From positions 25,926-89,925 of the forward strand of contig OMWH01000002.1 of assembly GCA_900314755.1 (NCBI GenBank): a stretch of DNA of 64,000 nt, written 5' to 3'. Below are positions 1-64,000 of the stretch, one piece after another (within the stretch, counting starts at the first letter, position 1; every line of letters begins with the position of its first letter). Made by a program: the position numbers and the translations under genes. The notes under the pieces were generated by a model. The model saw only the letters and a program-made list of their open reading frames with translations, searched no databases and was not told the DNA's origin. Source of the stretch: an uncultured Prevotellaceae bacterium (GTDB lineage Bacteria > Bacteroidota > Bacteroidia > Bacteroidales > Bacteroidaceae).

Positions 1-407
1 ACAGATTTGTTGCCATCCTTTTCTTTCTGTTTGATTTGCTCCCAATTATCAAGCACCTGCTCCGCATTCTTAGCGACAACGCTGCCATAGACATGCGGAT
101 GACGGAATATCATCTTATCACACAGCTTGTTACATACATCGGCTATATCAAACTGCGACTTTTCCTCTCCTATTCTACTATAGAAGACAATATGAAGAAG
201 AACATCGCCCAGTTCTTTACATATTTCTGTAGCGTCATCCCGCAGAAGCGCATCGCTGAGTTCGTATGCTTCCTCTAAAGTATTGGGACGCAACGACTCA
301 TTTGTTTGTTTCCTATCCCATGGGCACTCCACCCTCAGACGATCCATCACATCCAGCAATCGCCCGAAAGCAGCCATTTTTTCATCTCTTGTATGTTTTT
401 GTTCCAT
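1..407 (-). CDS. mazG: Nucleoside triphosphate pyrophosphohydrolase MazG (5' part, runs off the window)
   Basis: Not in the ORF track. Manual reverse translation from ATG 407 gives MEQKHTRDEKMAAFGRLLDVMDRLRVECPWDRKQT...EEAYE...ELGDVLLHIVFYS...KMIFRHPHVYG, the MazG signature. Confidence 0.93.
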   Translation of the reverse strand, partial: MEQKHTRDEKMAAFGRLLDVMDRLRVECPWDRKQTNESLRPNTLEEAYELSDALLRDDATEICKELGDVLLHIVFYSRIGEEKSQFDIADVCNKLCDKMIFRHPHVYGSVVAKNAEQVLDNWEQIKQKEKDGNKS

Positions 408-415
408 AATCAATC

Positions 416-494
416 GCAAAAGTACAAAATAAAAACGAAACTACCAAATTTCATCGACCTATTTGGCAGTTTCAATTTTTTTATGTACTTTTGC
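416..494. promoter_or_regulatory. Back-to-back Bacteroidetes sigma-A promoters for mazG and valS
   Basis: + strand: TTTG 462-465, 20-nt spacer, TACTTTTG 486-493. - strand: mirror boxes at 445-448 and 417-424, also with a 20-nt spacer. Confidence 0.8.
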
Positions 495-513
495 ACGTCA
501 TTATTAAATAAGT

Positions 514-3222
514 ATGGAATTAGCAAGCAAATACGACCCAAAAGAGGTCGAGTCGAAATGGTATCAGTATTGGTTAGACAACAAGTTGTTCGCCAGCAAG
601 CCTGACGGACGTGAACCCTATACAATCGTCATTCCACCGCCCAATGTGACTGGTGTCCTGCACATGGGACACATGCTGAACAACACCATCCAGGACATTT
701 TGGTACGCCGTGCCCGTATGGAGGGTAAGAACGCATGCTGGGTTCCAGGTACCGATCATGCCTCTATTGCCACGGAAGCGAAAGTAGTAAAGAAACTCGC
801 CGAACAAGGTATCAAGAAGCACGACCTTACTCGTGAGGAATTCTTGAAACATGCATGGGACTGGACGGAAGAACATGGAGGTATCATTCTCAAACAACTA
901 CGTCGTTTAGGTGCTTCATGCGACTGGGACCGCACTGCGTTTACCATGGATGAGAAACGCTCAGAAAGTGTCATCAAGGTTTTTGTTGACCTTTATAACA
1001 AAGGATTAATCTACCGTGGACTTCGCATGGTAAACTGGGATCCGAAAGCATTGACGGCACTTTCTACTGAGGAGGTTATTTACAAAGAAGAGAAGAGTCA
1101 TCTGTTCCATCTGAAATATTATGTTGAAGGACTAAAGAGTCTGGAGAATCAAGATGTACTGGAAAAAGAAGGCAACATCATTCATAAGGATGCCAAAGGT
1201 TATTACGCCGTTGTTGCCACCACACGACCAGAAACAATCATGGGCGACACTGCAATGTGCATCAATCCCAAGGACCCTAAGAACCAATGGTTAAAGGGAC
1301 GGCAAGTAATTGTGCCTTTGGTGAATCGTGTCATTCCTGTAATAGAAGACCGCTACGTGGACATTGAGTTTGGTACTGGTTGTCTGAAAGTAACACCTGC
1401 TCATGACACCAATGACTACATGTTGGGGAAGACTCACGATTTAGAGACCATCGACATCTTTAATGCAGATGGAACCATTTCCAAACAGTCTCCATTATAT
1501 GTAGGAATGGACCGTTTCGATTGTCGTAAGCAGATAGCAAAAGACTTACAGGAAGCAGGACTAATGGAGCGAATAGAAGATTACACCAATAAGGTGGGCT
1601 ATTCTGAGCGGAACCCGGACACAGCTATAGAGCCCCGCCTCTCACTTCAGTGGTTCTTAAAGATGAAGCATTTTGCAGATATCGCTCTTCCACCCGTCAT
1701 AAATGATGACATAAAGTTCTATCCTACAAAATACAAAACCACTTATAAGAACTGGTTGGAGAACATTCAGGACTGGTGTATTTCCCGTCAACTGTGGTGG
1801 GGTCACCGTATTCCTGCTTATTATTATAATAAGGAAGGGGATTTCGTTGTAGCAGAGAACCGTGAGAAGGCACTAGAACTAGCCAAACTAAAGAATCCTA
1901 CTGTAACAGATGCCGATTTGAGACAAGACGAGGATGCTCTTGACACATGGTTCTCGTCATGGCTATGGCCTATCTCCCTCTTTGACGGTATCAACAATCC
2001 CCAAAGTGAGGAACTCGCCTATTACTATCCCACGTCAGACCTCGTAACGGGTCCGGACATCATCTTCTTCTGGGTTGCCCGTATGATAATGGCAGGATAT
2101 GAGTATGTCGGCAAGATGCCTTTCAAGCATGTTTACTTTACAGGTATTGTTCGCGACAAACTGGGACGAAAGATGTCCAAATCTCTTGGCAACAGTCCTG
2201 ACCCCATCGAACTCATTGAGAAGTTCGGAGCAGATGGTGTTCGCATGGGTATGATGCTCTCTGCTCCTGCCGGCAATGACATTCTCTTTGATGAGAGTTT
2301 GTGTGAACAAGGTCGTAACTTCAACAACAAGATATGGAATGCTTTCCGGCTCGTCAAAGGATGGCAGGTGGCAGATATACAACAGAATGAAGCCAGTAAG
2401 ATTGCTGTGGCATGGTTTGATGCCAAGTTAAAACTTGCCAATGAAGAATTACAAGACCTGTTCTCAAAGTATCGCATCTCTGAGGCATTGATGGTTGTAT
2501 ATAAACTTTTCTGGGACGAGTTCTCCAGTTGGTATCTGGAAATGGTAAAACCTTCCTACGTCAACGGTGAGGCACAACCTATTGACAAGGGCACTTTTGA
2601 AGCGACATTGCGTTTCTTCGACATTCTATTGAAAATGCTTCATCCTTTCATGCCATTCATCACTGAAGAATTATGGCAAGCACTCTACGAACGTCAAGCG
2701 GGCGAGAGCATCATGCGTGAAAGTTTGAAGCTCAACACTCCTACTGACGAAGAGAAAAAACTTGCCAATGACATAGAAGAGGTAAAACAGATTGTCAGTG
2801 GCGTTCGTATGGTTCGCAATCAGAAAAACATTGCTCCCAAAGAAGCGCTTGAGCTGCAGGCTGTATCCGCCAACCATTATGAGGCATACACAGCCGCCAT
2901 CGTGAAAATGGCGAATGTGAATGCAATTCATGTTGTCAGCGAGAAAGACGCCACCGCCTCTGCCTTCATGGTGGGAACCGACGAGTTTGCTATTCCATTG
3001 GGCAACATGATAGACATTGATGCAGAAATAGAAAAACAAGAGGCACAACTGAAGCATCTGGAGGGTTTCCTTGCAGGTGTTATGAAAAAACTCTCTAACG
3101 AGCGGTTCGTACAGAACGCTCCTGAGGCTGTCGTTGCCTTGGAACGTAAAAAACAAAGTGATTCTGAAGAGAAAATCGCTGCATTGAAAGAGTCTTTGGC
3201 TGCCCTACGAGCACAGAAATAG
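514..3222 (+). CDS. valS: Valine--tRNA ligase
   Basis: [13 protein letters not shown] (HIGH), [20 protein letters not shown]-terminal coiled coil; 902 aa. Confidence 0.98.
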
Positions 3223-3223
3223 A

Positions 3224-4033
3224 ATGCCAATCATAGAGATTACAAGCCTCTCCCAACCTGGTGTAGAAATATTCAGCCAACTGACTGAATCACAATTACG
3301 TAACAGGATTGAACCCGAAAAGGGTATCTTTATCGTGGAAAGTCCGAAAGTAATCCGTGTGGCTATACAAACAGGTTACCAACCTGTTGCACTGCTTTGT
3401 GAGCGAAAACATATTGATGGGGATGCTGCCGATATTATAAAACATTGCGACGGCATCCCAATTTATACAGGTAGCCGGGAACTACTGGCAAGTTTGACAG
3501 GCTATACCCTTACCAGAGGGGTGCTCTGCGCCATGCGCCGACCAATCCCGCTAAGTGTGGAGAAAGTTTGCAAAGACGCACATCATATTGTAGTAATAGA
3601 TGGTGTGGTGGATACGACCAATATAGGAGCGATTTTCCGCTCTGCAGCAGCATTAGGAATGGATGCCGTTTTATTGACCACCGACTCTTGTGACCCTTTT
3701 AACCGCAGGGCTGTCCGGGTATCAATGGGGTCTGTATTTCTTGTCCCTTGGACATGGATAGATGGGAATATCAATCAACTGCGCGCTTGGGGATTCAAAA
3801 CACTGGCAATGGCACTGGCAGACAACTCTCTCCCACTCGATGCGCCCATCCTGAAACAGGAGGAACGGCTTGCCATCATCATGGGAACTGAAGGTGACGG
3901 ACTACCCAAAGAAGTCATTGCCGATGCCGACTATGTAGTAAGAATCCCTATGGCACATAGTGTCGACTCACTCAATGTCGCTGCTGCGTCAGCTGTCGCT
4001 TTTTGGGAACTGACAAGGAAATCTCAGAATTAA
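3224..4033 (+). CDS. TrmH/SpoU family RNA methyltransferase
   Basis: NIGAIFRSAAALG, MGTEGDGL, VRIPMAHSVDSLNVAAA motifs. Confidence 0.92.
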   Translation: MPIIEITSLSQPGVEIFSQLTESQLRNRIEPEKGIFIVESPKVIRVAIQTGYQPVALLCERKHIDGDAADIIKHCDGIPIYTGSRELLASLTGYTLTRGVLCAMRRPIPLSVEKVCKDAHHIVVIDGVVDTTNIGAIFRSAAALGMDAVLLTTDSCDPFNRRAVRVSMGSVFLVPWTWIDGNINQLRAWGFKTLAMALADNSLPLDAPILKQEERLAIIMGTEGDGLPKEVIADADYVVRIPMAHSVDSLNVAAASAVAFWELTRKSQN

Positions 4034-4084
4034 TCAAATAATTTTGAATATCTCTTTTTTTATTCGTATCTTTGCAAACGCATT

Positions 4085-5194
4085 ATGGAGAATAACAGTA
4101 TATTACAGAAACTGGACGGACTGGAAGCCCGCTTTGAGGAGGTATCTACACTGATTACCGACCCTAATGTGATAGCCGACCAGAACCGTTTCGTGAAACT
4201 TACGAAGGAATATAAGGATTTGGGCGACATCATGGATGCCCGCAAACGCTATATTGCCTGTCTGAATAGTATCAAAGAGGCAAAAGACATCCTTGCCAAT
4301 GAGGACGATGCCGAAATGAAGGAGATGGCTCGTGAGGAACTTGCCGAAAACGAAGCGTTACAACCCAAGCTGGAGGAGGAAATCAAAATTGCCCTTATTC
4401 CGAAGGACCCCGAGGACGCCAAGAACGTGCAGATGGAAATCCGTGCGGGAACTGGTGGTGATGAGGCGTGTCTGTTTGCTGGCGATTTGTTTAAGATGTA
4501 TAAGAGTTTTTGTGACTCGAAAGGGTGGCAACTCGCTGTTACCAGTGTCTCAGAGGGAGCAGTGGGCGGTTATAAGGAAATCGACTTCGCCGTGAGCGGT
4601 GCGGATGTCTACGGTACTTTGAAATATGAATCAGGAGTTCACCGTGTTCAGCGTGTGCCTGCTACGGAGACGCAGGGTCGAATGCACACTTCTGCAGCCA
4701 CTGTCGCTGTACTTCCTGAAGCTGACAAGTTTGAGGTTCATATCAACGAGGGAGAGATTAAATGGGACACTTTCCGAAGCAGTGGTGCCGGTGGGCAGAA
4801 TGTTAACAAGGTGGAGTCTGGTGTTCGCCTGCGTTATATGTGGAAAAATCCCAATACGTGTGAGACGGAGGAGATACTTATTGAATGTACTGAGACACGT
4901 GACCAGCCGAAGAACAAAGAACGTGCCCTCTCGCGCTTGTACACTTTTATATATGACAAGGAGCACCAAAAATATATGGACGATATCGCTTCACGTCGAA
5001 AGACACTGGTATCTACTGGTGACCGTTCGGCGAAGATTCGAACCTATAACTTCCCACAAGGACGTGTGACAGATCACCGCATTGGTTATACTACTCACGA
5101 CTTACAAGGTTTCCTCGGCGGTGACATCCAGCCCATGATAGATGCACTGACCGTTGCTGAAAATGCAGAGCGCATGAAAGAATCAGAACTATAA
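4085..5194 (+). CDS. prfA: Peptide chain release factor 1
   Basis: GGQ motif ([10 protein letters not shown]), [24 protein letters not shown]. Confidence 0.97.
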
Positions 5195-5198
5195 GATT

Positions 5199-6053
5199 AT
5201 GAATAGACAAGAGTTAATACAGCAAATCAAAGAGAAACAATCGTTTCTCTGCGTAGGTCTGGACACAGACATCAACAAGATTCCCCAGTGCATCATTGAG
5301 GAAGCAAGGGCTAAGGATGGAGAAGATTATATCTTCAGAGCTCTCTGTGAGTTTAACGCCCTCATCATTGATGCGACAGCACCCTATTGTGTCGCCTACA
5401 AGCCCAATCTTGCCTTTTATGAGGCATACGGTGTAGACGGCATTCTTGCCTTTGAGGCAACTATCGACTACTTAAAGGAGGAATATCCTAACCACTTTGT
5501 CATCGCTGATGCCAAGCGTGGGGATATAGGCAACACCTCAAAGATGTATGCCAAGACTTTCTTTGAAGAATATGATGTCGACGCACTGACCGTTGCACCT
5601 TATATGGGCGAAGATTCTGTGACGCCCTTCCTCGGCTATGATAACAAATGGGTCATTCTACTGGCATTGACCTCGAATAAAGGTTCGCTTGACTTTCAGT
5701 TGACGGAAGACAAAAATGGCGTTCGCTTGTTTGAGAAAGTCCTAAAACAAAGTCAGCAGTGGGGTAATGATGAGAATATGATGTATGTTGTAGGAGCCAC
5801 CCAGGGACGTATGTTTGAGGACATCCGTAAAGTAGCCCCAACCCATTTCCTGCTTGTTCCAGGTGTCGGAGCACAAGGAGGCAGTTTACAGGAAGTATGC
5901 CAATACGGTATGACAAAAGACTGCGGGTTGCTTGTTAATTCTTCACGCGGTATTATTTATGCTAGCAATGGAGAATACTTTGCTGAGGTAGCCGCCCAAA
6001 AAGCCAAAGAGCTGCAAGAGCAGATGGCAGAAGAAATAAAGAAGAGGATGTAA
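5199..6053 (+). CDS. pyrF: Orotidine-5'-phosphate decarboxylase
   Basis: [40 protein letters not shown]. Confidence 0.96.
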
Positions 6054-6061
6054 GAATCATC

Positions 6062-6754
6062 TTACGGCAAAGGTTTTACATAGCGCATCTCATGAAGGAT
6101 GCGCTTTTGTCTTTTTAAGACATAAGCACTAGGTCTTGCGGAATTATAGCGTAAAGGATTAGGTAATGTGGCGGCAATCAACGCACACTCCGCACTAGTT
6201 AATTGGGAGGCGGTTTTATGAAAATGCCATTCTGCTACAGCATCAACACCATAGATTCCATCCCCCATCTCTATGGAATTCAAATAGACTTCCATAATAC
6301 GCTGTTTCGACCACATCAGCTCTATCAGTGCTGTAAAATAAACCTCAAAGCCTTTTCGTAACCAAGAGCGACCTGGCCATAGAAAAACATTCTTTGCCGT
6401 CTGCTGAGAGATGGTAGAGGCACCTAACTTCCGTTTCTCTGGGTGCTTGAGATTACGGATAGCAGCATGTTCTATCGCTTTATAGTCAAACCCATGATGG
6501 TCCAGAAAACGCGCATCCTCACTTCCCATTACAGCTAGTGACATAGAGGGAGAAATTTCCTCAAAGGGTACCCAATGGTGATGTAACGTCAGATCTTTAC
6601 CCTCTGATATTTGTTCACCTAGACGAATGAACATCAAGGGTGTGAACCAGACAGGAACCCAACGTAATACGACCACAGAAAGAATAGTGGAGGCAAAAAA
6701 AGCCACCACTATCCACATGAAAAATCTTTTAATCTTATGTAGTAATGTTTTCAT
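6062..6754 (-). CDS. mtgA: Monofunctional biosynthetic peptidoglycan transglycosylase
   Basis: EDARFLDHHGFD, GASTISQQTAKNVFL, RK..E, YLNSIEMG; N-terminal TM helix. Confidence 0.93.
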   Translation of the reverse strand: MKTLLHKIKRFFMWIVVAFFASTILSVVVLRWVPVWFTPLMFIRLGEQISEGKDLTLHHHWVPFEEISPSMSLAVMGSEDARFLDHHGFDYKAIEHAAIRNLKHPEKRKLGASTISQQTAKNVFLWPGRSWLRKGFEVYFTALIELMWSKQRIMEVYLNSIEMGDGIYGVDAVAEWHFHKTASQLTSAECALIAATLPNPLRYNSARPSAYVLKRQKRILHEMRYVKPLP

Positions 6755-7422
6755 TACTGAAGTGTACCTGCTTCAGCCTTTTGGATCATCTCCTTGCTGG
6801 CATACATGTATACTTCCACGCGACGGTTCTGCTGACGACCTGCAGCAGTAGAGTTATCGGCAACAGGATTTGTTGAACCTTGTCCCTCTACACTCTTAAT
6901 CTGCTTAGCCTGAACACCACATGAACGAAGATAGTTGTTTACGCTATTGGCACGATTAACTGACAATGGCTGGTTAATAGCATCGCTACCAGTGTTATCA
7001 GTATGACCGATGATAGCTACATCACAGTCTGTATTGGAGTTCAACACACGGGCAAACTCTGCGAGAGAGTTCTTCGCACTAGTGCTAAGATCAGCCTTAC
7101 CAGTAGCGAAAAGAATACCTGAGTCAAAGGTTACCTTTACTGCATCCAGACCATTGGTGTCCTTAACAGTCTCCACCTGGGCGTTCTGAACCTGCTGAGC
7201 CTGCTGTTTAGCCTTATCCATTTTCTTACCGATAATAGCGCCAGCACCAGCACCAACAGCACCGCCAACAGCAACACCCACTGCAGTATTACCAGCTATA
7301 GCACCAATAATACCACCCAATAAAGCACCGCCACCGGCACCAATACCTGCACCCTTCTGGGTGTTGTTACAAGCAAAGAGCATTCCTACGCAAAGTAACA
7401 AAGAAACAATTTTAATTTTCAT
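6754..7422 (-). CDS. OmpA-family lipoprotein with glycine zipper
   Basis: Lipobox LFAC, Gly-zipper, GHTDNTG, QNRRVE OmpA_C motifs. Confidence 0.9.
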   Translation of the reverse strand: MKIKIVSLLLCVGMLFACNNTQKGAGIGAGGGALLGGIIGAIAGNTAVGVAVGGAVGAGAGAIIGKKMDKAKQQAQQVQNAQVETVKDTNGLDAVKVTFDSGILFATGKADLSTSAKNSLAEFARVLNSNTDCDVAIIGHTDNTGSDAINQPLSVNRANSVNNYLRSCGVQAKQIKSVEGQGSTNPVADNSTAAGRQQNRRVEVYMYASKEMIQKAEAGTLQ

Positions 7423-7547
7423 ATTACATTTAATTTAAATATGGTGATAATTTTGAGGCAAAGATACAAATTAATTTTGAACTTGGTGATTATATTTCAT
7501 AATTATTTCGTAATTTTGCACCAAATTTTGAAAATTGAAGTAATTTT

Positions 7548-9029
7548 ATGGCAAAAGAACTCAAAGAAATGACCAAAAGAGCTGACAATTATAGTCAGTG
7601 GTATAACGACTTGGTGGTGAAGGCCGACCTTGCTGAGCAGTCAGCAGTGCGCGGCTGCATGGTCATCAAGCCATACGGCTATGCTATCTGGGAGAAAATG
7701 CAGCAGCAGTTAGATAAGATGTTTAAGGAGACTGGTGCTCAGAATGCCTATTTCCCACTTCTCATCCCAAAGTCGTTCCTCAGCCGCGAGGCAGAACATG
7801 TAGAGGGATTCGCCAAGGAGTGTGCCGTCGTGACCCACTATCGCCTGCGTGCCAAGGAGGACAAAAGCGGTGTAGAGGTTGATCCTGCCGCAAAATTGGA
7901 AGAGGAACTAATTGTTCGTCCCACTTCTGAGACAATTATCTGGAACACCTATAAAAACTGGATTCACTCTTGGCGCGACCTGCCTTTGATGTGCAACCAA
8001 TGGTGTAATGTTATGCGCTGGGAAATGCGTACCCGTCCTTTCCTCCGCACCTCTGAGTTCTTGTGGCAGGAGGGCCATACCGCCCATGCCACCAAGGAGG
8101 AAGCTGAGCAGGAAGCACAGAAGATGCTAGGCGTATACGCTAAGTTCGCTGAAGAGTGGATGGCTGTTCCTGTACTTCAGGGCGTGAAAAGTGAGACAGA
8201 GCGTTTTGCCGGTGCACTTGACACGTACACCATTGAGGCAATGATGCAAGACGGTAAGGCTTTGCAGAGCGGTACTTCCCATTTCCTCGGTCAAAACTTT
8301 GCTAAGGCTTTTGAGGTCACCTATTTAAATAAAGAGAATAAGCCGGAATATGTCTGGGCTACATCATGGGGCGTATCCACCCGGTTAATCGGTGCACTCA
8401 TTATGACTCACTCCGATGACAACGGTTTAGTACTTCCCCCACGTCTTGCTCCTATCCAGGTCGTCATCATCCCTATTGCCAACAAGCCAGAACAGATGGA
8501 GATTGTCAACAAGGAGGTACAACCCATCATTGAGGAGCTACGCTCCAAAGGCATCACCGTGAAGTTTGACGATTCTGACAACAAGCGTCCCGGTTTTAAG
8601 TTTGCTGATTATGAATTGAAAGGTGTACCTGTTCGCTTAGTACTCGGAGCTCGTGACTTAGAGAGTGGTACGATTGAGGTGATGCGTCGTGACACTCTGG
8701 AAAAAGAGACCCGCCCAGTGGAAGATATTGCCCAGTATGTAGAGCAACTGTTGGAAGATATACAGAAAAACATCTTCGAGAAAGCACGCAAGTATCGTGA
8801 TGAGCATGTCTATGTATGTGACAACTACGAGGAATTTAAAGAGCGTGTAAAAGACGGTGGCTTTTTCCTTTGTCACTGGGATGGTACTGCAGAGACAGAG
8901 GCAAAAATCAAAGAAGAGACTCAAGCAACAATTCGTTGTGTGCCTTTTGCTTACGAGCAGACTCCCGGAACAGACATGGTCAGTGGCAAACCCGCAAAAT
9001 ATCGTGTTATTATTGCCCGCAGCTATTAG
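7548..9029 (+). CDS. proS: Proline--tRNA ligase (archaeal/eukaryote-like type typical of Bacteroidetes)
   Basis: [45 protein letters not shown]. Confidence 0.97.
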
Positions 9030-9049
9030 TATTGTACGAAAAATCAATA

Positions 9050-9107
9050 AATTACAGAAACTTCTGGTCAAAACATTTGGTAATGACCAGAAGTTTTTGT
9101 AATTTTG
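9050..9107. promoter_or_regulatory. 21-bp inverted repeat (probable proS terminator) overlapping the rpsA promoter
   Basis: AATTACAGAAACTTCTGGTCA (9050-9070) and TGACCAGAAGTTTTTGTAATT (9084-9104), 1 mismatch. TTTG 9076-9079, 20-nt spacer, TAATTTTG 9100-9107. Confidence 0.7.
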
Positions 9108-9185
9108 CAGCCGATTTGCGGAAACATGCCGCAATTACAGTTCACATAAAGTCCAACTTTATTAATTTACAAACAATTTTTAATT

Positions 9186-10967
9186 ATGTCAGAATTAACA
9201 AAGAACGTCCAGCCATTGAACGACTTCAACTGGGAAGAGTTTGAGAATGGCATGGCAGTAAACGTCAGCAAGGAAGAGCTTGACAAAGCGTATGATGAGA
9301 CGCTGAACAAAGTCAGCGAGCATCAGGTTGTCGACGGTAAAGTAATCAGTGTCGACAAGAAAGAGGTAGTCGTAAACATCGGCTATAAGAGCGACGGTAT
9401 CATACCCGCTTCTGAATTCCGTTACAACCCCGATTTGAAAGTGGGTGACACCGTAGAGGTTTATGTAGAGAACGCAGAAGATAAGAAGGGGCAGCTCGTC
9501 CTCTCACACAAAAAGGCTCGTCTCTCTAAGAGTTGGGATCGTGTCAATGCTGCTCTTGACAACGAGGAAATCGTTCAGGGTTACATCAAGTGCCGCACGA
9601 AGGGCGGTATGATTGTTGACGTATTCGGTATCGAGGCATTCTTGCCCGGTAGCCAGATTGACGTTCACCCCATACGTGACTATGATCAGTTCGTAGGCAC
9701 AAACATGGACTTCAAGATTGTGAAGATCAATCAGGAGTTCCGCAACGTTGTTGTCTCTCACAAAGCCCTTATTGAGGCTGAGTTGGAGGCTCAGAAGAAA
9801 GAAATTATCGGCAAGCTGGAGAAGGGTCAGATTCTTGAGGGTACCGTTAAGAACATCACTTCCTATGGTGTATTCGTTGACCTCGGTGGTGTTGACGGAC
9901 TCATTCACATCACCGATCTCTCTTGGGGTCGCGTAGACGATCCTCATAAGGTAGTTGAGCTTGACCAGAAGATTAATGTCGTTATTCTCGACTTCGATGA
10001 TGAGAAGAAGCGCATCGCCCTCGGTCTGAAGCAGCTCACTCCACATCCATGGGATGCACTGGATGCTGACCTGAAGGTTGGTGACCATGTGAAAGGTAAG
10101 GTTGTCGTTATCGCTGACTATGGCGCATTCGTTGAGATTCAGCCTGGTGTAGAGGGTCTGATTCACGTATCTGAGATGTCTTGGAGCCAGCACCTTCGTT
10201 CCGCTCAGGAGTTCCTGAAAGTGGGTGACGAAGTAGAGGCTGTTATCCTGACCCTCGACCGTGACGAGCGTAAGATGTCTCTCGGTATCAAGCAGTTGAA
10301 GGAAGACCCATGGGAAGCTATCGAGGTTAAATATCCTGTTGGCAGCAAGCACACTGCAAAGGTTCGCAACTTCACCAACTTTGGTGTATTCGTTGAACTG
10401 GAAGAGGGTGTTGATGGTCTGATTCATATTAGTGACCTCTCTTGGACCAAGAAGGTTAAGCATCCTTCTGAGTTCACTCAGGTTGGTGCGGAGATTGATG
10501 TTGTCGTTCTTGATATTGACAAGGAGAATCGCCGTCTCTCTCTCGGTCACAAGCAGTTGGAGGACAATCCTTGGGATGTATTCGAGGCTAAGTACACCGT
10601 TGGCTCTATTCACGAGGGTAAGATCATCGAATTGCTCGAGAAGGGTGCTGTTGTATCCCTCGACAAGGATGTTGAGGGATTTGCCACTCCTAAGCACCTC
10701 GTTAAGGAGGATGGCTCACAGGCACAGCTCAATGAGGAACTCCCCTTCAAGGTTATTGAGTTCAACAAGGACTCTAAGCGCATCATCCTGTCTCACAGCC
10801 GTACCTTCGAGGATCCTCAGCGTGAGGAGAAGAAGGCTGCTGCCAAGAAGACACGTGCTGCCAAGAAGGACGATACTCCAAAGATTGAGAATGTCGCTGC
10901 CAGCACCACACTCGGTGACATCGACGTACTCGCAGAATTGAAGGCTAAGATGGAGAAGGGCGAGTAA
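9186..10967 (+). CDS. rpsA: 30S ribosomal protein S1
   Basis: Six S1 repeats (FGVFVEL, DGLIHISDLSW); strong codon bias. Confidence 0.98.
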   Translation: MSELTKNVQPLNDFNWEEFENGMAVNVSKEELDKAYDETLNKVSEHQVVDGKVISVDKKEVVVNIGYKSDGIIPASEFRYNPDLKVGDTVEVYVENAEDKKGQLVLSHKKARLSKSWDRVNAALDNEEIVQGYIKCRTKGGMIVDVFGIEAFLPGSQIDVHPIRDYDQFVGTNMDFKIVKINQEFRNVVVSHKALIEAELEAQKKEIIGKLEKGQILEGTVKNITSYGVFVDLGGVDGLIHITDLSWGRVDDPHKVVELDQKINVVILDFDDEKKRIALGLKQLTPHPWDALDADLKVGDHVKGKVVVIADYGAFVEIQPGVEGLIHVSEMSWSQHLRSAQEFLKVGDEVEAVILTLDRDERKMSLGIKQLKEDPWEAIEVKYPVGSKHTAKVRNFTNFGVFVELEEGVDGLIHISDLSWTKKVKHPSEFTQVGAEIDVVVLDIDKENRRLSLGHKQLEDNPWDVFEAKYTVGSIHEGKIIELLEKGAVVSLDKDVEGFATPKHLVKEDGSQAQLNEELPFKVIEFNKDSKRIILSHSRTFEDPQREEKKAAAKKTRAAKKDDTPKIENVAASTTLGDIDVLAELKAKMEKGE

Positions 10968-10992
10968 TCCCCTACTCCTTCCAATAAACAAA

Positions 10993-11024
10993 AAGAGGAT
11001 GTGTCTATTTTTACACATCCTCTT
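10993..11024. terminator. Intrinsic (bidirectional-type) terminator after rpsA
   Basis: AAGAGGATGTGT-CTATTTTT-ACACATCCTCTT, 12-bp stem. Confidence 0.85.
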
Positions 11025-11561
11025 CTTATTTTCATTATTCACATGCTGTTGTCCTTTGAACTGTTTGCCATTCTTGTGATTGTCATGGTCATCATTTCTC
11101 TTACTGCCAAAGATAAGACAGAACCTCTGAAAGGCTACGGGAAAGGCAATGGGTAGGTACGTCAGCGGGAATGGGCGAATAAGTTCGGGTAATCGACAAA
11201 ATCGCTTTGCTTGCAAAAATTGTTCAGTGAAACTGTCGTCATAACCTAACATGTTTAAACGTCCGCTGCAAAATTAATAGAAGTTAAAAATGTCTTTATT
11301 TATGGCGTTTTCTGGATATAGTAGAGGTATTGTGACAAAAAAATAACTAACTTTGCTGTCGCAGACTACACTACCGCTTGTATGGATAGGCAGGACGCAT
11401 ATATACTGATTAGTGTTTACAAATGCTGACTTGACTTTCCCAAACTTCGCAAACTTGGAAAGTGGATGAGGTGATGTAAGAGGCCCACACTTTTCTTTAT
11501 ATATCCTCCAATAGATATTAACACTCCAGTTTTGGGCTTGGCTGGCATATTTATATATAAT

Positions 11562-12296
11562 ATGTCTGAGGGAAGGGTTTGCCCGTACTGTAAAAACGAG
11601 CTTGCTGATGACAAGGGTGGTACTGCTACTAAGGCCGTGAATTGGGCTTTGACTGTAGCAGGAGATTTTGCTCTGACATCTTTAAACATTAAAGGCTCAT
11701 TCAGTGGTGGACAAGTTCTGCCTGTACCTATGAAATGCCATAATTGTGGCCGAAGATATAGTGACGCATGGGGAAGCTTGTCTATGAAAAAGGAATATTC
11801 ATTACGATACCTTTTAGACAACCTTAGACGAAATTACGAACCAAAATATATAAGCGAGGACAAGGAAACAACGGATAAACTGTATAGGGAAAGAAATGAA
11901 AAGATGCTGCAAGATTTGCAGAAAATATTAAATATAAACTTGTCTGAGGCTGTTACGGAAGAATTTTTGCAAACTCATGGTTATGACGCTTGTAATTACC
12001 TCTTAAAAGAAATTGGAGAAGATAAACCACTTAAAGAACTTTTTCGATACAATACAAAAGAAACGCTTTTCCCAATAATAAACAAGATAATTAAAAGTAA
12101 AGGGGATAAGGAAAATTTGCCTTGCCATATAAATTATAAGCACAAGATGAAAGATCTTGGCGTTACTGGTTTTTTTACATCAGGTACTTTCTTGACTGAA
12201 TTAAGAAAGTGTTATGGTGATTTGCCGGATATACCATACCCAGACGATAATATTATGTTAGGCAATTATATCTCAAAAGTCCTATCCTCTTTATGA
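11562..12296 (+). CDS. Hypothetical protein with N-terminal zinc-ribbon-like CPYC...CHNC
   Basis: ORF 11532-12296; likely ATG 11562 after an AT-rich tract. Two CxxC pairs. Promoter box TAACTTTG at 11348-11355. Confidence 0.7.
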   Translation: MSEGRVCPYCKNELADDKGGTATKAVNWALTVAGDFALTSLNIKGSFSGGQVLPVPMKCHNCGRRYSDAWGSLSMKKEYSLRYLLDNLRRNYEPKYISEDKETTDKLYRERNEKMLQDLQKILNINLSEAVTEEFLQTHGYDACNYLLKEIGEDKPLKELFRYNTKETLFPIINKIIKSKGDKENLPCHINYKHKMKDLGVTGFFTSGTFLTELRKCYGDLPDIPYPDDNIMLGNYISKVLSSL

Positions 12297-12306
12297 TTTT
12301 CAATGA

Positions 12307-12347
12307 GAGTCGGACGTTTTTTGTCATACTAGCGAAATAATTTTGCC
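12307..12347 (+). promoter_or_regulatory. Promoter with conserved upstream operator, copy 1
   Basis: GAGTCGGAC-GTT-TTTTGTC-N12-TAATTTTGCC, 17 nt before ATG 12365. Confidence 0.75.
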
Positions 12348-12364
12348 AGGCATAAATAAAAAAC

Positions 12365-13780
12365 ATGGAAGAGAAAAGAATTATATTAGGCATAGATGTT
12401 GATGATGGAAATGTTTTCAATTCCTACATTAAATCAGCTGTTTCGCAAGCAGAGATAGAGCTGTTGACGCTAGACGAATCCATAGAATCAATTAAATCAA
12501 TAAAGCCTAATTGCGACAAAACAGATTATGTTTTAGCTGCAAGTTCTGGGGCAATATGTGGTATAATTGACATATTTCTCGTAGGCAAGCCTGGTGAATC
12601 TGTATTAGGAGGTATCACTGACAAATGGTTTGAAAAACGAACTTGTGATTTTGCTAAATTATGTGGTTGGAAAGGAAATGACAAAAACCCCGTAAAGTCG
12701 GCAATAGGTTTTTTAGAGAGAAAATTTAAAGTTCCTTATGACCAGAGAGGATGTGGGGATGCTGGGGCTTTCATATACAATCTTACCCCTTCAAACCATC
12801 ACTTCAAGTCTTTGGCTCACAACCCGTCATTGCTTGGATTGTTTTTCTCTATTTTAGACCAATTCACAAATACTTCTCATTTTATATCTGAAGGTAAACT
12901 TATCGAGTTGGAGGAGGCTGATGATAAATTTCAGCTAAGAGGGAATAGCGTTATCAGTAAGTTTTGGTGCGGATTTGTGAACTGGTTTGGGCATCTTATG
13001 TCTGATGTGTCTGGAGCGTCAGGAAGTAAAACTAGAGGGATGGGAATACCATCGCCACTATGGACTTGGACTAACAGTGTTATCGCTATAAAAGCAAAGC
13101 TAAATCTCCCTATTAGTAAATTCGACAAGGATATAAATGAGTTTGCAATAAAAATATTTGAAGAGGGTTATGATACCAGATTCCAAGCCACACAAGTAAT
13201 ACCAGTATTGATAAATGAGTTTGTGGTTAGATTGTTTTATGCGATTAGGAGGCTTCTGAATTACTATTCCCACACAAATAAAGAAGAACGCTCTTTGAAA
13301 ACTGCATGGAAAGCATGTGAACCTTTCACCAATCCTACAGTGAAAAGAATGTTGCTGGTTGCTCATAGTACATTCTGTCTCATAGATATAGGAGAAGCTA
13401 CTGTAATAGGCTTTGCTACTGCTCCAGGTTCCTTTAATGCAAAGGAATTTCTTATGCACTTAAATATCGCAGGGATAGGGAGATTGTCTTTTTCTTTATA
13501 TGGCGAGGCAAAGATGCGGATTAATTACCGCAACGCAGAATTGGCAGCACAATATACCCAAAAAGAGAAACATATTGTCGAAAGATACATAGAAGGTCTA
13601 AATACTCTCAAAGTTCTTTATGATGACAGAGAGTATTTTACCTTCGTAGATGACCTAAAGATCAATAATTATATTGAAGCATTTGGTAAATCTGTGGAAT
13701 TGGCAAAGCTAAGAAATGCTCCAGTTAAATATGAATCTAAACAATCAATAGATGACTACTTTAATCCCAAACAGCAATGA
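12365..13780 (+). CDS. Hypothetical membrane-associated protein, possible metal-dependent hydrolase
   Basis: 471-aa ORF with hydrophobic helices, KVPYD, NHHFKSLAH and GHLMSD. ATGA overlap with the next gene. Confidence 0.8.
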   Translation: MEEKRIILGIDVDDGNVFNSYIKSAVSQAEIELLTLDESIESIKSIKPNCDKTDYVLAASSGAICGIIDIFLVGKPGESVLGGITDKWFEKRTCDFAKLCGWKGNDKNPVKSAIGFLERKFKVPYDQRGCGDAGAFIYNLTPSNHHFKSLAHNPSLLGLFFSILDQFTNTSHFISEGKLIELEEADDKFQLRGNSVISKFWCGFVNWFGHLMSDVSGASGSKTRGMGIPSPLWTWTNSVIAIKAKLNLPISKFDKDINEFAIKIFEEGYDTRFQATQVIPVLINEFVVRLFYAIRRLLNYYSHTNKEERSLKTAWKACEPFTNPTVKRMLLVAHSTFCLIDIGEATVIGFATAPGSFNAKEFLMHLNIAGIGRLSFSLYGEAKMRINYRNAELAAQYTQKEKHIVERYIEGLNTLKVLYDDREYFTFVDDLKINNYIEAFGKSVELAKLRNAPVKYESKQSIDDYFNPKQQ

Positions 13781-14892
13781 TTATGAGCAAGAAAAAAAAT
13801 AAACTTCAAGAAGCAGCTGAAAAAGTTAAGGCTGAGGTTGAACTTACTAATAGTAAGATCTCCGAGTTGGGCAATTATTCATATAGTCTCAATAATGTAT
13901 TAAACATCATACAGACTCAGTTTGATAAAATACGAAATATCCCAAGTGATAAACATATTGAGTATGACAAGATAAAGAAAGCCAGACTAACATGGACGCG
14001 TGAAGTTGAAAAAATAGAGGCCAATTACAAATCCTCTCAGACTATAAATGTTAGTTCAGGAGCAGCAGGAGCCGCAACTGGAGTCGGTGTTGTAACACTA
14101 GCTCCAACCGCAGCAATGAGTATTGCTACCACATTTGGTGTGGCTTCAACTGGAACAGCTATTTCCTCTCTAAGTGGAGCAGCTGCTACCAATGCGGCAT
14201 TAGCTTGGTTGGGCGGAGGAACATTGGCCGCTGGTGGCGGTGGAATGGCTGGAGGTTCTGCTCTTCTTGCTTTAGCAGGGCCTGTTGGCTGGTCTATTGC
14301 AGGTGTAGCCTTGTTAGGGGGTGGTATAATGTTTTGGCTTACATCATCCGACAAGAAAAAGTTGGAGGAGATCTATTGCTTGATTAGTGAAAGAGATATT
14401 AAGTCGTATGATTTGGCTATTGTTGAGTTGAATGAACGCATAACAAGAATTCAACAAGAGACTAAACTGCTTAATGATGCTATTGTTGAAATAGGGTCTT
14501 TTGGTACTGACTATACACAAATGAGCGAAAATCAGCAATATACGCTTGGGACATATCTTAATCAAATGATTTCTTCAACCCAACTTTTGATCAACCCAAT
14601 AATGGGACTCCAACCAAATTATTCAGAAAATGATTTTGAAAAATACTTATCTTTTCATAGAGTAGAGCCAAAGTATCGTGAAAAGAAAATAAAGAAGCTG
14701 GTAATATACATGGCAAATCTTCTGTTCGGCATAGAAACAGACGAGAAAGGTCGTAAGTTGCTTGCTAAATCATACAGAAAAAACAAAGAGTTTCTTAAAG
14801 ACATGAAATTAGAGAAGAAAGATGTTGATATAGAAATTCTAAATACTGTAGATGATGCTATAAAGTATAAGGAGGAATTGTCAAAGAAATAG
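13777..14892 (+). CDS. Hypothetical coiled-coil protein with long Gly/Ala-rich hydrophobic hairpin
   Basis: 371 aa; central STGTAISSLSGAAATNAALAWLGGGTLAAGGGGMAGG...GPVGW flanked by charged helical regions. Confidence 0.8.
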   Translation: MIMSKKKNKLQEAAEKVKAEVELTNSKISELGNYSYSLNNVLNIIQTQFDKIRNIPSDKHIEYDKIKKARLTWTREVEKIEANYKSSQTINVSSGAAGAATGVGVVTLAPTAAMSIATTFGVASTGTAISSLSGAAATNAALAWLGGGTLAAGGGGMAGGSALLALAGPVGWSIAGVALLGGGIMFWLTSSDKKKLEEIYCLISERDIKSYDLAIVELNERITRIQQETKLLNDAIVEIGSFGTDYTQMSENQQYTLGTYLNQMISSTQLLINPIMGLQPNYSENDFEKYLSFHRVEPKYREKKIKKLVIYMANLLFGIETDEKGRKLLAKSYRKNKEFLKDMKLEKKDVDIEILNTVDDAIKYKEELSKK

Positions 14893-14900
14893 TTTTCAAT

Positions 14901-15800
14901 ATGTCGCAGCTAAAGAAATGCCTTTATATCATTGACCTGCTTAGACGGAGGGGGGCTATGTCGCTGAATGAAATCAATGAATCATTCAGGTATTCTCCTT
15001 TGTACGATAAGAACATAGAACCTCGTACCTTCGCCCGATACAAAGACTTCATTGCCCTGAACTTTCCATATTACATAGAGTTCAACAATAGGACGAAGAA
15101 GTATGAGCTGTTTCGTGACAAGCCGCTATATGGTGAGGACAGTTCTCTCTACGACTATTTGTTGTCTGCCTACCATATACAAAGTATCACAGAACTTGCC
15201 ATAAAACACCAGGACAAGATAATGACGGCAGAAGTTCCAACGGGAGTAGAGAACGTACATATCATTCTGGAAGCCATCGACAAGCAGCGAGGTATAGAGT
15301 GTACCTACTATTCATTTACCAAAGAGTCTGCCAAAGAACAGACCATAATCCCCTGTTTCCTTAAAACCTGGGAAGGTCGTTGGTATCTGGTTGCCGAACC
15401 AGCAAACCAGCAACATGAACCTGCGGTATATGCCCTTGAACGCATGGATAACATCAGACTTACAGATAAGACCATGCGCCCAACCAAGAAGATTACACCA
15501 GAGAAATACTTTGACGGCAGTTTTGGTATCAACCATTCAGATGACCAGAAACCAGAGATAATAAGGATTAAGGTTTACGGTTCACAGGTTGCTTATGTCA
15601 GGACGCTCCCAATCCATGAATCTCAGAAAGAAGTTGAGACAACAGAGGACTGGAGCATCTTTGAGTATCGGCTTGTTCCATGCTTCAACTTGTATCAGGA
15701 GTTATTATGGCATCGTGAGAAAATTGAAGTCTTGGAACCTCTCTATGTCAGGGAAGAAATGAAAAACATTGTAGAGGCATTGCATAATATATATAAATAG
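14901..15800 (+). CDS. WYL-domain transcriptional regulator (HTH-WYL-WCX)
   Basis: N-terminal winged-HTH-like region, GRWYLVA, YALERM, YFDGSFGI, IEVLEPLYVREEM (WCX). Confidence 0.9.
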   Translation: MSQLKKCLYIIDLLRRRGAMSLNEINESFRYSPLYDKNIEPRTFARYKDFIALNFPYYIEFNNRTKKYELFRDKPLYGEDSSLYDYLLSAYHIQSITELAIKHQDKIMTAEVPTGVENVHIILEAIDKQRGIECTYYSFTKESAKEQTIIPCFLKTWEGRWYLVAEPANQQHEPAVYALERMDNIRLTDKTMRPTKKITPEKYFDGSFGINHSDDQKPEIIRIKVYGSQVAYVRTLPIHESQKEVETTEDWSIFEYRLVPCFNLYQELLWHREKIEVLEPLYVREEMKNIVEALHNIYK

Positions 15801-15845
15801 GTATGCTATGGTTCGTTATTTCTTTTATTTTCAAAATTTATTTTC

Positions 15846-15886
15846 GAGTCGGACACCTTTTGTCTGTTACCAAAACTAACTTTGCC
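15846..15886 (+). promoter_or_regulatory. Promoter with conserved upstream operator, copy 2
   Basis: GAGTCGGAC-ACC-TTTTGTC-N12-TAACTTTGCC, 33 nt before ATG 15920; spacing identical to copy 1. Confidence 0.75.
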
Positions 15887-15919
15887 CTCGAAATTAGTAA
15901 TTAATAGGAGAAATAAGTT

Positions 15920-16657
15920 ATGAATCAAGACAAAGACCTCGCGTTTCTCGCAACGTGTAAGAATGAAGATCTACGTACATTGTGCGACATTCTCACTTAT
16001 AACAAGAATGGGGAGGTTCGCATGAGTGAACAGCTTACAAACTCTGATGTCTACATCAACTGTTATCCAGACAAGATGAACCTCATGTCAAGGCAAATCG
16101 GGGAAGAACTGCGTAAGTTTGGCAGCAATACAGTTAAGACTTTCTGCCGTCAGGGTGAAGCAGACAGTTACGAAACCATTGTTCGCCGTGTATGTAAGCG
16201 AATGAAGGTGAATGTCGGTAGCAGCAATGACACTCAAACGATGGAGCGTGAACTGCTGACAACCATCTGTGAGCAATCTGCCAGTAAGATGTCCGATGAA
16301 GAACTGAGAAACATTGCGGACAAGGCAGGTATTCCCCATAAGTCTCTCAATAAGCAGATGCTGACATACGTTGTGATGATGGCAATTCGCAGAAACACCT
16401 ATCTTATGACTGAAATGCTCTATTATGTAACAACAAGTATTGCAGAAATGCTTCTTGGTCGTTGGATAACAATGATGGGTATGGGTACAGTAGGTCGCTA
16501 TCTTGGTATGGCAGCAGGGCCAATAGGCTGGGCTGCTTTGGCTGGTTGGACTATCAGCGATATTGCATCCCCGGCATATCGTGTGATGATACCAGCCGTG
16601 ATAATGGTTGCATCTATGCGCTTCCGTCAGACTGCATTGTTAACTCAAAAGATTTAG
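15920..16657 (+). CDS. YaaW / UPF0174 (DUF3944 N-terminal) family protein
   Basis: DKDLAFLATCKNEDLRTLCDILT, EELRKFGSN, GPIGW, SPAYRVMIPAV resemble E. coli YaaW (DSDLDFLQHCSEEQL, ELQHFGGD, SAYRVTIPAV), recalled from memory. Confidence 0.8.
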   Translation: MNQDKDLAFLATCKNEDLRTLCDILTYNKNGEVRMSEQLTNSDVYINCYPDKMNLMSRQIGEELRKFGSNTVKTFCRQGEADSYETIVRRVCKRMKVNVGSSNDTQTMERELLTTICEQSASKMSDEELRNIADKAGIPHKSLNKQMLTYVVMMAIRRNTYLMTEMLYYVTTSIAEMLLGRWITMMGMGTVGRYLGMAAGPIGWAALAGWTISDIASPAYRVMIPAVIMVASMRFRQTALLTQKI

Positions 16658-16662
16658 TGACT

Positions 16663-17445
16663 ATGGAAGCAAGAGACATCATGCACCCAGAGGATGCTAA
16701 AGCGATTCAGATGTTAAAACGCATAAAGGGTTTTGATGCCTTAGTCCGTGCCTCAATGGAACATGGCTACGAGAAAATCTTCCGTGGAGAGAATCTTGGA
16801 TGTATGGTAAGAGTGAATGCTCAGAATAGCCACAACCTATACACGGCTTTCAAAGGTGTTGTTCAAAAGGTTAGAATAGCAGAACCAGAGTTCTACATCT
16901 ATAATGATCCTGTTATGAATGCTTATACCTACGGAGAGACCAACACCTTCATTGCCGTTAGCAACTCACTCGTAGAACGGCTTACTATTGACGAGGTTAG
17001 AAGCGTCATAGCCCATGAGTGTGGGCATATTCTCTGCAAGCACACTTTCTACAACACCTTGCTACGGACGATAGAGGAACTTGGGCTTTGGTTTCAGCTT
17101 ATATCATATACAGCTTTTGCTCCTATTCTGATGGGATTGCAATATTGGAGCAGGAAAAGTGAGTATTCGGCTGATCGCTGTGCCGCTGCTGTAGTGGGTG
17201 AACGGACATTCCAGACTTCAATGCTGAAACTTACAACAGGATTGGCTGAGATCCAGGGGAATCCCTATCAACTTGTGGAACAGGCTAAGGAGTACCATCG
17301 TTTCGTTAACGATTCATGGTGGAACCGTATTCAGCAGAATTGCCGTGTGGCTTTTAATAGTCATCCTCAGATGTGTGAACGTGCCTGGGAGATCGACCGT
17401 TGGAAGAACTCATGGGCATATCGGAAATTGTATATGTCAAATTGA
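16663..17445 (+). CDS. M48 family zinc metallopeptidase (HtpX/Ste24-like)
   Basis: HEXXH (AHECGH), NAYTYG, WSRKSEYSADR. Start moved from 16462 to ATG 16663, just after the upstream stop. Confidence 0.9.
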   Translation: MEARDIMHPEDAKAIQMLKRIKGFDALVRASMEHGYEKIFRGENLGCMVRVNAQNSHNLYTAFKGVVQKVRIAEPEFYIYNDPVMNAYTYGETNTFIAVSNSLVERLTIDEVRSVIAHECGHILCKHTFYNTLLRTIEELGLWFQLISYTAFAPILMGLQYWSRKSEYSADRCAAAVVGERTFQTSMLKLTTGLAEIQGNPYQLVEQAKEYHRFVNDSWWNRIQQNCRVAFNSHPQMCERAWEIDRWKNSWAYRKLYMSN

Positions 17446-17494
17446 CGGAACATTACAAAAACAAAATAATCCTGCTATCCCTGCTACAATGTGG

Positions 17495-17574
17495 GTGAAA
17501 TGCCGATGTATAAAGGGCGGAGCCTGTAGCACGATTGGGATTTATCCTGCTACAATGGTGCTACAACCCTGCTA
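17495..17574 (+). repeat. 80-bp direct repeat, copy 1
   Basis: GTGAAATGCCGATGTATAAAGGGCGGAGCCTGTAGCACGATTGGGATTTATCCTGCTACAATGGTGCTACAACCCTGCTA; 79/80 identical to 18921-19000. Confidence 0.95.
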
Positions 17575-17659
17575 TGACAAATTTTTTCTGGTTAAATTAC
17601 GACAATATAAGAATTCTTTTGTATATTTGCAAGCAAATAGAATTATCGTAGTATATACA

Positions 17660-18430
17660 ATGAAATTAGAGCATCTATACGAATTGATTGCCAACGAGGG
17701 CTTTACTGCTCTGACATTACAAGAAATAGATAACTACATAAAAGATATACAAAATGGGACAGAAGATTTTCCTCGATTCAATCTATCAGAGCATGCAGGA
17801 TTCTGCACGGCAGGTGCGTCTCTCATTGGGGCGTCCATCATCGCATGCTACGCGACAGCAAGCATTACAGCAAGTCGCAATGTTGAAGGCAGCCAAGGAA
17901 GCCCAGCAAACTGGGAAATAGACGAACGACAGGAGCAACTCATCGAGCAATGGGCTAAGGCTGCCAATTTGTGGGAGGATAACTCTGAGCAGATACTTGT
18001 AGATGAATTCGGTCCTATGATTGCTCAAGGAGCAGAGGCAAAGGTGTATTATAGCGATGGAAACACTTCGGTGGTAAAAGAGCGTACTTCCATCTATTCT
18101 ACTTGGCAAAAGGCACTTGATGCAATAGTATTGCATAATTGTCTCTTCCCTGAAACAGCCATGAAAGTTATTGGTTTTACTCGCGACAAAGACGGATTGA
18201 TGCGTATTGTACTGACACAGCCATACGTAAATTGTCTCCGATTGGCGACAAAGAAAGAAATAGACGATATGGTATTGGCAAAAGGATTTCGTGACAACTG
18301 GGACGGACAAGGAGTGAACTATGTCTCCGATCGTTTGGCACTTGAAGACATGCATCCTGCAAATGTTTTCATTGACACTGTGTCAGGAAAGCCAATTTGT
18401 ATTGATTGTATCGTGAAATTTGTGAAGTGA
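17660..18430 (+). CDS. Polyvalent-protein-type Ser/Thr/Tyr kinase (Kinase-PolyVal-like)
   Basis: QGAEAKVY (Gly loop), VVKE (Lys), EDMHPANV (catalytic loop), CIDC (DFG equivalent). Start moved to ATG 17660 after TATATTTG box. Confidence 0.78.
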   Translation: MKLEHLYELIANEGFTALTLQEIDNYIKDIQNGTEDFPRFNLSEHAGFCTAGASLIGASIIACYATASITASRNVEGSQGSPANWEIDERQEQLIEQWAKAANLWEDNSEQILVDEFGPMIAQGAEAKVYYSDGNTSVVKERTSIYSTWQKALDAIVLHNCLFPETAMKVIGFTRDKDGLMRIVLTQPYVNCLRLATKKEIDDMVLAKGFRDNWDGQGVNYVSDRLALEDMHPANVFIDTVSGKPICIDCIVKFVK

Positions 18431-18431
18431 T

Positions 18432-18468
18432 ACGACTGGCAGAGTAACATTTCTGCCAGTCGTTTTTT
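18432..18468 (+). terminator. Intrinsic terminator after kinase
   Basis: ACGACTGGCAGA-GTAACATT-TCTGCCAGTCGT followed by a T tract. Confidence 0.85.
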
Positions 18469-18560
18469 CCTACACGTAATTGTTGCCTTTTCTGTTTCTA
18501 ATACACGTACATTTAAATAAGCTTTATCTCGGCATCAATCACATAGATGTCGCCCTCGTC

Positions 18561-18671
18561 ATCGACAAGAACATTGCGAAGCGCTACGGCTTTACAGAAG
18601 AAGAACTTGACTTCATCATCAATTACGATATTAAGTATCGTATGGGTGATGAACTCAATGATAGTGAATAA
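18561..18671 (+). pseudogene. 3' remnant of a type IIG/Eco57I-like restriction-modification gene
   Basis: IDKNIAKRYGFTEEELDFIINYDIKYRMGDELNDSE* matches my recollection of the extreme C-terminus of such enzymes; no upstream gene body. Confidence 0.65.
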
Positions 18672-18686
18672 ATAATTGCTCCAAAA

Positions 18687-18718
18687 TTTGGAAGTTTGAA
18701 GAAAAGTTCCTATCTTTG
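18687..18718 (+). promoter_or_regulatory. Consensus Bacteroidetes promoter without an intact downstream gene
   Basis: TTTG 18687-18690, 20-nt spacer, TATCTTTG 18711-18718. Confidence 0.75.
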
Positions 18719-18920
18719 CACCCAGATGAGAGTTGCATATAGGCGCGATAATATCAAGCTCCGCAACCGTCGATTTATAAAGCCGTTGGTCGAGAACCTA
18801 CGGCTTTAATTCATTTATGATACTTTCAATCTCTCGGCGGGACTGCTCTTTAGCATTGACTACAACGGCCTCTCCATTAAACACTATGTTTAATTTTGCA
18901 TAAAAGATAGTGTAAATGGA

Positions 18921-19000
18921 GTGAAATGCCGATGTATAAAGGGCGGAGCCTGTAGCACGATTGGGATTTATCCTGCTACAATGGTGCTACAATCCTGCTA
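18921..19000 (+). repeat. 80-bp direct repeat, copy 2
   Basis: Matches 17495-17574 except one C/T. Confidence 0.95.
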
Positions 19001-19032
19001 CCAGACAGCGACTGTTTTTTGAGCGGTTTGCT

Positions 19033-19098
19033 TTTGGCTATAGCCGTTCAGTTGTTTGGCTGGAGCCGCACGGTTGTTTGGCTATAGCCGAACGGTTG
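19033..19098. repeat. 3 x 22-bp tandem repeat with palindromic GGCTATAGCC core
   Basis: TTTGGCTATAGCCGTTCAGTTG / TTTGGCTGGAGCCGCACGGTTG / TTTGGCTATAGCCGAACGGTTG. Confidence 0.9.
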
Positions 19099-19239
19099 AA
19101 AGGATGCTTCTAACTCCCTCGAAGGACGTACCTGATACCCCAACACCAGTAACCTGTTACCCCTACGCAAGGCATCTTTAACTGTGACCGGAGGCATCGG
19201 ACACTCTCGTCTTACAAAGCCTTAGGTTACGTTCATGAT

Positions 19240-19268
19240 GAGGATGTGTCAAAATAGGCACATCCTCT
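19240..19268 (-). terminator. Hairpin downstream of DUF3127 gene; inverted near-copy of the rpsA terminator
   Basis: GAGGATGTGTCAAAATAGGCACATCCTCT; its reverse complement is 27/29 identical to 10994-11022. Confidence 0.75.
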
Positions 19269-19344
19269 ATGAGACACAATAAGGCGGAAGACCTCACAGT
19301 CCTCCACCTTATTATATTATATAGGGCACCGTTAAAAGGTAATC

Positions 19345-19746
19345 CTAAAAGGGAAGGTCATCAGCACTACCCTCGCCTGCCGGTTCCTGTGCAGGAGGGA
19401 ACGGTGCGGTGGCATCCTGAGGAGCAGCCTGTGCTGGAGGGAACGGAGCCTGGGGGGCTGCAGCAACAGGAGCAGCACCACGAGTCACGTTATAGGCACG
19501 GATCTCGTTAAACCAACGTCCATTATACTCATGAGCATCAATGTCGAAGCTTACAGTCACCTCTTCACCATTCTGGATGTTAAACTGCTTGATACGGTCT
19601 TCTCCGAAAATTCGGAAGACACACTTACGAGGATACTGACCAGGAACCTCAATCACATATTCCTGCGACATCCAAGGATTTCCTGTACGTGACGACACGC
19701 CACTGTTTGCCGGAAGCACGGCAATAATCTTACCTGTTAATTCCAT
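19345..19746 (-). CDS. DUF3127 family protein (OB-fold, SSB-like acidic tail)
   Basis: MELTGKIIAVLP, SFDIDAHEYNGRWFNEIRAY, C-terminal DDLPF. Confidence 0.9.
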   Translation of the reverse strand: MELTGKIIAVLPANSGVSSRTGNPWMSQEYVIEVPGQYPRKCVFRIFGEDRIKQFNIQNGEEVTVSFDIDAHEYNGRWFNEIRAYNVTRGAAPVAAAPQAPFPPAQAAPQDATAPFPPAQEPAGEGSADDLPF

Positions 19747-19912
19747 AATAATTTATTCGTTATTAATTGTTGATTTTACGTTTCAGATTGCGAAATTACG
19801 AAAAATACTTTTAATTTGAGAATATTTTACGGAATATTTTTGCATTTGAACAAGTTATTTTGTATTTTTGTAGTCAATTTGAATGACTTAAAACATATAA
19901 ACGAAATAACTC

Positions 19913-21037
19913 ATGAGATTTACCGTATCAAGCACTGCGCTAAGCAGCAAACTTAATGCACTTTCCAGAGTCATTAACAGCAAGAACTCCTTGCCTATCT
20001 TAGCAGACTTTTTATTCGACATTCAAGACAACGTACTCCGCCTGACAGCCTCTGACAGCGAGAATGTGATGAACACGCAGGTAGAGTTAACCGACTGTGA
20101 CGGCAATGTCCGTTTTGCCATTGGTAACCACGACTTATTAGAAGCCGTTAAGGGATTTTCTGAGCAGCCAATCACCTTTGAAGTCAACCTGCAAGAGAAT
20201 TTGGTCAAAATCAGCTACCAGAATGGTATGTTCTCACTTCCCATAGAGAATGCCAATGAATATCCTCAGGCTCAGTCTGTTGGTGAAGGAGCCCATATCA
20301 TCAGCATCGCAAGCGGATTGCTGGCTGAAAATATTAACCGTTCGTTGTTTGCCACTGCTCAGGACGAGCTTCGTCCCGTCATGAACGGAATCTATTTTGA
20401 CCTTACCCCTGAGTGTCTTGCTATCGTTGCCTCTGACGGTCACAAATTAGTACGCAACAAGATTTTTACAATCCAAAGCGAACAACCCTCAGCATTCATC
20501 CTTCCTAAGAAGCCTGCTTCATTACTGAAGAACCTATTGCAGAAAGACGGAGGTGACGTTGAGATTCGTTTTGACGAGCGTAACGCACAGATCAGTTATG
20601 GAGACGGGCAGTTGATATGCCGTCTTATAGAAGGTCGTTATCCGAACTATAATTCCGTTATCCCACAAGGGAACCCCAATGTGCTGACTATTGACCGCCT
20701 TGGGCTTCTTGCCGCCCTTCGTCGTGTACAACCTTTTGCCAATGACTCCAGCAACTTAATCCGCTTCCATGTAGAAGGTGGTACATTACAGTTAGACGCT
20801 GAGGATTATGACTTCTCCAAAACAGCAACAGAACGCATGTCATGCGACTATAGCGGTCAGCCTATGAGCATTGGTTTCAAAGGAGCATCCTTCATAGAGA
20901 TTCTCAGCAACTTCGACTGTCAGGATGTGATTATCCAGCTTGCAGATCCTAGTCGTGCAGGTCTCGTCTTGCCATCAGAGCAGCCAGAGAATCAAGATGT
21001 ACTGATGCTGATGATGCCTATGCTCATCAATGATTAA
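19913..21037 (+). CDS. dnaN: DNA polymerase III beta clamp
   Basis: 374 aa; RPVMNGI, VASDGHKL, LIEGRYPNY, LMMPM. Confidence 0.97.
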   Translation: MRFTVSSTALSSKLNALSRVINSKNSLPILADFLFDIQDNVLRLTASDSENVMNTQVELTDCDGNVRFAIGNHDLLEAVKGFSEQPITFEVNLQENLVKISYQNGMFSLPIENANEYPQAQSVGEGAHIISIASGLLAENINRSLFATAQDELRPVMNGIYFDLTPECLAIVASDGHKLVRNKIFTIQSEQPSAFILPKKPASLLKNLLQKDGGDVEIRFDERNAQISYGDGQLICRLIEGRYPNYNSVIPQGNPNVLTIDRLGLLAALRRVQPFANDSSNLIRFHVEGGTLQLDAEDYDFSKTATERMSCDYSGQPMSIGFKGASFIEILSNFDCQDVIIQLADPSRAGLVLPSEQPENQDVLMLMMPMLIND

Positions 21038-21048
21038 ACACTATAAAG

Positions 21049-21906
21049 ATGAAACTGAATCTTCAGAAACCACTTGTTATATTTGATTTGGAGACCACGG
21101 GCCTTGACCTTGTCAAGGACCGTGTCATTCAAATATCCTATATAAAGGTATTCCCCGATGGAAAAGAAGAACGAGGTAATCACCTCATCAACCCCGAGAA
21201 GCCTATCCCTGAAGTAGTGGAGGAGCTGACAGGCATTAAGAATGAAGACGTAAAGGACAAACCTACCTTCAAGCAGATGGCACAGCAACTTAACCAAGTT
21301 TTCAGTGGCAGTGACATTGCCGGGTATAACTCCAACCATTTCGACGTACCTCTGTTAGCGGAAGAGTTCCTAAGAGCAGGTATTGACTTTGATTTCTCCA
21401 GATGCCGTCTGATTGATGCGCAGACAATCTATCATAAGATGGAGCGGCGAAACCTTGCTGCCGCCTATAAGTTCTACTGCGGCAGGAAGATGGAAGAAGA
21501 CTTCACGGCACATCGTGCTGATGAAGACACAGAGGCTACCTATCGGGTGTTACAGGGAGAGTTAGACATGTACACGGCAGAAAAACAGGAAGATCCTGAG
21601 CGCGTCCTACAGAATGACATGCAATTCCTTGCTGATTTCTCAAAGTCTAATGATAATGTTGACTTTGCCGGACGAATAGTCTGGGGGGAGATGAAAGACC
21701 GGACAGGAAAGACCGTTCTCGACAAAGAAGGAAAGCCCGTTATAACAGAGGTCTTTAACTTCGGGAAATACAAAGGACAACCCGTGTCACAAGTTCTCCG
21801 CTATGACCCAGGTTATTACAGTTGGATATTGGCAGGTGATTTCACTTATAACACCAAACAAGTTCTCACACGTATTCGTCTTCGTGAGAGTCAAATGAAC
21901 GCTTGA
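21049..21906 (+). CDS. DEDDh 3'-5' exonuclease (DnaQ-like)
   Basis: FDLETTG, YNSNHFD, HRADEDT. Confidence 0.92.
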   Translation: MKLNLQKPLVIFDLETTGLDLVKDRVIQISYIKVFPDGKEERGNHLINPEKPIPEVVEELTGIKNEDVKDKPTFKQMAQQLNQVFSGSDIAGYNSNHFDVPLLAEEFLRAGIDFDFSRCRLIDAQTIYHKMERRNLAAAYKFYCGRKMEEDFTAHRADEDTEATYRVLQGELDMYTAEKQEDPERVLQNDMQFLADFSKSNDNVDFAGRIVWGEMKDRTGKTVLDKEGKPVITEVFNFGKYKGQPVSQVLRYDPGYYSWILAGDFTYNTKQVLTRIRLRESQMNA

Positions 21907-23102
21907 CTATGCTTAAAGGAAAGAAAATCGTTTTAGGAATTACAGGCTCCATTGCTGCCTATAAGGCATGTTATATCATCCGTGGACTGATAAAGGCTGG
22001 TGCAGAAGTACAAGTGGTTATCACCCCTGCGGGGAAAGAGTTTATCACACCTATTACACTCTCTGCGCTAACCCAGAAGCCTGTCATCAGCGATTTCTTT
22101 TCACAGCGCGACGGAACGTGGCACTCCCATGTAGCTCTTGGGCTATGGGCTGATGCCATGCTTATCGCGCCCTGCACCGCCTCTACCCTTGGGAAAATGG
22201 CTCACGGTGTTGCTGACAACATGCTCATCACCACCTATTTGTCCATGAAGGCTCCTGTATTCATCGCTCCCGCCATGGACCTGGACATGTACCAGCATCC
22301 CACGACTCAGGAGAATCTCCGTATGTTGCAGTCGTTTGGCAATCAGGTCATCGAACCACAGAGCGGTTTCCTCGCCTCCGGACTGGAAGGAAAAGGACGC
22401 ATGGAAGAGCCTGAGAAGATTGTCGAGTTCTTAGACCGTGCGCTATCAACTGATGCCCCACTCGCAGGGAAGAAGATCATGATCACCGCTGGTCCTACCT
22501 ATGAGAAGATTGACCCAGTCCGCTTTATAGGCAACTACAGCAGTGGCAAAATGGGATTCGCCCTTGCTGAGGAGTGTGCCCGCCAGGGCGCTGATGTGGA
22601 ACTGGTTGCCGGTCCCGTCTCCTTGACCACCCACCACCCTAACATCCATCGTACTGATGTGGAGAGTTGCGAAGAGATGTACCATGCTGCTACCAGTATT
22701 TATTCGTCATGTCATGCTGCTATTCTCTGTGCGGCAGTAGCAGACTTCCGTCCAGAGAGCATTGCTGATGAGAAAATCAAGAGAGAGCATGACGACCTTG
22801 TCATCCGTCTAAAGCCTACCTATGATATCGCAGCCGCTCTGGGACAGATGAAACGTCCTGACCAACGACTGGTAGGCTTTGCCTTGGAGACCAACGATGA
22901 ACAGCAGAATGCCTTGGGGAAACTGGAGCGTAAGAATCTCGACTTTATCGTCCTGAACTCTCTGCGTAACGAAGGGACATGCTTTCAGTCTGACGAGAAC
23001 CAGATCACCATCATATCCCACCAAGGACAGAAAGACTATCCCCGCAAACCGAAGAATGAGGTCGCTACTGATATTGTTAACGAATTAGCATCCATCCTAT
23101 GA
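21903..23102 (+). CDS. coaBC: Phosphopantothenoylcysteine decarboxylase/ligase
   Basis: GITGSIAAYK, PAMDLDM, TAGPTYEKIDPVRFIGNYSSGKMG (start may be 21909). Confidence 0.97.
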   Translation: MTMLKGKKIVLGITGSIAAYKACYIIRGLIKAGAEVQVVITPAGKEFITPITLSALTQKPVISDFFSQRDGTWHSHVALGLWADAMLIAPCTASTLGKMAHGVADNMLITTYLSMKAPVFIAPAMDLDMYQHPTTQENLRMLQSFGNQVIEPQSGFLASGLEGKGRMEEPEKIVEFLDRALSTDAPLAGKKIMITAGPTYEKIDPVRFIGNYSSGKMGFALAEECARQGADVELVAGPVSLTTHHPNIHRTDVESCEEMYHAATSIYSSCHAAILCAAVADFRPESIADEKIKREHDDLVIRLKPTYDIAAALGQMKRPDQRLVGFALETNDEQQNALGKLERKNLDFIVLNSLRNEGTCFQSDENQITIISHQGQKDYPRKPKNEVATDIVNELASIL

Positions 23103-23998
23103 AGAGAATTATCTGGCTTGTCATCATCATATTCTGTCCTTGCTGTCTCCATGCCCAGGAGCTGAATGCGAAGATTACGATAAACCATGCCCAGATACAA
23201 GGTACGGATGCCAGTATCTTTGAGACGCTGCAACAATCGTTGGAGCAGTTTGTCAACGATCGCCAATGGACAGACTATCAATTCCAGAAACATGAGCGTA
23301 TCAACTGCAACTTCAATATCACGATTACCAAATATGACAAGAGCAGCAATCGTTTTGAGGCGACTGCCATGATACAGGCAAACCGTCCCGTCTATCATTC
23401 CACCTACACCTCCACCTTATATAATAATAAGGATGATGACTTTCACTTTGACTATGCGCAATTTGACCAGTTAAACTTCCAGGAGGAAATCATCGACAAC
23501 CAGTTGACGGCACTCTTTGCCTATTATGCCTACCTCATTATCGGACTTGACCTCGACAGTTTCTCACCCATGGGAGGAACTGACGTCTTGCAGCGTTGCC
23601 TTAATCTGGTCAATAACACGCAAAATCTTGGATTCCCCGGATGGAAAGCTTTTGAGACCAGTCGCAACCGCTTTGCCATCATCAACGATTATCTGGACGA
23701 GGCGCTGAAACCGTTACGCCAGCTGCAGTACGACTATTACCGCACAGGTCTTGATGAGATGGCGAATAATGCGGAACGAGGAAGGGCGAATGTCACCACA
23801 GCACTTAATAGCCTCAAGGAAGCACACGAGAACAAACCCTTAAGTTTACTTCCCCAGATATGGACCGACTATAAGCGTGACGAGCTTGCCTCCATCTATC
23901 ACGGGAAAGGTACTCAGAAGGAGAAGGAGCAGGTCTATGAACTGCTGTTCTCTATCAATGCCTCTCAAAGTAACGCATGGGATCAAATTAAGAATTAA
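23099..23998 (+). CDS. DUF4835 family protein (PorD-like, T9SS-associated)
   Basis: Signal peptide then QELNAKITIN, LFAYYAYLIIGLDLDSFS; usual position between coaBC and recN. Confidence 0.8.
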   Translation: MKRIIWLVIIIFCPCCLHAQELNAKITINHAQIQGTDASIFETLQQSLEQFVNDRQWTDYQFQKHERINCNFNITITKYDKSSNRFEATAMIQANRPVYHSTYTSTLYNNKDDDFHFDYAQFDQLNFQEEIIDNQLTALFAYYAYLIIGLDLDSFSPMGGTDVLQRCLNLVNNTQNLGFPGWKAFETSRNRFAIINDYLDEALKPLRQLQYDYYRTGLDEMANNAERGRANVTTALNSLKEAHENKPLSLLPQIWTDYKRDELASIYHGKGTQKEKEQVYELLFSINASQSNAWDQIKN

Positions 23999-24001
23999 GA
24001 A

Positions 24002-25666
24002 ATGCTCACACAACTATATATCAAGAACTTCACCCTGATTGATGAACTCGACATCGAGCTACGTCCAGGTTTCTCTGTCATCACCGGAGAGACGGGTGCC
24101 GGCAAGAGCATCATCCTTGGTGCCATCGGACTTCTTTTAGGACAGCGGGCGGACTCCAAGAGCATCAAGCAAGGCTGTGACCGTTGTATTATCGAGGCAC
24201 ATTTCGACCTGACCCGTTATCAGCTGACCTCCTTCTTCGAGGAGAACGACATCGATAATGATGCCAGTGACTGCATCGTCCGCCGTGAGCTGACAGCAGC
24301 AGGAAAAAGCCGCGCCTTCATCAACGACACCCCTGTGTCCTTGGCATTATTAAAGGAACTGGGCGATATGCTGGTGGATGTTCACTCGCAGCATCAGAAC
24401 CTGCTGTTAGGAAAACAAGACTTCCAACTGGAGGTCGTCGACACCCTTGCCAATGACCAGGACAGTCTTTCCGCTTACCAGAAAGACTTCACCGCATACC
24501 ACGACAAACAGCGGCAGCTGCAGGACTTACAGGAGGAGATGGAGCGTAACCGCCAGAACATCGACTTCCTGCAGTTCCAATATAATGAACTGGAACAAGC
24601 CCATCTCATAGAGGATGAGCAAGAGGAGATGGAGCAACAGCGTGAGACGATGGCTCATAGTGAGGATATCAAGACCGCACTCTATGAGACGAGGAACCAT
24701 CTTGCCGCTGATGAGCAAGGTGCTCTCTCCCTACTCCGCAAGTCTATCACTGCCCTGCAATCCATCACAAAAGTCTATCCTGCCACTGAGGAATGGGTAG
24801 AACGTATGGAGAGCTGTCAGATAGAGCTGAAGGATATCGCGCAAGATGTGGAAGGACGTCTGGACGATATCGATTTCGACCCTGCCGAACTGGACCGTAT
24901 CAACCAGCGTCTTGACAAACTATATGACTTACAGAAGAAATACCATGTAGAGACCGTTGCGGAACTCATCCGCCAGCGTGACGACTTGAAACGGCAACTC
25001 AGTCAGATAGAGAACAGCGACGACACCCTGAACGCCTTGCAAGAGGAACTTCATGTGCTGCAAGGGAAATGCCAGCAGAAAGCTGACAAGTTGACCAAAC
25101 AGCGGCAGAAAGCGACCAAGGAGATAGAGCGACAGATGCTTGAGCGTCTGAAATCACTCGGCATGCCGAATGTCCGCTTTGAGGTGACGATCCAGAAGAC
25201 CGACCTCCGCAAAGACGGACAGGACGATGTGGCATTCCTGTTTAGTGCCAACACCTCCAGTCCGTTGCAACCTATCGCACAGGTGGCATCCGGTGGTGAG
25301 ATTGCCCGTGTGATGCTCTCCCTGAAGGCGATGATCAGCGGAGCCGTCAAACTCCCCACCATCATCTTTGATGAGATAGACACCGGTGTCAGCGGAAAGA
25401 TTGCCGAGCGTATGGCAGAGATCATGCAGGAGATGGGTGCCAACGACCGTCAGGTCATCTCCATCACACACCTCCCACAGATTGCCGCCCTCGGTACCAC
25501 CCATTACCGTGTCTCCAAGCAAGAGACAGCAACGGGTACGACCAGTCGTATGCAACTGCTCTCCGACGAGGAACGTATCCACGAGATTGCCCAGATGCTC
25601 AGTGGCAGTGACGTCTCTGCCGCCGCTATACAAAACGCAAAAGAACTTCTTAAAATAGAATCATGA
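24002..25666 (+). CDS. recN: DNA repair protein RecN
   Basis: GETGAGKS, VASGGEIAR, IFDEIDTGVSG, ITHLPQIAA. Confidence 0.97.
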   Translation: MLTQLYIKNFTLIDELDIELRPGFSVITGETGAGKSIILGAIGLLLGQRADSKSIKQGCDRCIIEAHFDLTRYQLTSFFEENDIDNDASDCIVRRELTAAGKSRAFINDTPVSLALLKELGDMLVDVHSQHQNLLLGKQDFQLEVVDTLANDQDSLSAYQKDFTAYHDKQRQLQDLQEEMERNRQNIDFLQFQYNELEQAHLIEDEQEEMEQQRETMAHSEDIKTALYETRNHLAADEQGALSLLRKSITALQSITKVYPATEEWVERMESCQIELKDIAQDVEGRLDDIDFDPAELDRINQRLDKLYDLQKKYHVETVAELIRQRDDLKRQLSQIENSDDTLNALQEELHVLQGKCQQKADKLTKQRQKATKEIERQMLERLKSLGMPNVRFEVTIQKTDLRKDGQDDVAFLFSANTSSPLQPIAQVASGGEIARVMLSLKAMISGAVKLPTIIFDEIDTGVSGKIAERMAEIMQEMGANDRQVISITHLPQIAALGTTHYRVSKQETATGTTSRMQLLSDEERIHEIAQMLSGSDVSAAAIQNAKELLKIES

Positions 25667-25667
25667 T

Positions 25668-27341
25668 ATGCTGAAGAAAATACTATTATTCATACCCCTC
25701 TGCCTCTTTACCCTTTTACCCGTCTCCGCACAGTCATGGGCATCAAAGGCTGTAAAGTCATTGCTGACACTGAAGACGTTTTCCAAAGACGGAACCCTCC
25801 TTGCCAGCAGCACAGGCTTCTTCGTCGGTACTGACGGTGAGGCTGTCAGCAGCTATGCGCCTTTCAAGGGGGCACAGCGTGCCGTTGTCATTGACGCACA
25901 AGGAAAAGAATATCCTGTCGAGTTCATGCTGGGGGCTAACGAGACCTATGATGTGGCGAAATTCCAAGCTGCCGCACGAAAGACCACCCCGCTTCCCATT
26001 GCAGCCACTGCCACGAAAGGAAGCAGTGTATGGCTCCTGCCCTATGCTGTCAAGAAGACCCCCGACTGCGTACAGGGAACCATCAGCAATGCGGAGCTGT
26101 TTCAAGACAAATACCAGTACTACACCCTCCAGCTGACTGCCGAGGAGAGTCAGATCAGTTGCCCTGTCCTCAACCAAAACGGCGAGGTGGTCGGGATTAT
26201 CCAGCCGTCAGCAGGAGACCAGAAAGGAACATCCTATGCTGTCAGTGCCCGCTTCGCGACAGACCTGAAGATTGTCGGACTCAGCATTAACGACCCGGTA
26301 TTCAAACAGACACAAATACCCATGGCGATGCCTGACGATGCCAAGGAAGCTCTGCTCTCCCTTTTCCTTGCCTCCTCATCGCTGAGCGAGAGCGAGTATG
26401 TCAATATGGTTGAGCGCTTCATCCAGAAGTTCCCTAACGAAGCAGACGGCTATATCTATCGTGCCCGTTATCAGGTCTCTAAAGGTAATTTCAGCAGTGC
26501 CGAAGAGGACATGCAGAAAGTCCTGAAGACCAACGGGGAGAAAGACGACGTGCATTACCAGTATGCAGACATCATCTACCAGAAAGAAATCTATCAGAGT
26601 GACAAGCCCTTCAGTGCATGGACACTCGACAAGGCTTTCAGCGAGTCACAAGAAGCCTACCGCATCAATCCCATGCCTATCTATTTACAGCAACAGGCAC
26701 AGATCAGATACGCACAGGGACAATATGCGGATGCCTATACCCTTTATGACCAGCTCACCCGCAGCGACCTGCGCAGTGCGGACATCTTCTTTGCTGCCTC
26801 ACAATGCAAGGCACAGCTGAAGGAAACCGACCAGCAACTTGCCTTGCTCGACAGTGCCGTCAACCAGTTCAGCCGTCCTTATATCAAGACGGCGGCACCC
26901 TACCTGCTGGCTCGTGCACAGGCTTTGTACGACAATGCAAAATACCGTCCTGCCGTCAATGACTATAATGAGTACGAGCAACTGATGGGAGCTCAGCTGG
27001 CTGCCCCCTTCTACTATCAGCGTGAGCTCGCGGAAGTGGGCGGACATCTCTACCAGCAGGCACTGAATGATATCAACAAAGCCATCGAGCTGGCACCTAC
27101 AGAGCCCATATATCAGGCAGAGAAGGCATCCCTGCAGGTCCGTGTCGGGATGCACAAGGAAGCGATGGAGACGGCTCAGCAGCTCATACGGATGTCACCA
27201 GACTTTTCAGACGGCTATCTCTTCCTGGGTCTGGCACAATGCCTTACCAACCAGAAGGCTGAGGGTACGAAGAACCTCAATAAGGCAAAGGAGCTTGGCA
27301 ACGACCAGGCGCAATCACTCATTGACAAATACGCTAAGTAA
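25668..27341 (+). CDS. Exported trypsin-like-fold plus TPR-repeat protein (catalytic His/Ser apparently absent)
   Basis: Signal peptide, STGFF, YDVAK, CPVLNQNGEVVGII; C-terminal TPRs. Confidence 0.8.
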   Translation: MLKKILLFIPLCLFTLLPVSAQSWASKAVKSLLTLKTFSKDGTLLASSTGFFVGTDGEAVSSYAPFKGAQRAVVIDAQGKEYPVEFMLGANETYDVAKFQAAARKTTPLPIAATATKGSSVWLLPYAVKKTPDCVQGTISNAELFQDKYQYYTLQLTAEESQISCPVLNQNGEVVGIIQPSAGDQKGTSYAVSARFATDLKIVGLSINDPVFKQTQIPMAMPDDAKEALLSLFLASSSLSESEYVNMVERFIQKFPNEADGYIYRARYQVSKGNFSSAEEDMQKVLKTNGEKDDVHYQYADIIYQKEIYQSDKPFSAWTLDKAFSESQEAYRINPMPIYLQQQAQIRYAQGQYADAYTLYDQLTRSDLRSADIFFAASQCKAQLKETDQQLALLDSAVNQFSRPYIKTAAPYLLARAQALYDNAKYRPAVNDYNEYEQLMGAQLAAPFYYQRELAEVGGHLYQQALNDINKAIELAPTEPIYQAEKASLQVRVGMHKEAMETAQQLIRMSPDFSDGYLFLGLAQCLTNQKAEGTKNLNKAKELGNDQAQSLIDKYAK

Positions 27342-27381
27342 TATAACTATCAAATACTTTATTAACTAAAACTTTTAGAAC

Positions 27382-28878
27382 ATGAAGAATGTACCTGAAA
27401 TTAAGATTGGAATCGTCGCTGTAAGCCGCGACTGTTTTCCTGAGTCTCTTGCAGTTAACCGCCGTAAGGCAGTCATTGCCAAGTATGTAGAGAAGTTCGG
27501 TGCTGCCGACATCTACGAGTGTCCTATCTGTATCGTGGAGAGCGAGATCCACATGTGTCAGGCTCTTGAGGACATCAAGAAGGCTGGCTGTAACGCCCTC
27601 TGCGTATACCTGGGCAACTTCGGTCCTGAGATCTCTGAGACCATGCTTGCCAAGTATTTCGACGGTCCCGCTATGTTCTGCGCTGCTGCCGAGGAGACAC
27701 AGAACGACCTGATTGACGGTCGTGGTGACGCTTACTGCGGTATGCTGAATGCCAGCCATGCACTGTCACTCCGCAAGACCCGTGCCTATATCCCCGAGGA
27801 GCCTGTAGGTGACGCTGCTCAGTGTGCTGAGATGATCCACGAGTTCGTGCCCATCGCACGTGCCATCGTTGGTCTGCAGAACCTGAAGATCATCAGTTTC
27901 GGTCCCCGTCCTAACAACTTCCTTGCCTGCAACGCTCCTATCCGTGCCCTCTATGACCTGGATGTGGAGATTGAGGAGAACTCTGAGCTCGACCTGTTGG
28001 AGTCATTCCAGAAGCATGCCGGCGACCCACGTATCGACGAGGTGGTAAAGGATATGGCTGCCGAGCTGGGACATGGCAACAAGATTCCTCAGGTATTGCC
28101 TAAGCTCGCACAGTATGAGCTGACACTGCTCGACTGGATTGAGGGCCACAAGGGCTGCCGCCAGTTCGTCACCCTGACCACCAAGTGCTGGCCTGCCTTC
28201 CAGACCATGTTCGGTTTCGTTCCCTGCTATGTGAACAGCCGTCTGACCAGCCGCGGTATCCCCGTGAGCTGTGAGGTGGACATCTACGGTACCCTCTCTG
28301 AGTATATCGGAACCTGCATCTCTCAGGATGCCGTTACCCTGCTCGACATCAACAATACCGTTCCTAACGATATGTACGAGGAGAGCATCAAGGGTAAGAA
28401 GTTCGCTTGCGACACCTATACCGACAAGGAGATCTTCATGGGCTTCCACTGTGGTAACACCGCTTCCAGCAAGATTTGCAACTGCAACATGTGCTTCCAG
28501 CGCATCATGGCACGCGCCCTGCCTGTTGAGGTGACCAACGGTACCCTGGAGGGTGACATCAAGCCAGGTCTTGCCACTGTATACCGTCTGCAGTCTACCG
28601 CTGACACCAAGCTGCGTGCTTACATCGCACAGGGTGAGGTCATTCCTGTAGCCACACGCTCCTTCGGTTCTATCGGTATCTTCGGTATCAAGAACATGAG
28701 CCGCTTCTATCGTCACGTCCTCATCGAGAAGCACTATCCACACCACTGCGCCGTGATGTTCGGACATCAGGGTAAGTATCTGTGGGAGGTCCTCAAGTAC
28801 ATGGGTATCCCCGTGGACGAGATTGACTACAACTTCCCGAAGGGTGACTTCTACCCCACCGAGAATCCTTTTGCATAA
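27382..28878 (+). CDS. L-fucose/L-arabinose isomerase family protein
   Basis: GNFGPE, RGDAYCG, KCWPAFQ, SCEVD, FHCGN, HHCAV; strong codon bias. Confidence 0.8.
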   Translation: MKNVPEIKIGIVAVSRDCFPESLAVNRRKAVIAKYVEKFGAADIYECPICIVESEIHMCQALEDIKKAGCNALCVYLGNFGPEISETMLAKYFDGPAMFCAAAEETQNDLIDGRGDAYCGMLNASHALSLRKTRAYIPEEPVGDAAQCAEMIHEFVPIARAIVGLQNLKIISFGPRPNNFLACNAPIRALYDLDVEIEENSELDLLESFQKHAGDPRIDEVVKDMAAELGHGNKIPQVLPKLAQYELTLLDWIEGHKGCRQFVTLTTKCWPAFQTMFGFVPCYVNSRLTSRGIPVSCEVDIYGTLSEYIGTCISQDAVTLLDINNTVPNDMYEESIKGKKFACDTYTDKEIFMGFHCGNTASSKICNCNMCFQRIMARALPVEVTNGTLEGDIKPGLATVYRLQSTADTKLRAYIAQGEVIPVATRSFGSIGIFGIKNMSRFYRHVLIEKHYPHHCAVMFGHQGKYLWEVLKYMGIPVDEIDYNFPKGDFYPTENPFA

Positions 28879-28890
28879 TGCAATAACCTC

Positions 28891-28922
28891 AAGAGGATGT
28901 GCGACGGCACATCCTCTTTTTT
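28891..28922. terminator. Bidirectional terminator between isomerase and dnaB (GAGGATGTG hairpin family)
   Basis: AAGAGGATGTGC-GACG-GCACATCCTCTT followed by a T tract. Confidence 0.85.
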
Positions 28923-28938
28923 TCTCATATGAAACAGC

Positions 28939-30462
28939 TCAGAACGGCAGAGGACCATTGTCACCACCCTCGAAAGGCGACTGCTCCATCGCCGGCTGCT
29001 CACCGTTCACACGGCTGCCGAGAATCTCTCCCCCATTGTCATCCGACTGCTTGCGACGACCCAGACGACTGTCCTCCGGGTTCTCGAAGCGGGTGAACTC
29101 ACCACGGAAGGTCAGCAGCACATCACCGGTGGCACCCTTACGATGCTTGGCAATGATGATCTGTGCCATGCCATGCAGGTCACGACCGTTATCATCCTGA
29201 TAGATATGGTAGTATTCCGGACGATGGACGAAGAGCACCATATCCGCATCCTGCTCGATGGCTCCCGACTCACGGAGGTCAGAGAGCTGGGGACGCTTAC
29301 CCTCCAAGCCCTCACGGCTCTCCACACCACGGTTCAACTGCGAGAGGGCGATGATGGGGATGTCCAGCTCCTTCGCCAGTCCTTTCAGAGAACGGCTGAT
29401 GGTCGACACCTCCTCCTGACGACTGGAGAAGCGCATACCGTTGGCATTCATCAACTGCAGGTAGTCAATCATGATTATCTTCACCCCATGCTCACGCACC
29501 AGTCGGCGTGCCTTGGTACGCAGTTCAAAGACTGAGAGACCCGGGGTGTCGTCGACATAGAGCGGAGCCCCCAGCAGGTTATTGACACGCTTGTCCAGAC
29601 GGTCCCACTCGTCAGGATGCAACTGACCGTTCAGGATCTTCGAGCCCTGTATCTCACAGACGTTCGATATCAGACGGTTCACCAGCTGCGTGTTACTCAT
29701 CTCAAGAGAGAAGAATGCCATCGGCACCTGATAGTCGGCGGCGATATTCTTAGCCATAGAGAGGGCAAAGGAGGTCTTACCCATGGCAGGACGACCCGCG
29801 ATAATCACCAGGTCGGAAGGTTGCCAGCCACTGGTGATATCGTCGAGTTTATGATAACCCGTCGGCACACCCGTCAGACCATCCTTGTTGGCAGCCGCCT
29901 TCTGGATGACATCCACCGCATTCTTGATGACAGGGTCAATCTGCGTATAGTCCTTCTTCATGTTCTTCTGCGAGAGTTCGAAGAGGGAGCCCTCCGCCTC
30001 CTGCATCAGGTCATCAATGTCTATCGTCTCGTCGAAAGCCTTCGTCTCGATGAAGCTGGCATAGGATATCAACTGGCGCGCCAGGAATTTCTGGGCGATG
30101 ATGCGGGCATGATACTCGACATTGGCAGAAGATGCCACTCGTGAGGACAGCTCCATCACATAGGCAGGACCACCCACGTCCTCCAGGTCTCCCTGCTTGG
30201 CAAGCTGTTCCGTCACCGTCCATACGTCGACGGGCTGCTCCTTCAGCTCCAGGTCACGGATTGCCTCGTACACCTTCTGGTTACGGGGCTCATAGAAGCT
30301 CTCGGGATAGAGCATCTCACATACCACGGTATAGGCATCCTTGTCAATCATCAGGGCACCCAGCACGGCACGCTCTATCTCGGTTGCCTGGGGCTGCACA
30401 TGGGCATAGGTATTGTCTGTCTGTTGTGTTCGGCGCGTTCTGCGCTGGTTGTTCTCTGGCAT
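28939..30462 (-). CDS. dnaB: Replicative DNA helicase
   Basis: GRPAMGKT, IDYLQL, LSQLNR, SDLRESGAIEQDAD, AKHRKG; no intein. Confidence 0.98.
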   Translation of the reverse strand: MPENNQRRTRRTQQTDNTYAHVQPQATEIERAVLGALMIDKDAYTVVCEMLYPESFYEPRNQKVYEAIRDLELKEQPVDVWTVTEQLAKQGDLEDVGGPAYVMELSSRVASSANVEYHARIIAQKFLARQLISYASFIETKAFDETIDIDDLMQEAEGSLFELSQKNMKKDYTQIDPVIKNAVDVIQKAAANKDGLTGVPTGYHKLDDITSGWQPSDLVIIAGRPAMGKTSFALSMAKNIAADYQVPMAFFSLEMSNTQLVNRLISNVCEIQGSKILNGQLHPDEWDRLDKRVNNLLGAPLYVDDTPGLSVFELRTKARRLVREHGVKIIMIDYLQLMNANGMRFSSRQEEVSTISRSLKGLAKELDIPIIALSQLNRGVESREGLEGKRPQLSDLRESGAIEQDADMVLFVHRPEYYHIYQDDNGRDLHGMAQIIIAKHRKGATGDVLLTFRGEFTRFENPEDSRLGRRKQSDDNGGEILGSRVNGEQPAMEQSPFEGGDNGPLPF

Positions 30463-30483
30463 AATTCTCTTTTTTTTATATTA

Positions 30484-30528
30484 TACTATAGGAACTATAG
30501 TGACTATAGGTACTATAGTGATTATAGT
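30484..30528. repeat. 5 x 9-bp micro-tandem array (nACTATAGn)
   Basis: TACTATAGG AACTATAGT GACTATAGG TACTATAGT GATTATAGT; overlaps the nadE stop. Confidence 0.85.
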
Positions 30529-32444
30529 GCTTCACACTCTTTCAGCCACAACGCACTAGAGGCGTCACTCGGCATGCGCCAGTCACCACGGGGCGACAGG
30601 CTGACACTTCCCACCTTCGGACCGTCGGGCAGACAGGAGCGCTTGAACTGCTGGTTGAAGAATCGGCGGCAGAACGTTGTCAGCCACTTCTTGACAGTCT
30701 CTTTGTCGTATTTCTCCCCAAAGGCATGACATGCCAGGAAGAATATCTTTTTGGGACGGAAACCGAAACGCAGGAAGTAATACAGGAAGAAGTCGTGCAA
30801 CTCATAGGGTCCCACCAGGTCTTCCGTCTTCTGTTTGATGTTCCCATGCTCATCGGCAGGAGTCAGCTCCGGTGAGATGGGAGTATCGATGATGTCCAGC
30901 AGGGTCTCCTGCTGTGCCTTGAACTGTGGAAGGTGTGCCACATAACGGATCAGGTATTGTATCAGTGTCTTGGGAATGCTGGCATTGACACCATACATCG
31001 ACATGTGGTCACCGTTATACGTCGCCCATCCGAGAGCCAGTTCTGAGAGGTCACCAGTCCCCACCACCATGGCATTGAGCTGGTTGGCAAGGTCCATCAG
31101 TATCTGTGTCCTCTCCCGCGCCTGTGAGTTCTCATAAGTCACGTCATGCTTCTTCATATCATGACCGATATCCTCGAAATGCTGGGTCACTGCCTTGGCA
31201 ATGGATATCTCCATCTGCGAGATATTCAGGGTCTGCATGAGCGTCGTGGCATTATCATGGGTACGGTCTGTCGTGCCAAAGCCCGGCATGGTAACACAGA
31301 CAATACCTTTGCGGTCGAATCCCAGTTTGTCAAAGGTACGGACACATACCAACAGGGCGAGTGTGGAGTCCAGTCCACCGCTGATACCCACCACCACGTG
31401 CTGGCAGTTGGTATGTACCAGACGTTTGGCAAGACCTGCCGTCTGGATATTCAGTATCTCCTCACAGGTCGCAGCCATCTCTGCATCCTGTGGGATGAAG
31501 GGATGAGGATTGACAGAACGCAGCATCTTGAACTCCGGAAGCTCTACGGGCTTGCATTCTACCACCTGTGCCTTTCCGTCACGCTGGGCGCTGATGAAGG
31601 TGGAGTTGGTATGACGCTCGGTGCGTAACCTCTCCACATCAATCTGGGTCATCTGCAACTGTGGCTGGAAGGAATACCGCTCCCCTTCTACCAACAGATG
31701 ACCGTTCTCGAAAATCATGGCATTACCGCCATAAACGACATCCTGTGTTGACTCACCGAAGCCACATGAGGCATAGACATAGCCGCTAATAGTACGGGCA
31801 CTCTGCTGTGCCACGAGGGAGCGCAAGTAGTCGTGCTTACCTATCAGCTCGTCACTGGCGGAGCAGTTAAGGATGATATCTGCACCAGCCATCGTCAGGT
31901 TGTTGCTGGGAGGTATGGGTGCCCATACGTCCTCACAGATCTCTACACCAAACTTCACGCCATCAACGGTCTGGAACACTTTTGGCTCGGCAGACAAAAG
32001 GGTATGGGTACCGGCGATGTAAAGGTCGGTAGGATTCAGGTCCTGCGCAGAGGCGAACCATCGTTTCTCATAAAACTCATTATAGTTGGGCAGATAGGTC
32101 TTGGGGACCAGTCCCAACAGACTGCCACCCTGGATGATTGCCGCACAGTTGAGCAACAGTCCTCCTGCCTGTACCGGCAAACCTACCACACAGATGATGT
32201 TCAACTTACGGGTGAAGTCCAACAGCATCATAAGCCCCTCCTCTGCCTTCGTAAGCAACAACTGCTCCTTGAAGAGGTCCTGACAACTATAACCTGTGAT
32301 TGCCATCTCCGGGAAACAGATGAGTTCTGCTCCCTGTCCTTCTGCATTCGCTATTAACTTCTCGATCTCGAGCACGTTATACTCTACATCAGCGACTTTA
32401 ACGGCAGGCACTGCGGCTGCCACGGTAATCAGTCCATGTTTCAT
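30522..32444 (-). CDS. nadE: Glutamine-dependent NAD+ synthetase
   Basis: N-terminal CN-hydrolase domain (FPE, ICED), SGGLDS, ENSQARER, KRSCLPDGPK. Confidence 0.97.
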   Translation of the reverse strand: MKHGLITVAAAVPAVKVADVEYNVLEIEKLIANAEGQGAELICFPEMAITGYSCQDLFKEQLLLTKAEEGLMMLLDFTRKLNIICVVGLPVQAGGLLLNCAAIIQGGSLLGLVPKTYLPNYNEFYEKRWFASAQDLNPTDLYIAGTHTLLSAEPKVFQTVDGVKFGVEICEDVWAPIPPSNNLTMAGADIILNCSASDELIGKHDYLRSLVAQQSARTISGYVYASCGFGESTQDVVYGGNAMIFENGHLLVEGERYSFQPQLQMTQIDVERLRTERHTNSTFISAQRDGKAQVVECKPVELPEFKMLRSVNPHPFIPQDAEMAATCEEILNIQTAGLAKRLVHTNCQHVVVGISGGLDSTLALLVCVRTFDKLGFDRKGIVCVTMPGFGTTDRTHDNATTLMQTLNISQMEISIAKAVTQHFEDIGHDMKKHDVTYENSQARERTQILMDLANQLNAMVVGTGDLSELALGWATYNGDHMSMYGVNASIPKTLIQYLIRYVAHLPQFKAQQETLLDIIDTPISPELTPADEHGNIKQKTEDLVGPYELHDFFLYYFLRFGFRPKKIFFLACHAFGEKYDKETVKKWLTTFCRRFFNQQFKRSCLPDGPKVGSVSLSPRGDWRMPSDASSALWLKECEAL

Positions 32445-32454
32445 ATTTAATTTT

Positions 32455-32525
32455 TTTCGTTGTTTCGTTATTTTCGTTGTTTCGGCATTTCGAATTTCGG
32501 GATTTCGAATCTCGGGATTTCGTTA
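32455..32525. repeat. Micro-tandem array of 7-9-bp TTTCG-containing units
   Basis: TTTCGTTG TTTCGTTA TTTTCGTTG TTTCGGCA TTTCGAA TTTCGGGA TTTCGAA TCTCGGGA TTTCGTTA. Confidence 0.8.
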
Positions 32526-32541
32526 TTCCAATATTCCGTGG

Positions 32542-33759
32542 TTATGGAATCAGAAGTGACGAATCACCATAGCTCAGGAAACGGAAGTCGTGAGACAAGG
32601 CGTAATCGTAGATACACCGCCAGTTACCCTTTACAAAGGCACTCACCAGCAAGAGCAGCGTAGACTGCGGCTGATGGAAGTTGGTGACGAGCATCTTCAC
32701 TATCTTATAGTCATAACCAGGGGCAATGATAATCTGCGTGGAGGAATGAAGCACCGTCAACGCATGACGGTCCATCCAGTCAAGCAAGGCTTGAAGCACC
32801 ACGCTCACCGCTTCCTCCTTACCTTTTTCCTCATAGGGCTCCCACTGGTTCACATGCAACTGCTCCTCCGTCAGGTCAGGATTCGCCATCACTTTCAGTC
32901 CCATATAGTAAAGACTCTCCAACGTCCGCACACTGGTGGTGCCGACGGCTATCGCCTCGCCATTGTAGGCAATCAGCCGTTCTATGGTGTGACGACGTAC
33001 GGCGATATACTCCGTATGCATAGGATGTTCGCCAATGGTCTCACTCTTCACCGGGCGGAACGTACCGGCACCCACATGCAGGGTGAGCTCTTCCCGCTCA
33101 ATGCCATGGTTATCCAAGTCGGCAAGTACTTTTTCCGTGAAATGGAGACCTGCCGTCGGGGCTGCCACACTTCCCTTGATTTTCGAATATACGGTCTGGT
33201 AAGTGGTCTTGTCGCTCTCTTGTGTCTCACGATTCAGATAGGGAGGAATAGGCAGTTCGCCCGCCACGTCGATAATCTCAGCAAAGGACACATCACCATC
33301 CCACTCAAAACGGATGAGCTGACTCGTCCCCACCTCTCCCATTCGCAAGGCCCTTAACTCTAACCTCTCACCTCTCACCTCTAATTTACGCCTTAGCACA
33401 TTCCCCTCTTTCCATTTCTTCTGATTACCCACTAAGCAGAGCCAAGAGCAATGTCCACGCATCTGGAACATCTGCTCATAGTCGGCAGGCTCGTAAGGCT
33501 CCAACAGGAACACCTCTATCAAGGCTCCCGTATCTTTATGGAAATGCAGACGTGCCTGTATCACCTTCGTATTGTTGAACACCATGAGGGCTTTCGAAGG
33601 TAAATACTGGGGAAGGTTGTAGAACACATCCTCCCCTACTACACCTTTATTATATATAAGGAGCTTCGAGTGGTCACGCTCCGCCATCGGAAACTTAGCG
33701 ATGCGGTCGTCTTCCAACTCGTAGTTATAATCACTGATATGTATCTCTTTTGTATCCAT
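32542..33759 (-). CDS. queA: S-adenosylmethionine:tRNA ribosyltransferase-isomerase
   Basis: NNTKVIQAR, PIPPYLNR, YQTVY, VAAPTAGLHF, FLSYGD. Confidence 0.97.
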   Translation of the reverse strand: MDTKEIHISDYNYELEDDRIAKFPMAERDHSKLLIYNKGVVGEDVFYNLPQYLPSKALMVFNNTKVIQARLHFHKDTGALIEVFLLEPYEPADYEQMFQMRGHCSWLCLVGNQKKWKEGNVLRRKLEVRGERLELRALRMGEVGTSQLIRFEWDGDVSFAEIIDVAGELPIPPYLNRETQESDKTTYQTVYSKIKGSVAAPTAGLHFTEKVLADLDNHGIEREELTLHVGAGTFRPVKSETIGEHPMHTEYIAVRRHTIERLIAYNGEAIAVGTTSVRTLESLYYMGLKVMANPDLTEEQLHVNQWEPYEEKGKEEAVSVVLQALLDWMDRHALTVLHSSTQIIIAPGYDYKIVKMLVTNFHQPQSTLLLLVSAFVKGNWRCIYDYALSHDFRFLSYGDSSLLIP

Positions 33760-33798
33760 TTCTTATATTTTACCAGTATTCCGCTCTGAGAACATCAT

Positions 33799-34452
33799 CT
33801 ACAGATGTACTTCGAGAAGTGCCATGACGACAGCTGTCAGGAAGGTGAGTCCCAGAATACAGATAGGTACATAGCATTGGCGGATGTCATACTTAACAGG
33901 TATGGTGATACGCCGATAAAGCTGATAAACGAGCCAGCCCACGAAACCTCCCCACAGAAGTCCGACGGTGATATCACCAGGATAGTGAACACCCAGGTAC
34001 AGACGGGTGTAGCAGTTCAGCAGCGACCACCCTACAAGGAAGAAGGTGAGCATGCGCTGCCGCATCAGCAGAGAGAAGAAGATAGCGATGCTGAACGTGT
34101 TGGCGGCATGGGCTGAGAAGAAACCGTACTTTCCCCCACGATAGCCGTTAACCACATCCACTAAGGAACCGATCTCCGGATCATGGGTGGGACGCCAACG
34201 AGCTACAAGAGGTTTGACGATACCGTCGTCAACAGCTCCTGCTAATAAATAACAGAGTCCTGCAGCAGCAAGGATAAGCAGTACATCACGGACATTCTTG
34301 TTTGTCTTCAATACGACATAGAAGAGTCCAATATAAAGGGGTATCCACGTCTTGGCATTCGTCAATGTCAGGATGAGGTAGTCCATGAACAATGAATCAC
34401 TGCCGTTGACCATCAGCAGTAGCTGTTTGTCATACTGTATGATTTCTTCCAT
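33799..34452 (-). CDS. PAP2 family phosphatase
   Basis: KPLVARWRP, FSAHA, TRLYLGVHYPGD motifs. Confidence 0.92.
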   Translation of the reverse strand: MEEIIQYDKQLLLMVNGSDSLFMDYLILTLTNAKTWIPLYIGLFYVVLKTNKNVRDVLLILAAAGLCYLLAGAVDDGIVKPLVARWRPTHDPEIGSLVDVVNGYRGGKYGFFSAHAANTFSIAIFFSLLMRQRMLTFFLVGWSLLNCYTRLYLGVHYPGDITVGLLWGGFVGWLVYQLYRRITIPVKYDIRQCYVPICILGLTFLTAVVMALLEVHL

Positions 34453-34487
34453 CGCCTTCGGTATTTTGTTATTTCATTCTTTCCTGT

Positions 34488-37091
34488 TCAGATAATCTCC
34501 AATTGCTTTGTCTCTATCCATCCTTCCTTGCCGTCATCCACCCGGATTTCCTTCCAGTCCTTCATCGAACCGTCTGTAATGGTGACACGAGTTCCCTCGT
34601 GCAGGATGAACAGGTCTGTTCCATTCTTAGAAGGAGTACTCTTGATGGGAGCTGATGTCTGTATGATAATGGCTCCCGTACGATTCGTCAGTTTCCGCTT
34701 CTGCTGGAAAGCGAAGAGATTGCCCAACAGGAAGACGAAGAGGAAGAACAAGGCGCCAAAGAAGCCCACCTTACGTAACCATATGCGGTCGGAAAAAAGA
34801 TAGGCAAGAACGAGCATGATAGCAATGGCAAGGGCGACTAAGGCAGTTCGTGCCCATGCGTCAACACTCATCAGGTTGACAAGGGAGTGATACCACGTGA
34901 CAAAGAACATCTCCGACTCGGGGGTGATCTTGTCAATGGTCTTCGAGCGCGCCATCTGCAGGTTGAAACGGATATCAGCATCCCCAGGGGATAACAGCAA
35001 GGCACGCTCATAGTTCAGGATGGCCTTTGTCATATTGTCCGTCCGATAGTAGGCATTCCCTAAGTTATAATACAGGTCGGCACTTACACCCTGCTTCAGC
35101 AAAGCCTCATAATCGGCTATCGCCTGCTGGTAACGCTCGTGGACATAAGCACTGTCTGCATCTGCTTTCGTCACTGCACCAGCCGTCAATGAGAGCATCA
35201 GCATCATCAATAATACAGGGGCGACTTTACTGCGGATATGCTTCTTACCTTTCAAAAAGTCCTCAATCTTCATAATCGCATTGATAGCGGCATCATATAC
35301 CTTATTCATATTACCACTGGCATCTCCCGGGGCATAACGGGCATACTCACATTCGTCAAGGGCTCCGATAAACTGACTGACGGTATCGCTATCGACACCC
35401 CGTTCTGTGAGCTGCTGACTAATGTTCTCGCGAGACAGCTGGGTAACTGGCATGTCAAGTTTGTCGCCTACATAGCCCCAAAGAGCACGCAGCACCTCGT
35501 CATAGAACTCACTCTGCTTTCCTGCTTTCAGCAACTTGTCTGCCTGACGCAGACGACGGACAGCCACCTTATTGGCACGCTTTCCACGCATCTTACCGAT
35601 ATTGGCATTTTCTATCGCCCGATGACGGAAGATAATGAAAAGAGAGATAAAGACGGCAAGGAGGACGGCAAGACTCATCCAATAGAACGTGGAGCCGAAG
35701 AAGTACTCATCAACGGCACGCAGACGGATTGGGTCGGTCTTGATATAACGAATGTCCTTGTTCAGCTGTTTCACCTCCTCTCCTGTATAAGCCGCCACAC
35801 TGGATGTGCCGTCACCCTTTGCCACATCGAGTGTAAATGCCTGTGTATGCAATGTCTTGTAAGCATTTACCTGAGTATCATAATAGGTGAACTCCACAGG
35901 AGGTATCTCGTACTTACCTTGATGACGAGGGACCACAAGGATATCATACACCATGCTGCCTTCAATACCATTAGTAGTGAGCTTAGTATTGTCTGTTATC
36001 TTGGCATCATACTGATCAAAGTCCTTGGGCAGATTGACGACAGGCTGTTTGATGAGTTTCAAGTTACCTGTACCACTCACCGTCACACGGAAAGTGACGG
36101 GGTCATTAGCCTTCACTTCTTTCTTATCAATAGTGGCTGAGAGGTTAAAGGAACCTACCCCACCCGAGAAGTTGGTGGGACGTGCTGGCAGCGGATCAAC
36201 GGTAATAGTCAGACCCGGCGCTTTGATTTCCTTCTTCACCTCCATATAACCAGAACCGCCATTGAAGAATGCCTCAAAAGGATCAACGTTACGATTCTGT
36301 ATCACCACCATACCCTCGTAGGTAATACTTGGAATCTCCAACTTACCCGTGGTCTGTGGGAACATGACATACTGTTGCCATGTTACGGTGCGATAAGGAC
36401 GACCGTTAAGAGTCTCGAGCTTAAAACTCTTCTCCTGGGGAAGAGGTACCTCACGGGTATAGAAGCTCTTCAGGTCGGGCATCTTACCGCTTAACGAGGT
36501 GAGGTCGACCAAGGTATATACCTTATAGGTCAACAGGATAGGCTCCTGCTCATGAACACGGCTCTTGTTGGCACTTACCTTGATAAATAGATCGCTACCA
36601 GAGATATGACTGCCTGCTGCCCGAGCCTGCCCACCACCCTGCGGATGCTGGGCACCACCACGACCACCACTCTGAGCCGTTCCTGAAACCTTAATATGCA
36701 ATTCGTTGGAATGCACTGACTTACCATTTATGGTGGCATGGGCTGAAGGAATGGTAAACGAACCATTCTTCGTCGCAGAGAGAATATAGGTATAGGTTAC
36801 GGATGTCGAACTGGACGTATGTCCGTTGACCATCTGGAAACTCGACTGCGTGGAGGTGCTCGGTCCCATCAAAACCTCAAAGGCATCAGGTATATTTCCC
36901 GCACGGAAACCACTAACATCATCGGTATTGACGGTATAGGATAGACGGAACTGCTCACCTACCGCCACCTGCGAGGGAGCCTTTCCTTTTATCTGCTGGG
37001 CAGATGAGAGAAGAGGTAAAAAGGTAATAAGGTAAAGAGGTAACAACCATTTTACCCACCCTTGAACCTTATTATATATAGTCAATTTCAT
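34488..37091 (-). CDS. batD: BatD-BatE fusion protein
   Basis: Signal peptide, BatD Ig-like repeats and TM; then an internal hydrophobic segment, TPRs (YYNLGNAYY) and SH3-like end (LHEGTRV...EGWI) of BatE; single 867-aa frame. Confidence 0.85.
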   Translation of the reverse strand: MKLTIYNKVQGWVKWLLPLYLITFLPLLSSAQQIKGKAPSQVAVGEQFRLSYTVNTDDVSGFRAGNIPDAFEVLMGPSTSTQSSFQMVNGHTSSSTSVTYTYILSATKNGSFTIPSAHATINGKSVHSNELHIKVSGTAQSGGRGGAQHPQGGGQARAAGSHISGSDLFIKVSANKSRVHEQEPILLTYKVYTLVDLTSLSGKMPDLKSFYTREVPLPQEKSFKLETLNGRPYRTVTWQQYVMFPQTTGKLEIPSITYEGMVVIQNRNVDPFEAFFNGGSGYMEVKKEIKAPGLTITVDPLPARPTNFSGGVGSFNLSATIDKKEVKANDPVTFRVTVSGTGNLKLIKQPVVNLPKDFDQYDAKITDNTKLTTNGIEGSMVYDILVVPRHQGKYEIPPVEFTYYDTQVNAYKTLHTQAFTLDVAKGDGTSSVAAYTGEEVKQLNKDIRYIKTDPIRLRAVDEYFFGSTFYWMSLAVLLAVFISLFIIFRHRAIENANIGKMRGKRANKVAVRRLRQADKLLKAGKQSEFYDEVLRALWGYVGDKLDMPVTQLSRENISQQLTERGVDSDTVSQFIGALDECEYARYAPGDASGNMNKVYDAAINAIMKIEDFLKGKKHIRSKVAPVLLMMLMLSLTAGAVTKADADSAYVHERYQQAIADYEALLKQGVSADLYYNLGNAYYRTDNMTKAILNYERALLLSPGDADIRFNLQMARSKTIDKITPESEMFFVTWYHSLVNLMSVDAWARTALVALAIAIMLVLAYLFSDRIWLRKVGFFGALFFLFVFLLGNLFAFQQKRKLTNRTGAIIIQTSAPIKSTPSKNGTDLFILHEGTRVTITDGSMKDWKEIRVDDGKEGWIETKQLEII

Positions 37092-37128
37092 CGTCTACAA
37101 TTTTAACTTTCTAACTTTTTCTTTTACC

Positions 37129-38832
37129 CTACCAGTTCTTCTGCAACTTACGGGTCTGCTTTTGATGCTGTGCCTTCTTAATACGCTGCTGCGTGTTTTT
37201 CTCTTCCTGCATAGCGGCATTCAGCAACTGCTCAGCATTCTCCTTACTCATCTGGGGCTTCTGCTGCTCCTGTTGCTGCTTTTTATCCTGTTGCTTCTGT
37301 TGGTCTTGCTCGTTCTGGTCTTTATTCTTGTCTTGCTTGTCTTTATTATCCTTATTCTGCTTTTGCTGCTGATTCTGCTGGTTCTGCTGTTGTTGCTTCT
37401 GCTGACGCTTACATAGTTCCAGATTATAACGGGTCTCGTCGTCATTAGGATTATTGCGCAATGCCTCTTTATAAGCCTCTATAGCCTCTCCATACATCTG
37501 GTGTCCCTGACAGATGACACCGATGTTATGATAGGCATAAGAGCGGCGTTTCTGATTCGTCTCCAACTTTGCCGCCTGCTGATACTGCACGATGGCGGCA
37601 GAGTCTTTCTTCTGTGCCAACAGAGCGTTACCAAGGTTATATGCGGCTTGTGGGTTCTTTGCATTCTTCTCGATAGCCTTTCGGTAATCTACCTCTGCCT
37701 CGGCAAACTTACCGGCACGGAACTGCTTATTGCCCTGACGGATATAGTCGCGGTCGCTCTGTGCTTGAGCACCGACAGCCATCAGAAGCAATAGTATGAT
37801 TGCCACTTTCTTGCGACTGAACAGATGAATCTTACGCAGACGGGGATTCTTAATCTCCAGAATACATATCTCAGCAATCAACAGCAGAAGAACCAAGATA
37901 CCAACAGCTTGAAACTGCTCATCAAAGTCACTATATACTGTACTTGATATCTCTTTCTTTGCTAACTTGTCGAGTTCATGATTCAACTGCTCCTGCGCAT
38001 TACTATTGTTCTCGACATGTATATAAGCGCCACCGCCTGCTTCTGCCACCTGTTTACACATATCTTCGTTGAGTGCCGACATAACCGTCGCACCCGTATT
38101 ATCTTTCATATAGTCGTGACTGCCTGCAACAGGAATAGGAGCCCCCTTGGTGGAACCGATACCCAACATATAGACACGCATACCCTTGTCCTTCGCCTCT
38201 TGAGCCGCCTCCATAGCGCCACCCTCATGGTCTTCACCATCAGTGATGACAATAATCGCCTTGCCGACTCCTTCTTCCTGTGTGAAACTGTGAGTAGCCA
38301 TCGTCACAGCGGCAGCAATATCTGTTCCTTGTGTCTCTATCAGCGATGGCTCGATACTGCTCAAGAACATCTTTGCTGATACGAAGTCACTGGTTATCGG
38401 TAACTGGACGAATGCCTCACCGGCAAAGACAATAAGTCCTATCTTATCGTTCGTGAAATGGTCGACGAGATTCTCCACCATCATCTTTGCCCGATCGAGA
38501 CGACTGGGTGCCACATCTTCAGCAAGCATCGAGTTACTGATATCCAAGGCGATAATAGTTTCTATACCTGTCCGCTTCTCATGACTGATCTTCGTTCCCA
38601 TCTGAGGACGAGCCAGCATGACAATCATCAAGGCAAGTGCTGTCAGCAAGAGACAGAACTTCACTAGCGGACGGAAGCGGGAAACATCCGGCATCAGCTG
38701 GCGCACCAGTTCCATATCACCAAAACGACGAAGTTGCTTGCGCTGACGGATGACCATCCACCAACGGATAAATGCCAATACAGGAATCACCACTAAGGCA
38801 TACAGATATATAGGGTCTTCGAATCGAAACAT
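37129..38832 (-). CDS. batB: BatB-BatC fusion (vWA + TPR + Gln/Lys-rich linker)
   Basis: DISNSM MIDAS, ITDGEDH, TPRs, Q-rich tract, terminal KNW; single 567-aa frame. Confidence 0.85.
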   Translation of the reverse strand: MFRFEDPIYLYALVVIPVLAFIRWWMVIRQRKQLRRFGDMELVRQLMPDVSRFRPLVKFCLLLTALALMIVMLARPQMGTKISHEKRTGIETIIALDISNSMLAEDVAPSRLDRAKMMVENLVDHFTNDKIGLIVFAGEAFVQLPITSDFVSAKMFLSSIEPSLIETQGTDIAAAVTMATHSFTQEEGVGKAIIVITDGEDHEGGAMEAAQEAKDKGMRVYMLGIGSTKGAPIPVAGSHDYMKDNTGATVMSALNEDMCKQVAEAGGGAYIHVENNSNAQEQLNHELDKLAKKEISSTVYSDFDEQFQAVGILVLLLLIAEICILEIKNPRLRKIHLFSRKKVAIILLLLMAVGAQAQSDRDYIRQGNKQFRAGKFAEAEVDYRKAIEKNAKNPQAAYNLGNALLAQKKDSAAIVQYQQAAKLETNQKRRSYAYHNIGVICQGHQMYGEAIEAYKEALRNNPNDDETRYNLELCKRQQKQQQQNQQNQQQKQNKDNKDKQDKNKDQNEQDQQKQQDKKQQQEQQKPQMSKENAEQLLNAAMQEEKNTQQRIKKAQHQKQTRKLQKNW

Positions 38833-38840
38833 AGAATCTC

Positions 38841-39839
38841 TTACGGTAATTTTCTAAAGATGGTTATTCTCAATAGAATCTCTAACAAAAGTAACAACAC
38901 TGCAGCAATAGCAAAAGGCTGGTATGCCTCATATTTCTTACTGTAGGTCTTGACACTAAGTTTGGACTTCTCCAACTTGTCAATCTCTTTATAGATATTC
39001 TGCAACTCTTTGTTATTTGTGGCACGGTAGAAGTCACCTTCCGTCGCCGCAGCGATATCACTCAGCGTCTTACTATCAATTTCCACAGGAATATTCACAT
39101 ACTGTACGCTGCCAGCTACCACCATCGGATATGGCGCCACCTTGTTCGTTCCAACACCAATCGTATAGACACGTATGCCAAGACTCTTGGCTATCTCTGC
39201 AGCAGTCATTGGCGACAGGTCTCCCCGGTTGTTACTACCATCAGTCAACAGAATCACCACCTTACTCTTCGCCTTGGAGTCTTTCAGACGACTCACAGCA
39301 TTCGCCAGACCCATACCAATAGCGGTTCCATCCTGTATCAGTCCACGGGTAGCGATATCTGTACGGACATTCTGAAGGAGGTTCAACAACGAGGCATGGT
39401 CAGTCGTCATCGGACACTGAGTAAAAGCCTCACCTGCAAATATCGTCAAACCAATATTGTCATTCGGGCGACCAGCGATAAACTCTGCTGCTACCTGCTT
39501 GGCAGCCTCAATACGGTTGGGGCGCAAGTCTTCGGCAAGCATGGAGCCTGACACATCCATTGCCAACATAATATCGATACCCTCCACCGACTTGTTGTTC
39601 CATGAGTTACGAGTCTGCGGGCGGGCAAGTATCAGGATCAGCAATACAAAGACAGCAATTCGCAATATCAATTGTAATGGCATGAGCGTCACCTTCCAAC
39701 TACGAGGAACAAAGCGATATGCATTGGTATCGCTCATCCGCATGGTAGGCTCCGTCTTTTTCCTTTTCATCAGGTACCATATCAAATACGGTACGAGTAG
39801 GAGCAGGAGAAACAGGTATTCTTTATTCGCAAATTCCAT
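38841..39839 (-). CDS. batA: vWA domain protein BatA
   Basis: DVSGSM, GTAIGMG, LLTDGSNN, N- and C-terminal TM helices. Confidence 0.92.
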   Translation of the reverse strand: MEFANKEYLFLLLLLVPYLIWYLMKRKKTEPTMRMSDTNAYRFVPRSWKVTLMPLQLILRIAVFVLLILILARPQTRNSWNNKSVEGIDIMLAMDVSGSMLAEDLRPNRIEAAKQVAAEFIAGRPNDNIGLTIFAGEAFTQCPMTTDHASLLNLLQNVRTDIATRGLIQDGTAIGMGLANAVSRLKDSKAKSKVVILLTDGSNNRGDLSPMTAAEIAKSLGIRVYTIGVGTNKVAPYPMVVAGSVQYVNIPVEIDSKTLSDIAAATEGDFYRATNNKELQNIYKEIDKLEKSKLSVKTYSKKYEAYQPFAIAAVLLLLLEILLRITIFRKLP

Positions 39840-39854
39840 TGTTCTTTCTTCTTT

Positions 39855-40928
39855 TTACATGACTCCCGTGAGAATCATCAGCCTATATACTACAAAACCC
39901 AAAAGTACAAGGCAGACAACTCCAATGCTACCTATTAACCACTTCAGGTAACGACGGGTCTTCATTGAGCGCTGGTCTGCTTCCGACAGCTGCGGTTTCT
40001 CTTCTTCCACCACCTGTAGCTCTTGTTTGGTCTGATTGATAAACTCAATAGCGTTAACAAGGTTCATGTCGTTCTCGTTAATGAGGGTGGAATATTTGGC
40101 AAACTTCACCAAATCGGCTGTCATGAAGAGCTGGCGCAACTCGTCGAGCGATTTCTGATCGCCATCCCTCGTCAGACGTTCGATAATCTCGGAACTGGTC
40201 ATCTCCATAGCAGAGAACTTATACCGCTCTTCTATATAACGACGCAGCGTATCGGTCAACTTGGTATAGTATTCCTTCTGGTTCTCCGAGGAAACCATCT
40301 TGTCTGCCTTAATCTGCTCTATCTCCTTCATCGCTTTCTGATGTGGCAGAAGTCTCTTCACGAGCTTGAAGCTCTTAATGAGCGGTTTATTGTCTCGCAG
40401 TCTTATATATAAATAAATAGCGACACACAACAGAAGGAGCATCAACACACTCAACCAGAACACCAGTGACCAGTCACTCCATAGAAACGGGTTGTCCTGT
40501 ACGTCCTTCGGTCCGAAAAACTGGTTCATTTTCGTGGTGTCAACATCAACCTCCATTACTTTCAGGGCAAGACTCTTACTTTGGTATTCTTTACCATTGA
40601 CCTTCACTTTGAATGGAGGAAGATAATAGAGTTTGCCATCAAAAGAGGTCAAGGTATACACACGACTGAACTGTTGTTGCCCGTTGTCAATATCTTCCTT
40701 ATGCTCCTCACCTATCAAAAGGACCTCAATGCCATCTACCAACTGCTCCCTTGACTTATACGAAGGGAACACCACTTTGGCATTGGCTGGGGCGGTAGCC
40801 GTCACTGTGACATGTACCTGCTGCCCAATGAGCATCTGAATAGAGTCGATTCTCGCCTCTACCCCCACCTGTGCCATCATCATGACAACAGTACATATCA
40901 TACAAATCAGCAATAGGACTCGTTTCAT
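39855..40928 (-). CDS. Conserved Bat-operon membrane protein
   Basis: Signal peptide, Ig-like domain, TM, YYTKLTDTLRRYIEER, ADLVKFAKY; position between DUF58 and batA. Confidence 0.8.
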   Translation of the reverse strand: MKRVLLLICMICTVVMMMAQVGVEARIDSIQMLIGQQVHVTVTATAPANAKVVFPSYKSREQLVDGIEVLLIGEEHKEDIDNGQQQFSRVYTLTSFDGKLYYLPPFKVKVNGKEYQSKSLALKVMEVDVDTTKMNQFFGPKDVQDNPFLWSDWSLVFWLSVLMLLLLCVAIYLYIRLRDNKPLIKSFKLVKRLLPHQKAMKEIEQIKADKMVSSENQKEYYTKLTDTLRRYIEERYKFSAMEMTSSEIIERLTRDGDQKSLDELRQLFMTADLVKFAKYSTLINENDMNLVNAIEFINQTKQELQVVEEEKPQLSEADQRSMKTRRYLKWLIGSIGVVCLVLLGFVVYRLMILTGVM

Positions 40929-41798
40929 TTAACTACGTTGTTTAAAAAGCATCAGCAGGTGCTTGACGAAATCATCATTCGTAGCAATGCTGATCATATC
41001 CACATTACTTTTGTTCATGGTCTCACGAAGCTGTTGCTGGCGATTCATCCAATAGTGCTGATGAGCCTGACGCAGTCGTTTGCTACTGGTATCGATATAC
41101 TGTTCAAAACCAGTCTCAGCGTCGACGACACGCATCAGTCCTATATCCGGCAGTTCCCTGGCACGCTGGTCATACACCTGAACAGCTACCACGTCATGCT
41201 TCCGATTACATATCTGTATCGTCTGCAGAAAATCCTGCTGTACATAGAAATCACTCAGCACGAACGCAGTACAACGACGCTTGGCAACACTCGTCAGAAA
41301 CTCCAACGCCTGTTTGATATCAGTACGCTTGCTCTCAGGTTTAAAATCCAACAACTCACGGATGATATACAGGATATGCTTACGACCTTTCTTCGGCGGA
41401 ATATATTTCTCAATATGGTCAGAGAAGAACACCACGCCAATCTTGTCATTATTCTGAATGGCACTGAAAGCAATGGTGGCTGCTATCTCCGTTACCATGT
41501 CACGTTTCATCTGGCGCTTGGTTCCGAAGTCAAGGGAGCCGCTGACATCAATAAGTAACATCACTGTCAACTCACGCTCCTCCTCGAAAACCTTAACGTA
41601 TGGGCGGTGGAAACGAGCCGTCACATTCCAGTCAATATCACGCACGTCATCGCCATACTGATATTCACGCACCTCGCTGAATGCCATACCACGCCCTTTA
41701 AAGGCAGAGTGATACTGCCCTGCAAAGACATTGGCACTCAGCCCGCGTGCCTTGATCTCTATCTTCCGGACTTTTTTCAGTAACTCTGCAGTTTCCAT
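40929..41798 (-). CDS. DUF58 domain protein
   Basis: GMAFSEVREYQYGDDVRDIDWNVTAR, DVSGSL. Confidence 0.93.
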   Translation of the reverse strand: METAELLKKVRKIEIKARGLSANVFAGQYHSAFKGRGMAFSEVREYQYGDDVRDIDWNVTARFHRPYVKVFEEERELTVMLLIDVSGSLDFGTKRQMKRDMVTEIAATIAFSAIQNNDKIGVVFFSDHIEKYIPPKKGRKHILYIIRELLDFKPESKRTDIKQALEFLTSVAKRRCTAFVLSDFYVQQDFLQTIQICNRKHDVVAVQVYDQRARELPDIGLMRVVDAETGFEQYIDTSSKRLRQAHQHYWMNRQQQLRETMNKSNVDMISIATNDDFVKHLLMLFKQRS

Positions 41799-42793
41799 TA
41801 AGGAACTTCTACCTTATTAATTATTTTCGAAACAATTTCCTCACTCGTGACATTACTTGCCTCTGCCTCGTAGGTCAGTCCGATTCGGTGACGGAGCACG
41901 TCATGGGCAACGGCACGCACATCCTCTGGCACCACATAGCCACGACGCTTGATAAAGGCATAGGCACGGGCAGCCTTAGCAAGGTTGATGGAGGCACGTG
42001 GACTACCACCAAAGGAAATCATGTCTTTCATATCCTTCAGACCATAACGGTCGGGATAACGGGTCGCAAAGACTATATCAGCAATATATTGTTCTATCTT
42101 CTCATCAATATATACCTCACGAACTACTGCGCGGGCATTCAATATCTCCTGAGCCGTAGTAACAGGCTTCACCTCAGGCAAAGCACCAGCAATATTCTCA
42201 CGGATAATACGCTTTTCCTCCTCCAGTGTCGGATAGTCAATAACTACCTTCAGCATAAAACGGTCCATCTGCGCCTCTGGCAACGGATAGGTACCTTCCT
42301 GCTCTATCGGATTCTGAGTTGCCATCACCAAGAAGGGAGAAGGCAAGTCAAACGTCTCCTTACCTATGGTCACCTGCTTTTCCTGCATGGCTTCCAAAAG
42401 GGCACTCTGTACTTTTGCAGGAGCACGGTTAATCTCATCTGCCAAGACAAAGTTTGCGAAGACGGGACCTTGCTTCACCTGAAACCGCTCATCTTTCTGG
42501 GAGTAAATCATCGTTCCTGTCACATCCGCTGGCAATAAATCAGGGGTAAACTGAATACGACTATACGAAGCGTCTATCAACTGGGCAAGGGTCTTGATGG
42601 CAAGGGTTTTTGCCAAACCAGGAACACCCTCCAAAAGGATATTACCATCACTCAGCAGTCCTATCAACAAGGAGTCTACCAAATGCTTCTGTCCTACAAT
42701 CACACGGTCCATACCTGTTACCAAATTGGTAACGAAACCGCTCTGCTGTTCTATCCGGATATTCAACTCACGGATATCAATAGATTCTGCCAT
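41798..42793 (-). CDS. moxR: MoxR family AAA+ ATPase
   Basis: GVPGLAKT, DEINRA, TQNPIEQEGTYPLPEAQMDRF. Confidence 0.95.
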   Translation of the reverse strand: MAESIDIRELNIRIEQQSGFVTNLVTGMDRVIVGQKHLVDSLLIGLLSDGNILLEGVPGLAKTLAIKTLAQLIDASYSRIQFTPDLLPADVTGTMIYSQKDERFQVKQGPVFANFVLADEINRAPAKVQSALLEAMQEKQVTIGKETFDLPSPFLVMATQNPIEQEGTYPLPEAQMDRFMLKVVIDYPTLEEEKRIIRENIAGALPEVKPVTTAQEILNARAVVREVYIDEKIEQYIADIVFATRYPDRYGLKDMKDMISFGGSPRASINLAKAARAYAFIKRRGYVVPEDVRAVAHDVLRHRIGLTYEAEASNVTSEEIVSKIINKVEVP

Positions 42794-42814
42794 AAATATC
42801 TTAATCTTTAATGT

Positions 42815-43618
42815 TTAATCTAATTCATACACTCCCGATGGTGTGGTACGTTTCAGTACCTCCATCTTCACATCAACACCTACAATAATACCATAGTCAC
42901 GGAGTATGCTCTCTACTGTTTTACGTGCCAGTTCTGGATGGTTGTTTTCCTCACTTAAATGACATAGCCACACATAGCGTAGTTCTTCCGTCATATTCTC
43001 CACCAAAGCAAGACCACAGGAGCGATTACTCAAATGTCCTGTCTTGGAAAGGATACGTCCTTTCAAAAACTGGGGATATGGACCATTGTTCACCATCTCC
43101 TCATCATGATTTGCCTCAATAACAAGATAATTTGCCTTCGAAATAAACGGCTTCATCTCGTCAGTGACATATCCCGCATCGGTAATAATACAGAAAGAGA
43201 CTCCTTCCGCCTCTATCATATAACCCACATTATCACTACTGTCATGAGGAACAGGAAACGGGGTGACGAAGAATTCCCCTATCCGAATGGTCTTCCCCTT
43301 CTCGACAAAGCGTTTCAATTCTGGCAAGACTTTCTGTTGCACACAATAATTCTTATTGATGCCCTCATGCACCTTCTCCGTCGCATATACCGGCACCTGA
43401 TAATCTTTACTGAAAGAACCTACACACTTGATATGGTCTGCATGATCATGCGTGATAAGCACATGATGTATCTGCGACATACTAAGTCCGTAATCCTTAA
43501 AGTTTTTTTTCAGACCTCTCAGTCCTACTCCGATATCTATCAATAGTCCATCCGTCGGGGTCATCAGCATATAGCAATTTCCACTACTGCCGCTGCCAAA
43601 GGATATAAATTTCAGCAT
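42815..43618 (-). CDS. MBL-fold metallo-hydrolase (YycJ/WalJ-like)
   Basis: SGSSGN, THDHADH, VPHD, ITD, EANH, GHLSN, HLSEENN; start moved to ATG 43618. Confidence 0.9.
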   Translation of the reverse strand: MLKFISFGSGSSGNCYMLMTPTDGLLIDIGVGLRGLKKNFKDYGLSMSQIHHVLITHDHADHIKCVGSFSKDYQVPVYATEKVHEGINKNYCVQQKVLPELKRFVEKGKTIRIGEFFVTPFPVPHDSSDNVGYMIEAEGVSFCIITDAGYVTDEMKPFISKANYLVIEANHDEEMVNNGPYPQFLKGRILSKTGHLSNRSCGLALVENMTEELRYVWLCHLSEENNHPELARKTVESILRDYGIIVGVDVKMEVLKRTTPSGVYELD

Positions 43619-43700
43619 TTTAGTTAATATTTTGCGCAAAAGTAATAAAAAGTTAGGAGTTTTCCTTATCTTTGCATTGTTTTTTGATATTTTTAAACTT

Positions 43701-44141
43701 ATGAAATATTACTTGTTATTTGCCTGGGTGTTTTTGCTTGGTAGTTGCCAATCTGGTGATACGGATTCCGCAGAGGCTGTTGACAAGCCACTTAACGAAT
43801 GGGCTGAGGCATATTTCAGCTTCAATTACAAGGAGGCTTTAGAGTATATGACCCCTGAGAGCGAGAAATGGATACGCTATGCTGCCTCGAATATCACAGA
43901 ACAGGATATCCAGTATATCAATGAGCATAATAAGGATGTCAGAACTGAGATTGTCGACCGTTACATCATGGCAGGTGATACTACTTGCTCTGCACACATC
44001 CGTGTCTCAGACTTCGTGCAATTAGGGTTTGTGGGGCAGAATGGCAAAGTAGTTGACCAAGCTGAATTTCAAGTGGAATTGGTGAAGCGAAACGGAAAGT
44101 GGCTCATCAGAATGGAAGGCCCACTGCAAAGTGGAAAGTGA
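43701..44141 (+). CDS. Hypothetical lipoprotein
   Basis: MKYYLLFAWVFLLGSC lipobox after promoter box TATCTTTG. Confidence 0.7.
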   Translation: MKYYLLFAWVFLLGSCQSGDTDSAEAVDKPLNEWAEAYFSFNYKEALEYMTPESEKWIRYAASNITEQDIQYINEHNKDVRTEIVDRYIMAGDTTCSAHIRVSDFVQLGFVGQNGKVVDQAEFQVELVKRNGKWLIRMEGPLQSGK

Positions 44142-46317
44142 AGTCTCGGCTGAGTCTAGGATGGGCAATCGGATAATGCTCATCCCCCTCCTCATAGGCA
44201 GGATTAATAGCTTTCATTCCCATATCAAAACGTAGGATAAAATAGTCGAAATTAAAACGGAAGCCCAGACCATAGCCTACAGCAAACTGTTTCCAGAACT
44301 CAGAGATCTTAAACTGCCCTCCCGGTTGCTCATCATAAGCCCGTAACGTCCATATATTACCTGCATCCACGAAGAGTGCCACACCTAATTTCCAAAAAAG
44401 ATGGGCACGGTATTCCATGTTGAAGTCAAGTTTCATATCTCCCGTTTGGTTGATAAAATCAATTCGTCCGTCTTTGCTTATATACTTTCCTGGTCCCAGA
44501 CTACGTACGCTCCATCCTCTTACACTATTGGCGCCACCAGAGAAATAACGCTTCTCAAAGGGAAGAATAGTACTATTTCCATATGGATATGCGATACCAA
44601 GTCCTGCATGGAATACTAACTGGTTATAGTAATTGAAATTAATAGTACGGGTAATATCAAAATCTGCCTTTATATATTGTGCATATGCAATATCCAAGAA
44701 AGTATATTGTCCATCTTGATTCCGATGGAAACCAAAAGTCTTTGCTCCCAAGCCCAGCAGGTTACCAGCCGTCTCAGCATTAGCTTTAATAGCAATAACA
44801 CCATTATTATACGTATAGCCAACTCCCAGCTTCATAATAAACAGGTTTTCATAATTATATCGCAAAATGGCATTACGGCTGCTGGCATCATCAAGATATT
44901 CCTGCTTGAACGTGTCACTAATCCATGGCATAGAGATATAATTGAGGTCCAACAAATCAATACGATAGCTATCATGATGATTGGGATTATTCCATTTATA
45001 CCGCCAGCCAACGGAAAACACACGACGATGGAACTCTGGACGGTTCTGCAAATCGTACAATAACGACACCTCACTTGTAGCATTAATGCGACGATGGATA
45101 TCTGATGGCAGGAATGGGGCTATAAAACGAGGGAAAGTAAGTTTCGTACCAAGACTGTATTCCAGAAAGTTGTGATTCGAATAGCCCTCCAAGCCCTTAA
45201 TAGCCTCATATGCCCCACGCAATTCAATCGTCAAATTTTCAGATCCTCTGAACAAATTGCGGTTCTGATAGGTGAGAGTAGCAGCGGCACCCAAATCACC
45301 AGCTGTATTGGTCCCTTCTGGTTGGAAAGAAATAGTAGAGGGCTTGTTTGTATTAATCTGTATCTGACAATCAAGCAAGCTGGAGTCTGGCTGCTCTTTC
45401 CAAGAGATATTAGTATATCGCACAGCCCCTAAACGACTAAAGTGGTTGTAGGTATTTTGAAGAGCTTCCGCAGAATAACACTCTCCTTCTCTGACAAATG
45501 TATTCCGTCGCAGCACACCCTGCCGAAGGTGAATCACAGAGTCCTCCGGGTCACCGCTTGTAAACATCACTTTTCTCACGGTATACTTTTGATGAGGCTT
45601 TTCATGCCCTTGGTTATCATTTTGTTTCCGCAGCACCAGCACCACATCTATCTCCTGCGAATGCGCCACAGAATCTGCCTCAAAAGAAATGTATTCTTTA
45701 TTAAAACGATAATATCCTAGGTTATTTAACTCTTGGGTAATACGTTTACGCTCTCCATCTAGGTTCTCAACACTAAAAAGCATTCCACTCTTAAGTCCCC
45801 TGTATTTGGGATTATCTAAATGTAACAGGCTGTTTATGACAGAGTCTTCTATAACATAGTCTACTTTACGTATAGTGTAAGGCTCGCCAGGATGCAACAT
45901 ATAAGTGACATCTATCTTTCTGTTTTTTGCCTTCGTCATGGCATCCACACTGGCACGCAGATACCCCATATTTACTAATTGCATCTGCAAGTCTTCCATC
46001 GAACGCCTTGTATTTACAGAGTCGTATAATACAGGAGCTTCACCAATAGAACGTAAGACACGGTTTATCCATTTAGTCGTGTCTCTTCCTGAGAGAGAGT
46101 AAGTAGCTAAAGGTATTTTGACAGCAGAAAACCAACGGGAGTTACCTAATTGGCGGACATAGGCCTTCATAGCCGTAGGGTCAACCCCTTTCGTTTTTGG
46201 CTCGCTCTTCACCTGTACCTTATTAAGTAAATACTCTCCTTCAGGGACATATTTAGTCTCTGAACAGGCACAAAAAAAGAGTGCCATCAACAGATAGAAG
46301 GAATATCGTATCCGCAT
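44107..46317 (-). CDS. BamA/TamA family (Omp85) outer membrane protein, lipoprotein-anchored
   Basis: Lipobox CACS, POTRA-like region, YFSGGANSVRGW, FVDAGNIW, C-terminal GLPF; start moved to ATG 46317. Confidence 0.9.
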   Translation of the reverse strand: MRIRYSFYLLMALFFCACSETKYVPEGEYLLNKVQVKSEPKTKGVDPTAMKAYVRQLGNSRWFSAVKIPLATYSLSGRDTTKWINRVLRSIGEAPVLYDSVNTRRSMEDLQMQLVNMGYLRASVDAMTKAKNRKIDVTYMLHPGEPYTIRKVDYVIEDSVINSLLHLDNPKYRGLKSGMLFSVENLDGERKRITQELNNLGYYRFNKEYISFEADSVAHSQEIDVVLVLRKQNDNQGHEKPHQKYTVRKVMFTSGDPEDSVIHLRQGVLRRNTFVREGECYSAEALQNTYNHFSRLGAVRYTNISWKEQPDSSLLDCQIQINTNKPSTISFQPEGTNTAGDLGAAATLTYQNRNLFRGSENLTIELRGAYEAIKGLEGYSNHNFLEYSLGTKLTFPRFIAPFLPSDIHRRINATSEVSLLYDLQNRPEFHRRVFSVGWRYKWNNPNHHDSYRIDLLDLNYISMPWISDTFKQEYLDDASSRNAILRYNYENLFIMKLGVGYTYNNGVIAIKANAETAGNLLGLGAKTFGFHRNQDGQYTFLDIAYAQYIKADFDITRTINFNYYNQLVFHAGLGIAYPYGNSTILPFEKRYFSGGANSVRGWSVRSLGPGKYISKDGRIDFINQTGDMKLDFNMEYRAHLFWKLGVALFVDAGNIWTLRAYDEQPGGQFKISEFWKQFAVGYGLGFRFNFDYFILRFDMGMKAINPAYEEGDEHYPIAHPRLSRDFTFHFAVGLPF

Positions 46318-46401
46318 TTTGTTGCAAAGGTACGAAAATAATTGAGAATTGACTATCGATAATTGAGAATTATTCTTAACTTTGCCAGAAATTACAAGAA
46401 A

Positions 46402-47127
46402 ATGATTAGTAAAAATCAAATCAAACTTATCCGTTCTTTAGAACAGAAGAAGAATCGGAAACGGGAAGGACTCTTTGTCGCAGAAGGACCAAAGGTCGTT
46501 GACGACCTACTGCAGGCAGGCTATCACCCAAAACAGCTTTTCTCTACAACAGAGTACCATAATGCTGAGCGTATTACAGAAGAGGAACTACATAAGATTA
46601 GTTTTTTACAGCATCCCCAGAAAGTTCTTGCTGTCTTTGAGATACCCAAAGCTCAACTGACTTTGAATATCACACAACACCTCACTCTCGCCCTTGACGG
46701 CATTCAGGACCCTGGGAATCTAGGTACCATCATACGCATTGCCGATTGGTTTGGTATCTCTCATATTTTCTGTTCTTTAGACACTGCAGATCTCTATAAT
46801 CCAAAAGTAGTACAGGCGACGATGGGAAGTATTGCCCATGTACAAGTGGTTTATACTGATTTATTAAAACTTTTTCACACTTTGCCACCCTCCTATCCAA
46901 TTTATGGGACTCTATTAGATGGTGAAAACATTTACGAACAGGAACTTACACAAGAGGGGATTATCGTCATGGGTAATGAAGGAAACGGCATCTCAACAGA
47001 AATACGTCAATTGATCAACAAACGGTTATTGATTCCCGATTTTCATGCCGATGGACAGAGGGCAGAGAGTCTGAATGTTGCCATTGCAACAGCAATTACT
47101 TGTTCCGAGTTCCGCCGTAGAAAATAA
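46402..47127 (+). CDS. TrmH family RNA methyltransferase
   Basis: QDPGNLGTIIR, MGNEGNG, ESLNVA; start moved to ATG 46402. Confidence 0.92.
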   Translation: MISKNQIKLIRSLEQKKNRKREGLFVAEGPKVVDDLLQAGYHPKQLFSTTEYHNAERITEEELHKISFLQHPQKVLAVFEIPKAQLTLNITQHLTLALDGIQDPGNLGTIIRIADWFGISHIFCSLDTADLYNPKVVQATMGSIAHVQVVYTDLLKLFHTLPPSYPIYGTLLDGENIYEQELTQEGIIVMGNEGNGISTEIRQLINKRLLIPDFHADGQRAESLNVAIATAITCSEFRRRK

Positions 47128-47279
47128 TAAAGGGGCTCTGTCTTCACAGATAGATACCCCTCGAGGAAAATGATAAATATAGATTAAATTACTAGTTGTG
47201 TGATGCAAAAGTAATAATTATTTCTCGAACCACAAAATATTTATTGAACGTATTTCAACATTTAACACTTTATAAACCA

Positions 47280-47855
47280 TCAAAAGACTTTCAAAGCCTC
47301 ATAGATGCGTTGCACAGGGAGCCCCATTACATTGAAATAGCTTCCGTTCATACCAGTCACTCCCACATGACCTATCCATTCTTGAATACCATAGGCTCCT
47401 GCTTTATCCATAGGTCTGTAATGATTGACATAATACTCTATCTCCTCGTTTGTGAGCTCCTTAAAAGTGACATCTGTCTCCACAGAGAAACACACCTGCT
47501 TCTTTTTAGTCGTTAAACATACACCTGTGATAACCTGATGTGTATGACCACTCAGTTCATGAAGCATCTCTTTTGCCTCAGCAATATCTTTTGGTTTTCC
47601 CATTACTTTCTGCCCTAATATAACAATGGTATCGGCAGTAATAATCAACTCATCGTCAGCGATGAGCTGTTGGTAGGCAGCAGCCTTTTTATGGGAAATA
47701 TAGCCAGCGATTTCTTTTGTAGGAAGATCTTGAGGATAGCTTTCGTCAATACCATCTAACACTCTGACCTCGAATGGAATATCCAACCCACTTAATAACT
47801 CTTTCCGCCTTGGAGAATTACTGGCAAGAACGATATGATAACGACCTCCTACCAT
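47280..47855 (-). CDS. maf: Maf family nucleotide pyrophosphatase
   Basis: LASNSPRR, ADT, GKP, DKAGAYGIQ, VMGLP. Confidence 0.93.
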   Translation of the reverse strand: MVGGRYHIVLASNSPRRKELLSGLDIPFEVRVLDGIDESYPQDLPTKEIAGYISHKKAAAYQQLIADDELIITADTIVILGQKVMGKPKDIAEAKEMLHELSGHTHQVITGVCLTTKKKQVCFSVETDVTFKELTNEEIEYYVNHYRPMDKAGAYGIQEWIGHVGVTGMNGSYFNVMGLPVQRIYEALKVF

Positions 47856-48367
47856 CCGAAAGCCCTTTCATCCTGCAACCATTTACCTTGGGTTTTCAAT
47901 GTCTGCTCTATCACATCCCTACCACAGCCATGACCACCGCGATAGTCACTTACATAGACACAGACATCTTTCACTTCACGACATGCATCCTTGGGACACA
48001 CGGGACACCCTACTCGACGCATCACCTCCAGATCGGGAATATCATCACCCATGAACATCACTTCCTCGTCCTTCAAATTATGTATGGCGAGGAATTCCTC
48101 ATAAACCTTCATTTTTACAGAAGCGCCCAAGTAGATATCTGTCACACCTAGTCCTTCGTAACGTTTCCGGACTGCATCGACGGTACATCCTGAGATAATG
48201 GCTATATTCAGTCCCATCTTAACAGCAAGCTGAATGGCATACCCATCTTTGATATTCACGGTTCGCAAGGGTGTCCCATCCGTTCCTAAGGCAATGGTCT
48301 CTGCACTCAGCACACCATCTAAATCGAAAATGATGGCACGTATCTTCTGTAAATCGTAGTTTATCAT
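47849..48367 (-). CDS. kdsC: KdsC-like HAD phosphatase
   Basis: DLDGV, KDG, GDDIPD, GGHGCGRD. Confidence 0.88.
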   Translation of the reverse strand: MINYDLQKIRAIIFDLDGVLSAETIALGTDGTPLRTVNIKDGYAIQLAVKMGLNIAIISGCTVDAVRKRYEGLGVTDIYLGASVKMKVYEEFLAIHNLKDEEVMFMGDDIPDLEVMRRVGCPVCPKDACREVKDVCVYVSDYRGGHGCGRDVIEQTLKTQGKWLQDERAFGW

Positions 48368-49152
48368 TTCTTCTCTGCTTTTTGATGTATATGAAGAGAC
48401 ATACGTTCATAAATATCTTTCATGAAAGGATGCCCCTGTAATAATTGTGCCTGATGAAGTATGACATTTTCGTCATAACGGACGGCAGGACCTGTCTGCG
48501 CCTGTAAGGGATGTAACTGATGTACTTTCCGTGCCGTTTCATCTATCAATGGAAGCATCACGTCGAAATTCATCCCATGCTCTTCCAATATCTCCGCAGC
48601 CATGGCAAAGCAGTGATTGGCGAAATTACAGGCAAAGACTGCTGCAAGATGTAGATACTGCCTGTCCTCACTCGACAGTTCATAGACATGACTTGTCACA
48701 CCTTCTGCCAATCGCCTGATCTTCTCCATCGCCATTGCGTCATTTGCCTCAATAAACGTAGGTATCTCCGCAAAATCGACTATACGGTGCTTGGAGAATG
48801 ACTGCATGGGATAGAACACTCCATAATGAAGAGCCATTCCTTTAAACATTTCCATAGGCATCGAGCCCGCGGTATGCATGAACACCTGTGTCTCCCTGCC
48901 TTTCGTCACAGCAGATACTACCTCTGCTAGCACGGCATCCTTGACTGAGATGATGTAGGCATCTGCCTCTACCGGTATGTCTTCCGCCCTGTTAACAGGC
49001 TGTCCACCTACAACTTCCGACAATGCGCCAGCAGACTCCATGGTACGGCTATACACACAAATAATCTCATGACCGGCACCTTTCAGGGCTATTCCCAGAT
49101 TCGTCGCCAACCGTCCTGCCCCTATCAATACTATCCGCATAGGTTCATTCAT
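48364..49152 (-). CDS. Rossmann-like + DUF2520 domain oxidoreductase
   Basis: GAGRLA, HTAGS, YPMQSF, HLAAVFACNF, QTGPAVR. Confidence 0.88.
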   Translation of the reverse strand: MNEPMRIVLIGAGRLATNLGIALKGAGHEIICVYSRTMESAGALSEVVGGQPVNRAEDIPVEADAYIISVKDAVLAEVVSAVTKGRETQVFMHTAGSMPMEMFKGMALHYGVFYPMQSFSKHRIVDFAEIPTFIEANDAMAMEKIRRLAEGVTSHVYELSSEDRQYLHLAAVFACNFANHCFAMAAEILEEHGMNFDVMLPLIDETARKVHQLHPLQAQTGPAVRYDENVILHQAQLLQGHPFMKDIYERMSLHIHQKAEKK

Positions 49153-49168
49153 ATTTCATAAGGAGTCC

Positions 49169-49693
49169 TCAGAACTTCTCAAGATGCACGTTTTCCCACT
49201 TAAGTTTCTCCTCGTTCTGAGGTTTGCGCTCATCTGCCTTGTGACCAATAGCGATAATGCAAAGACACGATAAATTCTCTGGAATATTCAGCACACCCTG
49301 TATGACGGTATCAGCACTTGTCCCGTCACTCAGTCCCCGCCCACGCATCTGAATCCAACAAGAGCCCAATCCTAGCGACTCAGCCTGATACTGCATTGAG
49401 ATAGCGGCAATAGAACCATCCTCCACCCAGCAGTCGTTCTGCATCGGGTCACCTAAGACAACGATGGCAAGTGGAGCCCCTTTGAGAAACTGCCCCCCCA
49501 TATCCTTGGCATCCGATAGTTTCTCAAGATCCATCTTGTCATCGACCACCACAAACTGCCAAGCTCGCTGTCCTTTTGACGTGGGTGACATCAGTCCTGC
49601 ACGAAGAATGGTCTTCACATCTTCCCCATTGATTTCTTCTTCTGTAAACTTACGATGCGAACGGCGCATCTGCACTAATTCCTTAAAGTCCAT
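49169..49693 (-). CDS. Nitroreductase family protein
   Basis: RRSHRKF, SPTSKG, GLGSCWI, IAIGH. Confidence 0.9.
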   Translation of the reverse strand: MDFKELVQMRRSHRKFTEEEINGEDVKTILRAGLMSPTSKGQRAWQFVVVDDKMDLEKLSDAKDMGGQFLKGAPLAIVVLGDPMQNDCWVEDGSIAAISMQYQAESLGLGSCWIQMRGRGLSDGTSADTVIQGVLNIPENLSCLCIIAIGHKADERKPQNEEKLKWENVHLEKF

Positions 49694-49790
49694 ATCTTAT
49701 GAATATTGTTGGTTCCATTTGCAAAGATACACAGAAATATGCTAACAACCAAAAAGAAAATCACATTTTCTTTTTCCCTACTTCTATACA

Positions 49791-49827
49791 AAAAGACAGG
49801 TCACTCTTCACGAGCGACCTGTCTTTT
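49791..49827. terminator. Intrinsic terminator downstream of GH115 gene
   Basis: AAAAGACAGGTC-N13-GACCTGTCTTTT. Confidence 0.8.
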
Positions 49828-49967
49828 ATTTCCTTAAACAATCTTCTTACCTATAGACTATCCCCATTTATAGTTATACCATATATAGGAATTTCATTTC
49901 TTATGCAAAGTTACGTCAATACCTTCTAATTATTTTTACTTTATAACCAAAAATATAATCCGACACA

Positions 49968-52496
49968 CTATTTTTGACCTGTGTCAATTCTACAAGGAGA
50001 CTCTTCCATGAAGAGGTATGAAGGTTGATAGCCCCCTGCATCCACCACAACCTTCTCAAAGACGATGGCTGGATCATTAGGAATAAGGGTGATGGTATGT
50101 ATACCTTCTGAAGCAAGAGGTAATTTCACAACACTCTCTACAACCCTACGTGCTACTGTCGGATAATAAACAGAATAGATATTCTCTGGTTTCTCATTAA
50201 GATCTTTATTGAAATTAACAACGACAGGATTACCATCATCAAGTGACACCTGATAGGTAAGACCTCCCTTATTCAGATAGTCGAGCGTAGATTTTACGAT
50301 GACATGCACCTTCACCTTGCCAGAGACTTTTCCGTCAGTCTTAAAACGATAAGTCAGACTTGCGTTGTCAGTGCCTTTGGTATAGGGCATCAAGACAACA
50401 CCACTGCGAGTACGTCCCATATCTGGAATAACAGTCCATGTTGTCTCCGCATTACTCTTCGCCATGTAATAATGCTCAGCCTCCATCGACACGACTCCAT
50501 GCTGCATGGAGAAGACATAGCCCCCACCCTGTCCGACAGGGAGTCTTTTTACTTCCGGCATGCGATCTGCGGGAAAATCATCATTCCACGAGGTATAGCC
50601 GATATGTTTCTGGGTCATCATGCCATTCCACTTGCCTCCTGCTATCTTATGGTTATAGTCGGCACAAAGTACGGAGTCACGACGGAAAGCCTGTTCCACC
50701 TTATCAGCCCATAGGTTGCAATCTGGATTTCCCTCCTCATAGAGTTTTTGGTTCATAGCCTGCGCATAGTACATCTGATAGATATTAGACATAGCCTGAA
50801 TGGGGAAAAGAATTAACTGCTGATAGGCATCATGATACCGCTCATCAAGTGTCAGATACTGGCGTAATGCCTCCGCCTCCAGTCGCATATACTCATCAGC
50901 GACCTGTCTCCACTCTCCTGTATGCACATTATAAGTAGTGGCATCCAGCATCTCTGCCGTAATGCGACCATTCATCTTACAAGAGAGATTAAGTAAACGT
51001 GCTGCCTCAGCAGCTTGGTTCTCACCAAACTGCTGACGACAGAACGCCCGTGAATGATTGACAATTAGTTTAGATTCATATTGATAGGGATTCCATGCCA
51101 TGTCCATAAAGAAAGTAATAGGATACTCCATTGGTTTCAGGTCACCGACATTCAGAATCCACATACGCTCAATACCATTAGCATAGGCAAGGTGCAACTG
51201 TTCCCACATATTTTGAGTGGGTGTCACATTCAGCCACTTGGTATTACGAGGTGCACCGACATAATCCACATGGTAGTAGAGTCCCCATCCTCCTGGATGC
51301 TGACGCTCTTTCATGTTAGGAACACGGCGGACGTTACCCCAGTTATCATCACATAACAGCATGATAACGTCATCAGGGACACGCATTCCTTTGTCGTAAT
51401 AGTCCAACACCTCTTTATATAAAGCCCATACCTGCGTGGTCTCCTTTGCTTTCTTTCCTGTAACCTCACTGATGATACGGCGCTGATTCTCCACAATACG
51501 CTGTAACAGTTTAGTATCAGCATCCTCACTCATCGCTTCGTCACCATCACCACGCATACCGATGGTCACCATATCTTCCGTACCTTTCATGCGTTCGATA
51601 CCCTCACGGAAGAACTTGTCAAGTTTCTGCTGATTCTTCTGGTAATTCCACGGTCCCCATTCTGCACGACGGCGGGCGTACTCCTGATGATTACGCGCCA
51701 TCGGCTCATGGTGGGATGTTCCCATAATGACACCCATATCATCAGCCGTCTTGGGGTTCAATGGATCATCAGCATAGAATGCCCACATCCACATGGCTGG
51801 CCACATCATATTACCACGCAAGCGTAGGATTAACTCAAATACTTTCTCATAGAAACGATGGTCACCATAGTTCGTGCCAAAAGTATTCTTTACCCAAGAA
51901 GTCAGACATGGTGCCTCATCATTAAGGAAGATACCACGAAACTCCACTGCTGGCTCGCCATCCGTATATATACCTTTATTAATATATATATGGTCATGAT
52001 GCTCTACAGGTACATCTGCCCAATAATACCATGGAGACACACCCATCTGTTCTGAAAGTTCATAAATGCCATAGACAGTGCCACGACGATCACTACCAGC
52101 AATGACCAATTGTCCATCTATCACGGTAATGATGAATTTCTCCCGTTTATTTTTCAACAGCGATGCATCCAGCTTCTTTTGTTTAACCAGTTGATTAATG
52201 AAAGAGGACTTGCCTATTGTTCCTACTATAATTTTAGCTTCAAATGTATCTCCCAGTTGAGCCTCTTCACCTGTCACTCTCGCAAAATCAGCTGCCAGTG
52301 TCTTGGCTGCAATGGCTACAGCCTTATCATCTGACTTATCATAACTGATAGTTACAGTTCCATCTGTAAGCAACATATCTCCAGATGTGAATCCAACAAA
52401 GCGGGGAGCAGCATTACTAATCAGGCTTTTTGAAAGCACAAGAGCTACCAGTGTACAATAAAAAACACTTCTTGATGACAATTTTATCCGTTTCAT
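49968..52496 (-). CDS. Glycoside hydrolase family 115 (xylan alpha-1,2-glucuronidase)
   Basis: Signal peptide, RGIFLNDEAP, GTSHHEPM, GMRGDGD, DDNWGN, YYHVDYVGAPR. Confidence 0.93.
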   Translation of the reverse strand: MKRIKLSSRSVFYCTLVALVLSKSLISNAAPRFVGFTSGDMLLTDGTVTISYDKSDDKAVAIAAKTLAADFARVTGEEAQLGDTFEAKIIVGTIGKSSFINQLVKQKKLDASLLKNKREKFIITVIDGQLVIAGSDRRGTVYGIYELSEQMGVSPWYYWADVPVEHHDHIYINKGIYTDGEPAVEFRGIFLNDEAPCLTSWVKNTFGTNYGDHRFYEKVFELILRLRGNMMWPAMWMWAFYADDPLNPKTADDMGVIMGTSHHEPMARNHQEYARRRAEWGPWNYQKNQQKLDKFFREGIERMKGTEDMVTIGMRGDGDEAMSEDADTKLLQRIVENQRRIISEVTGKKAKETTQVWALYKEVLDYYDKGMRVPDDVIMLLCDDNWGNVRRVPNMKERQHPGGWGLYYHVDYVGAPRNTKWLNVTPTQNMWEQLHLAYANGIERMWILNVGDLKPMEYPITFFMDMAWNPYQYESKLIVNHSRAFCRQQFGENQAAEAARLLNLSCKMNGRITAEMLDATTYNVHTGEWRQVADEYMRLEAEALRQYLTLDERYHDAYQQLILFPIQAMSNIYQMYYAQAMNQKLYEEGNPDCNLWADKVEQAFRRDSVLCADYNHKIAGGKWNGMMTQKHIGYTSWNDDFPADRMPEVKRLPVGQGGGYVFSMQHGVVSMEAEHYYMAKSNAETTWTVIPDMGRTRSGVVLMPYTKGTDNASLTYRFKTDGKVSGKVKVHVIVKSTLDYLNKGGLTYQVSLDDGNPVVVNFNKDLNEKPENIYSVYYPTVARRVVESVVKLPLASEGIHTITLIPNDPAIVFEKVVVDAGGYQPSYLFMEESPCRIDTGQK

Positions 52497-52526
52497 AGAA
52501 ACTACGCATTATCGTTATTGATGATG

Positions 52527-52558
52527 CAAAGTTAGGATTAAAACAAATACAAAACAAA
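52527..52558 (-). promoter_or_regulatory. GH115 promoter
   Basis: Minus-strand TTTG (52555-52558), 20-nt spacer, TAACTTTG (52527-52534). Confidence 0.75.
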
Positions 52559-52618
52559 TAAAAGGGCAAAAAAAATGGGGTGATGAAACATACAGAAACG
52601 TTTTTGGAACATACGGGC

Positions 52619-52659
52619 AAAAAAAGTCCCGCAAGTGTTACCTTGCGGGACTCTTTTTT
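52619..52659 (-). terminator. Terminator of OmpA gene
   Basis: AGTCCCGCAAG-TGTTAC-CTTGCGGGACT with flanking A/T tracts. Confidence 0.85.
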
Positions 52660-52673
52660 ATCTAATAACTAAA

Positions 52674-53867
52674 TTATTTAGTAGTGTCAACGAACATTGC
52701 AACACGGTTGAAGTCGTTCTCCTCAGATACCTCAGAAGTAGCACCATAACCCTTAGTGGTGATGCGATCCTTAGCAATCTTGTAGCGCTTGATCAATGCG
52801 TTGGCAACAACCTCAGCACGCTTTTCAGAAAGCTTCTGGTTGAGCTCAGCCTTACCCTCTGGAGAAGCATAACCCTTAACAAGAACCTTAGCCTCAGGAT
52901 GATTCTTCATATACTTAGCAACCATCTCGATGCTTGCATACTGAGCAGCGTCGATAGTGCTCTTACCCTGGCGGAAGATAACCATTGGCTGCAGAACAGT
53001 CTCCTTCTTCTCAACAACAGCAGCTGTTGTAGGACGAGCCTCGCAGTCAGCGAGCTTCTTCTTCAGGTCGTTAATAGTAGCGTTAGCAGCGTTCAGCTGA
53101 CCATTCTTAGCGTCAACATCAGAACGAAGCTCATTGATCTTAGCGTTCAGAGCATCAATCTCAGCTGGGTCGCGGAGCTCCTCAACCTTGAAGTTGTGAG
53201 TACCATTGCTTGTACCGAATTTGTAGTTGATACCAGCCTTCAGAGAGAAAGCACCATTCCATTTCTTAGAACCAGTTCCGTCATAAACATTCTTGCGGAA
53301 GGGATTTGCATACTGTGGATAAGGCTGTCCAAGAACGACACCTGGCTCAATGAAGAGCTGCCACTGCTTAGCAGCACCAAGGTTGAAAGCGAAGTCGATA
53401 GCAGCCTTAGCATTGATACCACCTTGCTTCTCAGCCCATGCACGGCTGTAACCACCACCTACAAGAGCAATAACCTCAAATGCACATGGCTCACCTTTGT
53501 AACCAGCAAATGCATTGCTCAGGTTCCAAGTAGACAGAATGTCAAAGTCTGTAGCGTTGATGAAAGTCTTGCTACCGAACATAGACTTAGAATCAGACTT
53601 GTTCAGGAAGTAAGCGTTTACGTCCAAAGCCAAACCGAATACGGTAGTCAGGTTCTTACCAAGACGGAATCCGAACTCAGGAGATACACCCTTCATGAAG
53701 CCGTACTTTGTACCTCCGAAGTCGAACTTGTTCATGGGAGTAGCTACACCTGCATTGATACCAATGTACCAGTTGTCACCAGCCTTGTTTGCAGTAACTG
53801 CAGTTTTCTGTGCAGACACAGAAGCTGTCATCATAGCGACAGCAAGCATTAAAAAAAGCTTTTTCAT
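52674..53867 (-). CDS. OmpA family major outer membrane protein
   Basis: Signal peptide, beta-barrel, coiled coil, GYASPEG, LSEKRA, NRV; strong codon bias. Confidence 0.92.
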   Translation of the reverse strand: MKKLFLMLAVAMMTASVSAQKTAVTANKAGDNWYIGINAGVATPMNKFDFGGTKYGFMKGVSPEFGFRLGKNLTTVFGLALDVNAYFLNKSDSKSMFGSKTFINATDFDILSTWNLSNAFAGYKGEPCAFEVIALVGGGYSRAWAEKQGGINAKAAIDFAFNLGAAKQWQLFIEPGVVLGQPYPQYANPFRKNVYDGTGSKKWNGAFSLKAGINYKFGTSNGTHNFKVEELRDPAEIDALNAKINELRSDVDAKNGQLNAANATINDLKKKLADCEARPTTAAVVEKKETVLQPMVIFRQGKSTIDAAQYASIEMVAKYMKNHPEAKVLVKGYASPEGKAELNQKLSEKRAEVVANALIKRYKIAKDRITTKGYGATSEVSEENDFNRVAMFVDTTK

Positions 53868-54044
53868 TTGTTTACTAACTTTGTTAATTTATAAATAAAT
53901 CTACCTATTTTTATTATTTTCGGTGCAAAGTAAATAAAAAAAACAATAAGTTCCAAGAAAATCGTGTAAAAAGTACGTTTTTAACTAAATTTTCTTGATT
54001 TAGATTGCCTTTTTAAGTTTTTCCGCCCCTTATTTGGTAAAATT

Positions 54045-55364
54045 TCAGAACTTATAGTCGATTCCGACACCTATCACGTTATTGCTGCGGGAATAGATGT
54101 CCTTCCCGGCGATGCCCAGTCCCTGGTAACTGCTCTGCTCCTTGGTATAGTCGCTATAGAGACTGATGAAGTAGCCAGCATTCAACCGGATTTTCTCCGT
54201 GATGTTCCAAGCACCGCCCAGTCCTATTGACCAGCTGTCACAGGCAAAGGAGGTGTTCTGCTGATAGTCGTCACTCAGTCCATAGTCGGTACGCTGCGCA
54301 CCGCAACTGATGGTAAACTTCTCGTTGATGTCATATTCCACACCGGCAAGGAACTCATGCGTCCCATGCTTCAACTCTTCCTGACGGTCGTTCGCCATCT
54401 TCGCATTCTTATCGTCAAAGAAATGGTATTCCAATGTGGCACGCAGCTTTGGAGAGAACTCATAGCCTGCGGCAAAGGTCAACAGGGCAGGCATGTCATA
54501 TCGAGTCTTCACACCGTCCATATACCCTCCGACCTTCGAGCCTAAGACAGCGGCAGTCTGTTCCGGTGTCATCCCCGCAATCTCCGCTGTCAGTTCCTTG
54601 GTATCGTTTGGCACATTGATTTTAGTGCGGAACTCATAACGGGCAGCCAGTGTGACGGGACCTTTGTGGAAGTCCAGACTGATAATCGGTGTGAAGCCCC
54701 ACCCCCGCTGGTTACAGTCAAGTTGCAGATTGATGAGTTTGTTACCTCCCATATCCGCCACCACATGTCCACGATAGTAGCCGTCATAGTAGTTGGCACG
54801 GAAACCGACAGCAGCCGCCAGACAATCGATGATCTTATACGTGAAGTTGATCTGCCCGCCATAGATATACTGTTTGCCTTTCATCTCCGAGTCGAGGGTA
54901 TAGGTGCCGGGCATCAGTCCTTTTTGTGCCAGCATGGCGGTCATCGGGACATTGAACATCGGTACGCCGTCCTTATACTCCACGAAACCGCCACTTCCCA
55001 CGATACCGATCATTGCCGACACGGCGATGCGGTCTTTCTTATAGGAGGCGAAGAGTGCCGGTACGATAGGTGCCGATGCCTTGCCATGAAACTTCTGGTT
55101 ATAGTCAGCCCCCAGGAAATTGGGAATACTGGTCTCTATGTCACGGTTCTGCCATGGTTTCTGGAAATTCAGTGAGAATTGCCACCCCTCATGACCCCAG
55201 GCAAAGCCTGCGGGGTTACTGAAAGCAGCATCAATTTCAAAGGTTGCGCCACGAGCCATCATACGGTCGAATGCGATATGATAATTCGTGTTGGTCATCA
55301 GTCCACCAGCATAAGCCATTGCTGTCACACACAGGATGACGGAAGTCAATAATACTTTTTTCAT
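54045..55364 (-). CDS. OmpP1/FadL-like outer membrane transporter
   Basis: Signal peptide, NTNY, AAFSNPAG, beta-strand pattern, terminal YKF. Confidence 0.75.
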   Translation of the reverse strand: MKKVLLTSVILCVTAMAYAGGLMTNTNYHIAFDRMMARGATFEIDAAFSNPAGFAWGHEGWQFSLNFQKPWQNRDIETSIPNFLGADYNQKFHGKASAPIVPALFASYKKDRIAVSAMIGIVGSGGFVEYKDGVPMFNVPMTAMLAQKGLMPGTYTLDSEMKGKQYIYGGQINFTYKIIDCLAAAVGFRANYYDGYYRGHVVADMGGNKLINLQLDCNQRGWGFTPIISLDFHKGPVTLAARYEFRTKINVPNDTKELTAEIAGMTPEQTAAVLGSKVGGYMDGVKTRYDMPALLTFAAGYEFSPKLRATLEYHFFDDKNAKMANDRQEELKHGTHEFLAGVEYDINEKFTISCGAQRTDYGLSDDYQQNTSFACDSWSIGLGGAWNITEKIRLNAGYFISLYSDYTKEQSSYQGLGIAGKDIYSRSNNVIGVGIDYKF

Positions 55365-55573
55365 TCTTTATATTTTAATGGTTTCCTGGGTGCAAAGGTA
55401 CAAATAATAATTATAAAACAGGAAAAAACGACAATAAAAATGCGCAAATGGGACAAAATATGTTATTTTCTGTAATTCTGGTTAATCTTTCCGTCTTTTG
55501 TATCGTCTATTATATATAAATAATGTGTATCTTTGCAACGGATTTACAACGGAATATTAAAACGACAAATAAG

Positions 55574-56533
55574 ATGAGAAAACTATTTTTCATTTCTGTT
55601 GCCATGATGATGGCAACGACAACTTTCGCCCAGTCGAAGGTCTATTTTACTAAGGAGATTACTCCTGAGTCATTGGTGAAGATCTACAAGGCGCTCGGTG
55701 TAGAGGCAAAAGGACGTGTCGCCGTGAAGATATCAACTGGTGAGGGCGGTAACACGCACTACCTGAAGCCCACACTCATCCGCAACCTCGTGGACGAGGT
55801 GAACGGTACCATCGTGGAGTGCTGCACGGCTTACGGCGGTTCCCGTCAAGACCCCAAGAAACACTGGGAGACGATTCACGACCATGGCTTCGACAGCATC
55901 TTCGCCGTGGATATCATGGATGAGTTCCACGACATCCGCATCCCCATTCAGGACAAGAAGCACCTGAAATACGATATCGTGGGTGAGCATCTTGCCAACT
56001 ACAACTTCATGATCAACCTCGCCCACTTCAAGGGGCATGCCATGGGTGGCTTCGGCGGTGTGATGAAGAACGCCTCCATCGGTGTTGCCTCCACAGCTGG
56101 CAAGGCGTATATCCACACGGCTGGTAAGACGGACGATGCCAAGATTGCATGGGGTCCCGACTATCTCGCCGCTGGCAAGACACAGGATCTCTTCCTGGAG
56201 TCGATGGCTGCCGCCGCACAGGCTGTCCATGAGTATTTCAACGGTAACATCATCTACATCAACATCATGAACAACATGTCGGTAGACTGCGACTGCGACG
56301 GGCATCCCGCCAAACCGGAACTGCAGGACATGGGCATCATGGCATCCCTCGACCCTGTTGCCGTCGACCAGGCTTGCCTGGACAAGGTGTTCAACTACCA
56401 GGGCAAACCGGGTGATGACAACAAACCGCTCATCCAGCGCATCAACCGCCAGCATGGCACGTATATCACTGACTATGCTGAGAAGATTGGCTTGGGCTCT
56501 AAGAAGTATGAGCTGATTGACCTCGACAAATAA
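55574..56533 (+). CDS. Exported DUF362 domain (Fe-S) protein
   Basis: VAVKISTGE, VECCTAY, LAHFKGH, GGVMKN, SVDCDC, ASLDPVAVD; Sec signal from ATG 55574. Confidence 0.85.
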   Translation: MRKLFFISVAMMMATTTFAQSKVYFTKEITPESLVKIYKALGVEAKGRVAVKISTGEGGNTHYLKPTLIRNLVDEVNGTIVECCTAYGGSRQDPKKHWETIHDHGFDSIFAVDIMDEFHDIRIPIQDKKHLKYDIVGEHLANYNFMINLAHFKGHAMGGFGGVMKNASIGVASTAGKAYIHTAGKTDDAKIAWGPDYLAAGKTQDLFLESMAAAAQAVHEYFNGNIIYINIMNNMSVDCDCDGHPAKPELQDMGIMASLDPVAVDQACLDKVFNYQGKPGDDNKPLIQRINRQHGTYITDYAEKIGLGSKKYELIDLDK

Positions 56534-56563
56534 GTAATTCCCAACACATCAAAAACTATACTA

Positions 56564-58435
56564 ATGAGAAGAAATATCCTTACGCTGATGCTGGTGGCGG
56601 TGGCTGCCGGCATCAACGCTGAAGAAGTCACCGACTCTATGAACCTGCAGGACGTGGTGGTGACGGGTACCCGTAACGCCACCGACGTGCGCTATCTGCC
56701 TATGACGGTCTCTGTCATCGGTCGTCAGACACTCACAGAACAGTATCAGACAAGTGTCCTGCCCACCGTCATGCAACAGGTGCCCGGACTCTTCGTCACC
56801 AGCCGTTCCATGCTGGGCTATGGGGTCTCCAGCGGTGCCGCAGGGGGCATCAACCTGCGGGGCATCGCTGGCGGCAGTGGTCAGCTGATGGTACTCATCG
56901 ACGGTCATCCGCAATATAACGGTATCTATGGGCATCCTATCGCCGACAGTTACCAGACACTGATGACCGAGCGGGTGGAGGTGTTGCGCGGTCCTGCCTC
57001 CATGCTCTATGGCTCGAATGCCATGGGGGGTGTCATCAATATCGTGACCCGTGGAATGCATGAGGATGGCGTGAAGACGACGGTCAACCTGGGGACTGGC
57101 AGCTACGGCACTATCCAGGCGGAGGCTTCTAACCAGGTGCGCAGCGGCAAGTTCTCCAGTACGGTGGCAGCACAGTATGGGCGCACCGACAATCACCGCC
57201 CCCGCATGGGTTTCGAGCAGTATGGGGGGTATCTGAAACTGGGTTACGACTTCCATGCGCACTGGAATGCGTATGTCGATGCGAATATCACGCATTTCAA
57301 TGCCAGCCAACCGGGCAGCACGTCTTCCCCACTCTACGATGCCGACCAGTGGATCACTCGCGGCATGGTGTCTGCGGCTGTCGAGAATCATTATAACAAG
57401 ACCAGCGGTGCCGTCAGCCTCTATACCAACTTCGGACGACATAAGATTGACGACGGTACGGCTGATGCTGCGAACCCCACCAAGCGGTATTTCCGCTCGA
57501 AGGACGCACTGCTGGGTGTCTCTCTCTATCAGAGTGCACAACTCTTCGAGGGCAACCGGGTGACGGTGGGTATTGACTATCAGCATATCTATGGGCATGC
57601 GTACTATACCTCAAAGGAGACGGGTGAGACACTGGACACGCCCAACAAACAGAGCGGCAAGTCGTATCGCAACGAGATAGCGGGCTATGTGGAGTTCCGG
57701 CAGGATCTCACCTCGTGGCTGACGGTTGATGCGGGCATCCGTATCGACCACCATAGCGTCACGGGGACGGAGTGGATTCCACAGGGGGGCATCGTCATCC
57801 GTCCGATGAACAACGGTGAGCTGAAAGCAATGGTGAGCAAGGGGTTCCGCAATCCTACCATGCGGGAGATGTATCTCTACCCTCCCTCTAACGAGGACTT
57901 GAAACCGGAACGTCTGATGAACTACGAACTGTCGTGGAAACACCGGTTTAACACGCTGACCTACGGCATCAACTTCTTCTATCTGAAGGGTGACAACATG
58001 ATTCAGACGATGCCCGTCGATGGCAAGCCGCGTAATGTGAACACGGGAAAAGTGGAGAACTACGGTGCTGAACTGGAGGCTGCCTATCGCATCAGCCAGC
58101 ATTGGAACATCACCACCAACCATGCGCTGCTGCACATGAAGAACCCTGTACTGGCTGCCCCGAAATATAAGGGATTCCTCGGTGCCAACTACAACTGCCA
58201 CCGACTGGGTGTCGTGGCTGGGCTGCAATATATCAGTGGACTTTATACCGCCATCGGTGATAACGAGAAGAAAGAGAACTTCCTCCTGCTTAACGCCACG
58301 GTCAGCTATCAGCTCATCAGGAACCTTGCCCTCTGGGTACGTGGCGAGAACCTGCTGGCGCAACGCTACGAGATCAACCTCGGCTACCCCATGCCACGTG
58401 CTACCTTCATGGCTGGTGTGCAGTGCAGCTTCTGA
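56564..58435 (+). CDS. TonB-dependent receptor
   Basis: DVVVTGTR, plug ERVEVLRGPASMLYGSNAMGGVINIVT, NLLAQRY, terminal F. Confidence 0.93.
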   Translation: MRRNILTLMLVAVAAGINAEEVTDSMNLQDVVVTGTRNATDVRYLPMTVSVIGRQTLTEQYQTSVLPTVMQQVPGLFVTSRSMLGYGVSSGAAGGINLRGIAGGSGQLMVLIDGHPQYNGIYGHPIADSYQTLMTERVEVLRGPASMLYGSNAMGGVINIVTRGMHEDGVKTTVNLGTGSYGTIQAEASNQVRSGKFSSTVAAQYGRTDNHRPRMGFEQYGGYLKLGYDFHAHWNAYVDANITHFNASQPGSTSSPLYDADQWITRGMVSAAVENHYNKTSGAVSLYTNFGRHKIDDGTADAANPTKRYFRSKDALLGVSLYQSAQLFEGNRVTVGIDYQHIYGHAYYTSKETGETLDTPNKQSGKSYRNEIAGYVEFRQDLTSWLTVDAGIRIDHHSVTGTEWIPQGGIVIRPMNNGELKAMVSKGFRNPTMREMYLYPPSNEDLKPERLMNYELSWKHRFNTLTYGINFFYLKGDNMIQTMPVDGKPRNVNTGKVENYGAELEAAYRISQHWNITTNHALLHMKNPVLAAPKYKGFLGANYNCHRLGVVAGLQYISGLYTAIGDNEKKENFLLLNATVSYQLIRNLALWVRGENLLAQRYEINLGYPMPRATFMAGVQCSF

Positions 58436-58463
58436 TACCGTTATTCCGATACTCATCATCAAC

Positions 58464-58502
58464 AAAACGACTGGCAGATTTCTCATTCCGCCAGTCGTTT
58501 TG
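58464..58502. terminator. Bidirectional terminator
   Basis: AAACGACTGGC...GCCAGTCGTTT; shares its stem with 18432-18468. Confidence 0.8.
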
Positions 58503-58524
58503 CTAATATATATTATAATGTAGG

Positions 58525-59067
58525 TTACACCTGCTCGATAATCTTGCCGCCCTCCTCTATCGCCTGCATGTTGAGGGGAATCATTGCGTGATGACGCTCA
58601 GGGAGTGTCTTGAAGAGTGCTTTCTCCACACCCTTCGTGCTCACGACGGGAGCCACCTTGAGGAGACCGCCCAGCACAATCATGTTGAACACCTTCGAGT
58701 TCTTCATCTCCGCAGCCTTGTCCATGGCATCAATGCGGTAGATGGTGATGTCCTTACGGGTTGGCGGGTTGAGGATGCCGTAGCCGTCGTAGATCAAGAT
58801 ACCACCGGGTTTGAGTTTCGGCTCAAACTTCTCCAGCGACGGCTGGTTGAGGACGATGGCGATGTCGAACTTCGAGAGGATGGGCGAACTGATTTTCTCA
58901 TCACTCACGATGACGGTGACGTTTGCCGTACCGCCACGCTGCTCGGGACCATAGGCTGGCATCCAGGTCACCTCCTTGTCGTCCATCAGTCCTGAATATG
59001 CCAGAATCTTACCCATCGAGAGGACTCCCTGACCACCGAAACCTGAAATAATTATTTCTTTCTTCAT
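58525..59067 (-). CDS. 2-oxoacid:ferredoxin oxidoreductase gamma subunit
   Basis: SGFGGQG, YGPEQRGG, NMIVLG. Confidence 0.93.
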   Translation of the reverse strand: MKKEIIISGFGGQGVLSMGKILAYSGLMDDKEVTWMPAYGPEQRGGTANVTVIVSDEKISSPILSKFDIAIVLNQPSLEKFEPKLKPGGILIYDGYGILNPPTRKDITIYRIDAMDKAAEMKNSKVFNMIVLGGLLKVAPVVSTKGVEKALFKTLPERHHAMIPLNMQAIEEGGKIIEQV

Positions 59068-59102
59068 TTTTCTCTAAACTCTAAACACTAAACTCTCAAC
59101 TA
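59068..59102 (-). repeat. Heptamer array filling intergenic spacer
   Basis: Minus strand: TAG TTGAGAG TTTAGTG TTTAGAG TTTAGAG AAAA ATG. Confidence 0.8.
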
Positions 59103-59867
59103 AAGATTCGTCGAATCTTTTAAGTCTCCTTTCGGATAATAATTGAACATGTGCTCCTGCATCCACTCGTTGGCAGCCTTTGGTGGCATCTTCCAACCAC
59201 TGTTACAGGTCGATACGATCTCCACGAGACTGCTGCCCTTCCCTGCCATCGAAGCCTCGAAAGCCTTGCGGATAGCCTTCTTCGCACTGCGGATAGCGGC
59301 AACGGTCTCGACACTCTGACGGGTGACATAGCAAGTACCCTCCAGTGTGGCAGCGATCTCGGTGATATGCAGAGGATATCCGTGCAGGTCAGCCTGACGG
59401 CCATAAGGACACGTGGAAGTCTTCATACCCATCAGTGTGGTAGGAGCCATCTGTCCACCCGTCATACCGTAGATGGCATTGTTGATGAAGATGATGGCGA
59501 TGTTCTCCCCACGGTTCAGGGCATGAATGGTCTCACAGGTTCCGATACAGGCAAGGTCACCGTCACCCTGATAGGTAAACACGAGACGGTCGGGCCACAG
59601 GCGCTTGATAGCGGTAGCCACAGCAGGGGCACGTCCATGGGCAGCTTCCTGCCAGTCGATGTCCAGATAATTATAGGCAAACACGGCACAGCCCACGGGT
59701 GACACACCAACGGTCTTCTCCTCCATGCCCATTTCCTCGATGACCTCAGCCACGAGTTTATGTACCACGCCATGCGAGCAACCAGGGCAGTAGTGCATAT
59801 GGTTGTCGTTCATCAGTGTGGGTTTCTGATATACCAGGTTCTCTGGTGAAATGATATTGTTCTCCAT
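59100..59867 (-). CDS. 2-oxoacid:ferredoxin oxidoreductase beta (TPP-binding) subunit
   Basis: YCPGC, HGRAPA, QGDGD, NNAIYGMTGGQ. Confidence 0.93.
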   Translation of the reverse strand: MENNIISPENLVYQKPTLMNDNHMHYCPGCSHGVVHKLVAEVIEEMGMEEKTVGVSPVGCAVFAYNYLDIDWQEAAHGRAPAVATAIKRLWPDRLVFTYQGDGDLACIGTCETIHALNRGENIAIIFINNAIYGMTGGQMAPTTLMGMKTSTCPYGRQADLHGYPLHITEIAATLEGTCYVTRQSVETVAAIRSAKKAIRKAFEASMAGKGSSLVEIVSTCNSGWKMPPKAANEWMQEHMFNYYPKGDLKDSTNL

Positions 59868-59868
59868 C

Positions 59869-60984
59869 TTACATCATCTTCTTTAAAGCGTCAATAATCT
59901 CTTCAGGCTCAGGAACGATACCACCCAAGCGACCGAACTGCTCGACAGGCAGGGCACCGTTGATGGCAAGACGGACATCCTGTACCATCTGCCCGGCATT
60001 AATCTCGACAACGAGAACACCCTTCTTACCCTTCGCCATCTCAGCAATCTGCTTTGAGGGGAACGGCCATAGTGTGATAGGACGCAAGAGTCCCACCTTG
60101 AGTCCCTCCTCACGAGCCATCTCAATGGCTTTCTGTGTCAGGCGTGCCGCAGAGCCGAAAGCCACGATCAGGTATTCGGCATCGTCGCAATAAAGGGTCT
60201 CATAACGCACCTCTTTCTCACGAATCTCCGCATATTTCTCCTGCAGATGGATGTTACGAGCCTCCATCGCCTCTGGCTTCAACTCCAGCGAGGTGATGAT
60301 ATTCGGCTTGCGGTCCTTCGTGCGACCGATGGTAGCCCAAGGACACTCCTTGCGGATCTGCTCCTCCGTACGACGGGGCTTATAGGGTGGCAGCACGATT
60401 TTCTCCATCATCTGTCCGATGACACCATCAGAAAGGATCATGGCAGGGTTACGGTATTTGAATGCCAACTCAAAGGCGAGGTCTACGAAGTCAGCCATCT
60501 CCTGGACAGAGTTAGGAGCCAGGACGATGACGTTATAGTCGCCATTACCACCGCCACGGGTAGCCTGGAAATAGTCACCCTGTGAGGGCTGGATAGTACC
60601 TAAGCCAGGACCGCCACGCTGTACGTTGACGAAGACACCGGGCAGTTCAGCACCAGCCATATAGGTGATACCCTCCTGCATCAGTGCCACACCGGGTGAC
60701 GAGGAGGAGGTGAGCACACGCTTACCTGCCGCTGCTCCACCATAAATCATATTAATAGACGCCACCTCACTCTCTGCCTGCAGCACCACCATACCAGTGG
60801 TCTCCCAAGGCTTCAGCTCGGCTAATGTCTCAATCACTTCACTCTGTGGGGTGATGGGATATCCGAAATATCCGTCAGCACCACAACGGATGGCAGCGTG
60901 GGCTATCGCCTCGTTGCCCTTCATCAGTGTCACTTCTTGCTTCCCGTCGGTAGCAAGCGACTTGTCGTTTACCTGTTCTGCCAT
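59869..60984 (-). CDS. vorB: 2-oxoacid:ferredoxin oxidoreductase alpha subunit (VorB-like)
   Basis: GNEA, GYPITPQSE, QAESE, SSSPG, QRGGPGLG. Confidence 0.9.
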   Translation of the reverse strand: MAEQVNDKSLATDGKQEVTLMKGNEAIAHAAIRCGADGYFGYPITPQSEVIETLAELKPWETTGMVVLQAESEVASINMIYGGAAAGKRVLTSSSSPGVALMQEGITYMAGAELPGVFVNVQRGGPGLGTIQPSQGDYFQATRGGGNGDYNVIVLAPNSVQEMADFVDLAFELAFKYRNPAMILSDGVIGQMMEKIVLPPYKPRRTEEQIRKECPWATIGRTKDRKPNIITSLELKPEAMEARNIHLQEKYAEIREKEVRYETLYCDDAEYLIVAFGSAARLTQKAIEMAREEGLKVGLLRPITLWPFPSKQIAEMAKGKKGVLVVEINAGQMVQDVRLAINGALPVEQFGRLGGIVPEPEEIIDALKKMM

Positions 60985-60988
60985 CTTT

Positions 60989-61219
60989 TTACTCCTCTAC
61001 TTTTTTACGATAGACCGTGATACATCCGTCAGGACATACCACCGCACATGACGTACAGCCAGTACATTTGTCTATCTGCACGGGCTCCACATAGGGATAG
61101 CCATGCACATTCACACGATTGGCCAGTGCGATGACACCCTGCGGACAAGCACTCACACAGAGCACACATCCTTTGCAGCGGTCGGTATTCACCACAATAG
61201 CACCTTTCAGTTTCGCCAT
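60989..61219 (-). CDS. 2x[4Fe-4S] ferredoxin (delta subunit)
   Basis: CKGCVLCVSACP and CTGCTSCAVVCP. Confidence 0.95.
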   Translation of the reverse strand: MAKLKGAIVVNTDRCKGCVLCVSACPQGVIALANRVNVHGYPYVEPVQIDKCTGCTSCAVVCPDGCITVYRKKVEE

Positions 61220-61236
61220 TTCTTTAGTATTTGTTC

Positions 61237-61419
61237 TTATGGATTATAGTAATCTTTATGGTAATAATTCATGATGTCGTCGAGCATCTGCTTCGCCTCT
61301 ACGGCAGGACTCTCCGGGTCGAGCTCTATGGCTTTCAGATAGCTGTTGATAGCCTCCTGCCAGTTGCCCTGCTTGCGGTAAGCATTCCCTTGCTCATAAA
61401 ACTCTCGTGAACTAGCCAC
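61237..61419 (-). CDS. Small TPR protein
   Basis: GNAYRKQGNWQEAINSYLKAIELDP; GTG start. Confidence 0.85.
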   Translation of the reverse strand: MASSREFYEQGNAYRKQGNWQEAINSYLKAIELDPESPAVEAKQMLDDIMNYYHKDYYNP

Positions 61420-61457
61420 CTCTCAACTCTAAACTCTAAACTCTAAACTCTCAACTA
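61420..61457 (-). repeat. Heptamer array filling intergenic spacer
   Basis: Minus strand: TAG TTGAGAG TTTAGAG TTTAGAG TTTAGAG TTGAGAG GTG. Confidence 0.85.
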
Positions 61458-62333
61458 CTTATAATACTCTTTCTTGCCCGCTGCAAGCGTGTTCTTCATC
61501 AGCGAACAGATAGTCATCGGTCCTACTCCTCCGGGAACGGGAGTGATGAACGAGCACTTAGGAGCTACCTCGTCGAACTTCACGTCACCATTCAGGCGGA
61601 AACCGCTCTTACGGGTGGCATCAGGCACACGGGTAGTACCCACGTCGATGATGACGGCACCCTCTTTCACCATATCGGCAGTCACGAAATCGGGGCTTCC
61701 GATAGCTGCAATGATAATATCTGCCTCACGGCACTCCTCCTTCAATGTCTTTGAGCGGGAGTGGCAAACGGTAACGGTAGCGTCACCATATTGTTTCTGC
61801 ATCATCAACTGTGCCATGGGCTTGCCCACGATATTCGAGCGTCCCAGGATGACACATTTCTTACCCGATGTCTCAATGCCGTAACGCTTCAGCAGGGTGA
61901 TGATGCCCAATGGAGTGGCAGAGATAAAGCAAGGCAGTCCGATTGCCATACGTCCCACGTTGATGGGATGGAAACCGTCAACATCCTTACGGTAGTCGAT
62001 AGCCTCAATGATTTTCTGCTCGTCGATATGCTTGGGAAGGGGGAGCTGCACGATGAAGCCATCCACATCCTCGTCCTTATTCAGTTTATCGACACAGCTC
62101 AGCAGTTCCTCCTCCGTGATCGTATCCTCATAACGGATAAGCGTGCTCTTGAAGCCGCAAGCCTCACACGCCAGCACCTTGTTCTTCACGTAGGTCTCAC
62201 TGCCACCGTCATGCCCTACAAGCACGGCGGCAAGATGGGGCTGTTTACCACCATGAGCAACAATCTCCTTTACCTCTTCGGCAATCTCCGCCTTAATGGC
62301 TGTTGCCGTTGCTTTTCCATCTATTAATTGCAT
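61455..62333 (-). CDS. folD: Methylenetetrahydrofolate dehydrogenase/cyclohydrolase
   Basis: [34 protein letters not shown]. Confidence 0.97.
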
Positions 62334-62362
62334 ATTATAAAATATTATTGGAACTATAGGGA

Positions 62363-63709
62363 CTATAGTTTATTACCACGCATCTTCATCGCGGCAGCCA
62401 TCTGTGCCATCTTCGAGTTACCGGCACCAGCCACCATCTTCATCATCTTGCGAGTCTGGTCAAACTGCTTCATCAGACGGTTGACCTCCTCTATCTTCGT
62501 ACCAGAGCCCTTGGCGATACGCATACGGCGGCTCTGGTTGATGATATCCGGGTTGGCACGCTCTTTGGGGGTCATGGAATTGATGATTGCCTCGACTCCC
62601 TTGAAGGCATTGTCGTCAATGTCGATATCCTTGATAGCCTTACCTACCCCAGGTATCATGCCGGCAAGATCCTTGATGTTACCCATCTTCTTGATCTGCT
62701 GTATCTGCGACATGAAGTCGTTGAAGTCAAACTTGTTCTTGCGGATTTTCTTCTCCAGCTCACGTGCCTGTTTCTCGTCAAACTGCTCCTGGGCACGCTC
62801 TACGAGACTGACGATATCACCCATTCCGAGGATGCGGTCTGCCATACGCTCGGGATGGAACACGTCGATAGCCTCCATCTTCTCACCTGTTCCCACGAAC
62901 TTGATGGGTTTGGTGACAACGGTACGGATACTCAGGGCAGCACCACCACGGGTGTCACCGTCGAGCTTGGTGAGTACCACACCGTCGAAGTCGAGACGGT
63001 CGTTGAACTCCTTGGCGGTGTTCACGGCATCCTGACCCGTCATCGAGTCTACCACGAACAACGTCTCGTCAGGGTTGACAGCCTCTTTCAGGGTGGCTAT
63101 CTCATTCATCATCTCCTCGTCAACGGCAAGACGACCGGCGGTATCAATGATGACGACGTTATAGTTCTTTGCCTTTGCCTCACGGATAGCGTTATTGGCT
63201 ATCTCCACGACATTCTTGTTCTCGGGCTCTGAATAGACAGGGACACCCACGCTGTCACCCACCACATGCAACTGCTGGATAGCGGCGGGACGGTAGACGT
63301 CACATGCCACGAGCAACGGGTTCTTATGCTGCTTGTTCTTCAGCATATTGGCAAGCTTACCACTGAAGGTGGTCTTACCAGAGCCCTGCAGACCAGACAT
63401 CAGAATGATGGCGGGACGACCCTCGAGTTTCAGCTCGACAGCCTTACCACCCATCAGTTCGGCAAGCTCGTCATGGACGATCTTCACCATCAACTGCCCT
63501 GGTTTCACGGCTGTGAGCACATTCATACCCATCGCCTTCTGCTTCACCGTGTCTGTGAAGTTCTTTGCCACCTTGTAGTTGACATCGGCATCCAACAGGG
63601 CACGACGGACATCCTTCAGGGTCTCCGCCACGTTAATCTCGGTGATTTTGCCCTCACCTTTCAATATCTTGAACGACCGTTCAAGTCTGTCACTTAAATT
63701 CTCAAACAT
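62363..63709 (-). CDS. ffh: Signal recognition particle protein
   Basis: [21 protein letters not shown]-domain; start moved to ATG 63709 (MFENL). Confidence 0.97.
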
Positions 63710-63846
63710 ATATACCTTATTTATTTTGGGGTGCAAAGTTACGAATAAATAAGGAAAACACAAAAGAAAAAACCATTTTCTTACTTTTTCCTATATTGAA
63801 GTATTACCAGTCACGCTATGAGAAATTCATAAAGTCTGTGCTGGAC

Positions 63847-64000
63847 TCACACCACCTCGTCCATAAGGATGTCGTGGGAATCGCATGGCACCAGAGGTAC
63901 ATGCTGGAAGGGGAATGCCACACCAATGGTGCGGCGCGGGGGATGCTGAGCCAGGAAACGGTCATAGTAGCCACGCCCACGCCCCAACCGGTGACCGGCA
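63847..64000 (-). CDS. 5-formyltetrahydrofolate cyclo-ligase (3' end only)
   Basis: Manual reverse translation GHRLGRGRGYYDRFL...HDILMDEVV*. Confidence 0.85.
   Translation of the reverse strand, partial: AGHRLGRGRGYYDRFLAQHPPRRTIGVAFPFQHVPLVPCDSHDILMDEVV

Follow-up and report, generated by a model that had tools for sequence, protein, structure and literature searches.

The five genes described here probably form a BrxR-like, WYL-regulated composite anti-phage island in the strain-variable rpsA-dnaN hotspot of a Prevotella genome, and this island is built from two parts, a chassis and a cargo. The genes for a WYL regulator, a JukA homologue and an M48 metallopeptidase constitute a separate conserved 2.55-kb block in Bacteroidales, and the two genes in front of them (g1 and g2) are an autonomous, widespread Bunzi-like pair that serves as exchangeable cargo at this location. 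The window, meaning the whole 64-kb stretch of DNA that was analysed, contains the following features.

11064..17453, no strand assigned: strain-variable segment of the rpsA-dnaN hotspot, delimited by blastn comparison with contigs of the same species whose DnaN is identical
11532-12296: 254-aa zinc-ribbon-like ORF within the variable segment
12311..12327, plus strand: operator-like site A, CGGACG-TTTTT-TGTCAT, located in front of g1; a degenerate version of the island's inverted repeat
12338..12345, plus strand: predicted -7 promoter box of the g1-g2-WYL unit, TAATTTTG, of Bacteroidota type and matching TAnnTTTG
12365-13780, plus strand: g1, 471 aa, BnzB-like
13777-14892, plus strand: g2, 371 aa, PDC-M09A family
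14901-15800, plus strand: g3, 299 aa, WYL-WCX transcription regulator, first gene of the WYL-JukA-M48 block
15850..15866, plus strand: predicted operator B, CGGACA-CCTTT-TGTCTG, inverted repeat located 54 nt before the ATG of jukA
15877..15884, plus strand: predicted -7 promoter box of the jukA-M48 unit, TAACTTTG, with TAAyTTTGC conserved across aligned jukA promoters
15920-16657, plus strand: g4, 245 aa, JukA/YaaW homologue
16663-17445, plus strand: g5, 260 aa from its ATG, M48 zinc metallopeptidase

All five ORFs lie on the plus strand with the junctions given in the initial annotation, which read from the sequence as an ATGA overlap between g1 and g2, a gap of 8 nt between g2 and the WYL gene, and a gap of 5 nt between g4 and g5. 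Homology to same-species contigs with identical DnaN stops at about 10986-11063 and returns at 17454 or 18915, and GC content within the island dips to 0.35-0.40 versus 0.44-0.46 in the flanks. In other strains of the species, the site between rpsA and dnaN is occupied by a Type ISP restriction enzyme, by an EcoRI-methylase/GmrSD-type cluster, by a 769-aa protein or by a zinc-ribbon pair. This strain-variable context and the PADLOC matches described below back the defence role that had been proposed for the locus.

Across 80 species loci distributed among Bacteroidota, Bacillota, Actinomycetota and Chloroflexota, g2 comes directly after g1 in 79. The WYL, JukA and M48 genes are also present in only three of these 80 loci, and the pair is found without the other three genes in 76 of the 79 informative ones. 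Three Bacteroidota loci with sufficient flanking sequence (L026, L047 and L064) have g1-g2 without the block, and g1-g2 is also a stand-alone pair on plasmids of Lactiplantibacillus plantarum. All five families do recur together in at least eight distinct loci (including L008, L010, L029, L082, L088, L090 and L101), always co-directionally and in four gene orders. Thus, the co-occurrence anticipated for a new five-gene system exists, but the predominance of g1-g2 on its own reveals two separable parts rather than one obligate system.

The gene for JukA is located directly upstream of that for M48 in 69 of 80 metagenome loci, and in the others a contig end interrupts the locus. Pairing with JukA is invariable in this M48 subfamily but does not extend to distant M48 relatives. 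Nucleotide homology (82-93%) to four related islands (L081, L083, L084 and L122) extends from 14898-14901 to 17423-17453, and the cargo upstream in those islands differs from that in the window. The homology breakpoint to near-identical relatives falls exactly at the WYL start codon, and other cargo takes the place of g1-g2 in WYL-JukA-M48 blocks that share 90-98% protein identity.

Each of the four look-ups anchored on WYL yielded the order JukA-M48, then co-directional variable cargo, then WYL. Among 45 contigs carrying both WYL and M48 genes, 40 are fully co-directional, with zero to nine variable genes between the two. The cargo of sister islands includes Tox-GHH nuclease, PLD-like, dynamin-like LeoBC-like and PDC-M40B-like proteins, and much of it consists of Gly/Ala-zipper membrane proteins. 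Second JukA copies also occur in these islands, where they are paired with a different Gly-zipper protein (family c7). About 20 of the 45 contigs have BnzB-like cargo, which belongs to several subfamilies. This share is higher than might be expected for random cargo and could reflect functional coupling between cargo and chassis, which counts against the reading favoured here.

The protein encoded by g1 is an all-alpha, BnzB-like protein and the first member of the cargo pair. It matches the PADLOC BnzB model at 2.1e-106 and, by BLASTP, the experimentally verified BnzB of L. animalis (32% identity, E 5e-44) and that of E. coli (44% identity, E 3e-69), and it has more than 2200 homologues. Its AF2 model has a pLDDT of 76.5. 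The designation as a putative hydrolase was not borne out, in that searches of Pfam and PDB gave no match and the best Foldseek E value was 0.15. Like Bunzi (BnzA and BnzB; Millman et al. 2022, bioRxiv 10.1101/2022.05.11.491447), the cargo is a two-gene module wherein the partner of the BnzB protein has a Gly/Ala-rich transmembrane region. However, this partner is not BnzA, as g2 lacks the TerB domain, has no match to the PADLOC BnzA model and reaches only 0.5% with hhalign. The gene order is also reversed, with the BnzB-like gene first, and g1 lacks the N-terminal coiled-coil extension of about 130 aa found in BnzB; a coiled-coil-like N-terminus is located on g2 instead. For a lactococcal homologue of Bunzi, no protection was seen with any of the phages tested (PMC11381338), which speaks against an anti-phage role for the pair.

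The g2 product matches both PDC-M09A models of PADLOC at 1.4e-69 over nearly the whole model length. PDC-M09 is a PADLOC defence candidate composed of M09A and M09B, and a literature search found no mention of it. No match to PDC-M09B was found for g1; a protein family of sister islands (c15) matches that model weakly (9e-08). Following its N-terminal coiled-coil-like region, g2 has a Gly/Ala-rich hydrophobic hairpin at about residues 95-190, which includes GPVGW and contains 22 Gly and 24 Ala in a 98-residue stretch, and then a C-terminal helical domain. Hydropathy peaks at residues 99-123 and 160-191. Of the three or four products initially described as membrane-directed, only g2 is thus clear by hydropathy; g1 has a single hydrophobic helix, the signal of JukA is weak and no segment of M48 reaches 1.4.

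The GP(V/I)GW motif that the initial annotation noted in two products is real and conserved in both families. GPxGW is present in 73 of 75 g2 homologues and 61 of 62 JukA homologues, is absent from every other cluster in a set of 906 proteins, and the two segments align by hhalign with 87% probability over 30 columns. The shared motif may point to a connection between cargo and chassis, whether physical or evolutionary, and to that extent it weighs against the modular interpretation.

The g4 product matches the PADLOC JukA model at 3.1e-48 over its full length. It carries an N-terminal DUF3944 domain (Pfam, 5e-15), a weak match to Ubiq_cyt_C_chap (0.0016) and a C-terminal segment with GPIGW. 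Members of its cluster are named YaaW (UPF0174) by JGI, and the earlier statement that YaaW has no known function is outdated, since YaaW is JukA, the sensor of Juk. Juk combines the JukA sensor with the pore-forming effector JukB and acts against jumbo phages (bioRxiv 10.1101/2022.09.17.508391; PMC13434031). The locus resembles the system of Li et al. in its full-length JukA with DUF3944, in the two-gene operon that jukA forms with a tightly coupled partner, and in the adjacent WYL gene; WYL is reported as the commonest defence-associated neighbour of jukA, which pairs with variable effectors (bioRxiv 10.1101/2022.09.17.508391). It differs in that the partner is an M48 zinc metallopeptidase rather than JukB, and in its host, a gut or rumen member of the Bacteroidales for which a phiKZ-like phage target is not known.

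The g5 product matches Pfam Peptidase_M48 at 2.3e-21 and has HExxH, with H118, E119, H122 and E167 invariant. It is similar to an HtpX fragment (3cqb, 8.6e-10) but by hydropathy lacks the HtpX transmembrane helices, and it matches no PADLOC model. Some of its homologues also match Peptidase_M56, the BlaR1 family, weakly, and NCBIfam gives a weak blaR1_generic match. M48 is absent as a JukA partner from the text and supplements searched of bioRxiv 10.1101/2022.09.17.508391, and a literature search found no precedent for M48 as a Juk effector, which is a point against the proposed pairing. The initial annotation recognised no named system at the locus; three of the five products match PADLOC components, but Bunzi, PDC-M09 and Juk are all incomplete.

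The regulator encoded by g3 has WYL (2.9e-11) and WCX (3.4e-08) domains by Pfam and matches PADLOC WYL models at 5e-26. Its PDB matches are to WYL proteins, among them DriD (8tp8), and are weak (E of about 1e-3 to 1e-4). The repressor BrxR binds inverted repeats whose arms are separated by 5 bp, at two boxes in a single defence island, and 48% of its homologues are encoded alongside defence systems (PMC9122601). With BrxR and CapW (Picton et al. 2022, PMC9122601) g3 shares the WYL and WCX domains, a candidate inverted-repeat operator with a 5-bp spacer and several boxes per island, and a gene location inside the island in a likely autoregulatory arrangement. In contrast, the repeat arms are 6 nt rather than 11 nt, the operator lies upstream of a Bacteroidota-type -7 box, g3 is tied to one particular gene pair, jukA-M48, and to a set of exchangeable cargo cassettes, and it is only weakly similar to solved WYL proteins.

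In 34 distinct promoters, the candidate operator consensus CGGACA-N5-TGTCCG precedes jukA by about 45-58 nt and keeps a fixed distance from the -7 box. The established consensus for this box in Bacteroides promoters is TAnnTTTG, which TAATTTTG matches. Operator B has one mismatch to the repeat consensus and is the only such site in the 64 kb. Site A has three mismatches and a degenerate right arm, and it is not significant alone because 25 sites with at most three mismatches were found versus 19 expected. It is nevertheless made credible by its flanks and spacing. The 9-mer GAGTCGGAC has exact copies in the 64 kb only at 12307 and 15846, in each case inside a 41-nt segment that also contains a TAAyTTTGCC box at the same distance. 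TAATTTTG occupies the same position relative to site A as the -7 box does relative to operator B, with the same distance of 10 nt. The box that the initial annotation described as shared by the promoters of both operons is therefore present.

Cargo-promoter sites ending in TGTCGT are located 46-49 nt upstream of g1 in one related island (L082) and of different cargo in another (L081). The repeat also precedes many other cargo cassettes, including Sel1-repeat genes (14 times) and genes for BnzB-like, PDC-M40B-like, dynamin-like and other proteins. At stand-alone g1-g2 loci it was not found, the sole near-matches being inside coding sequence. WYL control of both transcription units is thus plausible from these sequence features, with strong backing at the jukA-M48 promoter. 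One long contig (L108) that carries jukA-M48 and the operator with no WYL gene within 10 kb counts against it.

One possibility, which we regard as unlikely, is that the chassis is a signalling device in which JukA would sense infection and activate or recruit M48, and M48 would then inactivate the WYL repressor or process Gly-zipper cargo to turn the cargo on, with g1-g2 being one among many outputs. By analogy, it could be likened to BlaR1-BlaI, CapP-CapH and ImmA-ImmR, where a zinc metalloprotease gene is likewise constantly linked to the gene for a repressor that controls neighbouring mobile or defence genes. The analogy is functional only, as the repressor here is a WYL protein with its own ligand domain and the protease is M48, not M56 or M78. 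The movement of WYL, JukA and M48 as one block with sharp homology edges, the bracketing of variable co-directional cargo, the operator in front of both jukA and cargo cassettes, the invariable pairing of this M48 subfamily with JukA, the M56 and blaR1_generic matches, and the abundance of Gly/Ala-zipper cargo would all accord with such a device. However, the characterised WYL regulators BrxR, CapW, DriD and PafBC respond to ligands directly and require no protease (see also PMC9122601). Moreover, the jukA-M48 unit is itself under the operator, and therefore the sensor would be repressed before infection. The Pseudomonas JukA partner is an effector, not a regulator (bioRxiv 10.1101/2022.09.17.508391; PMC13434031), and second JukA copies with the c7 protein are what sensor-effector pairs would predict.

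Still less probable is the model of the initial annotation, wherein all five genes make one integrated system and g1-g2 is a pore-like pair switched by WYL and tuned by the JukA-associated protease. The loci with all five families, the recurring BnzB-like subfamilies, the shared GPxGW segment and the related operator and promoter boxes on both units are in its favour; tuning by the protease found no support, and the lone g1-g2 pairs, on plasmids and in Bacteroidota loci without the block, and the exchange of cargo at the WYL ATG argue for separate parts. A non-defence role is very unlikely. In such a role HtpX-like M48 and chaperone-like YaaW might constitute a membrane-protein quality-control or envelope-stress regulon, controlled by a WYL regulator that responds to DNA damage as PafBC and DriD do, and g1-g2 would encode membrane proteins of the stress response. 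The resemblance to HtpX, the weak alignment of JukA to the Cbp3 chaperone family (Pfam; bioRxiv 10.1101/2022.09.17.508391) and the presence of the DNA-damage regulator DriD among the nearest solved WYL structures fit this role, but the segment is strain-variable and low in GC, restriction systems replace it in other strains of the species, three components match defence-system models, sister islands carry the nuclease, PLD-like, dynamin-like and PDC-M40B-like cargo, and M48 is without the helices of HtpX.

In the composite island that we favour, the chassis would consist of a regulator of the wHTH-WYL-WCX type, like BrxR and CapW, and a Juk-type pair with JukA as infection sensor and M48 in place of the Pseudomonas pore-forming effector. 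A WYL dimer most likely binds CGGACA-N5-TGTCCG, which ends 10 nt upstream of the TAnnTTTG -7 box and overlies the region expected for the -33 element. The bound protein would keep transcription repressed, and a ligand arising from infection or damage would lift this repression through the WYL domain. If the WYL gene is read through from the cargo promoter, autoregulation would follow. The cargo, placed here behind an operator-bearing promoter, would be a Bunzi-like module in which the BnzB homologue is joined by a Gly/Ala-zipper membrane partner that replaces the TerB protein BnzA. This pair is probably a membrane-acting effector of an abortive or membrane-disrupting kind.

The five genes of the island lie on one strand, and their order and spacing are as follows.

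Genes of the island, with positions in the window
12365-13780, + strand: g1, BnzB-like gene, 471 aa
13777-14892, + strand: g2, PDC-M09A-family gene, 371 aa
14901-15800, + strand: g3, WYL regulator gene, 299 aa
15920-16657, + strand: g4, jukA (formerly yaaW), 245 aa
16663-17445, + strand: g5, M48 peptidase gene, 260 aa, counted from the ATG located 5 nt past g4

Direct inspection of the sequence bears out the junctions reported in the initial annotation, wherein g1 and g2 overlap by ATGA, 8 nt precede g3 and 5 nt precede g5. The same annotation proposed that the five genes form one system. There are 80 loci in a set anchored on g1 (one genome per species, 128 relatives found, 80 loci kept), and they come from Bacteroidota, Bacillota, Actinomycetota and Chloroflexota with 53-67% identity to g1. 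The g2 gene follows g1 in 79 of these loci, and the 80th is cut by a contig end. Genes for WYL, JukA and M48 occur in three of the 80 (L008, L010, L029), always all three together. On L. plantarum plasmids the g1-g2 pair is found alone and annotated as 'hypothetical', and BnzB-like genes reside on more than 470 enterobacterial plasmids.

A second set of 80 metagenome loci was anchored on M48. JukA is encoded directly upstream of M48 in 69 of them, and the remainder begin at a contig edge. A WYL gene is located no more than 10 kb from M48 in 40 of the 80, which represents nearly all contigs with enough sequence. Close relatives of the g1-g2 pair are present in four loci (L082, L088, L090, L101), and a further 13 carry distant BnzB-like genes, of 21-29% identity, that have different partners. 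In all four long contigs anchored on WYL, 6-9 kb of variable genes, all co-directional, separate jukA-M48 from the WYL gene that follows. Among contigs with both WYL and M48, 40 of 45 are fully co-directional, with 0-9 genes between the two and both orders seen.

Nucleotide homology (82-93%) between the window and four related contigs (L081, L083, L084, L122) starts at 14898-14901, which is the WYL start codon, and ends at 17423-17453, just beyond M48. The position of g1-g2 upstream of WYL is taken in L081 by a gene pair, one member of which encodes a Tox-GHH nuclease, and in L083 by a PDC-M40B-like gene. Thus, on the basis of the linkage counts and of this breakpoint with other cargo upstream, the 2.55 kb of WYL-JukA-M48 form a conserved block, with g1-g2 as exchangeable cargo. 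The five families do recur together (L008, L010, L029, L082, L088, L090, L101), but g1-g2 is mostly found without the WYL-JukA-M48 block. Cargo of sister islands also includes Sel1-repeat proteins, several Gly/Ala-zipper membrane proteins, a PLD-like protein, a vWA and AAA pair, and dynamin-like (LeoBC-like) GTPases.

The composition of the island had been described as matching no named system. This holds for g5, which has no PADLOC match at E up to 10, but component models assign g1 to BnzB, g2 to PDC-M09A, g3 to WYL and g4 to JukA. The BnzB match of g1 (2.1e-106) places residues 32-399 on model positions 143-494 of 504. Compared with the reference sequences that Millman et al. give in their supplement (bioRxiv 10.1101/2022.05.11.491447), g1 is 32% identical to the experimentally verified BnzB of Ligilactobacillus animalis (BLASTP, E 5e-44) and 44% identical to that of E. 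coli (E 3e-69). The g2 protein matches two PDC-M09A models (PDLC04406, 1.4e-69; PDLC04407, 1e-68). It does not match the PADLOC BnzA model at E up to 10, and no TerB domain is recognized in it by Pfam at E up to 1. A relationship of g2 to BnzA by divergence was rejected, wherein hhalign gives 0.5% probability and only a Gly/Ala-rich stretch aligns (E 0.009). Thus, g1-g2 shares the BnzB component with Bunzi but a TerB-domain BnzA with transmembrane helices is not found beside g1, and it shares the M09A component with PDC-M09 but an adjacent M09B is not found. The PADLOC model for PDC-M09B is unmatched by any of seven island proteins and is matched weakly by an unrelated cargo family (c15). Since PDC-M09B is a different family from g1, the pair as read from its sequence combines the BnzB of Bunzi with the M09A of PDC-M09 and fits the definition of neither.

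Pfam at E up to 1 returns nothing meaningful for g1 or g2; a match to C19orf12 (E 0.18), although compatible with a Gly-zipper, is not significant. An AlphaFold model of g1 was unusable with a 20-sequence alignment (pLDDT 46) and reached pLDDT 76.5 with 120 sequences, yielding an all-alpha protein. No solved structure in the PDB was matched by this model (Foldseek, best E 0.15, TM ~0.1), and a profile search of PDB sequences gave 0 matches at E up to 5. Therefore, the earlier label of 'hydrolase' for g1, with Pfam blank and the model unmatched, is without support and the fold permits no inference. The proposal that the products are membrane-directed fares better in part. Hydropathy reveals a two-peak Gly/Ala hairpin in g2 and one hydrophobic helix in g1, and JukA has a weak C-terminal segment, but g5 has no segment of at least 1.4.

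A lactococcal Bunzi homologue had no activity against the phages tested (PMC11381338). A literature search on PDC-M09 gave nothing relevant, and no report of experimental testing of a BnzB and M09A pair was found in the literature. The distant BnzB-like proteins (21-29% identity to g1) have other partners. One of these (c19; L091, L107, L126, L128), whose relationship to g2 was rejected by hhalign, has a coiled coil and, at its C-terminus, a transmembrane helix. Another, whose gene precedes that of the BnzB-like protein, is an M09A-related Gly-zipper protein (c22; L125, L149, L157) that is related to g2 (hhalign 97%). Across this family of two-gene modules, BnzB seems to be the member that stays constant.

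The g4 protein matches the PADLOC JukA model (3.1e-48) over residues 2-237 and Pfam DUF3944 (5.3e-15), and its comparison with the PDB returns noise only. In the Juk system, which gives immunity to nucleus-forming jumbo phages, the sensor JukA, formerly YaaW, recruits the pore-forming JukB against phiKZ-like phages (bioRxiv 10.1101/2022.09.17.508391; PMC13434031). JukA teams with various effectors, and the commonest defence-associated neighbours of jukA are WYL genes (bioRxiv 10.1101/2022.09.17.508391). The island shares a JukA carrying DUF3944 with Juk, but JukB is absent from the operon with g4 and is replaced by the M48 peptidase encoded downstream. Neither the text of the Juk preprint nor its accessible supplements mention M48 (bioRxiv 10.1101/2022.09.17.508391), and a literature search for DUF3944/UPF0174 together with M48 gave nothing relevant.

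The g5 protein matches Pfam Peptidase_M48 (PF01435, 2.3e-21) and resembles HtpX. Residues H118, E119, H122 and E167, which constitute the HExxH zinc site and the downstream Glu ligand, are invariant in 20 homologues. Distant M48 relatives are present on plasmids without JukA, and therefore the pairing with JukA is specific to the M48 subfamily of g5. The helix motif noted at the outset, GPxGW, is confirmed as a feature of two families: it occurs in 61 of 62 JukA and 73 of 75 g2 homologues, and all other clusters lack it. The surrounding regions of JukA and g2 align by hhalign with 87% probability over 30 columns. Five metagenome loci (L139, L147, L153, L111, L114) encode an additional JukA paralogue and, after it, a protein of 380-540 aa that has a glycine zipper at its C-terminus (c7) and no PADLOC match. 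This may be another JukA-effector pairing.

The g3 protein carries Pfam WYL and WCX domains and matches PADLOC WYL models, one of which (PDLC01457) aligns from residue 4. Pfam recognizes no HTH at the N-terminus (E up to 1), and the sequence there reads like a PafC-type HTH. The promoter box previously said to be shared by the two operons was recovered exactly, wherein the 9-mer GAGTCGGAC occurs twice in 64 kb, at 12307 and 15846. Both copies open a 41-nt segment that closes with TAAyTTTGCC at identical spacing. TAnnTTTG is the -7 element of Bacteroidota promoters, and a sigma-70 promoter scan was uninformative for this Bacteroidota genome.

Comparison with other contigs resolves the core of the box as an inverted repeat, CGGACA-N5-TGTCCG, which is present about 45-58 nt upstream of the jukA start codon in 34 distinct promoters from other contigs. 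The right arm of the repeat ends 10-11 nt ahead of the -7 box in jukA promoters. In the window, the site upstream of jukA (15850-15866) has one mismatch and is unique. The site upstream of g1 (site A, 12311-12327) retains the left arm and has a weak right arm (TGTCAT), such that its motif score alone is at chance level. Because the cargo promoters of L081 and L082 have the same kind of weak right arm (TGTCGT) 46-49 nt upstream of the first gene, we consider site A a putative lower-affinity copy of the predicted operator. This predicted operator also precedes many cargo cassettes of sister islands and is absent from stand-alone g1-g2 loci.

Within a single defence island, the WYL repressor BrxR binds two boxes, which are inverted repeats with arms set 5 bp apart, and proteins related to it are encoded alongside many defence systems (PMC9122601). 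With such regulators g3 shares WYL and WCX domains, 5-nt-spaced inverted repeats as predicted operators at two sites, and defence-gene neighbours, and by analogy BrxR is its closest regulatory precedent. Two contigs deserve mention. L108 (FLNV01002052.1, jukA at 9258) has jukA-M48 with a perfect predicted operator and downstream cargo, and no WYL gene within 10 kb either side of jukA-M48; its regulator may be encoded elsewhere or lost. L008 (CADBBS010000060.1) is a contig of a MAG labelled Lachnospiraceae that carries the five-gene set, TAnnTTTG boxes and the same predicted operator. Mis-binning or recent transfer is the probable explanation.

The GC content is 0.35-0.40 across 12-16 kb, compared with 0.44-0.46 in both flanks. 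The flanking genes are proS, rpsA and dnaN, and members of their database clusters are named Prevotella sp. Contigs with an identical DnaN were counted as the same species, and among them the interval between rpsA and DUF3127/dnaN differs in content: the present island, a 1675-aa Type ISP restriction enzyme, an EcoRI-methylase/GmrSD cluster, a 769-aa unknown protein, or a zinc-ribbon pair. Homology to these strains stops at about 11063 and restarts at 17454 or 18915. Such strain variability is the signature of a defence hotspot. There are no tRNA, tmRNA or known RNA families within the 64-kb window that could serve as integration target or regulator. A phage or prophage origin of the WYL-JukA-M48 block was rejected, as the M48 subfamily has no match in phage records or IMG/VR.

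Several other features accompany the variable region. A Kinase-PolyVal gene (PF18762, 1.7e-32) is located just downstream of M48 at 17660-18430 (alternative start 17489), is followed by a strong terminator (18432-18463), and encodes a product with one hydrophobic segment and no PADLOC match. In L171 such a gene adjoins the WYL gene. The gene lies between two copies of an 80-120-nt direct repeat, at 17454-17574 and 18915-19000, that are 99% identical over 80 nt. Sister strains have either a single repeat copy without the kinase or the same repeat-flanked cassette, which suggests that the cassette is gained and lost through recombination at the repeat. Three tandem copies of the 22-nt unit TTTGGCTATAGCCGTTCAGTTG, with a short palindrome in each, occupy 19033-19098 between the second repeat copy and the DUF3127 gene. 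The whole variable region from rpsA to the DUF3127 gene is enclosed by hairpins at 10994-11025 and 19237-19268, whose stems are nearly alike (GAGGATGTGT…ACACATCCTC) and which are 91% complementary to each other over 32 nt. The hairpins could act as terminators or represent a repeated element marking the hotspot. Upstream of g1, the variable segment includes a 254-aa ORF (11532-12296) with zinc-ribbon-like CxxC…CxxC motifs. It has no Pfam, PADLOC or NCBIfam match and is absent by tblastn from 160 related loci (L001-L160); its position is occupied in sister strains by another zinc-ribbon protein, of 228 aa.

We consider it probable that the island is a WYL-regulated composite, consisting of a JukA-M48 sensor-effector pair and an independently acting Bunzi-like pair. 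Most likely, a dimer of g3 would bind the repeat that immediately precedes the -7 box and thereby block RNA polymerase. Read-through from g1-g2 into g3 would also let the regulator control its own expression via site A. A ligand of the WYL domain, present during infection or DNA damage, would free g3 from DNA. JukA and M48 would then act as a Juk-type sensor-effector pair whose effector is proteolytic, and the Bunzi-like g1-g2 would work independently at the membrane. One alternative is that JukA, M48 and WYL constitute a sensor-protease-repressor switch, which is attractive because the three genes travel as a single block and proteases of the BlaR1 type are relatives of M48. Even so, we regard it as unlikely.

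The integrated five-gene system first proposed is more doubtful still. Models that couple the two halves can draw on the frequency of BnzB-like cargo (about 20 of 45 islands) and on the GPxGW segment common to JukA and g2, but g1-g2 is separable from WYL-JukA-M48. A stress regulon outside defence has very little probability; g3 is flanked by BnzB-like, M09A and JukA genes, in a hotspot with restriction systems in sister strains. A broader and speculative possibility is that WYL-JukA-M48 is an undescribed mobile switch block of Bacteroidales defence islands whose common operator controls exchangeable, mostly membrane-attacking cargo, such as Bunzi-like pairs, Tox-GHH nuclease, PDC-M40B-like and dynamin-like modules. 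M48 would transduce the infection signal by cleaving the repressor or by activating Gly-zipper effectors, and the GPxGW segment of JukA and its M09A partner would be a shared docking or insertion element.

All components of the favoured composite are of known or catalogued kinds (Bunzi, PDC-M09, Juk and BrxR-type WYL regulators) and the WYL-jukA association is already published; therefore there is no categorically new five-gene system. In the searchable literature we did not find the JukA-M48 pairing, the WYL-JukA-M48 block with its operator and swappable cargo, or the widespread BnzB and M09A pair as a unit. That pair is very widespread and strongly conserved (53-67% identity, 80 species loci, four phyla). 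The partner of JukA here is a protease instead of a pore, which broadens the set of effectors seen with the Juk sensor. To our knowledge, little is understood of how defence islands are regulated, and next to nothing in the case of the Bacteroidales, the dominant bacteria of gut and rumen. Here, a conserved operator and its cognate WYL regulator appear to govern several unrelated defence cassettes, and the operator offers a handle to find new defence genes through 'guilt by operator'. If the WYL-JukA-M48 block is a signalling switch, it would represent a new way to couple infection sensing with inducible immunity.

Follow-up and report, generated by a model that had tools for sequence, protein, structure and literature searches.

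Work on WYL-domain regulators encoded in defence islands has concerned Proteobacteria. Gut and rumen communities are dominated by Bacteroidota, which have a different promoter architecture; their canonical sigma-A promoter combines a -33 TTTG with a -7 TAnnTTTG, the TTTG being located 19 to 21 nt ahead of the -7 box. A literature search for WYL defence regulators of Bacteroidota yielded nothing comparable to the locus described here. The BrxR/CapW family comprises wHTH-WYL-WCX repressors of phage-defence islands (PMC9122601, PMC9122589, PMC9122588, PMC11662680). According to the same papers BrxR is a repressor with two R-boxes in a single defence island, each box an inverted repeat with a 5-bp spacer, while CapW represses its targets and itself; the ligand in the studied relatives is single-stranded DNA, by which CapW is released. 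In the PafBC-dependent hybrid promoters, the RecA-NDp type, WYL proteins act by sigma adaptation (PMC8635444). The DriD box of Caulobacter reads ATACGAC-N7-GTCGTAT (PMC9186387, PMC10853764). Finally, the preprint on the Juk anti-jumbo-phage system already reports that WYL genes often lie near jukA and that JukA combines with varied effectors (bioRxiv 10.1101/2022.09.17.508391).

The window analysed here is a stretch of 64,000 nucleotides and contains a defence island of the rumen Prevotella type. Reading its sequence directly we found GAGTCGGAC-N3-TTTTGTC-N12-TAANTTTGCC at 12307-12347 and 15846-15886 of the + strand, and thus recovered the exact letters of the 41-bp motif that the original prediction had placed there twice with identical spacing. 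A third match with up to 3 mismatches was absent from both strands of the 64-kb window, and 0 of 100 dinucleotide-preserving shuffles matched the motif. The shared motif is real and non-random. The features of the region are as follows.

11552-14900, no strand assigned: variable cargo slot, delimited by blastn between strains
12309-12329, + strand: operator 1, imperfect 21-bp dyad GTCGGACGTTTTTTGTCATAC, core CGGAC-N7-GTC, centre 12319
12338-12345, + strand: -7 box of promoter P_op1, TAATTTTG, then CC
12365-13780, + strand: cargo gene A, BnzB-like (Bunzi defence-system component), 471 aa, PADLOC BnzB E = 2.1e-106
13777-14892, + strand: cargo gene B, PDC-M09A-like candidate defence protein, 371 aa, PADLOC PDC-M09A E = 1.4e-69
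14901-15800, + strand: WYL regulator, 299 aa, predicted wHTH-WYL-WCX (Pfam and PADLOC WYL models)
15848-15868, + strand: operator 2, 21-bp dyad GTCGGACACCTTTTGTCTGTT, core CGGACA-N5-TGTCTG, centre 15858
15877-15884, + strand: -7 box of promoter P_op2, TAACTTTG, then CC
15920-16657, + strand: JukA-like sensor protein, 245 aa, DUF3944 N-terminus (PADLOC JukA 3.1e-48; Pfam DUF3944 5.3e-15)
16663-17445, + strand: M48-family zinc peptidase, partner of the JukA-like gene (Pfam Peptidase_M48 2.3e-21)

The GAC-N7-GTC dyad that had been proposed was present at the -33 position of each copy. The symmetric element extends beyond it to the 21 bp of (GT)CGGACA-N5-TGTC[C/T]G(AC), centred on 12319 and 15858. 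Operator 2 is a good copy with 1 mismatch to CGGACA-N5-TGTCCG. Operator 1 is weaker; its promoter-proximal half is degenerate (TGTCAT), giving 2 mismatches to the 15-base consensus. Dyad and box are retained in both copies, while flanks and spacer diverge between them.

Between the dyad and a downstream Bacteroidota -7 box (TAAnTTTGC) there is a fixed distance of 10 nt; the dyad takes the place usual for the -33 TTTG and does not reach the box, which is left free. Counting 19 to 21 nt back from the -7 box, one reads GACGTT at site 1 and GACACC at site 2, which bears out the earlier statement that no TTTG is found there; the sole TTTG has a gap of 14 nt and is located within the operator. With the T of TA set at -12, transcription is predicted to start at about 12350 from P_op1 and about 15889 from P_op2, leaving leaders of about 15 nt and 31 nt to the ATGs at 12365 and 15920. 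These ATGs are 19 nt and 35 nt past the end of the respective -7 box, i.e. each TAnnTTTG is close to a start codon. Site 1 is predicted to drive the BnzB-like, the PDC-M09A-like and, as last gene of the operon, the WYL gene. Site 2 would drive the JukA-like gene and the M48 peptidase gene, the ATG of which is only 5 nt past the JukA-like stop codon. Besides the box at 12338 the + strand contains no TAnnTTTG between 12300 and 15876.

As control promoters we used 203 other TAnnTTTG boxes from related loci, each followed after 10-60 nt by an ORF of 100 aa or more. Here TTTG peaked sharply at a gap of 19 to 20 nt, and 39% had TTG at a gap of 18-22 nt compared with 0% of the operator promoters (n = 100). 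A missing -33 TT(T)G is by itself no sign that an activator is needed, since about 60% of the ordinary candidate promoters of these genomes have none either.

A metagenome scan by the DNA pattern alone returned 115 rumen and gut loci with the module, and 4 more were reached via the WYL protein, making 119. Positions not forced by the search were kept in 101 distinct sites (G4 89, A8 84, G19 84, C38 92), and the unforced conserved positions complete the dyad, with 3 mirroring 19, 4 mirroring 18 and 8 mirroring 14. In the most divergent WYL clade (52% identity) the site reads TCAGAC...GTCTGA, i.e. both halves of the dyad were altered together. GAC and GTC are spaced by N7 exclusively. The sequence of the 10-nt spacer is randomised, yet the distance from dyad to box is invariant in more than 100 sites, and it is identical in all 18 further imperfect sites with a -7 box that fell outside the search pattern. 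The centre of the dyad is asymmetric with a T-run on the promoter side only. In the larger gene clusters start codons follow the -7 box after a median of 19-39 nt.

The module precedes about 38 different first-gene families, many without known function. The commonest gene directly downstream was JukA-like (53 of 144 sites); the WYL gene itself took this position at 11 sites, and PDC-M09A, an IetA-like ATPase and PDC-M40B were also seen. Counted by loci, the top protein clusters were JukA (54), WYL (50) and M48 (45), the JukA-like gene and M48 being paired in 45 loci. The original prediction was to fall if the motif proved common upstream of unrelated housekeeping genes; the downstream genes are defence-type cassettes instead. 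In the window, cargo gene A matched no Pfam family and the M48 peptidase had no PADLOC match. The cassettes in the slot differ between strains with the same left flank and WYL-JukA-M48 module, and each cassette is headed by its own operator-promoter. In blastn comparisons locus L103 was 98% identical to the window up to 11551, and loci L011 and L056 were 93% identical from exactly 14901, the ATG of the WYL gene, to 17453. In rumen metatranscriptomes JukA-M48 transcripts were low, about 20-50x below those of a neighbouring gene. Low expression of this pair in metatranscriptome contigs fits either direction of control.

The WYL protein has 1164 homologues at E ≤ 1e-10. It contains a WYL domain (PF13280, Pfam E = 2.9e-11, residues 119-186) with an RWYL motif at 160-163 that is invariant or nearly so, and a C-terminal WCX domain (PF25583, Pfam E = 3.4e-08, residues 221-294); the PADLOC WYL model PDLC01457 spans residues 4-281. 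Residues 1-107 had no match in the PDB, to a Pfam HTH or, by sequence, to a solved wHTH. A low-confidence structure model (pLDDT 35) gave a helix-helix-helix-strand-strand pattern. Conservation of the operator goes along with strong conservation of the N-terminal 75 residues, PRTFxRYKD among them, and R42, T43, F44, R46 and Y47 are invariant. In a profile search of PDB sequences similarity to BrxR (7qfz, E = 0.0077) and CapW (9c5g, E = 0.13) was marginal; Picton et al. used a BLASTP cut-off of E < 1e-5 for BrxR homologues, which the profile value for BrxR does not reach. DriD was the best match among solved structures with E of about 2e-4 over the WYL-WCX part. On the other hand, the position of the WYL domain is collinear with that in BrxR (117-196 vs 121-198 of 295 aa) and CapW (118-187 vs 125-191 of 299 aa), while DriD, with its tagged chain allowed for, is about 30 residues longer ahead of the aligned WYL-WCX region. 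These extra residues would be in keeping with the helical bundle that DriD and PafBC are described to have.

Homologues of the WYL subfamily were found in about 50 to 51 of the 119 loci despite short contigs, a figure which like all associations reported here carries an ascertainment bias because most loci were retrieved by the motif itself. Among the most frequent protein clusters of the 119 loci there was no other regulator. All three loci that were reached via the WYL protein and have upstream sequence carry same-strand sites, and a same-strand site precedes 43 of 50 WYL genes. Thus no other protein comes close to the encoded WYL protein as candidate binder, and the palindrome is very probably the binding site of the adjoining WYL regulator family; that the protein of the window binds this operator we consider highly probable. 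On the DNA side, a palindromic operator of about 20 bp precedes defence cargo and WYL operons at more than 100 sites. Of the proposed promoter/operator recognised by the encoded WYL protein, promoter and operator are well supported, and WYL stands as best candidate for recognition, being the sole recurring regulator (51 of 119 loci). A regulon defined from sequence alone is obtained for the two operons of the 64-kb window and not beyond it.

We favor a composite operator-promoter with an autorepressor, to which, WYL dimer binding and direction of control included, we assign a probability of about 0.5. A dimer of the 299-aa protein encoded at 14901-15800 would bind (GT)CGGACA-N5-TGTC[C/T]G(AC), a palindrome that would span roughly -39 to -23 in a Bacteroidota sigma-A promoter with a strong -7 box TAAnTTTGC. 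The -33 element would be missing because the operator fills its place. One regulator would control two operons in the window, its own (BnzB-like, PDC-M09A-like, WYL) and the JukA-like/M48 pair, and in related strains the same module would head any defence cassette in the variable slot upstream of WYL. Unliganded WYL protein would occupy the operator, block RNA polymerase and hold the defence genes low, and it would steady its own level through negative autoregulation. A ligand generated by phage attack or DNA damage would bind to the WYL domain, whereupon WYL would be released. Motif, symmetry, fixed register, conservation and the association with WYL and defence cargo were observed; WYL as the binder, the ligand and the direction of control are inferred. 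Autoregulation is suggested because 43 of the 50 WYL genes are preceded by a site on their own strand and there is no other TAnnTTTG in the window between site 1 and WYL; it looks as if the WYL gene is usually expressed from its own operator-promoter in a manner resembling negative autoregulation. We lean towards repression, counting for it the precedent, the collinear WYL domain and the low JukA-M48 transcripts. Several points argue against a repressor. The sites of known WYL repressors lie across the -10 or downstream of it, whereas the -7 box is free here. A simple steric blocker should tolerate shifts of 1-2 bases, and the spacing is invariant despite a randomised spacer. The centre is asymmetric with its T-run on the promoter side only, BrxR and CapW are only marginally similar in sequence (E = 0.008 and 0.13) while the activator DriD scores best (2e-4), and the N-terminal domain is without sequence match to a solved wHTH.

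The same binder and the same site may operate in the opposite direction, and this we regard as possible, if less probable than not. WYL would then be a ligand-dependent dimeric activator at a hybrid promoter of the PafBC/SiwR sigma adaptation type, in which the proximal half-site forms a -26 element replacing the missing -33 contact, and efficient initiation would occur only with liganded WYL. The in vivo motif of PafBC, tGTCgg(N10)tA(N3)T, has the same core and register as TGTC[C/T]G-N10-TA(N2)TTTG, and SiwR is a homodimeric WYL activator at a 19-bp palindrome between -35 and -10 with an essential -26 region. Rigid spacing in more than 100 sites, including the 18 outside the search pattern, with the spacer randomised, is consistent with activation, as are the -7 box untouched by the operator and a T-run asymmetry that faces the polymerase side. 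A -33 TT(T)G in 0 of 100 operator promoters vs 39% of generic ones also fits, yet about 60% of ordinary candidate promoters are devoid of it too. The DriD box shares the GAC-N7-GTC core and the AT-rich centre, and DriD is the best PDB sequence match; yet the WYL protein is short with a BrxR/CapW-like length, DriD having about 30 residues more before WYL-WCX. Every characterised defence-linked WYL regulator examined is a repressor. WYL is usually expressed from P_op only, which would make activation a pure positive-feedback loop, whereas PafBC is constitutively present and the gene of SiwR is located outside the operon that SiwR activates. Furthermore, JukA is described as a sensor of early infection that is needed in place beforehand. 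The activator-dependent promoter class of the original prediction thus finds its geometry matched by PafBC and SiwR, with the dyad at -33, but as a class it is not established in view of defence-linked WYLs that repress, the autoregulation and the short BrxR/CapW type of the protein. A PafBC/SiwR-style activator in a defence island, for which the 37-bp module would be a portable regulator-dependent promoter with the -26 half replacing the -33 contact of the unusual Bacteroidota sigma-A, is a tentative proposal.

It is improbable that another factor binds the palindrome or that it is mainly a recombination or integration anchor for cassette swapping, with WYL linked by mere synteny. The cargo upstream of WYL is indeed swapped between strains with each cassette beginning with the module, and contig breaks are often near sites, yet the breakpoints of homology are at 11551 and 14901, the WYL ATG, and not at the palindrome. 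Neither recombinases nor other DNA-binding families are recurrent among the loci. WYL is absent from the available DNA of 68 of the 119 loci, but these are mostly short or cut near the site. In one locus (L112) WYL comes after an operon of six genes on the same strand, and no operator precedes that operon. Finally, the conserved feature is a dyad of specific sequence in fixed register with a -7 box, with start codons following after 19-39 nt, which is the logic of a promoter. A resemblance by chance, or one promoter duplicated locally and recently, in either case without operator function, as two copies with generic promoter features (-7 box) in the window might suggest, is effectively refuted by the shuffles (0 of 100), by dyad and box being kept while flanks and spacer differ, by the conservation of the sites and by 115 independent metagenomic loci with the module ahead of about 38 different gene clusters.

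The defined 37-bp operator-promoter module provides a search key for inducible defence cassettes in Prevotella-type genomes. It combines the geometry of known WYL activators with the genomic context of known WYL repressors. Thus the direction of control bears on whether operator position predicts it in the WYL family and on sigma-adaptation-like control outside Actinobacteria. If activation applied, it would be sigma adaptation outside Actinobacteria and the first activator among defence-linked WYL regulators, and an incoming, possibly toxic cassette would stay silent unless cognate WYL and a danger signal were present.

Among the known systems, the Juk system (bioRxiv 10.1101/2022.09.17.508391) resembles the locus in that the main gene under the module is JukA-like with a DUF3944 N-terminus. 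Unlike Juk, its partner is an M48 peptidase instead of JukB. A full Juk system (JukA + JukB) was therefore rejected, the peptidase being without PADLOC match. The Juk preprint describes no shared promoter or operator. With the DriD box the operator has in common the GAC-N7-GTC core, an A/T-rich centre and a copy in the regulator's own promoter, and the DriD box is bound by a WYL homodimer. The flanks differ, CGGACA here vs ACGACA, and DriD sites lie upstream of the -35 at a variable distance (1 nt or 17 nt), whereas the site here replaces the -33. Identity with the DriD box was rejected on these grounds, i.e. the flanks CGGACA/TGTCCG and a -33 that is replaced rather than preceded. DriD controls DNA-damage genes, unlike the defence cargo here, and like PafBC it has a helical bundle between HTH and WYL domains.

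The promoters of PafBC (PMC8635444) share TGTCnG exactly 10 nt ahead of the TA of a -10-type element, as found here at every site. Common to the hybrid promoters of PafBC and SiwR and those of the locus are the missing -35/-33 element, the rigid spacing and a WYL-domain regulator, and SiwR (PMC10693628), a homodimer, binds a palindrome in the same promoter region. PafBC, on the other hand, is a heterodimer with a non-palindromic site that does not bind DNA without RNA polymerase, in contrast to the single WYL gene and the palindrome here. PafBC and SiwR are actinobacterial DNA-damage activators and not defence-island regulators; activation at the present locus would be hypothetical.

The regulators of the BrxR/CapW family are of the same length (about 300 aa), are encoded within a defence island and form dimers, as predicted here. 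Further similarities are the operator, a palindrome of about 20 bp built around a 5-bp centre, two or more boxes in an island (R-BOX1 and R-BOX2 in pEFER), self-control of the regulator, again predicted here, a mosaic of swappable defence cargo and the collinear WYL domain. The present locus differs in its Bacteroidota host with -33/-7 promoters and in its marginal sequence similarity. Its operator is at -33, fixed 10 nt from the -7 box, whereas the CapW site overlaps the -10 and the BrxR site follows it. WYL is last in the cargo operon here and first or divergent in theirs, and one operator sequence is common to more than 100 loci with about 38 cargo types.

The two 41-nt strings on the + strand at 12307-12347 (site 1) and 15846-15886 (site 2) have exactly the sequence given in the original prediction of a shared promoter motif. 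A search of both strands with up to three mismatches returned these two sites only, while 100 dinucleotide-preserving shuffles of the window gave no match. Further operator sites were sought in the window and none was found; a loose core pattern matched once against 1.8 matches expected, i.e. at chance level. The 3' end of each string is a -7 box of the Bacteroidota type, TAATTTTG or TAACTTTG, and start codons follow shortly at 12365 (site 1) and 15920 (site 2). Site 2 is a good copy of the dyad; in site 1 the proximal half is degenerate (TGTCAT). In a metatranscriptome contig of a related strain crossing operator 2, the T-run at 15858 is one base shorter, which would alter the dyad spacing; either the strain truly differs here or the assembly erred in the homopolymer. 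Both sites lie within a stretch of low G+C content (35-40% vs about 45-55% elsewhere), with the following genes in and around it.

9186-10967, rpsA, left of the low-G+C stretch
Downstream of site 1, BnzB-like gene, 471 aa (PADLOC 2e-106)
Downstream of site 1, PDC-M09A-like gene, 371 aa (PADLOC 1e-69)
14901-15800, + strand, WYL+WCX protein (WYL), 299 aa, downstream of site 1 after the BnzB-like and PDC-M09A-like genes
15920-16657, JukA-like gene (DUF3944; PADLOC 3e-48), downstream of site 2
16663-17445, M48 peptidase gene, downstream of site 2 with the JukA-like gene
17661-18430, Kinase-PolyVal gene, after M48, with a -7 box of its own at 17622
19913-21037, dnaN, right of the low-G+C stretch

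The WYL stop codon is 46 nt from site 2. A sigma-70 style scan for promoters and terminators, which is uninformative for this phylum, placed no terminator in this interval. We regard the Kinase-PolyVal gene as a separate unit, given that its -7 box (TATATTTG) is distinct and its transcription in rumen metatranscriptomes is 10-40 times the JukA-M48 level. An unannotated ORF at 11532-12296, ending 10 nt 5' of operator 1, carries an N-terminal zinc-ribbon-like motif, CPYC...CHNC, and matched no Pfam or PADLOC family; since it is located in the variable slot described below, it is possibly another gene of the cargo. The highest metatranscriptome depth of the region was seen at 19019-19315 (mean 71 in one run, up to about 430 at 19251), next to a small ORF (19269-19511) and a minus-strand DUF3127 gene (19345-19746). 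No Rfam family matched this segment, which could represent an unannotated small RNA or else a small gene with high expression. A search for tRNAs found none.

The architecture of the motif was analyzed in metagenome contigs scanned by DNA pattern alone (GTCNGAC-N3-TTTTGTC-N12-TANNTTTG), which yielded 115 loci. Most loci were thus ascertained via the motif itself, and we considered the conserved positions that the pattern does not force, i.e. G4 (89), A8 (84), G19 (84) and C38 (92) in 101 distinct sites. The dyad symmetry pairs position 3 with 19, 4 with 18 and 8 with 14. Because unforced positions are conserved and mirrored, the element is a longer dyad than GAC-N7-GTC, namely (GT)CGGACA-N5-TGTC[C/T]G(AC), with TAAnTTTGC 10 nt further on. 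In the same loci 18 imperfect sites with a -7 box lie outside the search pattern, and the distance to the box was identical in 18/18. Since there is hardly any sequence information in the 10-nt spacer, this constant distance is kept by selection and not by recent common descent. When CGGAC-Nk-GTC[C/T]G was scanned with k from 3 to 12, a family emerged at k=7 only; matches with N4-N6 or N9 were unrelated GC-rich repeats or lay in coding sequence, and those with N11 were the same sites re-read. The dyad centre is asymmetric, being T-rich on the promoter side only. An RNA hairpin or terminator was rejected because the palindrome keeps its sequence rather than pairing alone; 10900-20000 had no match to an Rfam family. 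One locus (L010, 4335-4510) has GC-rich palindromes of REP-type appearance, GGGCGGAC-N6-GTCCGCCCC, that recur at a distance of about 160 bp; they differ from the operator in spacing, have no -7 box and bear no relation to it.

In the larger clusters of downstream genes the start codon follows the -7 box at a median of 19-39 nt. As a control we used 203 other TAnnTTTG boxes from these loci, each located 10-60 nt 5' of an ORF that codes for 100 aa or more. In these the TTTG element had a sharp maximum at gaps of 19-20 nt; TTG at a gap of 18-22 nt was present in 39% vs 0/100 of the operator promoters, although a -33 element is also absent in about 60% of control boxes. The claim that the dyad occupies the -33 place was thus borne out. 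The sole TTTG of the operator promoters is at gap 14, within the operator; that it serves as a shifted -33 element was rejected, because only 1% of generic promoters have TTTG at this gap.

The 144 sites head about 38 clusters of first genes. JukA-like genes come first at 53 sites, WYL itself at 11, BnzB-like genes at four and an IetA-like AAA ATPase at three; a Sel1-repeat protein, a PDC-M40B-like protein and a BnzA/LeoBC-like glycine-zipper protein each do so at two sites, and a radical-SAM protein and two separate PDC-M09A-like clusters at one site each. Most remaining clusters had no family match, among them the third largest with its 9 sites. The motif had been expected not to be common before unrelated housekeeping genes, and none is evident among these clusters.

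Comparison of strains delimited a variable slot. The left flank of one locus (L103) is 98% identical to the window up to 11551, while in two others (L011 and L056) an identity of 93% begins precisely with the WYL ATG (14901) and extends to 17453, just past the M48 stop. Strains sharing the left flank or the WYL-JukA-M48 block differ in the cargo between, each with its own operator-promoter. Because homology breaks at 11551 and returns at 14901, 11552-14900 is a hot spot of defence-cassette swapping between strains that are otherwise near-identical. Three DNA runs otherwise matching the window lack two bases at 11496, which marks an indel polymorphism within 11464-11551, the conserved 88-nt segment before the slot. 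Past the WYL-JukA-M48 block, depth about doubles at 17484-17887 in DNA run X4 and contigs of DNA runs branch at 17455, 17554 and 17586, thus 17455-17900 is repeated or variable in the community.

A same-strand site was found upstream of WYL in 43/50 cases; in six of the remaining seven, less than 2 kb of sequence is available upstream of the gene. In the seventh, L112, WYL is last in a six-gene same-strand operon with no operator at its head (reverse-strand coordinates 2425-10375; 306, 650, 1020, 389, 143 and 138 aa, not annotated); here the module of dyad and -7 box is at the JukA-M48 promoter only, and WYL itself lacks an operator. Between site 1 and WYL the window contains no further TAnnTTTG, thus WYL is predicted to be expressed from its own operator-promoter.

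The WYL protein is the very probable binder. A homologue of its subfamily occurs in 51/119 loci, many of which span only 1-5 kb. On clustering of ORFs the three families with most loci were JukA-like (54), WYL (50) and M48 (45), and no other DNA-binding family recurred among the clustered ORFs. Conversely, a search of genome contigs with the WYL protein gave four loci, which also bear sites, three (L001, L002, L003) on the same strand upstream of WYL and one (L004) downstream. Both the N-terminal region PRTFxRYKD and the operator are near-invariant across the family, whose WYL proteins share 65-100% identity overall; in the 52% WYL clade the operator has a symmetric variant, TCAGAC...GTCTGA. 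The relatives of the protein belong to Prevotella-type genomes of the rumen and gut. A phage origin was rejected, because viral contigs searched for WYL relatives and the module had neither. A single-sequence structure model of WYL reached a pLDDT of 35, which made it unusable for fold comparison. In one locus (L014, 2549-3530) a canonical operator site is followed, 0.4 kb further downstream, by the gene of a highly diverged WYL-like protein, which shares 27-30% identity and differs in its N-terminal helix-turn-helix.

As to the direction of control, the chance that WYL is a repressor is about even (probability roughly 0.5). The sole information from expression data is that JukA-M48 transcript levels in vivo are low in the metatranscriptomes, which are assembled contigs crossing promoters at low depth and giving no 5' ends; depth in runs X3, X4, X39 and X41 is flat and resembles DNA. 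The studied defence-linked WYL regulators considered here, BrxR and CapW, are all repressors (PMC9122601, PMC9122589, PMC9122588, PMC11662680), and the WYL protein is collinear with their short architecture. CapW controls its own transcription, ssDNA releases CapW and Vibrio cholerae BrxR, and the pEFER island contains a pair of BrxR boxes, each with a centre of 5 bp. Self-control through the operator-promoter would fit negative feedback, and JukA, described as an early sensor (bioRxiv 10.1101/2022.09.17.508391), would need basal expression; both points favor a repressor. Activation, as originally predicted, is less likely but a serious alternative. The PafBC motif tGTCgg(N10)tA(N3)T is a -26 element replacing -35 (PMC8635444), and the proximal half-site agrees with it in core and register. 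The WYL activator SiwR acts as a homodimer on a palindrome in this promoter region (PMC10693628). DriD, the best sequence match of the WYL protein in the structural database, shares the GAC-N7-GTC core with the operator (PMC9186387, PMC10853764). The rigid register, free -7 box and asymmetric centre suggest a stereospecific contact with polymerase. Explanations other than repressor or activator are improbable.

Judged by sequence, the predicted system is of a known kind, in which the WYL regulator of a defence island has an inverted repeat as its operator, and its regulon was surveyed over 64 kb of genome with two operons. The neighbourhood of jukA and WYL was noted earlier (bioRxiv 10.1101/2022.09.17.508391), and a literature search for WYL control in Bacteroidota found no paper. 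New with respect to the known systems are the phylum and its promoter type, a PafBC-like register fixed at -33, the place of WYL at the end of an operon of swappable cargo, and a single operator common to many cassette types.

Follow-up and report, generated by a model that had tools for sequence, protein, structure and literature searches.

Two direct repeats of 80 nt each lie at positions 17495-17574 and 18921-19000 of the window, i.e., the whole 64,000-nucleotide stretch of DNA that was analysed. Repeat alignment bore out the first-pass annotation in that the copies are identical at 79 of 80 positions with a spacing of 1426 bp, and each was found to contain the heptamer TGCTACA twice in forward and once in inverted orientation, as had been described (copy 1: 17548 and 17559 on the plus strand and 17525 on the minus strand; copy 2: 18974 and 18985 on the plus strand and 18951 on the minus strand). 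The 72-nt core of the repeat occurs exactly twice in the window, with no occurrence expected from shuffled sequences. TGCTACA itself was not enriched window-wide (12 sites vs. 8.6 expected), and seven of the 12 sites cluster within the two repeat stretches; an extra TGCTACA is located at 17482, immediately 5′ of copy 1. Neither a tRNA nor a tmRNA gene was found in the window as a possible target.

The 80 bp initially taken as the repeat unit turned out to be part of a module of approximately 121 nt, termed L, whose boundaries were set by alignment with paralogous and metagenomic copies. The full copy in the window (17453..17574, plus strand) scored 136 bits with an nhmmer model built from 56 distinct copies. 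It consists of an A-rich lead (17453-17469), a box 1 with two direct iterons (17470-17494) and the 80-nt repeated part (17495-17574), all on the plus strand, and the latter comprises a conserved core (GTGAAATGCCGATGTATAAAGGG), one inverted iteron (CCTGTAGCACG) and a box 2 in which three direct iterons recur every 11 nt. The degenerate units reported upstream of copy 1 (17468-17490) are real and correspond to box 1. The second copy (18921..19000, plus strand) lacks the first 41 nt when compared to the same locus in three sister contigs (L097, L107 and L092), which carry two full L copies with a spacing of 1632 bp. It is because of this 206-bp difference at copy 2 that the repeat in the window is limited to 80 bp.

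Enclosed between the repeats are all the features that had been assigned to this interval, namely a promoter, a kinase gene, a terminator, a restriction-modification remnant and an orphan leader. The head of the cassette (TGACAAATTTTTTCTGG..., 17575..17659, plus strand) contains a Bacteroidetes-type -7 box, TATATTTG, at 17622-17629. It precedes a gene (17660..18430, plus strand) encoding a stand-alone serine/threonine/tyrosine kinase of 256 aa of the polyvalent-protein type (Kinase-PolyVal PF18762, E 7.1e-33), for which no sequence match was found in PADLOC, PHROG or PDB. Homologues of the kinase gene with 67-74% DNA identity were detected in unrelated contexts in three other species; the possibility that these are also flanked by L was rejected, as no flanking L was found. 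Next come module T, a terminator hairpin with 13 pairs at 18432-18463 (ACGACTGGCAG...CTGCCAGTCGT) followed by a T run (18432..18469, plus strand), and the C-terminal tail remnant of an Eco57I-type (type IIG-like) restriction-modification methylase (18480..18671, plus strand). Within this remnant, the stretch 18574-18661 showed an 82-89% DNA match in five other Prevotella genomes and, in contig L013, equals the 3′ end of an intact protein with PF07669 at 4.6e-28, while its derivation from the tail of the Type ISP enzyme of contig L078 was discarded since no similarity was observed. The orphan promoter and leader (18687..18920, plus strand; TATCTTTG at 18711-18718) complete the interval. In the three sister alleles with two full L copies, an extra 165 nt is present and the leader continues into a gene fragment of 40 codons, which the window has lost. 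Alongside the kinase cassette, the L copies enclose what is left of an older methylase gene and of a gene led by a promoter. No recombinase was found among the neighbouring genes, in agreement with the initial description.

The junction between L and the cassette, CCTGCTA|TGAC, is positioned exactly at the end of L, is identical in all kinase-bearing contigs and recurs in degraded form on a further contig of this genome (C6:40021-40072).

Copy 2 is adjoined by module R (19001..19202, plus strand), which follows L or L-L′ in most copies. R starts with a weak hairpin and a T run (CCAGACAGCGACTGTTTTTT), its body is a minisatellite of approximately nine degenerate 22-nt units, three of which (19033-19098) contain the dyad GGCTATAGCC, and its tail ends with ...CGCAAGGCATC...GGAGGCATCGGAC. 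L is part of a mosaic intergenic non-coding element, which in its complete version reads U - T hairpin - L - L′ - R, and hairpins of the T family are located directly 5′ of L at many other loci. The iterons of L′ differ from those of L in a concerted manner, the direct ones and the inverted one having all changed together, and the deletions of L′ are in register with the iterons. Both these iteron-register deletions and the position of the L|kinase junction at the exact end of L could also be explained by a protein acting at the iterons.

The L element was found at more than 60 loci with the exact core pattern in rumen Prevotella; of the loci returned by the exact-pattern scan, 45 come from rumen metagenomes and 14 from species genomes, with the isolate Prevotella sp. 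tf2-5 accounting for seven of the latter. This genome harbours three L copies, the third one between SusD and DUF6298, and a sister species contains two element copies with one L unit each, as in the SusD/DUF6298 copy of this genome. The orthologous SusD/DUF6298 loci in other species, with at most 61% amino-acid identity, are too distant to give an empty site. Comparison of the repeat with the genome and its relatives, as had been recommended, revealed that the dispersed, gene-less copies bound different cargo genes at different loci and in different strains, which upholds the notion of a non-autonomous cassette-delimiting repeat.

The element lies at the right-hand border of a phage-defence island that varies between strains (11064-19202), and its neighbours are the core genes DUF3127 and dnaN. 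This locus occurs in the population in several alleles, with flanks that are 99.0-99.6% identical: as a single L followed by R without the kinase, as L, kinase block, full L and R, and as L, kinase block, truncated L and R, the latter being the form present in the window; in a further form, this last arrangement is preceded, on the left of L, by another island. The single-repeat empty site, which the first-pass annotation had advised looking for, was found in one contig (L099) with 99% identical flanks, where a Type ISP enzyme gene is followed by a single L, R and DUF3127. Contig L078 combines the left flank of this kinase-less allele with the kinase block, and in a different species the arrangement is L - kinase - R, with the second L absent. 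Both insertion and deletion of the cassette are compatible with the alleles observed.

The cargo between rpsA and L comprises Bunzi-like, WYL and JukA genes in the window, the Type ISP enzyme gene in L078 and L099, and genes for an EcoRI-type methylase and GmrSD in L097. The same conserved flanks thus enclose different cargo across strains, as in minimal mobile elements, and the kinase is present or absent depending on the allele. The endpoint of the island swap is exactly the left edge of L. Three recombinant L haplotypes, one of them shared with the kinase-less contig L077, adjoin the same kinase junction, and therefore crossover points vary inside L. Such variable crossovers fit homologous recombination on a portable repeat, and not an attC-like fixed site. 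Other cargo was located at or between the modules, with junctions at several different module positions, and in contig L116 it lies on the opposite strand. A two-ended transposon carrying the island was rejected, as the left island border has neither the 22-nt units nor L in inverted orientation. Overall, the alleles indicate that the L module marks the points where cassettes are gained, lost and swapped between strains in a phage-defence hotspot.

The core and layout of L are common to the 100-112-nt terminal inverted repeats of approximately 1.9-kb single-gene elements. The shared layout consists of two direct iterons, the core, one inverted iteron and two to four direct iterons spaced with a period of 11 nt; the core common to both is ATGTGG.T.AAAYGCCGATGYAYAAAGGG, and an nhmmer model of L′ matched the units of contig C20 at E values of 3e-3 to 4e-3. 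These single-gene elements encode a VapE/DUF3874 helicase related to the Rep proteins of SaPIs, which bind their cognate origins (PMC9371898); a Prevotella helicase framed by sister units matched SaPI1 Rep1 (7PDS) with an E value of 1.8e-10. Two VapE-like genes, framed by 101-112-nt inverted units, are present in this genome, and a VapE-like protein is encoded in 85 of the 301 genomes of the genus. Inverted repeats of at least 40 nt were found at 15 of the 26 VapE loci with enough flanking sequence, with iterons that are specific to each lineage. A VapE/DUF3874 helicase element family with lineage-specific iterons has apparently not been described so far.

With regard to orientation, L flanks the kinase as direct copies, in contrast to the inverted units that flank the helicase gene. 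The ORFs beside the approximately 60 L loci included no VapE homologue, and in this genome the only close VapE copies are those with CATATAAC-type iterons; the CATATAAC pair is located at C20:12629-13828. Since none of the 30 surveyed loci contained a VapE-like gene with L-type (CTGCTAC) iterons, it is solely the homology of the units that connects L with the helicase elements. On the basis of this homology, we infer that L is an orphan of the VapE helicase-element superfamily.

Taken together, we consider it fairly probable that L is an orphan origin-like array which acts as a portable homology arm for cargo exchange by homologous recombination. L would be a putative binding-site array, an origin-like end of the helicase-element superfamily that has spread without its gene, and, where conserved beside variable genes, it would provide a portable stretch of homology. 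RecA-type homologous recombination between L copies, either on incoming DNA and the chromosome or both inside the locus, may then insert, delete or swap cargo, and illegitimate deletions would trim the relics and may have shortened copy 2 to 80 nt. The kinase would represent defence or counter-defence cargo that can be exchanged and that brings along a promoter and a terminator, and it would stand outside the repeat machinery.

An alternative that we regard as unlikely is that L is a site for a DNA-moving protein (a recombinase, a transposase or VapE-type helicase machinery), the kinase block being a true mobile cassette of the integron or transposon kind. The 11-nt period of the iterons, together with the co-variation of their direct and inverted copies between L and L′, is consistent with a protein acting at this site, and the sister units are indeed the ends of a multi-copy gene-bearing element. 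However, neither a recombinase nor a transposase was found near any of the approximately 60 L loci, where the recurring protein families are cargo and core genes only, and a Y1 transposase is absent from this genome. SF3-type helicases are not known to cleave and rejoin DNA. Some cassette ends are suggestive as well: the kinase junction falls exactly at the end of L, TGAC bounds the kinase cassette on both sides in L091-type contigs, and in L077 a small cassette sits between copies of a 12-14-nt direct repeat, CCAGACA[GA]CGAC. Nevertheless, the variation of crossover points inside L and the occurrence of cargo junctions at several different module positions argue against a defined site of action. 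A REP/RAYT system, considered because of the CTAC/GTAG iteron core, was rejected given the absence of a Y1 transposase from this genome, and a phage, cos/pac or attP origin was rejected since nothing was found in two viral-contig pattern scans and in a distant BLAST search against phage records.

More doubtful still is a function at the RNA level, of L or of the entire U-T-L-R element, as a 3′ UTR, terminator, insulator or small RNA module travelling with genes, so that the duplication would reflect two neighbouring transcription units each ending in a module. The upstream gene is co-oriented with L at 39 of 57 loci, although the remaining 18 copies lie behind a gene on the other strand and the same kind of unit faces both ways around the helicase gene. 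Many copies have the conserved terminator hairpin T ahead of L, a hairpin and T run mark the start of R, and the plus strand of R folds better than shuffled sequences and than the minus strand (-50.4 vs. -34.5 kcal/mol, z -2.7); yet only 1 of 41 predicted R pairs showed a compensatory change, and a structured RNA in R was rejected for this reason. Folding of the repeat, one of the checks initially suggested, gave for L no better result than shuffles (z -1.8 and -1.1). Pairing is feasible between the inverted iteron and a direct one and has been maintained in L′ via three double changes, but all direct iterons changed in concert, beyond the one that would pair. Rfam yielded no match in the region even at E 1 and, on the sister units, only far sub-threshold miRNA and CRISPR noise. 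A small ORF starting at the core (MPMYKG...) was also discarded: in one subfamily it runs for 34-37 hydrophobic codons, in L it meets a stop after nine codons, and the ORF is not conserved because its ATG reads CTTG in many sister units.

Finally, although only two copies are present in the window and the genome is a 48-contig draft, a one-off local duplication or assembly artefact without wider meaning is refuted, with next to no probability left to it, by an independent metagenome contig with the same structure (L078, 99.8% identity over 1847 nt), by the variants in L097, L107 and L092, by the empty-site allele in L099 and by the more than 60 further copies elsewhere.

Defence islands turn over fast, and few of the DNA features that create hotspots are known outside integrons and tRNA-linked islands. 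Here, a defined and portable repeat without genes marks precisely where cargo is exchanged in a natural population of the rumen, and filled, empty and recombinant alleles are all represented. Its connection to the helicase elements provides a testable DNA partner for the large, uncharacterised VapE/DUF3874 protein family of Bacteroidales, and suggests orphan origin-like sites as a route to shaping genome plasticity. From a practical point of view, such repeats break assemblies and may mislead the calling of island boundaries in metagenome-assembled Prevotella genomes. A bolder, quite improbable extension would be that orphan L-type modules are working origin-like sites, to which a matching VapE-type helicase from a satellite, a phage or a sister element binds and which it unwinds, so that over-replication or breakage amplifies the region, excises L-by-L circles and spreads defence cassettes. 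If so, hijacked replication origins would be the points around which rumen Prevotella assembles and exchanges its defence islands, and the cassette system would be run by a helicase and host recombination, without an integrase.

Among known systems, the replication module of SaPIs/PICIs (PMC9371898; 7PDS) resembles the helicase elements in its short, lineage-specific iteron arrays beside a VapE-family helicase gene. L itself shares with such Rep origins the arrays of short direct and inverted repeats, which have a period of 11 nt, and it is homologous to units found next to a VapE-family helicase gene. In contrast to the SaPI/PICI module, the Prevotella units are approximately 110-nt inverted repeats on both sides of a lone chromosomal gene, without satellite or phage genes. 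L further differs in being in direct orientation, in tandem with L′ and the 22-nt minisatellite; a cognate helicase gene was found neither beside it nor in the same genome, where the close VapE copies go with the CATATAAC iterons.

The first-pass annotation had likened the repeat to MITEs or attC sites. Many short, gene-less intergenic copies exist, as for MITEs (more than 60 loci, including seven in tf2-5 and three in this genome), but the mosaic element is not a classical MITE. Its left ends (AAATTTGGGG... in U or ACAAAAACAAAATAA in L) and its right end (...GGAGGCATCGGAC) showed no inverted match, i.e., it lacks terminal inverted repeats, and no transposase-bearing parent was found: the gene-bearing relatives carry the VapE/DUF3874 helicase and this genome has no Y1 transposase. 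The BrickBuilt MITE of Porphyromonas gingivalis, another Bacteroidales host, is likewise strictly intergenic and multi-copy with many partial copies, and it is also built of a leader, a tandem minisatellite (23 nt, and 22 nt here) and a tail. BrickBuilt has IS5-type inverted-repeat ends (GAGACCTTTGCA) and no gene insertion into it has been seen (PMC4596501), whereas the Prevotella element holds cassettes inside and is devoid of terminal inverted repeats; BrickBuilt-type IS5 ends were rejected, as GAGACCTTTGCA is absent from it.

As in integron attC arrays, repeats of approximately 120 nt bound single-gene cassettes beside a fixed flank. No integrase was found among the neighbours. L contains no GTT, neither does its 80-nt repeat, and therefore a GTTRRRY box is absent; as regards the imperfect palindrome that spans attC sites, L does not fold better than shuffles. 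Rather than being promoterless and co-oriented, the cassettes have their own promoters and terminators, such as the -7 box and terminator of the kinase, and some, such as the L116 cargo, lie on the opposite strand. Crossovers vary instead of being fixed, with three recombinant L haplotypes at the same kinase junction, and cargo is also found elsewhere in or beside the modules.

In Neisseria, NIME/dRS3 sequences are mosaic short intergenic repeats, and minimal mobile elements are strain-varying cassettes exchanged by homologous recombination. dRS3 repeats also serve as a phage integration target, a role that was not seen for the Prevotella repeat. The sequences are unrelated and belong to different phyla, and the Prevotella repeat would derive from helicase-element ends; what both have in common are mosaic intergenic repeat arrays and cassettes that differ between strains within conserved flanks.

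Two direct repeats of 80 nt (17495-17574 and 18921-19000), 79/80 identical, are found in the window at a spacing of 1426 bp, and their 72-nt core occurs exactly twice there, compared with no occurrence in shuffled sequence. Each copy carries TGCTACA twice in forward and once in inverted orientation, and a further forward TGCTACA is located directly upstream of copy 1. Between the repeats lie a Bacteroidetes-type -7 box (TATATTTG, 17622-17629), an ORF for a 256-aa kinase of the Kinase-PolyVal family (PF18762, E 7e-33), a 13-pair terminator (18432-18463), the tail of a methylase of the Eco57I type (in another species, the intact homologue matches PF07669, 4.6e-28), and an orphan promoter (TATCTTTG, 18711-18718). 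No recombinase was detected among the genes neighbouring the repeats in the window. The first-pass annotation had described repeat identity, spacing, iterons, enclosed features and this lack of a neighbouring recombinase correctly. The kinase gave no PADLOC, PHROG or PDB match, and we infer its role from its family and setting only.

The repeats are located at the right edge of a defence island (Bunzi-like BnzB, PDC-M09A, a WYL regulator, JukA and an M48 protease), which lies between two blocks of core genes: ValRS, SpoU methylase, release factor, PyrF, ProRS and ribosomal protein S1 (1-11000), and DUF3127, dnaN and an exonuclease (19345 onward). When 11064-17453 was compared with 1679-7581 of the metagenome contig L078, which has 99% identical flanks, the Bunzi-like/WYL/JukA/M48 block was found to be wholly swapped for a 1676-aa Type ISP restriction enzyme and a 93-aa ORF; in contig L097, the same interval holds an EcoRI-type methylase, GmrSD and other genes. 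A hairpin behind DUF3127 (GAGGATGTG...CACATCCTC, 19237-19270) recurs in at least seven other Prevotella species with 93-97% identity, and its inverted twin is located at the left island border (10994-11022).

The 80-mer is part of a longer element that is dispersed over genomes. A third copy in the genome under study (contig C17, flanked by genes for SusD and DUF6298) matches the 28 nt preceding copy 1, the 80-mer once and about 180 nt following copy 2, while the sister species G306 contains two such uninterrupted copies in unrelated contexts. An exact-pattern scan yielded 14 loci in species-representative genomes (7 of them in Prevotella sp. tf2-5) and 45 in rumen metagenome contigs. In line with what had been anticipated for a cassette-delimiting element, the repeat thus occurs elsewhere with different neighbours. 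These dispersed copies, together with independent contigs of the same locus, rule out that the repeat arose by a single local duplication or in assembly.

Module boundaries were set by alignment of the C17, G306, species-genome and metagenome copies, which resulted in four modules and a hairpin. Module L (17453-17574, ~121 nt) begins with an A-rich lead, after which box 1 contributes two direct iterons; the core GTGAAATGCCGATGTATAAAGGG and a single inverted iteron separate it from box 2, whose three iterons are spaced with a period of 11 nt. In many copies, L is directly followed by L', a unit paralogous to L, and in many it is preceded by module U and a terminator hairpin, T. Module R (19001 to ~19202) comprises a weak hairpin with a T run and then about nine degenerate 22-nt units. 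Short extra stretches found behind L in some copies are L' remnants, with deletions in register with the iterons. Within a span of 11 nt, module U (GGGGACTTGCTCTGGCAAGCGACTTCGTCGATGACTGAATGATCCAC) has a TGA in each of the three frames, and the conserved hairpin T comes after it (e.g. loci L060, L063, L094 and L104); in L113, module U is inverted.

A core-motif search of the whole genome revealed about 20 further units of the same layout with other iterons (CATATAAC, CATCACC and CCTCCCAC). Contigs C20 and C35 each carry a pair of CATATAAC units, which form 101-112-nt inverted repeats and frame a 400-aa gene with its own promoter, the downstream unit beginning 6-7 nt past the stop codon; these are single-gene elements of ~1.6-1.9 kb outside the window (C20:12340-13950, equivalent to L150 835-2450, and C35:500-2010, L151). 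The encoded protein has VapE-like, DUF5906 and DUF3874 domains and matches SaPI1 Rep1 (7PDS, E 1.8e-10); SaPI Reps are self-loading helicases that bind cognate iteron origins (PMC9371898). Of 301 genomes sampled from the genus, 85 encode the helicase protein, some of them up to five times and often at contig ends, and inverted repeats of at least 40 nt surround its gene at 15 of the 26 loci with enough flank. Iterons differ between helicase loci, each lineage having its own, and in one lineage the iteron (TCACTAC) is close to that of L'.

L and L' can be aligned with the helicase-gene units and with a third subfamily over the core and the 11-nt periodic boxes. Where L has CTGCTAC in all its direct iterons and TGTAGCA in the inverted one, L' has CACTAC and GGTAGTG, a joint change that would be expected of sites read by one protein. 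Given the shared core, layout and alignment, and the co-changing iterons, we read L as an orphan member of the helicase-unit superfamily. The search for a helicase gene accompanied by L-type iterons was negative for this genome, for tf2-5 and for the 30 loci surveyed. The third subfamily (CATCACC/GGTGATG; C12:98380-98700 and 110050-110600, past the window's end, and C45:52373) continues into five 22-nt minisatellite units (TCCCACGGAGGGAATGATGGAT) and a tail resembling that of R; its core opens a hydrophobic ORF of 34-37 codons (MYKGIEV...), which is not conserved in the other subfamilies.

Several metagenome contigs with flanks 99.0-99.6% identical to the window represent alleles of the locus. 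From position 17454, where L starts, L078 matches the window rightwards (99.8% over 1847 nt), and it carries the Type ISP enzyme between rpsA and L in place of the Bunzi/WYL/Juk genes. The same left flank is found in L099, followed by a single L, R and DUF3127 without the kinase. L099 is a clean empty-site counterpart, differing by exactly the 1426-bp unit, and the single-repeat empty site that the first-pass annotation had envisaged is therefore present. The contigs L097, L107 and L092 contain the entire kinase block, then 165 extra nt and a full L, with an L-to-L spacing of 1632 bp. Hence, the 80-bp limit in the window reflects a 206-bp difference (165 + 41 nt) at copy 2, with its junction between the look-alike stretches AAATGGA and AATGTGG, and the 80-bp unit initially proposed has to be replaced by the ~121-nt module L. 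The extra 165 nt prolong the leader of the orphan promoter (18886-18920; 8744-8909 in L097) into a 40-codon gene fragment (MDIQYFGNKELLRQQKTAFLASS...). The leader is therefore what is left of a gene that was truncated, and an independent RNA gene is unlikely at this place.

In another species (L091, L098 and L110), a 92% identical kinase lies directly between L and R, without a second L or the methylase relic. A decayed copy in the genome under study (C6:40021-40140, L006), directly behind a type III res gene, has lost the kinase by deletion and retains 21 nt from the end of L, 33 nt from the start of the cassette, and hairpin T. Behind this remnant, iteron units and 22-nt repeats belonging to other subfamilies extend up to a hybrid two-component regulator gene that also adjoins L-R in L072, L086 and L102.

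The L copy adjoining the kinase occurs as three haplotypes: GAG..C with C at position 73 (L097, L105 and L107, as in the kinase-less L077), ATGTGG with C73 (the window) and ATGTGG with T73 (L078); crossovers therefore occurred at differing places inside L. Island swaps stop exactly at the left edge of L, and other cargo occupies other points of the modules. At the same hotspot in a related species (L077 3020-3540), the first bases of R hold a 490-nt cassette that has a promoter of its own, contains a 58-aa ORF and is bounded by copies of a direct repeat, CCAGACA[GA]CGAC; in L116, a DUF6169 gene pair on the opposite strand lies between a partial unit and a full L; and in L073, L-R and a partial L enclose a 417-aa gene, after which comes an MNT/HEPN pair. 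Apart from cargo and core genes, no protein family recurs beside L at the loci surveyed, nor was any recombinase seen. The pattern is consistent with a conserved, portable repeat on which homologous recombination acts, accompanied by illegitimate deletions. A repeat of 80-121 nt is long enough for either insertion or deletion, and cargo exchange at L could have run in either direction, the alleles being compatible with each.

A fixed-site enzyme does not fit this pattern of crossover points and cargo positions. Cutting and joining by a protein at the iterons is possible, as the kinase junction coincides exactly with the end of module L and two cassettes have short direct repeats at their borders; however, junction positions vary and a candidate enzyme is lacking. 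A role of the element as RNA is weakly supported by an upstream gene that is co-oriented in 39/57 loci and by the good folding of the R plus strand, but there is no Rfam match, almost no covariation and no conserved ORF, and units occur in both orientations.

Neither the Prevotella element nor the helicase cassette was found described in the literature searched. With regard to mechanism, exchange at L most closely resembles that of neisserial minimal mobile elements and mosaic repeats. The element is neither an attC site nor a classical MITE, so that the MITE-like or attC-like nature suggested in the first-pass annotation was not borne out. The P. gingivalis MITE BrickBuilt, composed of leader, 23-nt minisatellite and tail, comes nearest in build, although BrickBuilt has IS5-type ends (PMC4596501), which the Prevotella element does not. 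In the origin of its unit, the element is closest to the SaPI/PICI Rep-ori module.
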